This document shows positions 1 to 32,000 of a stretch of 32,000 bases of DNA, in pieces. Under the pieces are notes generated by a model. The model ran no database searches, was not told the origin of the DNA, and saw only the letters and a program-made list of their open reading frames with translations. The stretch spans positions 690,001-722,000 of the forward strand of contig CALSTM010000002.1 in the NCBI GenBank assembly GCA_943789275.1, read 5' to 3'. The position numbers and the translations under genes were made by a program. How positions within the stretch are numbered: position 1 is the stretch's first letter; each line of letters starts with the position of its first letter. Origin of the DNA: Candidatus Poseidoniaceae archaeon (GTDB taxonomy: Archaea; Thermoplasmatota; Poseidoniia; Poseidoniales; Poseidoniaceae).

Positions 1-500
1 AAAACAGCGGTAAGGAAAATTCCCACAATGGTGACAACGGTGCGATCTGCTCTGGAAAAACCACGGTAATTACGAGAGCCAGCAACTGCTTGTGCTTGCG
101 TGCCCATGTACGAGCCAAGAAGCGTCAGCCAAGCGGCTACAAATCCGATGGTGATGTCGCCAACGAAAACAGAACCTGCAATGCACAGCAACCAGACGGC
201 GTCGAGAAGGCGGTCAAAAGTATGGTCAAGATAATCGCCCCATCGGCTTACCTTACCGAACTTACGAGCAAGAGGTCCGTCCAAACCATCCATGGCCATG
301 GCCAGTATCATCAGCAAACCACCGCCGAACAACATGTTTGCGCCATAGGTCGTCTCATCAGCAGTGAGCACAGCCAAACCGCCGAGTATGCCTACCGGTA
401 AAGCGACCCAAGTTACGGTGGATGGTTTGACGTTCTCGAGAGCGTCTAAAAGTGGATTCAAAATACCTTCCCAAGTGTCTCTTAATTTCTCTAACGCCAT
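1..500 (-). CDS. CDP-alcohol phosphatidyltransferase family protein (phospholipid head-group transferase); C-terminus runs off the left window edge
   Basis: Absent from the ORF track because it has no stop in-window. Manual translation of the minus strand from ATG (complement of 498-500) gives MALEKLRDTWEGILNPLLDALENVKPSTVTWVALPVGILGG...AMAMDGLDGPLARKFGKVSRWGDYLDHTFDRLLDAVWLL... It carries the complete D-G-x2-A-R-x8-G-x3-D-x3-D signature and several hydrophobic helices. The + strand ORFs 90..401 and 364..549 are antisense shadows of it. Confidence 0.85.
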   Translation of the reverse strand, partial: MALEKLRDTWEGILNPLLDALENVKPSTVTWVALPVGILGGLAVLTADETTYGANMLFGGGLLMILAMAMDGLDGPLARKFGKVSRWGDYLDHTFDRLLDAVWLLCIAGSVFVGDITIGFVAAWLTLLGSYMGTQAQAVAGSRNYRGFSRADRTVVTIVGIFLTAV

Positions 501-570
501 AGTGCTCATTCATGCTGCCGAAGCGGGGGGGTGTTTGTTGTTGCGGTAATCAAAACACAAAAACAGCGTC

Positions 571-1128
571 TTACAACCAGTTCATCGCATTCGAAGCAGC
601 ATCTTTGAGAGAAGCCGAGGGAGTGCCTTCATCCATCCACTGAACAATGCTTTCAACCAGTTCTTCGCTTGATGAAACGGTCGTATCAAGTTCTAAAATG
701 GGCACTTCTATCTCAAATTCAAGCAGTTCAGACCATGTGCCAGAAAGCAATTCCCACTCCACATTGGCGTTGGTTTTTTCCGGTGAATACGAACGCTGTT
801 CAAGCCGTTCACGGATTTTTTCAGGATTGCATCGCAAAAGCACGATGGCATCAACGTCAAGCAAATGGGAAAGATGGCCGTCGACAAAACATGTCTCGGT
901 TTCTTCACGGACCCATGTTTCTGAAAGTTTGTGAATGTCCAGCGGAGCAGAACCGTCGACCTGGTCAACTGGTTCCAAGCAACCGTTTTGTTCAGCCAGT
1001 TCTTGAAGTGAAACCACTGTATAGAGTTCGCTCAATGACTCGCAAATCGTCGTCTTTCCGGTTCCGGGTGTCCCGGTCACTGCGATGCATAGGTTGTCTT
1101 CCACAGCAGTGCCCGTATCCGCTAACAC
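571..1128 (-). CDS. Fap7/AK6-type adenylate kinase / NTPase (small-subunit ribosome biogenesis factor)
   Basis: P-loop IAVTGTPGTGKTT lies close to the likely N-terminus, followed by VDGHLSHLL and LLRCNPEKIRERLEQRSYSPEKTNANVEWEL, the pattern I recall for archaeal Fap7 and eukaryotic AK6. The track ORF extends to 1329 but would overlap the divergent gene starting at 1238. In-frame GTG codons at 1128 and 1104 give the usual size of about 180 aa. The exact start is uncertain. Confidence 0.8.
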   Translation of the reverse strand: MLADTGTAVEDNLCIAVTGTPGTGKTTICESLSELYTVVSLQELAEQNGCLEPVDQVDGSAPLDIHKLSETWVREETETCFVDGHLSHLLDVDAIVLLRCNPEKIRERLEQRSYSPEKTNANVEWELLSGTWSELLEFEIEVPILELDTTVSSSEELVESIVQWMDEGTPSASLKDAASNAMNWL

Positions 1129-1237
1129 ATAAAGGAAAAAGGAGAAAAAACTGAGAAGAAGGCGTTCTCGATGGCATTCATGACGAGCGAACAGGGAAAG
1201 GCATGATAGGTCATCACCTCCAGCAGGGATTGTTGCC

Positions 1238-1987
1238 ATGTTTGGAATGAATGACCCTGCACAAACCTTGCTCCAACTGGAGCGGTATGTGGCTGATGGT
1301 CGAATGGAAATGTCCGAAGTCATGGCCATTCAGTTCACAGACCTGTTTCTCTCGCAAAAGAACAGAGACGCTGATTCACAAATCATGCTGGTCAAGGGTC
1401 TTCGAATTCTGTGCGATGTTTTTCTTGCCCGAAACAAAGCTAAGCGTGGAGTTTCCACCGTTAAAATCCTCCATCGCGAACGGAAAAAATTGGTTCGAAT
1501 GCTCAGTAAAGGCGCCCCTCAACTGTTGGAGAAAATGACACCCGCTGCTGAAGATTATCGTCGTGCAGGTAAGGTATTCGCTCATGCTGGTAAAAGAAGT
1601 GCTGCGATGAAAGCCTTTACTCAATGTGAAAAGAAATCACCAGGGCATGTTGCCGCAGCACTGGAAGCATGCCAATTGATTCCCGACCAGAAGAAACTCA
1701 TTCAGCGATTCGTCAACATCGTCGCCAGTTCAGGCCCTGTCATCATGTATGAAGGCGTATTTTACTTGCAACCGAACGATTCACCGATGGCGAAAACTGA
1801 AGATATAATGGAAATGCTCCATGCTGCGATTGAGAAGCAAATCGGTCCGGCCGACGCTTGTCAGAAGCAGATTGAACGCATCAGTGCGGAACGTTTAGCC
1901 ATTGAGCGAGGAGATGCTGCGGCAAACGCTCGCTTACAAGCAGCAATGGATCTGCTCAAGCCTCAACATGACTACTACGAGTACTGA
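1238..1987 (+). CDS. hypothetical protein, predicted alpha-helical and soluble
   Basis: 249-aa ORF with an ATG start, no competing ORF and coding-like composition. I recognised no family motif. The stop lies 3 nt before the convergent tRNA. Confidence 0.7.
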   Translation: MFGMNDPAQTLLQLERYVADGRMEMSEVMAIQFTDLFLSQKNRDADSQIMLVKGLRILCDVFLARNKAKRGVSTVKILHRERKKLVRMLSKGAPQLLEKMTPAAEDYRRAGKVFAHAGKRSAAMKAFTQCEKKSPGHVAAALEACQLIPDQKKLIQRFVNIVASSGPVIMYEGVFYLQPNDSPMAKTEDIMEMLHAAIEKQIGPADACQKQIERISAERLAIERGDAAANARLQAAMDLLKPQHDYYEY

Positions 1988-1990
1988 GAG

Positions 1991-2068
1991 TGGTAACGAG
2001 AGATGGATTTGAACCATCGATCTCCGGGTTATGAGCCCGACGGGATATCCAGACTACCCCACCTCGTT
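1991..2068 (-). tRNA. tRNA-Met (anticodon CAT), archaeal initiator-like, with genomically encoded CCA
   Basis: The reverse complement reads AACGAGG TG GGGT AGTCTGGATA TCCC G TCGGG CTCATAA CCCGG AGATC GATGG TTCAAAT CCATC TCTCGTT A CCA (78 nt). It folds into a full cloverleaf: a 7-bp acceptor stem with one G-U, a 5-bp anticodon stem and a 5-bp T stem. A1:U72 together with GGG/CCC closing the anticodon stem are the hallmarks of archaeal initiator tRNA. Confidence 0.93.
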
Positions 2069-2118
2069 ATACCCAAGGCTGAAACCCTCCCGTTCTTCAA
2101 TGCACCGATTAACTACGA

Positions 2119-3051
2119 TTGAACTGCAGTACAGAAAAAACCACTTTGGACGAGAAAAACGTGATAATCCGGCATTGCATTGATGAAGATGAAGCGCGTG
2201 TCTCTGCACATGCGAGCAGGGGGGCAGTACCATTCCTCTTGTGCTCATTGCTCCTGATGGCTTCGATTTCGGGTTGCCTCACCTCGGATGAAGAACCCCA
2301 AAAAAACAGTGCCATTGAATTGATTGTCTACTACGACGCAACTTCAGGTGTGATTGAAGAAAACGTGCAAAACAACCAACAAGTTTCCGAAACTGGTGTA
2401 GAACTTACCTTTGACTTCTCGTACACCAAATCATCTGCTGGTGCGATGGTCACCTACTATTTCCTGCCAGGGGACGGTTCGAGCGCTGTTGAAAACAATG
2501 CGGCTGAAAACGGTGAAGTGACCTACACCTACCTCACGCACGGCCTGTTTGATGCTGCCATGGGTGGTATCGATGACCAAGGTAACGATTATTTCGAAAA
2601 CATCACCATCCGAATTGACAAACAAATCACTTGGGGAGACAGCAACACTGCAGACCCCCAGACTATGAACATCGAAACGACACCGGACTGTATCTGCCCA
2701 GCGCCAGAGAAAATTGTAGTCGATTCAACCGTTGTGAATATCGAAAATCAACCCGCAACCCCAATCAATCAAGGGCAAACCGTCACGGTAACATGGAGAA
2801 TGTTGAATTCGACGGATGCAACGACGGTCGAATCTGCACCGGAACAAGTAGGAGACGGACAAGATGCTTCATGGATGCACAACCAGTACTTCGTCGAACC
2901 AGGAACGTGGAAACTCGAAGTCGATGTGACTGCAGAAGGTAACGGAGAGGAACGGGTCAATGTCGACCATACGGTCAAGATACTCTACGACGCTCAAGAA
3001 AGCGTCCCTAACCCAATGAGTGCACCCGAAGCAGACAATTCGCCTCAATGA
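2119..3051 (+). CDS. secreted lipoprotein, function unknown
   Basis: Signal peptide with a lipobox, ...RGAVPFLLCSLLLMASISG|C, followed by an acidic Thr/Asn/Val-rich (beta-rich) mature region. The track start at 2119 is TTG. An in-frame GTG at 2161 (MIIRHCIDEDEARVSAHASRGAVPF...) is an equally plausible start. Confidence 0.75.
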   Translation: MNCSTEKTTLDEKNVIIRHCIDEDEARVSAHASRGAVPFLLCSLLLMASISGCLTSDEEPQKNSAIELIVYYDATSGVIEENVQNNQQVSETGVELTFDFSYTKSSAGAMVTYYFLPGDGSSAVENNAAENGEVTYTYLTHGLFDAAMGGIDDQGNDYFENITIRIDKQITWGDSNTADPQTMNIETTPDCICPAPEKIVVDSTVVNIENQPATPINQGQTVTVTWRMLNSTDATTVESAPEQVGDGQDASWMHNQYFVEPGTWKLEVDVTAEGNGEERVNVDHTVKILYDAQESVPNPMSAPEADNSPQ

Positions 3052-3052
3052 A

Positions 3053-3079
3053 TTCACTTTTCGTTTTAAAAAAAGTGAA
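3053..3079 (+). terminator. AT-rich hairpin with T-tracts just after the lipoprotein stop (candidate archaeal terminator)
   Basis: TTCACTTTT (3053-3061) and AAAAGTGAA (3071-3079) are reverse complements flanking CGTTTTAAA. The T-runs TTTT-CG-TTTT sit 2-18 nt after the TGA at 3049-3051. A second AGTGAA copy follows at 3085-3090. Confidence 0.3.
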
Positions 3080-3216
3080 GTTTAAGTGAAAATAAAGGCC
3101 GCAATCTATCGAATACAAGTTTGTAAACTGCTTCGAAAGCTGGCATTGATTCGCGCGCCCTGTTTCTGTCCTTCATATACCGTTGGCATGCCAGTAGGGG
3201 TTGGAAGTGAACAAGA

Positions 3217-4254
3217 ATGGCAACCAAATCGAAGAAAAAAGCGAAAACTGAACTTGAAAACAATGAAAGCCCTGCGGATGAAGCATCGGTAATGATGCCA
3301 ACCGAAGAGGAAGTGCCTGAGCCACTCATCGAAGACCTTCCTGGTGTAGGACCAGCAACTGCAGAAAAACTCCGAGAAGCAGGTTTTGATGACTTGCTCG
3401 CACTCGCAGTCATGTCTCCTGGCGACCTTGCAGACCAAGCAGAACTTGGTGAAGCAGTAGCGACAAAAATTATCGGTGGCGCAAAAAAGATGGCCAACAT
3501 AGGCGGATTCGTTTCGGGTGGCGCACTTCTCGAAAGACGTCGTGAAGTCCTCAAACTCACCTCAAAGGTCGAATCCATTGACGATCTTTTAGGCGGTGGA
3601 TTTGAAACGCAAGCTTTGGTCGAAGTCTACGGCGCATTCGGCAGTGGAAAAACCCAAATCGGACATCAATTGGCCGTCAACTGCACCTTGCCTTTGGAAG
3701 AAGGCGGATTTGATGGCGATGTGTTCTACATCGACACTGAAGACACCTTCCGCCCAGAGCGTATCACGCAAATGGCTCGTGGACACGGACTTGATCCGGA
3801 ACAGGTATTGAGTCGAATCCACGTCGCTCGTGCTTACAACTCTGCTCACCAAATGCTCCTGGTTGATGAAATCAAGAGGATGAGTAAGGGTCTCAATGTC
3901 AAGATGATTATTGTTGACTCTCTGACAAGCCATTTCCGAGCTGAGTTCATTGGAAGAGGAATGCTAGCAAACCGCCAACAGAAACTCAATCGCCACCTGA
4001 AGGACTTGAAGCAACTTGCTGATGTAAACAATGCATTGGTTCTGGTGACCAACCAAGTCCATTCCAAGCCTGATGCAATGTGGGGCGACCCAACAAAGCC
4101 AGTTGGTGGACACGTTCTTGCCCACGCCTCAACGTTCAGACTTTACCTGCGCAAAGCAAAGGGTGGACGTCGAATTGCTCGCCTGGTCGACTCACCAAAC
4201 TTGCCAGATGGCGAATGCGTCTATCAAGTAACTCAAGAAGGTCTTCGTGACTGA
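3217..4254 (+). CDS. radA: DNA repair and recombination protein RadA (archaeal RecA/Rad51 homologue)
   Basis: N-terminal HhH region [24 protein letters not shown], Walker [10 protein letters not shown], Walker B KMIIVDSL, and C-terminal [45 protein letters not shown] lies 6 nt upstream of the ATG. There is an unusual Lys-rich N-terminal extension of about 35 aa. Confidence 0.97.
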
Positions 4255-4333
4255 TTGGTGATTGAAATTACCCCCAAAAACCGCTGTTTTTGTGGTTCTT
4301 AGTGGCGGCACATTCAAGGGTGCTTGGGTAAGC

Positions 4334-5473
4334 ATGACGCCTATGCGACACTTGATTGACAGAGTATTGGAACTCACCGAATCAGAAATGGCAACGCCAG
4401 CAACCGTTTCCCCACCAATGGGTGAAGGAAGTGAAATCGAACTGAAAGCGCTGCTTGAATCACTCCAACCACGCATCCGTGTATACGGGGTTGGTGGAGC
4501 AGGGTGCAATGCTATTGGACGATTGCATGGCGAAGGGTTGTTTGAAAACTCGTACGTTACAGGTTACGCAATCAACACCGATGCTCAAGCACTTCTGATG
4601 TCACCAATCGATGAAAAAGTATTGATTGGACGAACGGCACGTGGAAGAGGCGCTGGCGGAGACCCGACGAAAGGCGAGGCTGCAGCTCTAGAATCTGAGT
4701 TGGCTTTACGCCGAATCACCAACGACACTCAATTGGCCATCATCACTGCAGGCATGGGTGGCGGATCTGGAACAGGTGCAGCAGGACAGATTGCTCGACT
4801 TGCTAAGCAACAAGGAGCAATGACCATTGCCGTTGTCACCTACCCGTTCCAATCTGAAGGCGCTCTGCGTAAACAAAATGCAGAGTGGGGACTTGAACGT
4901 CTGCGCGAGCATTGCGATACGATTCTGGTCATTCCAAACGAAAGGCTTCTTGAAATCGAAGGCGTCAAAGATCTACCAATCACCAGCGCCTTCCGAGTCG
5001 GAGATGAACTTCTTGTCCGTTCAATTACCGGTGTTGCAGAATTACTTACCATTGATGGAATGGTAAATCTCGATTTCGAGGATCTTCGGTCCGTCATCAA
5101 TTTCGGCAGTGGTGTAGCCATGATTGGACTTGGTTCTGCCTCTGGTCCTGGGCGTGCTGAAGCGGCAACTATGGAAGCGCTTCATTCACCGTTGCTCGAC
5201 ATTGACGCAAGCGATGCAAGAGGGGCTCTTATCAACGTCGTTGGAGGTGCAAGTCTTACCCTTGGTGAAGCCGAACAATGTGCGAAAATCATCAAAGACA
5301 AAATCTCCCCTCACGCACAAATAATCTGGGGTGCCGCAGTCAAGGACGAACTTGAAGATGAACTACGCGTCATGCTCGTACTCACTGGGGTCAAGAGTGA
5401 ACAAATACACGGAGCGAGTGAAAACAGACAGTTGCGAGCCCTCCGTAATCAACAAATTGAATTTGTCAACTGA
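4334..5473 (+). CDS. ftsZ: cell division GTPase FtsZ
   Basis: IRVYGVGGAGCNAIGRL, NTDAQAL, GRGAGGDPTKG, AGMGGGSGTGAAGQIARLAK, VVTYPFQSEG, ILVIPNERLL. The track start at 4262 is TTG, only 8 nt after the radA stop. The first in-frame ATG at 4334 (MTPMRHLIDRVLE...) gives a typical archaeal FtsZ N-terminus. Confidence 0.95.
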   Translation: MTPMRHLIDRVLELTESEMATPATVSPPMGEGSEIELKALLESLQPRIRVYGVGGAGCNAIGRLHGEGLFENSYVTGYAINTDAQALLMSPIDEKVLIGRTARGRGAGGDPTKGEAAALESELALRRITNDTQLAIITAGMGGGSGTGAAGQIARLAKQQGAMTIAVVTYPFQSEGALRKQNAEWGLERLREHCDTILVIPNERLLEIEGVKDLPITSAFRVGDELLVRSITGVAELLTIDGMVNLDFEDLRSVINFGSGVAMIGLGSASGPGRAEAATMEALHSPLLDIDASDARGALINVVGGASLTLGEAEQCAKIIKDKISPHAQIIWGAAVKDELEDELRVMLVLTGVKSEQIHGASENRQLRALRNQQIEFVN

Positions 5474-6091
5474 TTATTTGATTGCAAAATACAAGAAAAC
5501 GAGCAGGGCGAGGAGTCCTCCGTAGAGAATACCGTACTGTCTGCTGTCCAATTCCTCTGAGACGTCAAGCGGTACAACCGAGCCGTCGTATTGAGAACCT
5601 GGCAGTGTATACCCAATCGAGTTCCACATATCGCCACCTGAGTTGCCGTTACCGTTTACTGCGTTGGCATGTAAGACAAAATCCACGCTTGTTGAATTAT
5701 CACTTGGTGCAGTCCAACTCAGATTCCAACTGCGATACTGGTTTCCTGCTTCTGTATGCGTCCAACCTTCATCCAAGAACTGCACCCGTGATAGGTTATG
5801 AAAATCAACGGCGCCATCGCTTACTCGAAAACGAAATCCGCCTTTGGCCGAGTCTGCAGTTGGTGCAGTCTCCGCCTCTACAGAGAGGGTCAAATTGTAC
5901 GACACATTGCTTTCAAAAGAGACTGGCATGCCGTGAATACTGGTTTGAGTTGAGTTTGAATATCCTCCATGGCACGTGCAACCGTTATCGGCAAGGCTAC
6001 CGATTCCAGTCGGGAAACTCTGGATGGACTGAGAGCCAAGCGTCACAACGACAATCAAGCAAAGAAAAACGGAAAGACCACTGAACCTCAT
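5474..6091 (-). CDS. secreted, C-terminally membrane-anchored surface (glyco)protein, function unknown
   Basis: N-terminal signal peptide MRFSGLSVFLCLIVVVTLGS. Beta-rich ectodomain with six N-x-S/T sequons. C-terminal TM YGILYGGLLALLVFLYFAIK. The pattern NGCTCHGG ... GGFRF ... WTH ... W.LSWTAP ... NAVNGNGNSGGD.W weakly recalls Reeler/DOMON-like beta-sandwich domains, but that is a low-confidence recollection. Confidence 0.8.
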   Translation of the reverse strand: MRFSGLSVFLCLIVVVTLGSQSIQSFPTGIGSLADNGCTCHGGYSNSTQTSIHGMPVSFESNVSYNLTLSVEAETAPTADSAKGGFRFRVSDGAVDFHNLSRVQFLDEGWTHTEAGNQYRSWNLSWTAPSDNSTSVDFVLHANAVNGNGNSGGDMWNSIGYTLPGSQYDGSVVPLDVSEELDSRQYGILYGGLLALLVFLYFAIK

Positions 6092-6166
6092 TAAATCTCA
6101 GTATGAACTGGTTGTGCGACTCATATGACTCTTTCCAAATTTCATACCCTTCTTACTTGATAATCT

Positions 6167-6184
6167 ATCGCACAACTGTGCGAT
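6167..6184. promoter_or_regulatory. perfect 8+2+8 palindrome ATCGCACA-AC-TGTGCGAT in a divergent promoter region (candidate operator)
   Basis: Read directly from the sequence. The arms at 6167-6174 and 6177-6184 are exact reverse complements. A related half-site AACTGGTTGTGCGA lies at 6106-6119. Both sit in the 161-bp spacer between the divergent genes 5474..6091(-) and 6253..6915(+). Confidence 0.35.
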
Positions 6185-6252
6185 TCGTAATCATGATGAA
6201 AAAACATTCTTTCATGTAGTAGAAGGTCGAATGTGTATATGGAAGTGAGAAG

Positions 6253-6915
6253 ATGGGACCTTGGGATACTGCACCTGTACAACAAGAAGAAGAAGAAATT
6301 GACATGTTTGCAATACTCGGTGCAGTTCCACCTGCTCAAACCGTTGTTGCAACCACCAACCAAGCCATGGCTTCAACCATCGCTCATGATCCACTCGCTG
6401 CTTTCATGGATGATGACGAGGAAGAAACCCTCGTTGCTGATTCCATGTTTGACCTTCATGAAGAACCTGCAGGAATGTTCGAACTCATGTCTGAAGATGC
6501 ACCCGTGCACGAACCTGTCCTGAATGAGCCTGTAACTCAGCATTCACTGTCCAATGAAGTCATTACTGAACTCCTTGAAGTTCTGGTGAAAAAAGAACTT
6601 CATGCTCGTGCTGAGCGAGGAGATGATTGGTTGTCGGCACTGCCTGCTCAAGCCAGAGCAGAAATTGAATCTGCCAAGGTGATTAAGGAGCAAGAAGCAT
6701 ACCATCTCTCACTCATCATCGATATGGTCGGTACTGGTCAAGTTCGACCGTTTGCTACCGTTCTTTCTACCGGGGATGGAGCGCTTCCAGTCAATCCACC
6801 GTCACACCTTGCCCAATCGTGGTATCCACTTTACAACGCTCTACGAGAACTGCTGTTGCAAGCAATGGACTCACTGTCGAAACTGAACGTCGTATCTGGA
6901 AAAGCTGCTGTTTAA
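6253..6915 (+). CDS. hypothetical acidic protein (disordered D/E-rich N-terminal half, helical C-terminal half)
   Basis: 220-aa ORF with an ATG start preceded by GGAAGTGA 4 nt upstream. No recognisable family motif. Confidence 0.7.
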   Translation: MGPWDTAPVQQEEEEIDMFAILGAVPPAQTVVATTNQAMASTIAHDPLAAFMDDDEEETLVADSMFDLHEEPAGMFELMSEDAPVHEPVLNEPVTQHSLSNEVITELLEVLVKKELHARAERGDDWLSALPAQARAEIESAKVIKEQEAYHLSLIIDMVGTGQVRPFATVLSTGDGALPVNPPSHLAQSWYPLYNALRELLLQAMDSLSKLNVVSGKAAV

Positions 6916-7295
6916 CCTTCATGAAGGACCACGGTTGACGTGATGTCAACGTCCGTGAGCATGTTTGAAACGCTGCAATATTTTTCATGACTCTTTTCAA
7001 CGAGTCGCTCCACTAATTTTCGAGGAACATCTCCTTTCACATGGTATGCAAGTTGAATTGATGTGAACACTCGAGGAGCAGACTCTGCCCTGGTACTGTC
7101 GATTTCGACCCACACTTCACTGAATGTTCTGTCCTTGAGGCCGCCAATAACATCGACTACGGAGCACGCTGCCACCATCTGCAATGTTATTTGCATTGGT
7201 GAAGGTCCATTTTCCCAATCAATGTCAAGACTTTGTTCATTTGAATTGATGCATTTTAATCCAAACTCTCCGGTCCACTCGACTCGTCCCTGCAT
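6912..7295 (-). CDS. OsmC/Ohr family peroxiredoxin-like protein
   Basis: 127 aa with two conserved Cys contexts, LQMVAACSVVDV and SHEKYCSVSNML, at the spacing typical of OsmC-family proteins. It overlaps the convergent upstream gene by 4 bp. Confidence 0.85.
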   Translation of the reverse strand: MQGRVEWTGEFGLKCINSNEQSLDIDWENGPSPMQITLQMVAACSVVDVIGGLKDRTFSEVWVEIDSTRAESAPRVFTSIQLAYHVKGDVPRKLVERLVEKSHEKYCSVSNMLTDVDITSTVVLHEG

Positions 7296-7332
7296 GGAGG
7301 TCCGTGGGGCGGTTCATTCTTGAAGGGGATGC

Positions 7333-8580
7333 ATGTGGGACGGATTGATTGACATGACAGGAACCCCGGTAACAATGATGGATGGGAAACTCAACATCCC
7401 GAACGACCCAATTATCCACTACATCGAAGGAGATGGAATTGGTATTGATATTACACCCGTCATGATGAAGGTCGTGGATGCTGCGGTTTCAAAATCGTAC
7501 AACGGTGAAAAAAACATCGTTTGGTCTGAGGTTCTTGCTGGCGAGAAAGCATTCAATGCAACGGGCGAATGGTTGCCACAAGCAACACTCGATGCAATGC
7601 GGGACGGCTTAGTTTCCATCAAAGGCCCCCTCACGACCCCTGTCGGTGGAGGCATTCGTTCTCTGAATGTCGCCCTTCGCCAAAAGCTCGACCTTTACGC
7701 ATGCGTACGCCCAGTACGATGGTACGATGGCACCCCCTCCCCTGTCAAATCACCCGGAGATGTTGACATGATCATTTTCCGAGAAAACAGCGAAGACGTA
7801 TACGCCGGAATCGAATGGGAAGCCGGCAGTGATGGCGTCAAGAAACTCATCGACTTTTTACAAAACGAGATGGGTGTTGACAAAATCCGATTCCCGAACA
7901 CCTCTGGAATTGGAATCAAGCCCATTTCACAGGAAGGAACTGCTCGAATTGTTCGGGCTGCATTCCAGTACGCCATTGACAACGATAAAGAAAGCGTTAC
8001 ACTGGTTCACAAAGGCAACATCATGAAATTCACTGAAGGTGGATTCCGAGATTGGGGCTATTCTCTAGCAAAGGAAGAATTCGGTGCGGTTGAACTCGAC
8101 GGTGGCCCATGGTGTACTTTTGAGAATCCAAATACCGGAAAAACAATCCTCGTAAAGGACGTCATCGCCGATGCCATGCTCCAGCAAATTATTACTCGTC
8201 CTGCCGAGTACTCGGTTCTAACAACCATGAACTTGAATGGAGATTACATCTCTGATGCACTGGCTGCACAAGTCGGTGGAATTGGAATCGCTCCAGGTGC
8301 TAACATCAACTACGATACGGGAATTTCAATCTTCGAAGCAACCCACGGAACCGCTCCAAAGTACACAGGTCAAGACAAAGTGAATCCTGGCTCACTCATT
8401 CTCTCTGCAGAAATGATGCTGCGACACATGGGATGGGGCCAAGCCGCTGACCTCATCGTCAAGGGAATGGAAGGAGCAATATCTGCGAAAACTGTTACCT
8501 ACGACTTTGAACGTTTGATGGATGATGCAACACTTCTCTCATGCAGCGCCTTTGGCGATGCTATGATTTCACACATGTGA
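7333..8580 (+). CDS. icd: NADP-dependent isocitrate dehydrogenase (prokaryotic homodimeric type)
   Basis: Long stretches match the E. coli Icd sequence as I recall it: [173 protein letters not shown]. An alternative ATG lies at 7354. Confidence 0.97.
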
Positions 8581-8583
8581 GGC

Positions 8584-11500
8584 TCACTTGAGCCAAGCAT
8601 TGAGCGAACGACTGTTCTTCGCAATTCCAAAGCCAAATTGCTCTTCAAAGGCTCTGGCAACCAACGTAAAGTCTCCGTCACGGGTTGCCACCAAAACCGT
8701 ACCAAGGTCTTGCAGTGATTGAGTTGCAAGTTGTGAAGCAATCTGCATGATCGTGCGGTCGGGTGCTTCAGGGTAGACATCAAGTCCGTCGAGAACCGTA
8801 CGAACAGGTTCTCCTCGTGTTCGCTTCATTGCGGTAATCTCTTCGTAAATCTCAGTTGATTCTCGAAGGAACTGTTCGATAGCCTGCTTATTTTCGGATG
8901 ATTCAGCCTCTTTCTCCAAATCAAGGTTGAGAGGTCGCCAAGTGTTGTAATCATTGAGAACTTCTTCAACCAAAGAATTGATTGTCTTGGCGTTGAAAAT
9001 AGTGTCGAGAAGTTCCGGTGATACAAGAGAATCATCGAAGCGGCTTTTCAGGCCCTGGACGCCGGTGGCAATACCGCGTAATTCCTGTTGGACGACGCTT
9101 GGCAACCAGAGATGGAGTTTCTTATCCTTTGATTTACTCAATAAAATCTTGTGGAAACTACCTTGGCCACGAACATCAAGACTGACTTCACTCACCAAAT
9201 GCAATTTCTCAGCAATTCGGTCAACCAAGGCGTCAACCAATATGTTCGTGTCGACCAGAACCAATGGGGAGAGAGAAAGATTTCGGAGGTAGCGGCGTGA
9301 TGCATTTGGAATCTGTGACTTGTTCAGGGAGAACAGCGATTTCTCAGCTTGTTTTAGACTGCGGATTTCATTGTCGTTGAAATGTGGACTGTTTTGAGCG
9401 CGCTCAAGGAACATCAAACCGTCAACAGGTCGGACCTTGGCAGCCTCACTTGCAAGAGAGTAAACTTCGTCTGTGGACGGGGAGCCGCCTTGCATCAATT
9501 GATTGAAACGGATGTCAAACGTGTTCTTTTGACGGCGACGGTTCTTGTGGAGTGAATTGGTTGCAGCAGTTACACGGCCGCAGAACGGGTCGGTGGGGAG
9601 TGGTCGTGGGTGTTCCAACGGGTACGTTTTCAACATATCCAAATCGTCTTCTGCGTGATAAACTCGCATCACTTCGACCATTTCACCTTCTTCGTTTTCT
9701 TCGGACACCATTCGAGTGCGCTTGACGAAATCCTTGAGCAGTTTAGTGGCTGAATTGGTATCTTTGGACTTGGCAGTGTACGAAACGCGCAAATACAGTT
9801 GGAAACGTTGTGTAATCGCGCTCTTCAAAGCGGGTTGCGCATCGAGTAGTTCAACCGCTTCACGCCATTGTTCTGCAAACGCCAAGTGAATCAGTGCCTT
9901 GCGGTAAAGCGTGAGTGAGTGTTCGTAGTCAAAGTCCTCATGATCTCCTGCTTTTCTGTAATCTCGTGCAGCATTCAACTCCTCGTTACCTGATGCGTAA
10001 ACTGCCGCACGAGCAAGCGTATGCCAAGGTGAAAGGGCGTCGTTATGCTGGTACCAACGCACCAAGGAAGGAAGACCGATATCGTGCTCCAAAACCAAGT
10101 GACGTACACTGTGAATCATACCGGTTGGAATCGAAGGGTCGCTCAATAGAGTGTTGAGCGTGTCAATATTTTCTGAATCTGAGTTTCCATGTTGGAGCAT
10201 CAACCCCACGTAATTGAGGCGTAGTGTTGAGATGACGGCATTGAACAAAACTCGCTCCATCACCGTTAGGTCCGCTGAGGCAACGCTCTGCTCAAGATTC
10301 GAAAGGTGAGTGGATGAAGCAATTCCACTGCCACCATCACGCAATGCTTGCCGGATTGGCCCAAACGCACGCAGGCCTTGGCGGTCAAGTACCGTCGTAA
10401 GGCGTTCATCTTCGATGTTTTCTCCTTCAAACAGCATCAATAATGCTTCAGAAGTAGATGAAAAGGAATCTGGTGCATCGATGCTGTGGATTTCAGACAA
10501 CGCAGAACGGCGTGCAGTACGAACTTGCGACCACAATTCACCGTTACTTCCTGCGTCAAGAAGGTGAGAGACGAGGAGTGTTTCGTAAGGGTGAGACATG
10601 GGAATGAGGTCATCGGAAGTAATGATTTTAGCAAGGAGTGATAATTCCATGCTTTGAGTGAAAATGTCGATCAGTAAAGGCAGAACTGTTTCGTGTGCTT
10701 CACTCGATTCTGACTTGAGATTTTTGGCTGCAGCAGAACGAATATCCAGCGACAGTGAATCCATTTGGATGAGAGCAACCAAGGCACTGTCATCCAGCAC
10801 CGGAATCTGTTCCATCAACCAATCATCAAGGATGTCACTTGACAAATCAGCTAACAGTGGCGTGATTCGAGACAACTCAGTATGTTGGTCGAGTTTCAAA
10901 CTGGTGAGCAATTGAACGGTTTCCTCAGCCTTACCCTCTTTGTGCAGCGCATTAAGCCTCCACCACATGACCTTCTCGATCTGAGCAGAGTTCGTTGTCT
11001 TCTCACGGAGGAGTTCTAGACCTTCAGTCAATTGTTTTGAAGACAGTTTGGAAGCTTCGTCAGGAGCGTTCTGCCACGCCATCAGTTGACGGGCAGCTGC
11101 AAGCGAATGATTGCCTTTCGCTGCTTTCGACTTTTTCCAATCGGTGACATTTCCTTGACCAAGGGCATAGAAATCACTCAATTGTGATGCTAATTCCTCA
11201 TCCACAGACTTGAGTGTCTTCAAGGACTCTGATGGGTCTTGGCCTGAGGCAAGAGAAAGCAAAACGCTCAATGCAGAGGCTTGGTTTTTCATGTTCAACA
11301 GTACTTTTGCTGGTTGCACAGCGCGCCCTGCAGATAATTGTGAAACGACTGTTCGGAGAGCCACCTGGGATTCGGCATCTGTGATCGAAGGAGATATGGC
11401 TTCGATGGCCTTAATCAAGTCCTCAGAATTGGACGGATTGATGAAAGCAGACTCCAATTTAACCTTCTTTCCAGCCTTGGCCTTGGAAACTTTGGCTTTT

Positions 11501-11985
11501 GGAAAGGCAGCAAATTGCCCAAGGAGAGCCGTGCGTTGAGCCAAATCGTGCCAAACGGGATGAACTCCTTTTTCCAAACACGTTTCGCGGAGGGATGTTT
11601 CAGTTACCTCCCATTGTTCATCCCACTCTTCCTTGTTGAGGAGTTTGTGAACCATCAACACCGCGAGGCGGTATGCAGGTGAGTCGTCCGAAGGAACAAG
11701 CATTTCTTCGGCGGTTGGCAGCAAGTCCATCGGTCCTGTAGCCCCTCTTCCGCCGCGCCGGCTACGACCGCGGCCACCCATTGACCGGCGGCGGGGCGTC
11801 GAATCTGAATCCTCATCTGCAGCAGGAAGTTCTGTTTCAGCCAAAGCGAGAAGGAGGAGCGGGCGCCATGGCTTGTCGAGCAACTGCCAGTCAGGTATCT
11901 TCACAACAACAGCTTGTCGGCGGGTCTTGGTGATGTTCGTTTTGAACGCCGCTTCAAGGCAATTTGCGATGTATGTCTCTTGCAA
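8584..11985 (-). CDS. large (1,133 aa) RGG-box / helical-repeat protein with C-terminal PIN-domain ribonuclease
   Basis: The C-terminal ~240 aa show the PIN acidic tetrad in canonical contexts: LVLVDTNILVDAL, VVQQELRGI, APDRTIMQIASQLA, LVATRDGDFTLVA. Near the N-terminus is RRRSMGGRGRSRRGGRGATG. The middle ~800 aa are Leu/Ala/Ser-rich and look helical or TPR-like. The track start at 11985 is TTG and the first stop upstream is at 12010-12012, so the true start is uncertain. Confidence 0.85.
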   Translation of the reverse strand: MQETYIANCLEAAFKTNITKTRRQAVVVKIPDWQLLDKPWRPLLLLALAETELPAADEDSDSTPRRRSMGGRGRSRRGGRGATGPMDLLPTAEEMLVPSDDSPAYRLAVLMVHKLLNKEEWDEQWEVTETSLRETCLEKGVHPVWHDLAQRTALLGQFAAFPKAKVSKAKAGKKVKLESAFINPSNSEDLIKAIEAISPSITDAESQVALRTVVSQLSAGRAVQPAKVLLNMKNQASALSVLLSLASGQDPSESLKTLKSVDEELASQLSDFYALGQGNVTDWKKSKAAKGNHSLAAARQLMAWQNAPDEASKLSSKQLTEGLELLREKTTNSAQIEKVMWWRLNALHKEGKAEETVQLLTSLKLDQHTELSRITPLLADLSSDILDDWLMEQIPVLDDSALVALIQMDSLSLDIRSAAAKNLKSESSEAHETVLPLLIDIFTQSMELSLLAKIITSDDLIPMSHPYETLLVSHLLDAGSNGELWSQVRTARRSALSEIHSIDAPDSFSSTSEALLMLFEGENIEDERLTTVLDRQGLRAFGPIRQALRDGGSGIASSTHLSNLEQSVASADLTVMERVLFNAVISTLRLNYVGLMLQHGNSDSENIDTLNTLLSDPSIPTGMIHSVRHLVLEHDIGLPSLVRWYQHNDALSPWHTLARAAVYASGNEELNAARDYRKAGDHEDFDYEHSLTLYRKALIHLAFAEQWREAVELLDAQPALKSAITQRFQLYLRVSYTAKSKDTNSATKLLKDFVKRTRMVSEENEEGEMVEVMRVYHAEDDLDMLKTYPLEHPRPLPTDPFCGRVTAATNSLHKNRRRQKNTFDIRFNQLMQGGSPSTDEVYSLASEAAKVRPVDGLMFLERAQNSPHFNDNEIRSLKQAEKSLFSLNKSQIPNASRRYLRNLSLSPLVLVDTNILVDALVDRIAEKLHLVSEVSLDVRGQGSFHKILLSKSKDKKLHLWLPSVVQQELRGIATGVQGLKSRFDDSLVSPELLDTIFNAKTINSLVEEVLNDYNTWRPLNLDLEKEAESSENKQAIEQFLRESTEIYEEITAMKRTRGEPVRTVLDGLDVYPEAPDRTIMQIASQLATQSLQDLGTVLVATRDGDFTLVARAFEEQFGFGIAKNSRSLNAWLK

Positions 11986-12128
11986 ACGGCCCCCCCCTAC
12001 CCCATTGGCTCAACCTACCCTCCTTCAACCCACCGGCACAGCCGACATGGAATCAAATGGCTCATTGGAGAGGACATATCTGCGAACATCAATGAACAAA
12101 GAACACTTGGGCCACATAGGGGAGTGCA

Positions 12129-12596
12129 ATGGATCCGGTGCGAGTTGCAATCTTACTCCTTCATCCGCTTCTTGCTTCTGGGTTACTGGTCTGGATATGG
12201 TGGCAGTATTCTTGGCGTAAAAAAAGCCATGAACTCAAGGGAGAGGACCGCAAAACAGCCCTTGTTCGTCACGAAACCAACGGAAACCGGTTGGTGTGGG
12301 CAACGTTTGTTGTCATTTGCATCGCCTTCATTAGCCGCGCCGTAACCGGTTGGCGAGAAGGTGAGGACGTGTTGAATTCACTGATTCCTGGGAGCCTTCA
12401 TGGATTTATGGGGCCTGTTGGATTTGCGCTGCTTTTCATGCTTGCTCGAATGGGTCGGCAGGCTCGTGACGCTCGTCATGAAGGCAAGAAGTTCAAACAT
12501 ATCGCCCTGCGTCACGGAAGAGCAGCGGATTTGGTTGTCGTTCTCGTATTCCTGCATGCTTTCTTGGGGTTCCTGTATATCTTCGCTGTCCTATGA
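12129..12596 (+). CDS. small integral membrane protein, 4 predicted TM helices (DUF4079-like, low confidence)
   Basis: ATG start preceded by GGGGAGTG. Hydrophobic segments are VAILLLHPLLASGLLVWIWW, LVWATFVVICIAFISRAV, FMGPVGFALLFMLA and LVVVLVFLHAFLGFLYIFAVL. Conserved-looking His residues lie at helix ends. Confidence 0.75.
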   Translation: MDPVRVAILLLHPLLASGLLVWIWWQYSWRKKSHELKGEDRKTALVRHETNGNRLVWATFVVICIAFISRAVTGWREGEDVLNSLIPGSLHGFMGPVGFALLFMLARMGRQARDARHEGKKFKHIALRHGRAADLVVVLVFLHAFLGFLYIFAVL

Positions 12597-12597
12597 T

Positions 12598-13596
12598 TCA
12601 CTTCATTGCAAGTTCAGTACTGCGGTTCTTCCAGGCCGCAATCCACTTCTCTAAATTAGCTTCAACCCCAGGCGGTTGGATTCGGCAACCACAGGCATTC
12701 GCATGTCCACCTCCAGTTGGGTCAAACATCGTTGCGAGGCGAGACAGGTCATACCGGTTTTGCCCGTCCTTAAGGAATGAATTCGCATAAAAACTGGCTG
12801 AAAGTGCTGGGCGTTCAGGCGTATCAATCGAACCATCCGCATAACCGTGGACAATGCAACATGCATCGGCTTTGTCACCCGCCCAAGCCGTAACAAGATA
12901 ACCGTTTGAACGCACACCCTTCTCATCCATACGGCAGATTGCCAAACGGTCGATGATTTCGGTGTGCTGCTCCACTACGGCTTGCGCTGCAATTCGCTCA
13001 TCACGAGCCCTTGTGATGTGCGGTTTGATTTTTTCATCGCCCAGAACTTCAGCGATTGATGCGCCTTGGGAAAATAAATTCAGAACATGATGCATGTGTT
13101 CGGGCTCTCGTAAAGACAGCGAACGAGCAAGTTGCAAAACGGGCCCGTCTTCGATAAATTCTTCTCGCCGGATTTGACCCGAATCCAAAGCGTCAACGAT
13201 GGGCATTATTTCTTCCAAGTGTGTCAAATCGATGTAGGGGCTGAGCACATCAAACGCCAAACGAGCTGCTGAAGGCGTTAATTCCCAATGGCATGTCCCA
13301 CCTTCTTCAACGAAGAGTTTCTCTTCTTCTTCATTTGGCCGATTTGTTTGGTGGTGGTCGAGATACCAGCCGCATTGTGGGTGAAACGGTAAATCGACCA
13401 TAGCCGTCGTGCGGTCAATGCGTTCATCTAAAGCGCCTGAACGAACAAGTGCGGCGTGTGCGAAATGAACTTCAGCGCTTGGATTCGCTGCCTTAAGGAC
13501 CGCTGCTGCGCATAATCCATCAAGATCTGAATCTGCAATTATCCGATGAAACTCTGGAAGACCTGCTTCTTCTAACGGCGATGTAGGATGAGGCAT
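12598..13596 (-). CDS. DHH/DHHA1 family phosphoesterase (NrnA/exopolyphosphatase-like)
   Basis: Motifs IIADSDLDGLCAAAVL, MVDLP, YLDHHQT and C-terminal FDPTGGGHANACGCRI (the GGGH of DHHA1). The track start at 13650 would overlap the divergent NUDIX gene. The in-frame ATG at 13596 (MPHPTSPLEE...) is preferred. Confidence 0.85.
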   Translation of the reverse strand: MPHPTSPLEEAGLPEFHRIIADSDLDGLCAAAVLKAANPSAEVHFAHAALVRSGALDERIDRTTAMVDLPFHPQCGWYLDHHQTNRPNEEEEKLFVEEGGTCHWELTPSAARLAFDVLSPYIDLTHLEEIMPIVDALDSGQIRREEFIEDGPVLQLARSLSLREPEHMHHVLNLFSQGASIAEVLGDEKIKPHITRARDERIAAQAVVEQHTEIIDRLAICRMDEKGVRSNGYLVTAWAGDKADACCIVHGYADGSIDTPERPALSASFYANSFLKDGQNRYDLSRLATMFDPTGGGHANACGCRIQPPGVEANLEKWIAAWKNRSTELAMK

Positions 13597-13684
13597 AACG
13601 CTATGCGTGTGCACGCTGCCCAAGAAGGTTTTTGGAAACCATTTCGCCAAAATTGACTTGACCTATCGTCGCTCTGCTCGGTAC

Positions 13685-14095
13685 ATGGAGACCTCGTGTG
13701 GCGTTGTATTGGTCAACTATGGGACCGTCCTTCTGCTCCAATACCCCCAAGGTCACTGGGATTTTCCAAAGGGCCACGTCGAAGATGCCGACGAGGATCA
13801 TCATGCTACTGCACGCCGGGAACTCGAGGAGGAAACTGGAATTTCTGAAATTGATTTTATTCCAGATTTCGTTGAACGAACCGAGTATTCATACCGTCAT
13901 AAGGGGAAAAAGCGAACAAAACAAGTGTATTGGTATTTGGCTGAAACAGAACGCATCAGCGTATCTCTATCGCATGAACATCGCGGCCACATGTGGTTGG
14001 ATTGGGAACAAGCAATCGACCAATTATCGCACAAAGAAACAATGCGCGTACTCGAAAATGCTCACCAGCACATGGTATCAATTGGAAAAGAATGA
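13685..14095 (+). CDS. NUDIX hydrolase (Ap4A-hydrolase-like)
   Basis: Nudix box GHVEDADEDHHATARRELEEETGI (G-x5-E-x7-R-E-x2-E-E-x-G). The overall WDFPKGH...W...A pattern resembles small diadenosine-polyphosphate hydrolases. The track start at 13607 is GTG. The ATG at 13685 (METSCGVVLV...) gives the usual ~136 aa. Confidence 0.88.
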   Translation: METSCGVVLVNYGTVLLLQYPQGHWDFPKGHVEDADEDHHATARRELEEETGISEIDFIPDFVERTEYSYRHKGKKRTKQVYWYLAETERISVSLSHEHRGHMWLDWEQAIDQLSHKETMRVLENAHQHMVSIGKE

Positions 14096-14096
14096 T

Positions 14097-14792
14097 TCAC
14101 AGATGGTCAAAGTCATCGTCGCTTTTACTCAGTTTGCGAATCAAGTCTGCAACCCCGTTCTCAGGGCCTCGACGGCCGAGTGGCATCCAAAGAGTTTCAT
14201 CGTTACCTAGCCCTAAGCACACCCATCGCCCCAGAACAAACAACCAATCTGAAAGTCGATTGATGTAAACCAAGACAAGTGGCCTGACTGAACCTTCACC
14301 CTCTGATTCACTTAGTCTCAAAACCGTTCTCTCAAGACGTCGGGTGACGGTGCGAGTCAGGTGCATCACTGCTTCAGGGCCGTTTCCGGATGGTAGAATG
14401 AAACTTGTGAGTGGGTCAAGCTGTTCGAGCCAAGCATCCATTTCTTCGACCAAGACATCGGCCTGCTTTTCATTCAAGACAACCATTCCTTCAGGCAATT
14501 GCTCTGGCGGACAGGCTAACTCTGCTCCGAGGTCAAACAACTCGTTCTGAATTCGTGGAAGAACTTGGGATACGATGCTTTGGACCCTTTGAACGGTAGA
14601 ACGGCTCCCTCCGTCATCGTGAGACGGTAGGCGATGTATTTCCATCAGACACATACCAAACAAAGCATTCAGTTCATCGCATGTACCAACTGCCTCGAGC
14701 CGTGGGTCTGTCTTGGAGCGGCGTGAACCATCTACAAGCGAAGTGTTGCCTTCGTCTCCGGTGCCAGTGTAAACGCGTGTTATACGAACCAT
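14097..14792 (-). CDS. pduO: ATP:cob(I)alamin adenosyltransferase, PduO-type
   Basis: N-terminus ITRVYTGTGDEGNTSLVDGSRRSKTDPRLEAVGTCDELNALFG and C-terminal YINRLSDWLFVLGR are the classic PduO/MMAB-type motifs. ATG start with GAGGC 6 nt upstream. Confidence 0.9.
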   Translation of the reverse strand: MVRITRVYTGTGDEGNTSLVDGSRRSKTDPRLEAVGTCDELNALFGMCLMEIHRLPSHDDGGSRSTVQRVQSIVSQVLPRIQNELFDLGAELACPPEQLPEGMVVLNEKQADVLVEEMDAWLEQLDPLTSFILPSGNGPEAVMHLTRTVTRRLERTVLRLSESEGEGSVRPLVLVYINRLSDWLFVLGRWVCLGLGNDETLWMPLGRRGPENGVADLIRKLSKSDDDFDHL

Positions 14793-14816
14793 GAGTCTGC
14801 CTCAAGCCGTCCGAAG

Positions 14817-15302
14817 TTATGCTTCTATGAGTGGTTTTCGGGCAAGAAAACTGGTATCGATTGGGTGATACCATTCAATGTCTTCTTCTCCAAATCGCCA
14901 CGAATAGAGGGCAAGGTGTTGGTCAACAACCCCATACCACTCTAATCTCCCAGGCTCTAAACAAGCAATGCGAGTACCGGTGGCTTCGACGTTCGCTGTG
15001 ATTGATTGCCAATACGATACCAGTTGAGCCAATTGTTCGGCGACTTCAACGACGTGTTCGCTTTCCGCATCCAGTGTTTCAAGAAGAACTTCTAATTCTT
15101 CAGTGAGATCATGAGCCTCATCGCTCATGGCCTGTAACTCTGCAAGCCAGCGAGTGACCTTCGGCAAGTTTCTCCTTGCTTCATCGATTGAAACAATTCG
15201 AGCACCTTTCGGCAGTGTGCGTAACGCATCCTCCTCATCGACCAAGGAACATACGTCCATAGGTCGTCCAGAAAAGAATGGTACATCAGAATGTTCTTTC
15301 AC
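14817..15302 (-). CDS. hypothetical protein, DUF2203-like
   Basis: The pattern IDEARRNLPKVTRWLAELQ ... coiled acidic segment ... LEPGRLEWYG ... LYSWRFGEEDIEWYHPIDTSFLARKPL resembles the DUF2203 family as I recall it (LCW..GE..I.yWH...GF.GR.P). The track start is GTG at 15302 and an in-frame ATG lies at 15260. Confidence 0.65.
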   Translation of the reverse strand: MKEHSDVPFFSGRPMDVCSLVDEEDALRTLPKGARIVSIDEARRNLPKVTRWLAELQAMSDEAHDLTEELEVLLETLDAESEHVVEVAEQLAQLVSYWQSITANVEATGTRIACLEPGRLEWYGVVDQHLALYSWRFGEEDIEWYHPIDTSFLARKPLIEA

Positions 15303-15396
15303 ATGTGTTCCTTTACTTGACGGACCTTCAAGTCATCGGCCACAATCCATGATTTTCGGCTGTTTTGGAGGTTGACAAAAACGACGGCGCGGAGTG

Positions 15397-15678
15397 TCAT
15401 GCGGAACTCATCGGTTGTGGAGACGCAGCTGATAGCTTTCTCACAAATTTCATGACAACCACTGAACCAATACCTATCCAAATGAAAAGTTCGATGGCAA
15501 AGACGACGTAATAGGCTGGGCCGAATTGCTTGAGAAGAACCACAGCATCGTATGGAACGCCATACAGTGCCATGTACAAGGCTTGAGAAAGGAGACTTGA
15601 AGAAAACCAAACAACGACAGCGTACCAAAAAATAGTACCCAAATCCCAATCATCTTGCCTTGCAAAGAGGTTCTCCAT
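15397..15678 (-). CDS. small membrane protein (93 aa, 2-3 TM), unknown function
   Basis: ATG start. Hydrophobic helices are IFWYAVVVWFSSSLLSQALYMAL and YYVVFAIELFIWIGIGSVVVM. It is preferred over the overlapping alternative-frame ORFs 15299..15649 and 15474..15665, which have Cys/Arg-rich implausible sequences. Confidence 0.6.
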   Translation of the reverse strand: MENLFARQDDWDLGTIFWYAVVVWFSSSLLSQALYMALYGVPYDAVVLLKQFGPAYYVVFAIELFIWIGIGSVVVMKFVRKLSAASPQPMSSA

Positions 15679-15787
15679 GGTATTATATCGCCTTTCTACC
15701 TCTTAAGTTCTTTGTATTCGTGCGTAAAATAATGCTCACGTTGTGCGGAAAAGTAATGAAAGCGGAAGGATATGTCCTTTTTCCGAC

Positions 15788-16558
15788 TTATTCTTGCTCA
15801 TTGTGTTCTAAAGATGGAAGTCTATGCGAAGACTCTTTGTCAATTTGCTCGAGGGTCGAATGGATTGCTTCAATCCATTCAACTGCAACCGCTTCTTCTC
15901 CACCAGCATCGAGTAAGGCGTCGTACCATTCTTCGGCCGTAGCGTTGTCGCCGATGAACAAATGAATACGGTGTAAAGCCAGGTAGGCCATGGGATTGAG
16001 GTGCTCCTCATCAGCATCCCAGCCCTTTTCAAAGCATGAGATTGCACCGTCGTCCCCCGATATGTTTCCTCTTTGCAAGGCGACCATCCCTGCTTGACTC
16101 CATGCAAGTGGAAGACGTCCGATAAGGAGGCCACGAAAAACCAGCCATGTTTGACCGCATCCCAGAACCACCAAGGCAAGGAAACCCGACCATTGCTCAA
16201 ATTGGTTCAACGAATCCCATGTTTGTATCATTAGACCCCCGACCCCAACACAAAAGAAAAAGCCGGAAAACGGCGCAATAAGCACTTCACGCCGGGTTCG
16301 AACCAAATGATGGATCCCTGCAAGTAACCCAAATGAGCCAATGCCTGTCAAGAAGATGAGATGTCCGATTACCGTGACTGGTTTAGGGGCCAATTGACCC
16401 ACTGCAACAAGAAAAGTCAGCGATAAAATTAGCATTCCAAAACGGCGAGATGGTTGTGGAAAAGGCTGGCTCTTGGAGCCGACCACGAGAAGGAACCCAA
16501 CAGTGGCTTCAAATCCGATAAGAAGCCATTGAAGCGTATTGGTCTCGAACGTTAGCAT
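15788..16558 (-). CDS. integral membrane protein (about 6 TM) with C-terminal soluble helical (TPR-like) domain, unknown function
   Basis: Multiple hydrophobic helices, then a C-terminal GNISGDDGAISCFEKGWDADEEHLNPMAYLALHRIHLFIGDNATAEEWYDALL. The track start is GTG at 16576. The in-frame ATG at 16558 is preceded by GAGGAG 4 nt upstream, so I prefer it. Confidence 0.75.
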   Translation of the reverse strand: MLTFETNTLQWLLIGFEATVGFLLVVGSKSQPFPQPSRRFGMLILSLTFLVAVGQLAPKPVTVIGHLIFLTGIGSFGLLAGIHHLVRTRREVLIAPFSGFFFCVGVGGLMIQTWDSLNQFEQWSGFLALVVLGCGQTWLVFRGLLIGRLPLAWSQAGMVALQRGNISGDDGAISCFEKGWDADEEHLNPMAYLALHRIHLFIGDNATAEEWYDALLDAGGEEAVAVEWIEAIHSTLEQIDKESSHRLPSLEHNEQE

Positions 16559-16605
16559 ACGACTCCTCAACAGCACCGAAGAAAGGGCTCTTTTTGACCC
16601 TTTGG

Positions 16606-17040
16606 TCAGGCCTTGTGGTACTCGCTGCCTCTCAAAATCTCCGTCGCACGGTAAAGTTGCTCAACCAACATCGAACTGGCCATCTCATGCGGGAAAGTGA
16701 GCGGCGAGAGAGAAAGGCGTGGGCTACCCCTCAAACCATCATCCTTCGGCCAACCTTCTGCCGGGCCAACGGCCAGATGAGTCTCCATCGCCTCCATTTT
16801 CCAAAGTCCTACTCGCTTTGAAAACTCGATAGAATCCATCATTTCACCACCTTCATCGAGGAATAGAACATTGCCTTTGAGTTTATCCAATCGCCCGACA
16901 TAAGCACTTACCGAGAGTTTGTCTGAATGAAACTCCAGCTTAACGCCTCTGTTTTTTAGCCGTTTAGCATACATTTCAATAAGCACGCGGTGAGCCTTTT
17001 CACGCGGGGTGCCATGGAAGTGGACGGTGATTCTTGCCAT
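16606..17040 (-). CDS. rlmH: 23S rRNA (pseudouridine-N3)-methyltransferase RlmH (SPOUT family)
   Basis: 144 aa. The C-terminal LAVGPAEGW...LSLSPLTFPHEMASSMLVEQLYRATEILRGSEYHK matches the RlmH pattern (GG..G......LSLS.LT.PH...R..L.EQ.YRA..I..G..YH). Confidence 0.88.
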   Translation of the reverse strand: MARITVHFHGTPREKAHRVLIEMYAKRLKNRGVKLEFHSDKLSVSAYVGRLDKLKGNVLFLDEGGEMMDSIEFSKRVGLWKMEAMETHLAVGPAEGWPKDDGLRGSPRLSLSPLTFPHEMASSMLVEQLYRATEILRGSEYHKA

Positions 17041-17064
17041 GCTTCAGCGAAACGGTTCTCATTC

Positions 17065-17454
17065 ATGAAGACCCTGTACGAAGCAAAATGTCATAGGGAA
17101 GGGGTGCGAAGGCATTTCATGGGTTGGTGGCCGTTTGGAAGCAAAAAGAAAACGGTTCGCAGCTCGGTCAACGACCCGCTGCTCAAGGATAACCGCACCA
17201 TGATTTCCGAACTGCGTGACGCATGTGAAATGAACTTCGACAATCCTGAGGAAGCCCGTCGACAAATTCGTAGAATGCAGGTAGAATGGACCGATGCGTC
17301 CCGTGAAGGAATGATTTCCGACATCAACCGCAGTGGCCTTGAGGCTCGAGCCTTTCGATTACTCACATGCAGCGATAAAAAATGGGTAATGTGGCTTGAC
17401 GACCTTGAATTTTGGAAGCCGGGGTGGAGGCCTGAGGACGATGACGAGGGTTGA
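17065..17454 (+). CDS. hypothetical small Trp-rich protein
   Basis: The track ORF starts at GTG 16990, inside rlmH on the opposite strand. In-frame ATGs lie at 17065 and 17119. The 17119 ATG is preceded by CGAAGG + 6 nt, the same arrangement as at the giant gene, and may be the real start. No family recognised. It is preferred over the antisense ORF 17091..17672. Confidence 0.55.
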   Translation: MKTLYEAKCHREGVRRHFMGWWPFGSKKKTVRSSVNDPLLKDNRTMISELRDACEMNFDNPEEARRQIRRMQVEWTDASREGMISDINRSGLEARAFRLLTCSDKKWVMWLDDLEFWKPGWRPEDDDEG

Positions 17455-17480
17455 AGAAGGGGCGACGACCGCCTTATGTC

Positions 17481-18173
17481 ATGGGTCAAACCCCTACACT
17501 CCATATGCTCTACACATGTCCATTTTGTTGGAAGGTTCGAGGCCTCATCGAATACATCGATCTTGACGTGGAATACATCAGCGTAAACGGAATGAAAATC
17601 AAGAAGGAAGTCGATTTTGCTGGCGATTGGGGTAAAGTACCTGTTTTTACCGATGAAAACGGGCAATATCACACCGACTCCACTCCGTTGCTAAAGCACA
17701 TCGACTCCACCTACAACGGCGGGAAGTTAGCTGCTTTGGGCGATGCCTCCCGCCAACAGAAGTGGCTTGAATGGGCAGATGCAAAAATGTCTAAAGCCAC
17801 TATACCAATTCTCTATGGTAGTCTACGCTCAGCGCTCAAGACAACCGTTCGTATTTCCAAAATTGAAAAATTCGGATTCTTCTCCAAGCGCCTCTATGCG
17901 TGGGCTGGCTTCCCAATTATGTGGGGGATTATCGCTCGAAAGCGAGTGAAAAAGGACGGTCGAACGCCAAAGCAATTGTGGCATGACTTGCTTACAGAAT
18001 TCACCGATGAACACGGGTCAAAGTCCTACTTTGGCGGAGATGAGCCGGACCTTGTGGATTTTGCCACATACGGCTACATGCGTTCCATTTCCCCGTTCCC
18101 GCAATTCAGTTTGCTTGAAGATCACGCCAAAGGGATGGCGTGGTACAAGCGAATGGAAGCAAGTGTACAGTGA
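17481..18173 (+). CDS. glutaredoxin-2 / prostaglandin-E-synthase-2-like GST family protein (CPFC active site)
   Basis: N-terminal thioredoxin-fold segment LHMLYTCPFCWKVRGLIEYIDLDVEYISVN...KVPVFTDENGQYHTDSTPLLKHID, followed by a helical GST-C-like half. The track start at 17451 is TTG, overlapping the upstream stop. The ATG at 17481 is in frame. Confidence 0.8.
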   Translation: MGQTPTLHMLYTCPFCWKVRGLIEYIDLDVEYISVNGMKIKKEVDFAGDWGKVPVFTDENGQYHTDSTPLLKHIDSTYNGGKLAALGDASRQQKWLEWADAKMSKATIPILYGSLRSALKTTVRISKIEKFGFFSKRLYAWAGFPIMWGIIARKRVKKDGRTPKQLWHDLLTEFTDEHGSKSYFGGDEPDLVDFATYGYMRSISPFPQFSLLEDHAKGMAWYKRMEASVQ

Positions 18174-18179
18174 AGTGGT

Positions 18180-19025
18180 ATGATGAATGTTCAATATCGA
18201 GGTATTGAATTTCAAAAAATCTCAACCGGTAGCGTCTATCTTGGTACAGAAAAAGGTGGCTGGATCTATGCCAGTCAACGGCCGCGCCATGAAGTGAAGT
18301 GTCCTGATTTTTACATCATGAAGTCGGTGCTGTCTCAACAGCAAATTCTCGACATTCTCCAATCCAAGGATGCGGACATTAAACTGGACGGTGCAAAAAT
18401 TCACGATATATGCCAACGGCTCACGGATGGCGTTGCTGATGAAGAATTCCTTGCTTCTTCCGCCCATGGATGGGAAGTTCGAAGTCCGAGCGAAGGTGAA
18501 TGGCGACACGCTCATGAAACCATAGGGCTCGAATTGAATCCAAAGAAAATCGAAATTCTAGCGGACGGGGTTGCAGACAACTATCGTGGAGCAATGATGG
18601 ATGGTCGGCCACGGCCTTTTCACGGTCTTGGACCGATGGCTAAACACCGTACTGCCATCGAAACCCACCCTACTCGAGAGGGAGTGACTGCTCTTTCAAG
18701 TGCCCCGATGGACCGGCCACTGGATGGGGTCGTGACTCGACTCGTCATCTCCCCTATCCGCTCGGAAAATGGTAAAATCGTGCCGTTAAACGCTGATTTT
18801 TTTTCCAATATTCGCGGGGAGGTTTTTTGGACATTCCTGCTAGGAGTCGTCCCTTCTTTCGTCATCCCTATCGCACGAGGAATGGGGAGTTATGCTGTGA
18901 ATGGATGGGCAAACCTGCTGTTTGGAGGTTTATGTGCGGGGTTTGTAACCGGTGCACTTTGGAGGCCTCGCCGCCCTACTCTGCAGTACAATGATGTCGA
19001 AGAATCAAACCTCATCCGGAGATGA
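18180..19025 (+). CDS. membrane-anchored protein with a possible divergent FGE-sulfatase (SUMF1-like) domain
   Basis: FQKISTGSVYLGTE...QRPRHEVKCPDFYIMKSVLS and GWEVRSPSEGEWRHAH recall the FGE-sulfatase fold motifs (P.H.V....F.I.k..VT; RLPTEAEWEYA). The C-terminus has two TM helices (VFWTFLLGVVPSFVIPIA, WANLLFGGLCAGFVTGALW). The family call is low confidence. The last 21 nt overlap the convergent maeB. Confidence 0.7.
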   Translation: MMNVQYRGIEFQKISTGSVYLGTEKGGWIYASQRPRHEVKCPDFYIMKSVLSQQQILDILQSKDADIKLDGAKIHDICQRLTDGVADEEFLASSAHGWEVRSPSEGEWRHAHETIGLELNPKKIEILADGVADNYRGAMMDGRPRPFHGLGPMAKHRTAIETHPTREGVTALSSAPMDRPLDGVVTRLVISPIRSENGKIVPLNADFFSNIRGEVFWTFLLGVVPSFVIPIARGMGSYAVNGWANLLFGGLCAGFVTGALWRPRRPTLQYNDVEESNLIRR

Positions 19026-21326
19026 AACCAGAGATTCCCAATACGAATCTTGACGAATCGCATCTGCAGCGCAAATTGCTGCCATGTTGACAATATGGCG
19101 AACTCCGTCTCTCCTAGCTACGAGTTGAACTGGTTTGTCCATGCCTTCCAAAATGGGCCCAGTCATCTCAGCATCACCGAGTTCTTCGAGCAACTTGTAG
19201 GCAATGTTGGCTGCGGCCAGATTCGGCAAAACCAAAACATTCGCTGGTCCATCGAAATCCATGAATGGATACTCTTCTTGCACTTCACCGTTCAAGGCAG
19301 TGTCCGCTTGCATTGGCCCGTCAATAACCAACGAGGGGTCAAGTTCACGGGCAAAATCAATCGCATCTTCAATTCGTTCAGAACGTTGAGCGCGGCTTGA
19401 ACCGAAGTTCGAGAACGAAAGCATTGCGACCTTGGGAGCGACTCCAAATCGACGAGCTACTTTCGCTGTTTGCACGGCGATTTCCGCTAATGTTCGGCTG
19501 TCGGGATAGACATTAACTGTTGCATCAGCAAGGAATATTGTCCTCCCTTTGACGTTGACCATATAGCACCCAACAACGCAATGCGAATTTTCATCTGGGC
19601 CGATTAGTTCGAGAGTTGGCCGCAGTACATCTCCATAATTCCGACTCACTCCTCCTACGAAACCATCAGCGTCTCCATTGATGACCATTTGACTGGCAAA
19701 ATACGGCCTTGATTTGAGAAGACGTCGGGCATCGACATGCGTCATTCCTTTCCTGCTTCTCTTCGACATCATTGCTTCGCAATATACGCCTTTTCTGCGA
19801 GGATCTTTTCGCGGGTCAAATACTTCATACTCAAAATGTAATCCTAGTTCATCGACCATTCGGTGGATGCGCTGTTCTGGACCAAGTAGAATTGGGTGGC
19901 AGATTTTCTGTTCAGCGAGTTGTGCCGCTGCTCTGAGAACTTTTTCGTGGTCTCCTTCTGGGAATACGATGCGTTTTCCTTTACCTCGCACTTGGTTAAT
20001 GACGTGCCTCATTATCGAATACGATAATCCCAATCGTGCTTCGAGTTGTTCACGGTAGGCTACGAGTGAGAACTCTTCGGACTGAACTGCAGCTACGCCT
20101 TCCTGAACGGCCGCTTCAGCAACTGCCGAGGCCTCCCAAATGAGAACTCGTCGATCAAACGGTTTTGGAATGATGTAATCAGGACCGTACTGCATTGTTG
20201 CTCCATCGTATGCTGCGGAAATATAATCTGGGACTGGTTCTTTGGCTAAAGCCGCAAGTGCTTTGGTTGCAGCCATTTTCATACCTTGGGTAATGTCTCG
20301 GGCTCGCACATCCAATGCTCCGCGGAAAATGTAAGGGAAACCAAGTACATTGTTGACTTGGTTTGAATAATCCGAACGCCCTGTGGCAATTATTGCATCG
20401 GTGCGAACTTCAAGTATTTCCTCTGGAGTTATTTCTGGCGTAGGGTTCGCAAGTGCAAAGATGATTGGTTTGTCTGCCATCGAAGCAACCATGTCCTTAC
20501 TGACAAGGCCTCCACGAGACAGCCCGAGCATCACATCAGCACCTTTCAGAGCATCAGCCAGTTGTCCGGCCTCTCGCTCCTGAGCGAACGGTGCTTTGTA
20601 TTCGTTCAACTCACCAGCCTCAAGTCGGGCCTTGGTAACGATTCCTTTGCTGTCGACCATTGAGATATTCTCACGTGTTACGCCAATGGCAACATAATGA
20701 TTCGCACATGCAATAGCGCTTGCTCCAGCACCAATGACGACAACTTTGACTGTGCCAAGTTCTTTTTCTTGAAGTTCGACGGCGTTCAGAAGAGCTGCAG
20801 CCGAAATTATCGCGGTTCCATGTTGGTCGTCGTGCATGACGGGAATATCAGTTGCTTCTGCGATTCTGCGTTCGATTTCAAAGCACTCGGGGGCCTTGAT
20901 ATCTTCAAGGTTTATTCCTCCAAATGTCTTCGAAATGTTGACGACAGTTTCGATAAAGGATTCAGGGTCTTCAGTGTCAACTTCGATATCAAATACATCG
21001 ATGTCGGCGAACGTTTTCAACAGCAGCCCTTTTCCCTCCATGACCGGCTTGCTTGCCAAGGCACCAATGTTGCCCAGTCCGAGAACAGCTGTTCCGTTCG
21101 AAATAACGGCAACTAAGTTCCCCTTCGAAGTGTACCTGTAAGCATCTTCCGGGCGCTCTGCAATTTCAAGGCATGGATAAGCAACACCCGGTGAATAGGC
21201 GAGGCTTAATTCGTGTGCCGTCGAATGAGGTTTGGTAGGAACAACCTTGATTTTTCCACGCGGCTCAGATTCGTGGTATTCCAGCGCTTCTTTCTTGAGC
21301 AGGCGCTCCTTTTTTTCGCGATTCAT
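19005..21326 (-). CDS. maeB: NADP-dependent malic enzyme, MaeB type (malic enzyme plus C-terminal phosphate-acetyltransferase-like domain)
   Basis: 773 aa. ALEYHESEPRGKIKVVPTKP, LSLAYSPGVAYPC, VAVISNGTAVLGLGNIGALASKPVMEGKGLLLKTFADIDVFDIEV, GGINLEDIKAPECFEIE, VFHDDQHGTA-like (VMHDDQHGTAII), GAGASAIA, then a PTA-like C-terminal half (VFPEGDHEKVLRAA...). Confidence 0.95.
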   Translation of the reverse strand: MNREKKERLLKKEALEYHESEPRGKIKVVPTKPHSTAHELSLAYSPGVAYPCLEIAERPEDAYRYTSKGNLVAVISNGTAVLGLGNIGALASKPVMEGKGLLLKTFADIDVFDIEVDTEDPESFIETVVNISKTFGGINLEDIKAPECFEIERRIAEATDIPVMHDDQHGTAIISAAALLNAVELQEKELGTVKVVVIGAGASAIACANHYVAIGVTRENISMVDSKGIVTKARLEAGELNEYKAPFAQEREAGQLADALKGADVMLGLSRGGLVSKDMVASMADKPIIFALANPTPEITPEEILEVRTDAIIATGRSDYSNQVNNVLGFPYIFRGALDVRARDITQGMKMAATKALAALAKEPVPDYISAAYDGATMQYGPDYIIPKPFDRRVLIWEASAVAEAAVQEGVAAVQSEEFSLVAYREQLEARLGLSYSIMRHVINQVRGKGKRIVFPEGDHEKVLRAAAQLAEQKICHPILLGPEQRIHRMVDELGLHFEYEVFDPRKDPRRKGVYCEAMMSKRSRKGMTHVDARRLLKSRPYFASQMVINGDADGFVGGVSRNYGDVLRPTLELIGPDENSHCVVGCYMVNVKGRTIFLADATVNVYPDSRTLAEIAVQTAKVARRFGVAPKVAMLSFSNFGSSRAQRSERIEDAIDFARELDPSLVIDGPMQADTALNGEVQEEYPFMDFDGPANVLVLPNLAAANIAYKLLEELGDAEMTGPILEGMDKPVQLVARRDGVRHIVNMAAICAADAIRQDSYWESLVSSPDEV

Positions 21327-21505
21327 GGTAATACCTTGTACAACGAAGGAGGTCTTAGGTTTGAGTGTTGCGTGGAATGGGGCTCTACAACCCTGTTTCG
21401 AACCGTATTGTTTGTTTTCGAAAAACGAAATTTCGACTCGCCTGGTATTGGCTAAAAAAGGTCTAAAAAAGGCTGAAATTACCGATTTTTTGGCGTATGT
21501 ATTGG

Positions 21506-21537
21506 TTATTTTTCACACGACGAAGGGGCGCGTTCAA
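21506..21537 (+). promoter_or_regulatory. candidate promoter for the giant gene (TATA-like TTATTTTT at 21506-21513; second A/T element TTCAAATA at 21530-21537)
   Basis: These are the only A/T-rich boxes within 60 nt of the ATG at 21564. CGAAGG (21552-21557) sits 6 nt upstream of the ATG as an SD-like element. Positional inference only. Confidence 0.25.
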
Positions 21538-21563
21538 ATACCCCAAAACAACGAAGGTTTCTC

Positions 21564-24500
21564 ATGAGGAGCGACTCGAACGTAAAGCCCCCCCAGCGCG
21601 ACACTCGCAGAGCGCTGCTGCTGGTCATTCTCATGCTGCTCTCTTCTGCAGCTCCAATCCTTACTTTTTCTGGTGTTTCAGCCCATGAGTCAGCGGTTGA
21701 CACAATATGGCCTCAAGAAGGCAGTAACGACACCGGATGGGTGCAATTGGATGCGACAGGCGCATCACCCGGCAGCCCTAACCAAGCCACTGCGGATTGG
21801 ACGCTTGAGTTCGCTCCAGGTGCCGAGTTGTCGAATGTATCGTTCCAAGTGCGAGTCGATGGGAGCGACGGCCTCATGATCGAAGAACCGATGCTTATTG
21901 CCAGTGACATAGGCGTCAACCTGTTGGACTGGAGAGGCCTTGGAATGCTTGGTTCTCAAGACAGTTTTACGGGCCCGAACCCTTACTCAGGCCGCCTAAG
22001 TCCGAACAGTGACTCAGGTGCAACTTGGACATTGCCTTCGGATGCTGAAATTACCGAACTGGTCATCGAAGCACTCGCACCGGTCGACCCGGTCGTGGCT
22101 CTGGCCCCGCTTGAACTGCGCATAACGGCGACTGCAATCCATCCACAAGATGGTCGAATGTACCTCGCAATCGACAATTCGCTCATGACTTTGGATTATT
22201 CGAATGACCCGATTGTAATTGATATTATGGAAATGGATTCAGATATTCGAGATCTCGTCATTGATACATCCAATAATCTACTTCACATTCTCTCTGGAGA
22301 AGACGGGTTCTCCGCATATTCGCTCGACGATACAAGTGAGCAGAGCGGTCTAACAGCTCCGACCTTCTGGCCCGAGTCTTCATCTCAACCGAGTTATGAT
22401 GTGTTTTACCTTGCTTCAAATGGATTCGTTTACGCTGCTTATGGAAACGGAATTGCACAATGGGACGGACTAAATTGGACTTTCCCAATGACGAAACTTA
22501 CCTCAGGGAAAGCGCTGGACATCGCTGAAGTAAACGGCGTACTCTATGTTTCATTTGATGATGAAGGAGTTGTTCGGTGGGACCTCAATTCCGGTTCCGC
22601 CCTTTCGACATGGTCGACAGCGAACTCTCTTCACTCTGACGAAATTGTTGAGATGATGGTATCCGGAAACCAAATCCTATTCGCCTCTCCTGACAGCGGA
22701 TTAGCTCGTTACGATTGGAATTCTGGATTTTGGCTCTCGACGTGGACCGATGGAAATTGGCTTGCCAGTAATTCAATCAACGGCATGGCTCGCTCTGGGG
22801 TGGACTTGTTCATTCTTAGCGGTGACACACTGCACATTTACGACACAACAAGCGGCGTGTTCACCAGTTCACAAGTGATTTCAAATTTCGGCCTAACCGG
22901 TGATGGAAGTGACTTGATTGTTTGGCCAGCGATCGGGGATAGGGCGCCGACATCCGAACTGCTGTTGCTTGGAAACGGCTTCGGTTCATTTGCCGAACTG
23001 ACTCCAAATCCTGCCCTTACTCAAACTGGAACACTCCTGATTGGTAGCGGGCCCACTTCATCAAGCATGCAAGACGCTACAGAACTCAACGGCGTGGTCT
23101 TCGTTGCTGCCGATGATTACATGAATCGATTTGATAGCCAAGCCTCTCGCTGGCTCCAACCAATTTACCTTGGAACAACGGTCAACCAGTTGATGAACGA
23201 TGGCTCTCATGTCTTCATCGCTTCGGAAAGTGGGCTTCACAAGATGCACAGCAACGGTAGCTTACTCCAAACATGGAACTCAGCAAATACCGATTTGAAT
23301 CAAGATGAAGTGATTCGTGTCGATTCAGACGGAACACACGCCGTTGCAATCTCGGGCGAAGGTGAAATGCTGGTGGTGGAGTTGGACGGCGCCAGCCTTC
23401 CGGCAGTCGAACAATACGATTATGCGGCCGTAGACCTCGCTCTTTTCAGCAATACGGTTCACCTTGCGACAGATGACAGCGGCGTCCTTAGATACGAACT
23501 CACCAATGAGTCGTGGCTAACTCCGTGGATTTCAACCGGAGTAAACGGGGCAGATAATGTCCCTATATCCGTTATTGGCGACATACTTTACTTCGGAATC
23601 CCCGGATACGGCGTGGCTCGTAAAGATATGTCTACGGGCGAATTGATGATTCCGCTCACTGCGGCTAGCAATAACCCTGGCCAAGGTTCCGCAACAAGTT
23701 CACTCCCTAGTGACAACATTTACGCTCTTGAATCCGACGGTTTCAACCTCTACATTGGAACGCAACAAGGTGCGAGAAAATGGGACGGAAACCAAATGAC
23801 GACGTTCGGTCAAGGTTCTTCTTGGGACACACGCCCTCAACAGTTTTTCGACTTCGTAGCCGTTTCCAGCATCTCAGGCGGTAGCCTCTATGCAGCGACC
23901 AATATCGGCGTATGTAAGTACAGCATTGCTACATTGGGAATCAACGAGTGCCTCAACGTATACGACGGAATGCCTAATTGGGCCACCTACTCGGTAGAAG
24001 CTGATTCCTACGGCTATATCTACGGCGGTACGAATTCGGGTGTTGGCATCATTTCGGCCTCTCCATACGATGTTATCGGAACTTGGGAGGCTGGAGAACA
24101 AACCCAGAACGCCCCAGTTGCAGTGGTTGGAGATGTGGCTTTCATCGCTCTAGACGGTATCGGAATCGCCCGTTATGACATTCCTAACAACGCTTGGCTC
24201 ACTTTGTGGACCGATGACAATGTATTGGATAACGGGAACGAGGATGCAACTGCACTCTCCCCCGATATTAATCCGAATTTGATATGGGTCGGGGGCGCTG
24301 ATGGCTTCCAGCTACTCAATGCAACAACCGGAAACGAAGTGTATGATATCGAGAAATCAAGCAGTTTGTTTGCTGGAAATGGCGACCCTCTCGACATGAT
24401 TCTGAAAGGAGATATCATGTATTACCATGATGGAACCAGCAGTGATAACCTGTACCGGTTTAATGCTCAGAATTTCACTGCACTTTCTGCTTTGGATGCT

Positions 24501-27500
24501 GGTGCACAAATTGGCCAGAACAACGGCGATGTCAATGGAATGAGCCTGGTTGGTGACATGATTATGATCAGCATCGCCTCACAGAACTGGTGGCAAGTTG
24601 ATGGCTCTGGCGGTATTGCTCAATGGGACACGATCAACAACACATGGGGCGACAACATACTCCCAATCGGGCAAGTTGACCGGGTTACTGCCTACCAATC
24701 CTCGAACGGAAACATGTGGGTTGCGTGGGGCGAAAACTCGCTCCAGTACATGGCAGCAAACGGAACAGTACTCGGCGAATGGGACGATGATGACTTCAAC
24801 TTCCCAATCCGGGAAATCCTCGAATACAACGGAGAAGTTCTTTTCGCAACTGAAGACGGGGTTGCCCGATACAACCAGACAAGTGACCAGTGGCTCTCAT
24901 TGTGGGAGGAAGGAAACGGACTCCCGAACAATGCGGGCTCCCGAATCTATGAACTGTGGACCGACGGCACAAATCTTGTTGTCGGTGGCGGTGATGTCAG
25001 TGGATTTGGACAATTCCAAGGCGGTTCTGTTTCCCACTGGAACGGAAATACATGGTCTCAGTACTCCATGGGAAGCGGTGGAACGCCCGGTGGATATCCT
25101 ATATCTATGGCGGAATGCGGCGGACTGCTCCACATTGGAATTTATGCCAACAACGGCGGCGTTGCCCGTCTGGATATGGCGAATGACACCTTTGTAGGTT
25201 CGTTCACACGAACAGACTTAGGGGAAGGTGAAGTTTCTGGAGTTGCTTGTGACGCTACAGACACGCTTTACGTTGCCTTCTACGAAGATGATGCTGACAT
25301 CATGAAGTATGGGTATTCTTCTGGAACTTGGCTGACCCCTATTACGACGGCAACAAATAACCTTCCAAGCGATCGAGTTTGGTGGGATGCAATGGACTAC
25401 GCCAATGGACAACTTGTTCTTGGCCATGGGCTAGGGACAAACGGCGACAACATCATCGGTGGCGGTTACACAACCATTGCTACATCAGGTAACTCAAATG
25501 CCCAAGCCAGCGTCAACGGAGCAGGTTCATCAGTCACCTCCTTCCAACGAGTCAACAACCAGTGGCTCATCGGTCAAGCAGGCAGCTCTTCTGGATTCAG
25601 TAAGGTGCTTACCATTAGTCCACTTGGCCAGAATACCATTGCGTCACTTCCGGGACTGGCCAGTGGTCAAGTCACCACAATGACCGGCAACAGTACTCAC
25701 CTGTGGGTAACCACTGCAGGAACAATCGCAACCTCAACCGGCTTTGGGCAACCCAGCGGCGCCGGACTCCTCCAAGGTGAACGTCAGTCAGACGGTTCGA
25801 TCCTCTGGCAAGATGGATGGATAATGGCTGCAAACAGCAAAGCCCAAGACGCTGAACTGATAGGTACGGATTTGTACATTTCTACATCTCCAACCGGCCT
25901 GTACAAACTCGATACTTTGACCGGAGCAGTTACACGACTCAGCGGAGGTTTGCACAACAATCTCGATGGAATGGTTCGTGATGGAACAACCCTTGTTCTT
26001 GGATTGATGGGGAGCGGCGGTTCCGCTCCTGGTGTTCAACTCTATGACATCCAAACGGGCTACGGTAACGGAAAACTCATCGGCGGCCTTCCTTCAAACG
26101 CAGTGAATAACTTCGCTGCAACTACAGATGTGCTTTACATTGCCACCAACGGCGGTGTAGGGCGATGGGATTATGCTGCTGCTGATTGGTTAAACCCACT
26201 CACCGCTGCAGACGGCCTTCCAACAAACCTCGTCGAAGATGTGCTGGTCGAGGGGAACTATCTGTGGATGGCTACGCGAGCCGGACTTGCTAGAATGGAT
26301 CTTACAACGAACAACACGATTGTTTACACTTCAGTTTCTGGGCTGATGGGGACTTCGACAATGTCGTTGACCTCTGCCGTGAATACCGTCACCAACAGCG
26401 ACGGAACTGTGTTCAGCGAGACCACATTGTTCATCGGTCACGATGGAGCTGGTAACGAACGACCTGCTGTAACGACCATCGGATTGACCTCAGGTGACAT
26501 CATAGGGCACGAATTTGACCAACTGCCTTCAAACAATGTCGATGCTCTAGCGAGCGATTATTGGGGCATACATGTAGCGACTGACATTGGACCTATGGTT
26601 CACTGGAACAGCAGTTCAAACTTCTTCGAAAGCGGAATTTCCTCCTTCCAAATCTTTGGCTGGCCAGTTGAAAAGATGGTAAGCGACGGCGAGCATGTTT
26701 TGGTCTTTGGTGGAAGCGGTGTGTCCATAATCGAAGCCCGAACAAACACTCACCCGAACATCAAGATGATTTCCATGCCCGAACTCACTGGAGGCACCCT
26801 TTCATCCGATTACATCTGGCTAACAACCGATGCCAATGGAATGTTTGGATACCAAAACAATGCCCAATACACAGAGGTTGACCGGATTTCAGTTCGATAC
26901 GCTAACCCTCTGAACGTCGGATTCAATCTTGCGTCTCAAGACATTTCAGACCTGACCAACCCCGGCATGAGCATCACGCTGGCCGACCTCGATTCTACGG
27001 TCTCCTTAGATTCAACTCAAGGCGTTGTTGGGACGAATGGAATCCTGTTCCAAACCGTCCCGCTTGCGTTTACCTCGCCAGTGAACAACGCTGCAACATG
27101 GGCCCAGTCAAAGAGTCTCAAATACAACGCAACCATAGAACTCAACAACAATCCCGACTTTGAAACAAGCCTCCAGCTCGCTGTTCAAAATGGAGTCATT
27201 GTGAATGGAACACAGTTCTTACAACTGTCGTTGTATTCTCCATCAAACGGTTCAATGCAGGTTCGCCTCATCTACGACTATGTCCGCACCGAAACTCCGA
27301 TTACACTGACAGGTTTGATCGACCGTCCGGACGATGGAGGTGGCGCATTACTTGCAAACTGGTCGCTCGTCCATGACGACAATTTTGCCCGCTATCTCGT
27401 CTATGTCAATGAAGGGCCCTTCGAGAGCGAAACTGGACTCGCACTTACGGCTGACGACTTAGCAGGTCGAACCATAGACAAAGCCATCTCACTCCACAGT

Positions 27501-29912
27501 AGACTCTCGAACGAAGTAACTACGGCCAACGGCCAACCTCTCGTTGATGGTGAAGAATACTATGCTGTAATCGTGGTCGAATACGATGATGGGCACCTCG
27601 GCACACCATCTCCAGTTTTGGGCCCAGCCTCTCCAAGCAACGAAATCCCACTCTCACCTGCATGGGCTATTGCAGGACCGCACGATGGTGGAGCAGACGG
27701 GGACTTAGAGATTGAATGGGCACGTTGTACATCCCTCGACCTTGCCAGCACCATAATTTACACATCAACAAACCCAATGACCGACCTCCTTGGACTGCCC
27801 GTAGAAGAAGAGATAATGAAAGAAGAAGGCAACATGACTGTCCTCTCACTGGACGCTGGACAACCGTACTGGCTTGGATTGACCTGCGTTGATGAATCAG
27901 GACAAGAAGATCTGATGAATCCTCTCATCATCGGGCCAGTCGTCCCAACCGGTGGCTTGAACGACAATACTGCTCCTCCAAAAATGGTCAACGTCGAGGC
28001 AATTGACACACCTGACGATGACGGCGGTCGAATCACAGTTTCATGGGACGCAAACACGGCAGAAGATTGTACATTCTACGCCATCTACATCCGTATGTCA
28101 ACTGGTAATTTTGATGGTGAATCGATACCATCAGCCTCGGTTGAAGGTGATGAATTCAGCCAAGCGAAAATCATTGATGATTGTGCGGAAACATCGACTA
28201 CGGTAACCAGTGTCGATGGTGTTGCACTCCAGGATGGTCAAGCGTACTACGTCGGCATCGTTGCCTACGATGACTGGCTAAACGCAAACCTCGTCGATGT
28301 CGAACTTGTTCAAGTCACCCCACTGCGTAACACCGCTGGAACCGGTTCGGTGCCAGACAGAGTTGGAACGGTGAATGCCTTTGACCATCCCGACGATGAC
28401 GGTACAGCCATTGACGTCATTTGGTCGATTTCTGATGCTGATGACTTCTCTCACTACATTGTTTGGGCTGCTGACAAACCCCTTGCTGACCTTTCAGTGG
28501 CATGGGCTGCCTTTGGCGATGATGCCACAAAGTGTGCCTGTTTGAAAATCAATAAACAATGGATTGATGAAGAGTACAACCCAATCGAACTCTCGATATC
28601 CACTGCTTTGTACGGCGGAGATTCAATCGTTGATGCTACACCTCAAATTATCAAACCTGGCGTAGAACTCTATGTTGTTGTCACCGTTCATGACCTTGCT
28701 GGAAATGTTTACCTCACCGAACTTCCACAAGCTACAGTGGTACCAATCGACAATTTGCAAGATGTTGTTGCGCCTGCGCCGCTTGATGCACTCGAACTGT
28801 ATGACCGTCCAAACGATGGCGGTGGCGCCCTTCTGCTCGACTTTGAACTCAGTAATGAGAGCGATGTCGCAAACTACGAAGTCTATGCCGCCACATGGTC
28901 GTTTGATGCGGTTGGCATGGGAAGTACGGGCCCTGCCACACCAGTTGCTGTTCTCTCACGATTACCAGAATTGCCACTCACCATCGAAGTGGTCGCCGGC
29001 GATACTCCGGTGATTGCTGGACAGGAAATTTGGGCCGCTGTTGTTGTCAGAGATACCGCTGGAAACGCACAAGAAATAAATCTCGTGAGTGTTTCTGCCC
29101 AATCGGTCGATGATGGCGTGGATGACCTTGGCGGGTACCTTGACGAGATTGAGGACATATCGCTCACATGGAACGATGAAAAGAATATCTTGGTTGAATG
29201 GACGCATTCTGCAGAATCAACAGTTCGTGGATATCGCATCTACATTTCAGACATTGATTTCGATACGATTGAAGATGCGGACTTCGTAGTTGAAGTGAAA
29301 GCATCGAACTCGTTCTTGATCACGCCCAGCAATTACCAACTCCTCAAGAATACTTCAGCATGGTATGTCGCAGTAACTCCGTTTGACGACCTGTTCGAAA
29401 GAGAGGAAGTGAACACGGTCATGCTCGACGTTTTCGGCAAAGACACACAAAACGGCGATGGTCAAGATTCAGCCAATGAAAATGACTTCTCCTCGCTTTT
29501 GACCACTCCAAACCTACTGGCGGCTGGTCTGCTGGCTGTTGCTCTTCTCTTGCTTGTAGCCATTGTTCGCTCACGAGGCGGACAAAAGAGCCGTAACCGC
29601 ACACTTGAGCTGCAAGAAGCAACATGGGGTATACAGAACGACGATTGGGATTCATTTGGCGCTCCAGTTGCTCCACCGCCAATGCCAACAGCACCTGCTG
29701 CGAGTGTTCGCCAAGGACAAGCGAACGATATCTATGCGGCCGCTCAAAGAATCGAAAACCAAGACCTCTATGGAAGACCTGCATACCAAACCTCACAACC
29801 CGTCATGCAACCTGCACAAAACAATGCATTGCTCAATGACCTTGCAGAGCCAAACGCCCCGCAACTGCCTCAAGCAAGCATTGATACCTCATTCTTGGAT
29901 GACCTACTTTGA
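21564..29912 (+). CDS. giant (2,782 aa) type-I membrane surface protein: signal peptide, multi-beta-propeller region, six FN3-like modules, TM helix, cytoplasmic P/Q-rich tail
   Basis: Uninterrupted 8,349-nt ORF. Signal-like RRALLLVILMLLSSAAPILTFSGVSA. More than 20 blade-like repeats, for example GLARYDWNSGFWLSTWT, GIARYDIPNNAWLTLWT, GVARYNQTSDQWLSLWE and GVGRWDYAAADWLNPLTAADGLPTN. Six FN3-like modules. TM LLAAGLLAVALLLLVAIV followed by RSRGGQKSRNR and a ~110-aa tail ending SFLDDLL. Confidence 0.93.
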   Translation: MRSDSNVKPPQRDTRRALLLVILMLLSSAAPILTFSGVSAHESAVDTIWPQEGSNDTGWVQLDATGASPGSPNQATADWTLEFAPGAELSNVSFQVRVDGSDGLMIEEPMLIASDIGVNLLDWRGLGMLGSQDSFTGPNPYSGRLSPNSDSGATWTLPSDAEITELVIEALAPVDPVVALAPLELRITATAIHPQDGRMYLAIDNSLMTLDYSNDPIVIDIMEMDSDIRDLVIDTSNNLLHILSGEDGFSAYSLDDTSEQSGLTAPTFWPESSSQPSYDVFYLASNGFVYAAYGNGIAQWDGLNWTFPMTKLTSGKALDIAEVNGVLYVSFDDEGVVRWDLNSGSALSTWSTANSLHSDEIVEMMVSGNQILFASPDSGLARYDWNSGFWLSTWTDGNWLASNSINGMARSGVDLFILSGDTLHIYDTTSGVFTSSQVISNFGLTGDGSDLIVWPAIGDRAPTSELLLLGNGFGSFAELTPNPALTQTGTLLIGSGPTSSSMQDATELNGVVFVAADDYMNRFDSQASRWLQPIYLGTTVNQLMNDGSHVFIASESGLHKMHSNGSLLQTWNSANTDLNQDEVIRVDSDGTHAVAISGEGEMLVVELDGASLPAVEQYDYAAVDLALFSNTVHLATDDSGVLRYELTNESWLTPWISTGVNGADNVPISVIGDILYFGIPGYGVARKDMSTGELMIPLTAASNNPGQGSATSSLPSDNIYALESDGFNLYIGTQQGARKWDGNQMTTFGQGSSWDTRPQQFFDFVAVSSISGGSLYAATNIGVCKYSIATLGINECLNVYDGMPNWATYSVEADSYGYIYGGTNSGVGIISASPYDVIGTWEAGEQTQNAPVAVVGDVAFIALDGIGIARYDIPNNAWLTLWTDDNVLDNGNEDATALSPDINPNLIWVGGADGFQLLNATTGNEVYDIEKSSSLFAGNGDPLDMILKGDIMYYHDGTSSDNLYRFNAQNFTALSALDAGAQIGQNNGDVNGMSLVGDMIMISIASQNWWQVDGSGGIAQWDTINNTWGDNILPIGQVDRVTAYQSSNGNMWVAWGENSLQYMAANGTVLGEWDDDDFNFPIREILEYNGEVLFATEDGVARYNQTSDQWLSLWEEGNGLPNNAGSRIYELWTDGTNLVVGGGDVSGFGQFQGGSVSHWNGNTWSQYSMGSGGTPGGYPISMAECGGLLHIGIYANNGGVARLDMANDTFVGSFTRTDLGEGEVSGVACDATDTLYVAFYEDDADIMKYGYSSGTWLTPITTATNNLPSDRVWWDAMDYANGQLVLGHGLGTNGDNIIGGGYTTIATSGNSNAQASVNGAGSSVTSFQRVNNQWLIGQAGSSSGFSKVLTISPLGQNTIASLPGLASGQVTTMTGNSTHLWVTTAGTIATSTGFGQPSGAGLLQGERQSDGSILWQDGWIMAANSKAQDAELIGTDLYISTSPTGLYKLDTLTGAVTRLSGGLHNNLDGMVRDGTTLVLGLMGSGGSAPGVQLYDIQTGYGNGKLIGGLPSNAVNNFAATTDVLYIATNGGVGRWDYAAADWLNPLTAADGLPTNLVEDVLVEGNYLWMATRAGLARMDLTTNNTIVYTSVSGLMGTSTMSLTSAVNTVTNSDGTVFSETTLFIGHDGAGNERPAVTTIGLTSGDIIGHEFDQLPSNNVDALASDYWGIHVATDIGPMVHWNSSSNFFESGISSFQIFGWPVEKMVSDGEHVLVFGGSGVSIIEARTNTHPNIKMISMPELTGGTLSSDYIWLTTDANGMFGYQNNAQYTEVDRISVRYANPLNVGFNLASQDISDLTNPGMSITLADLDSTVSLDSTQGVVGTNGILFQTVPLAFTSPVNNAATWAQSKSLKYNATIELNNNPDFETSLQLAVQNGVIVNGTQFLQLSLYSPSNGSMQVRLIYDYVRTETPITLTGLIDRPDDGGGALLANWSLVHDDNFARYLVYVNEGPFESETGLALTADDLAGRTIDKAISLHSRLSNEVTTANGQPLVDGEEYYAVIVVEYDDGHLGTPSPVLGPASPSNEIPLSPAWAIAGPHDGGADGDLEIEWARCTSLDLASTIIYTSTNPMTDLLGLPVEEEIMKEEGNMTVLSLDAGQPYWLGLTCVDESGQEDLMNPLIIGPVVPTGGLNDNTAPPKMVNVEAIDTPDDDGGRITVSWDANTAEDCTFYAIYIRMSTGNFDGESIPSASVEGDEFSQAKIIDDCAETSTTVTSVDGVALQDGQAYYVGIVAYDDWLNANLVDVELVQVTPLRNTAGTGSVPDRVGTVNAFDHPDDDGTAIDVIWSISDADDFSHYIVWAADKPLADLSVAWAAFGDDATKCACLKINKQWIDEEYNPIELSISTALYGGDSIVDATPQIIKPGVELYVVVTVHDLAGNVYLTELPQATVVPIDNLQDVVAPAPLDALELYDRPNDGGGALLLDFELSNESDVANYEVYAATWSFDAVGMGSTGPATPVAVLSRLPELPLTIEVVAGDTPVIAGQEIWAAVVVRDTAGNAQEINLVSVSAQSVDDGVDDLGGYLDEIEDISLTWNDEKNILVEWTHSAESTVRGYRIYISDIDFDTIEDADFVVEVKASNSFLITPSNYQLLKNTSAWYVAVTPFDDLFEREEVNTVMLDVFGKDTQNGDGQDSANENDFSSLLTTPNLLAAGLLAVALLLLVAIVRSRGGQKSRNRTLELQEATWGIQNDDWDSFGAPVAPPPMPTAPAASVRQGQANDIYAAAQRIENQDLYGRPAYQTSQPVMQPAQNNALLNDLAEPNAPQLPQASIDTSFLDDLL
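22150..26880 (+). repeat. protein-level repeat region: beta-propeller blade-like units (two-component-regulator-propeller-like) inside the giant ORF
   Basis: A recurring ~45-70-aa unit with G-[VLI]-x-[RK]-[YW]-[DNE] ... W[LI]..[WL] and often N.LPSN/D. Examples lie at about 22697-22750, 24158-24212, 24856-24910 and 26155-26300. The repeats are diverged at DNA level. Boundaries are approximate. Confidence 0.55.
27321..29430 (+). repeat. protein-level tandem array of six FN3-like modules (~110-140 aa each) inside the giant ORF
   Basis: Module starts: DRPDDGGGALLANWS (27321), GPHDGGADGDLEIEWA (27675), DTPDDDGGRITVSWD (28005), DHPDDDGTAIDVIWS (28383), DRPNDGGGALLLDFE (28803), EDISLTWNDEKNILVEWT (~29150). 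Each has a later aromatic Y-x-V/I-Y/W strand and a G-x-x-Y/W-hydrophobic4-x-D-x-x-G-N/x strand, for example GQAYYVGIVAYDDWLN and GQEIWAAVVVRDTAGN. Confidence 0.6.
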
Positions 29913-29921
29913 GGCGTGTCA

Positions 29922-30710
29922 ATGAGTCTGGATAGGTCGGCTGGCCCGCGCAGCGAGGTATTTACCACCGCTTTATGGGACGGAGAGTTCGCTCTTGCTG
30001 ATTGGCATCTCCATTTAGCAAGGCTGACAGAACATGCCAAACTACTGCGTATCGAATTACCTGAAAACATGCCTCAACAACTTGAAACGCTGCTTCAACA
30101 GGAGCGTTCCTTGAAAAAAACGACTCAATCCCATGAACCGAAGTTGTTGGTAAAAATCAAGTGCACACAAGATGGAGAGCTGAGCGTCGATTCTCGAAGT
30201 ATTGATTTCCGAAATGAGGAAGTTGATGCCATCACTGTAGAGGCTCCAAGATGGTCAAGTAAAGTAAACGGCACCAAGCATGGAGATTGGCAAGCGTATA
30301 TCGATGCTCGACACGATGCGGAAAAGAAAGGAGTCGATGTCGCCTTGCTGGTACACGACTACGCCATCGTCGATGCAGACCGGGCTTTGCCCGTTGTCCT
30401 CGATGAAGACGGTGTAGCATGGGTTGCTGCGCACAATGAAGGTGGAGTGGAAAGCATAACGTTTGAAATCCTGTCCCAACAACTGCAAAATGCCGGCATA
30501 CCGGTCCAACATGGAAGACTCAATGAAAGGCTGGTAGCACGTGCTTCCGAAATAATAACCCTTGGAAGTGGTACTGGGGCGTGCCGAGTTTTATCGCTTG
30601 ATGACGAATCGATTGGTGACGGCAATATGCTTTCATCGCTCTGCCAAACTCTTCTCGAAAACCACTATCAGAAAAACGAAACGTGGTCCGATGTGAGGTT
30701 GTTAAAATGA
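29922..30710 (+). CDS. pabC: aminodeoxychorismate lyase-like fold-type IV PLP enzyme (PabC-like)
   Basis: WHLHLARLTEHAKLLRIE (the H..RL..S motif region), candidate catalytic Lys in VNGTKHGDWQAYIDARHDAEKKGVDVALLV, and later ASEIITLGSGTGACRVLSLDD. An in-frame GTG at 29916 is an alternative start. The function is supported by a 4-bp ATGA overlap with pabB downstream. Confidence 0.75.
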   Translation: MSLDRSAGPRSEVFTTALWDGEFALADWHLHLARLTEHAKLLRIELPENMPQQLETLLQQERSLKKTTQSHEPKLLVKIKCTQDGELSVDSRSIDFRNEEVDAITVEAPRWSSKVNGTKHGDWQAYIDARHDAEKKGVDVALLVHDYAIVDADRALPVVLDEDGVAWVAAHNEGGVESITFEILSQQLQNAGIPVQHGRLNERLVARASEIITLGSGTGACRVLSLDDESIGDGNMLSSLCQTLLENHYQKNETWSDVRLLK

Positions 30711-32000
30711 ATCTCGACATCTTGGCTCTACAGAACCACATGCGCGAAGTTGGGTTATCAGGGCCAAAAGCAGTTCACTATGGAGGGCCTGATGAAGTCC
30801 TGTTGTGCTCTTCAGGACCTCACTCTCATCTCGCTGAATATTCGATTTTATGCGGCCCATCCCGACGACGAGTTTTGGTTCGTCAACCGAAAAATATGGA
30901 GTCTGTACAAGCGCATAGTCCTCTTCGGGGCGAGATTTCTCTGCATCAAGAAAAGAAAACGTTCACCGCCCAAGTTGAAGAATGGAAGCATGGATGCTGG
31001 TACCATTCTACGTCCATATTTGCAAAAGGGCTGGACGAGTTGATGGAAAAGTTACGTGATTTGACCTCAACAGCGTGCTTTGAGCAACGGCCTGCTTCAA
31101 AAATGCCTCAACGACCGTTTTGGACTGGCGCATTTGCTTACGACATGGTTCAATGGACGCAACCACTTCGGTTACAAAACCAACCGAAGCAGGATGAACT
31201 GCTTACGATTCTGTGGCTGGTTGAGCGAATGGTCGTCCAAGACCGTTCTACAGAATCAATGACTGTCCATGCTCTTCAAAACGACGATTGGGCTCAAAAA
31301 GTTAGCCTCAACCTCGACCTATTTCCGGCCCTGGATGACCTTGAAGCCCCCCTCAAATCCCAAGAAACAAGTTCGTTATCTGACCAGAAGCATGAAGCCA
31401 TCATTGACGACATTCGAGAGAGTATTCGAGACGGTCAAATGTACCAAGTCAATGTTGGCCGGTGGTGGGATGGAAGACTCACTGAACACCCAAGGCGTAT
31501 CTTTCAAAGGTTAAGCCAAACAAACCCCGCTCCATTTTCGGCATTCCTTTTCGCACCCGATCTCGGTCTTTCGCTGGTGTGTTGCTCACCAGAATCTCTC
31601 ATCCAAAGCGACGGTTCAAAGGTATTTACATCTCCAATCAAGGGCACTCGACCGCGTGGCGAAAACGACGAAAAAGAACTTCAACTTCGTGACGAAATGG
31701 TTCGAGATGAAAAGGAACGAGCCGAGCATCGAATGCTGGTTGATTTGATGAGAAACGATATTGCTACCGTCGCTCGAGTTGGCAGTATACAGGTCGAACG
31801 TTTTGATGTCGAAGCATACGCGCATGTACAACACCTCGTGACTCACCTTTCTGCTGATTTAGAAGACGGGAAGAACGGGGTTGATGCCATTCACAATGTG
31901 TTTCCAGGCGGGAGTATCACCGGCTGCCCTCGTACCGTCGTATGTGCTGCAATCGATGAAATTGAGCAACGGCCGCGCTCGTTTTGGACGGGTTCCATCG
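30707..32000 (+). CDS. pabB: aminodeoxychorismate synthase component I (chorismate-binding enzyme, PabB/TrpE family); 3' end runs off the right window edge
   Basis: Not in the ORF track because it has no stop in-window. Manual translation from ATG 30707 is open to the window end: MNLDILALQNHMREVGLSGP...DGQMYQVNVGRWW...CCSPESLIQSDGSKVFTSPIKGTRPRGENDEKELQLRDEMVRDEKERAEHRMLVDLMRNDIATVARVGSIQVERF...VFPGGSITGCPRTVVCAAIDEIEQRPRSFWTGSI. These are the classic chorismate-utilising motifs. The track ORFs 30750..31043, 31080..31262, 31269..31514 and 31616..31846 are off-frame shadows. Confidence 0.9.
   Translation, partial: MNLDILALQNHMREVGLSGPKAVHYGGPDEVLLCSSGPHSHLAEYSILCGPSRRRVLVRQPKNMESVQAHSPLRGEISLHQEKKTFTAQVEEWKHGCWYHSTSIFAKGLDELMEKLRDLTSTACFEQRPASKMPQRPFWTGAFAYDMVQWTQPLRLQNQPKQDELLTILWLVERMVVQDRSTESMTVHALQNDDWAQKVSLNLDLFPALDDLEAPLKSQETSSLSDQKHEAIIDDIRESIRDGQMYQVNVGRWWDGRLTEHPRRIFQRLSQTNPAPFSAFLFAPDLGLSLVCCSPESLIQSDGSKVFTSPIKGTRPRGENDEKELQLRDEMVRDEKERAEHRMLVDLMRNDIATVARVGSIQVERFDVEAYAHVQHLVTHLSADLEDGKNGVDAIHNVFPGGSITGCPRTVVCAAIDEIEQRPRSFWTGSI

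Follow-up and report, generated by a model that had tools for sequence, protein, structure and literature searches.

The tandem propellers of the Bacteroides hybrid two-component sensors (HTCS; Reg_prop plus Y_Y_Y, e.g. BT4663, BT4673 and BT3049) bind oligosaccharides. In their periplasmic part, two seven-bladed propellers with blades of the G-h-x-R-Y-D type lead into an Ig/FN3-like domain; a membrane helix comes next, and histidine kinase, receiver and AraC domains lie inside the cell. PorZ of the type IX secretion system (T9SS) is a surface protein of the bacterial outer membrane of about 750 aa, with two Reg_prop-type propellers and a T9SS C-terminal domain (CTD). The eukaryotic receptors LRP2/megalin, ROS1/Sevenless and those of the SorLA type join several propellers (and, in ROS1, FN3 modules) to one transmembrane (TM) helix and a tail with short linear motifs; their blades are of the YWTD type and are accompanied by EGF or LDL-A modules, or by a kinase domain. 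Archaeal S-layer glycoproteins such as Haloferax volcanii csg and Staphylothermus tetrabrachion have a signal peptide, an acidic Ig-like ectodomain, N-glycosylation sequons, a C-terminal anchor and lineage-wide conservation. We know of no archaeal S-layer protein with a long cytoplasmic tail bearing a conserved motif.

The DNA analysed here (the window) is a 32,000-nt stretch from a Candidatus Poseidoniaceae archaeon. One ORF of the window runs from ATG to stop without an internal stop, and its translation is a product of 2,782 aa (Table 1), in agreement with the uninterrupted giant ORF of a sequence-only reading of this DNA. We conclude that the product is an uncharacterised, intact, membrane-anchored surface protein. 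Its gene lies between a maeB-type malic enzyme gene on the − strand upstream and genes for a class-IV aminotransferase (pabC-like) and a chorismate-binding enzyme (pabB-like) downstream. The start of pabC is only 4–10 nt past the stop codon of the giant gene, leaving no room for a terminator. The neighbours are those named in the sequence-only reading, but their order is kept only within the Poseidoniaceae: other genes flank the relative on a Thalassarchaeaceae contig, and two further distant relatives keep maeB alone. The synteny therefore carries no functional message, and a functional operon with pabCB or maeB was rejected.

Table 1. Features of the giant gene and its product (positions in the window)
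Feature	Residues	Position	Strand	Description and basis
Whole gene		21564..29912	+	2,782 codons plus stop codon; ORF list and translation; full-length orthologues at 27–90% identity
Signal peptide	1–40	21564..21683	+	Basic n-region, then a hydrophobic core and a conserved site of cleavage type (V-S-A↓H); hydropathy and alignment
N-terminal conserved domain	41–186 (146 aa)	21684..22121	+	Alignment; low-confidence AF2 model
β-propeller region	~187–1770	22122..26873	+	~35 four-stranded blades of ~45 aa; DSSP of two AF2 models, Foldseek
Inter-domain ('linker') domain	~1771–1911	26874..27296	+	Low confidence, ~140 aa; AF2
Six FN3-fold modules	1912–2026, 2027–2132, 2136–2258, 2262–2398, 2402–2512, 2516–2630	27297..29453	+
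Single TM helix	~2645–2668	29496..29567	+	LLTTPNLLAAGLLAVALLLLVAIV; hydropathy peak 2.77
Cytoplasmic tail	2669–2782 (114 aa)	29568..29909	+	P/Q-rich; alignment of 41 sequences
C-terminal peptide IDTSFLDDLL	2773–2782	29880..29909	+	Invariant in 17-, 41- and 71-sequence alignments

No Pfam family reached its cut-off in the window protein, so that its domains were assigned from predicted structures and from relatives. Reg_prop scored 18.8 bits (cut-off 20.4) and PorZ_N 12.9 bits (cut-off 27 bits), fn3 gave no match, and Y_Y_Y (PF07495) gave none at E ≤ 1. A set of 17 family sequences, comprising the window protein and 16 orthologues, contained PorZ_N in 7 members (best E 1e-9), Reg_prop in 4 (E < 0.1) and fn3 in 2 (best E 8e-7), with no Y_Y_Y match at E ≤ 0.1. 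Many more-distant relatives carry a precomputed PF07494 hit, and several relatives a precomputed PF00041 hit. Of the three profiles that had been proposed as a check (PF07494, PF07495 and fn3), two matched some family members, and none reached its cut-off in the window protein.

AlphaFold2 (AF2) models of residues 41–1240 (pLDDT 79.9) and 1232–2431 (pLDDT 77.0) were both all-β, with a four-strand periodicity throughout the region from residue ~187 to ~1770, in which the blade motif G-h-x-R-Y/W-D recurs. Strand counts by DSSP gave about 35 blades. As this number is not the ~21 blades of the sequence-only reading, its three seven-bladed propellers were an undercount; the modelled blades would be enough for five, and this putative split is the simplest interpretation. 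Foldseek matched tandem-propeller proteins at E values of 1e-21 to 2e-23, the propeller matches including BT4663, BT4673, BT3049, PorZ, LRP2, ROS1, DDB1 and Utp21; structures 4a2l, 3ott, 3va6 and 3v9f, all with a tandem propeller fold, were matched at 1e-21 to 1e-12. The models and these matches support the Reg_prop-like propellers. Among propellers, such fold similarity is generic, DDB1 and Utp21 scoring nearly as well.

The six FN3-like modules that had been read from the translation were recovered by comparison among themselves and by their predicted folds. Most of them open with a D-x-P-x-D-D-G-G motif. Pairwise hhalign linked modules M1, M3, M4 and M5 at 93–98% probability, M2 and M6 being joined through M3. 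Modules M1–M4 were modelled by AF2 as a tandem array of seven-strand β-sandwiches (pLDDT 78–90), for which Foldseek returned FN3 domains 1–4 of LAR and 7–10 of fibronectin (6tpw, 3t1w, 1fnf; E 1e-13 to 5e-12). Modules 5 and 6 are tied to the set by hhalign only. Between the propellers and these modules a linker domain had been expected at ~150 aa. A region of nearly that length is present, and it is poorly predicted (pLDDT 50–66; a few strands and one helix); hhalign related it neither to the FN3 modules nor to the N-terminal domain. The latter was also poorly modelled (pLDDT 30–60) and had no Pfam match and no PDB sequence match. Few parts of the protein are as well conserved as residues 51–200 (0.63–0.68 identity to 40 orthologues).

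Topology was called from hydropathy and conservation. At the N-terminus, a hydrophobic segment (residues 15–40) precedes the conserved VSA↓H site, of which S39, A40 and H41 are invariant in the orthologue alignment, as the signal-like N-terminus of the sequence-only reading would predict. The RR pair of the N-terminus is not kept in orthologues, which favours a Sec-type signal peptide over one of the Tat type, and Tat export was rejected. The TM helix, whose position is kept in all relatives checked, is the one further strong hydrophobic segment, and it is followed by the basic cluster RSRGGQKSRNR. Read by the positive-inside rule, this cluster places the C-terminus in the cytoplasm, consistent with a type-I surface protein and with the single pass and cytoplasmic tail that had been proposed.

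The cytoplasmic tail, close to the ~110 aa first estimated, is low-complexity sequence without a recognisable domain. It contains a conserved, Trp-rich juxtamembrane segment and, within the Poseidoniaceae, the conserved islands WELQEATWGI, DIYAAAQRI and QPV-x-QP. In distant relatives it measures 60–159 aa and varies in sequence save at its end, the last ten residues being the only tail element kept across the family. The core of this end peptide, D-x-S/G-F-L/I-D-D/E, is kept in most of 41 divergent relatives, including that from the Thalassarchaeaceae (ADTSFIDDLL), and weaker variants occur in some of them (DPFNLDDLI, LDSLIDDLL, GLVDDLF). Conservation of the core in an otherwise variable tail points to a putative cytoplasmic binding partner, and the earlier idea of an ectodomain wired to the cytoplasm gains support from it. 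The conserved end IDTSFLDDLL is a new observation of the present analysis. Two other roles for it were rejected: FtsZ mimicry, the FtsZ encoded in the window ending in RALRNQQIEFVN, which is unlike the tail end of the giant protein, and a general sorting tag, as the motif was at the end of none of the other ORFs across 1.9 Mb of related flanking DNA.

Full-length relatives of 2,707–2,875 aa (27–90% identity, 93–100% query coverage) were found across the Poseidoniales (Marine Group II), in keeping with the archaeal origin assigned to the DNA. They represent both families, with one member named Thalassarchaeaceae and others Poseidoniaceae, and a relative is encoded in 311 species-representative genomes. 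The gene was found in every examined Poseidoniales lineage at almost the same size, with one locus per genome record among 80 kept and no second copy met. Relatives carrying a source name are all labelled hypothetical or domain-containing. No relative with a solved structure was found by sequence below E 0.5, no viral relative was found in IMG/VR, and the full-text literature searched gave no description of the giant protein, consistent with the suggestion that it is undescribed.

The sequence-only reading had named broken orthologues as a sign of decay or mis-assembly. Instead, 56 of 59 complete related loci have one uninterrupted frame; two of the remaining three have frameshifts and the third a run of N. 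The orthologue alignment has almost no indels and is evenly conserved over its whole length. Compared with one related genome (L002), dN was 0.070 and dN/dS about 0.05, inside the range of the cytoplasmic neighbours (0.009–0.094). We conclude that the giant gene evolves like its housekeeping neighbours, under purifying selection. No tandem or direct DNA repeats were found in it. The scarcity of indels, the lack of DNA repeats and the housekeeping-like dN/dS together argue against a typical variable adhesin, and a repeat-expanding adhesin was rejected because near-identical repeats are absent, length is held within the narrow order-wide range and the 80 records kept have a single locus each.

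The protein is very acidic (350 D+E versus 97 K+R). Its N-x-S/T sequons are not enriched (22 observed versus 28 expected); eight of those in the ectodomain recur in 82% or more of orthologues, and glycosylation of the ectodomain at these sites is possible. Codon bias is unremarkable and similar to that of neighbouring genes (ENC 54.3), so that strong codon bias was rejected. Synonymous divergence (dS) is below that of most neighbours in three genome pairs, which may be a weak hint of high expression. As hints of abundance or of a lattice, codon bias and dS are indirect and conflict. Pfam and NCBIfam gave no match to enzyme or signalling domains, including kinase, receiver and DNA-binding domains, in the window protein or in family members, and none to HisKA, HATPase or AraC output domains; the sequence-only reading had likewise seen no kinase or DNA-binding output. 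The same databases gave no match to S-layer families or PGF-CTERM.

Compared with the HTCS sensors (Foldseek E 1e-21 and 2e-16), the giant protein shares a predicted tandem of seven-bladed propellers of the same blade type and the succession of propellers, Ig/FN3-like domains and membrane helix. However, it has about five propellers rather than two, an archaeal rather than a bacterial host, and only its 114-aa tail in place of the intracellular output domains; nor does it match Y_Y_Y, or Reg_prop above the cut-off. PorZ (5m11) was matched by fold at E 3e-12, but it lacks an FN3 array, a TM helix and a cytoplasmic tail. Identity with PorZ was rejected, as PorZ_N is below the cut-off, there is no T9SS CTD match, and the giant protein ends in a TM helix and a tail. 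LRP2 and ROS1-type receptors, the top fold matches (E 2e-23 and 2e-22), have the same plan; no sequence relationship was detected, and the likeness is one of design and most likely convergent. With archaeal S-layer glycoproteins the protein has in common the signal peptide, acidic ectodomain with Ig-like modules, sequons, C-terminal membrane anchor (here from hydropathy and conservation) and lineage-wide conservation. It is two to three times larger than they are and differs in its propeller head, in the absence of a PGF-CTERM/archaeosortase signal, and in the long tail with its end peptide.

The most likely explanation, to which we assign a probability of about 0.4, is that the giant protein is a constitutive, order-wide envelope protein of the Poseidoniales and, among candidates for their main surface coat, the strongest: a glycoprotein of S-layer type or one that forms a canopy. 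Its order-wide distribution, near-constant size, even constraint, intact frames and lack of repeat expansion argue for a coat, as do the signal peptide, the C-terminal TM helix with its basic cluster, the acidity, the eight conserved sequons, the order-wide tail motif, the lack of enzyme or signalling domains and, as a weak hint, the low dS. Against it stand the ordinary codon usage, the number of sequons, the missing S-layer family match, the long tail with its conserved motif, the lack of terminator space before pabC, which would not be expected of a monocistronic S-layer gene with very high expression, and the closest solved folds, which are ligand-binding sensors and receptors. Those folds would suit a receptor or adhesin whose head of propellers would attach to glycans or further polymers of particles or phytoplankton, much as the HTCS propellers bind oligosaccharides, either to hold the cell there or to relay a signal via the helix to a partner of the tail. 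This is the main rival, possible but less likely. The best fold matches include the HTCS sensor domains and PorZ; LRP2, ROS1 and Sevenless also match and share the layout of propellers, FN3, TM helix and tail; Reg_prop and PorZ_N profiles match in relatives; and the conserved end motif implies an intracellular partner. Poseidoniales have been described as organisms that break down polymeric organic matter and possess adhesion traits (PMC6461757, PMC6336850), which also counts in its favour. Yet there is no output domain of any kind, no conserved neighbour gene could serve as partner (the two families differ in gene order here), the propeller likeness extends to DDB1 and Utp21, and constant size, absence of repeat expansion and housekeeping-like selection are atypical of adhesins. 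The sequence-only reading had preferred a receptor or adhesin over an S-layer subunit; presence in all lineages examined, the single copy met, near-constant length, lack of repeats and purifying selection do not back that preference, and a constitutive structural envelope protein would account for this pattern no less well than an adhesin.

An unlikely variant places the essential function in the tail, the protein being a spacer or tether from the membrane to a separate outer layer, or a landmark with the end peptide as a sorting or retention signal, for example at the division plane. The end peptide is alone in being kept order-wide, on a linker variable in length and sequence, and the Trp-rich juxtamembrane segment is conserved as well, but the tail does not resemble the C-terminus of the organism's own FtsZ, the motif ends no other ORF of the 1.9 Mb of flanking DNA, and a second layer is without support. 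That the ORF is non-functional (a chance long frame, a mis-assembly or a decaying gene) is refuted: the two frameshifted loci and the one with a run of N are set against 56 intact ones, hundreds of full-length relatives, the low dN/dS and confident structure predictions.

As a coat protein, the product would be exported through Sec and stay anchored by its one C-terminal membrane helix. Next to the membrane, the six FN3 modules would make up a stalk that, judged by how large FN3 domains typically are, could reach some tens of nanometres, and the stalk would bear a head of about five β-propellers and the conserved tip domain. This head would be the outermost face of the cell, contacting neighbouring subunits or ligands. 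The flexible tail would present the acidic-hydrophobic end peptide to the putative cytoplasmic partner, a contact through which the cell interior would be coupled to where the envelope protein sits or what state it is in. More boldly, and improbably, the protein could be the long-sought Marine Group II envelope (S-layer) protein, with its end peptide binding a cytoskeletal, division or sorting protein and so coupling the lattice to the interior; to our knowledge, no archaeal S-layer is linked in this way across the membrane to the cytoplasm.

An 8.3-kb gene is a sizeable investment for these organisms, and this cost, together with the presence in all lineages of the order that were examined and a design for the cell surface, makes the protein an obvious target for further work. 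The conserved ten-residue end peptide is a concrete handle, a bait for the intracellular partner. As a leading candidate for the cell coat or main contact surface of the abundant, uncultured Marine Group II archaea, the giant protein bears on metaproteomics, on antibody labelling and cryo-tomography of natural cells, on virus-receptor studies, and on the encounters of these archaea with particles and phytoplankton.

The giant gene is a single reading frame running from ATG to stop, and its base composition is the same as that of the remainder of the window. One uninterrupted frame was found in 56 of the 59 related loci holding the whole gene. The other three orthologues contain frameshifts (loci L005 and L020) or a run of N (L048), and since all other complete loci are intact these breaks look like assembly or masking artefacts. 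Decay or mis-assembly, which broken orthologues would have suggested to the sequence-only reading, is therefore not the case.

An alignment of 41 sequences of the giant protein was almost gap-free, with conservation even along its length. Comparison with the closest genome (L002) gave a dN of 0.070 and a dN/dS of about 0.05, within the values spanned by the cytoplasmic neighbours (0.009–0.094), although these ratios are rough because dS is near saturation. The dS values of the giant gene (1.28, 2.82 and 2.45 relative to genomes L002, L004 and L008, respectively) were below those of most neighbours in the same pairs, many of which were saturated. Codon bias was ordinary (ENC 54.3). At the DNA level neither tandem nor direct repeats occur in the gene, so its blades and modules are ancient and have diverged. 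We exclude a non-functional ORF, and a fast-evolving, repeat-expanding adhesin is contradicted by the gap-poor alignment, even conservation, low dN/dS and lack of DNA repeats.

The N-terminus has a basic stretch as well as a hydrophobic core; residues S39-A40-H41 are invariant in the alignments. Since orthologues do not retain the window protein's RR pair, a Sec signal appears likelier. Residues 51–200 are among the best-conserved stretches of the protein (0.63–0.68 identity). Searches of Pfam and of PDB sequences gave no match to the N-terminal domain, which may represent a new fold or else become ordered only in an oligomer or with ligand.

AlphaFold2 models were generated from 71-sequence alignments for residues 41–1240 (pLDDT 79.9) and 1232–2431 (pLDDT 77.0). 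In these models the propeller region is all-beta, four strands recurring about every 45 residues. The first model contains 23 blades and the second about 12; the resulting number of about 35 would be enough for five 7-bladed propellers, although the split into five is our interpretation of the models. Foldseek searches with the two models returned LRP2 (2e-23), ROS1 (2e-22) and the sensor domains of BT4663 and BT4673 (1e-21), and further tandem- or multi-propeller neighbours were BT3049, PorZ, Sevenless, DDB1 and Utp21. The sequence-only reading was thus correct as to the propeller fold, but its number of three was too low.

Six modules of 105–137 residues follow the linker domain. Profile-profile comparison interlinked M1, M3, M4 and M5 at 93–98% probability, and joined M2 and M6 to the other FN3 modules via M3. 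The modelled modules are beta-sandwiches (pLDDT 78–90) matching four-domain FN3 fragments in Foldseek (E 1e-13).

In profile searches of the window protein Reg_prop scored 18.8 bits (cut-off 20.4) and PorZ_N 12.9 (cut-off 27); no Pfam family reached its cut-off, neither fn3 nor Y_Y_Y matched, and an NCBIfam scan found nothing. Among 17 sequences, the window protein and 16 orthologues, matches were obtained with PorZ_N (7/17), Reg_prop (4/17) and fn3 (2/17), and precomputed Reg_prop and fn3 matches are common among more distant relatives. The assignment to Reg_prop and FN3 therefore holds for fold and blade type, but not as profile membership of the window protein itself. Both the Y_Y_Y domain and every output domain tested for are absent, which bears out the earlier statement that no kinase or DNA-binding output domain is present; the giant protein cannot be filed in the hybrid-sensor family.

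Within Poseidoniaceae the tail contains conserved islands (WELQEATWGI beside the membrane, DIYAAAQRI and QPV-x-QP), and its end, IDTSFLDDLL, is invariant. Among 41 divergent relatives the tail is 60–159 residues long and its composition ranges between P/Q-rich and strongly acidic, and most of these proteins end in a version of the peptide (VDTSFLDDLL, ADTSFIDDLL, LDMGFLDDLL, IDTSFIDEALED). The motif is weaker in others (DPFNLDDLI, LDSLIDDLL and GLVDDLF), and in one subgroup and one locus it is followed by a few additional residues. That a short acidic-hydrophobic peptide is retained where a variable linker ends suggests a motif on which a conserved partner docks. An FtsZ-like C-terminus was rejected, the motif being unlike the end of the FtsZ encoded in the window (...RALRNQQIEFVN). 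No other ORF ending in the motif was found within 1.9 Mb of related DNA, nor was the string found in the literature searched. The conserved end peptide is a new point of this analysis.

A search of 5.8 billion proteins yielded 184 matches. The best 120 were all full-length (2,739–2,831 aa; 46–90% identity, 98–100% query coverage), and the few of these named at source, from Poseidoniaceae, Poseidonia and 'Euryarchaeota' MAGs, bear the label hypothetical or 'fibronectin type III domain-containing'. Scanning a single genome for each GTDB species gave relatives in 311 genomes; all of the 80 loci kept come from Poseidoniales or from marine archaeal MAGs without classification. When 1.84 billion representatives were searched with a profile built on the C-terminal 1,023 residues, about 16 clusters at the 50% level were full-length; the other matches were short fragments aligning like pieces of the same protein, and unrelated giants sharing the FN3-like repeat type. 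The latter (P0154, from a Nitrospirota bacterium, P0161, P0163, P0172 and others) are 2,900–5,960 aa long with 6–20 copies of the module type, which opens with D-x-P-x-D-x-G-G; the Pfam fn3 model captures this widespread subtype poorly. Members of one distant cluster (P0139) carry the name Candidatus Thalassarchaeaceae. A search with the P0139 protein returned relatives of 2,707–2,875 aa, aligned over 93–100% of their length and 27–33% identical to the Poseidoniaceae proteins. The family thus extends over both Poseidoniales families, with size constant within about 3%.

The other window genes are housekeeping genes encoding RadA, FtsZ, isocitrate/isopropylmalate dehydrogenase, OsmC, a SPOUT methyltransferase, a GST-like protein and a PduO-type adenosyltransferase. 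The proposed synteny of maeB, the giant gene and pabCB is kept in Poseidoniaceae. It does not extend further: in a Thalassarchaeaceae contig these places are taken by genes of fatty-acid oxidation, two other distant relatives retain maeB only, and no neighbour is conserved across Poseidoniales. There is no terminator room between the giant gene and pabC, so pabCB would be read through or transcribed from a promoter inside the 3' end of the giant gene. The TTCAAATA box, read in the window alone, is a candidate TATA box; if so, the giant gene mRNA would have little or no leader. The 1,133-aa ORF is apparently cytoplasmic and has no Pfam or NCBIfam match, and related Poseidoniaceae loci retain its C-terminal part at their edges (38–93% identity). 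The 310-aa ORF may encode another small surface protein.

Features of the window, the giant protein and related loci
Feature	Position	Strand	Details
310-aa ORF	2119-3051	+	weak PKD-domain match, 22.5 bits (cut-off 23.5)
RadA	3217-4254	+
FtsZ	4262-5473	+	8 nt after RadA; as listed, TTG start ~70 residues ahead of tubulin domain
1,133-aa ORF	8584-11985	-
maeB-type malic enzyme	upstream of giant gene	opposite to giant gene
TTCAAATA box	21533-21540		24-31 nt 5' of giant gene ATG
Giant gene	21564-29912	+	2,782 codons
N-terminal domain	aa 41-186 (21684-22121)		AlphaFold2 pLDDT 30-60
Propeller region	~aa 187-1770
Linker domain	aa ~1771-1911		poorly predicted, pLDDT 50-66
FN3 modules M1-M6	aa 1912-2630
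Membrane helix	aa ~2645-2668		one hydrophobic helix, then RSRGGQKSRNR and 114-residue tail
Class-IV aminotransferase (pabC-like)	start GTG 29916 or ATG 29922		directly downstream, 4-10 nt past giant gene stop; junction at 29910-29925
Chorismate-binding enzyme (pabB-like)	after pabC		overlaps pabC by 4 nt
Orthologue, L005	around 18112-18226		one frameshift, P/Q-rich tail region
Orthologue, L020	around 8311-8330 and 13697-13704		two frameshifts
Orthologue, L048	18143-18466		324-nt run of N
Second very large gene, L082 (contig of distant relative P0136)	1-967	+	~9 kb upstream of giant gene; 1,923-aa product, runs off locus

We tentatively favour a constitutive envelope protein, at a probability of roughly 0.4. 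A membrane-anchored FN3 stalk would bear the multi-propeller head and a conserved tip, head and tip would make the cell's outer face as an S-layer-type coat or canopy, and the tail peptide would link this protein to something inside the cell. Presence in both Poseidoniales families, constant size and housekeeping-like constraint argue for this reading, as do the absence of enzymatic or signalling domains, the strong acidity (350 D+E vs 97 K+R), eight conserved N-x-S/T sequons in the ectodomain and a topology common to archaeal S-layer glycoproteins; the low dS is a weak hint only. Counted against it are the unremarkable codon bias, the closeness of pabC to the stop codon, sequons that are not enriched overall and the lack of a profile match to known S-layer families in Pfam and NCBIfam, together with the long cytoplasmic tail, for which we know of no precedent among S-layer proteins.

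The main rival is a ligand-binding receptor or adhesin, which the sequence-only reading had preferred to an S-layer subunit. The sensor-type propellers and receptor-like layout suggest it, but any output domain is absent and the gene has evolved in an un-adhesin-like manner, and we consider this identity rather unlikely. The sequence-only interpretation is supported in part. A tether or landmark protein, with the tail as a sorting signal, seems improbable. Whether as envelope protein or otherwise, the giant protein has known folds in an arrangement resembling receptors and S-layer proteins, and belongs to none of the tested families; it is not categorically strange.

The first Marine Group II genome study, by Iverson et al. 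in 2012, reportedly mentioned large proteins with adhesion domains. The giant protein is not described in the main genomic and transcriptomic papers on this group (PMC6461757, PMC6336850, PMC6864105, PMC9723583 with supplements, PMC11706807, PMC7291766 and PMC13096325). It is an uncharacterised surface protein in every examined lineage of a dominant ocean archaeal group, and its cytoplasmic end peptide provides a concrete, testable handle on it.
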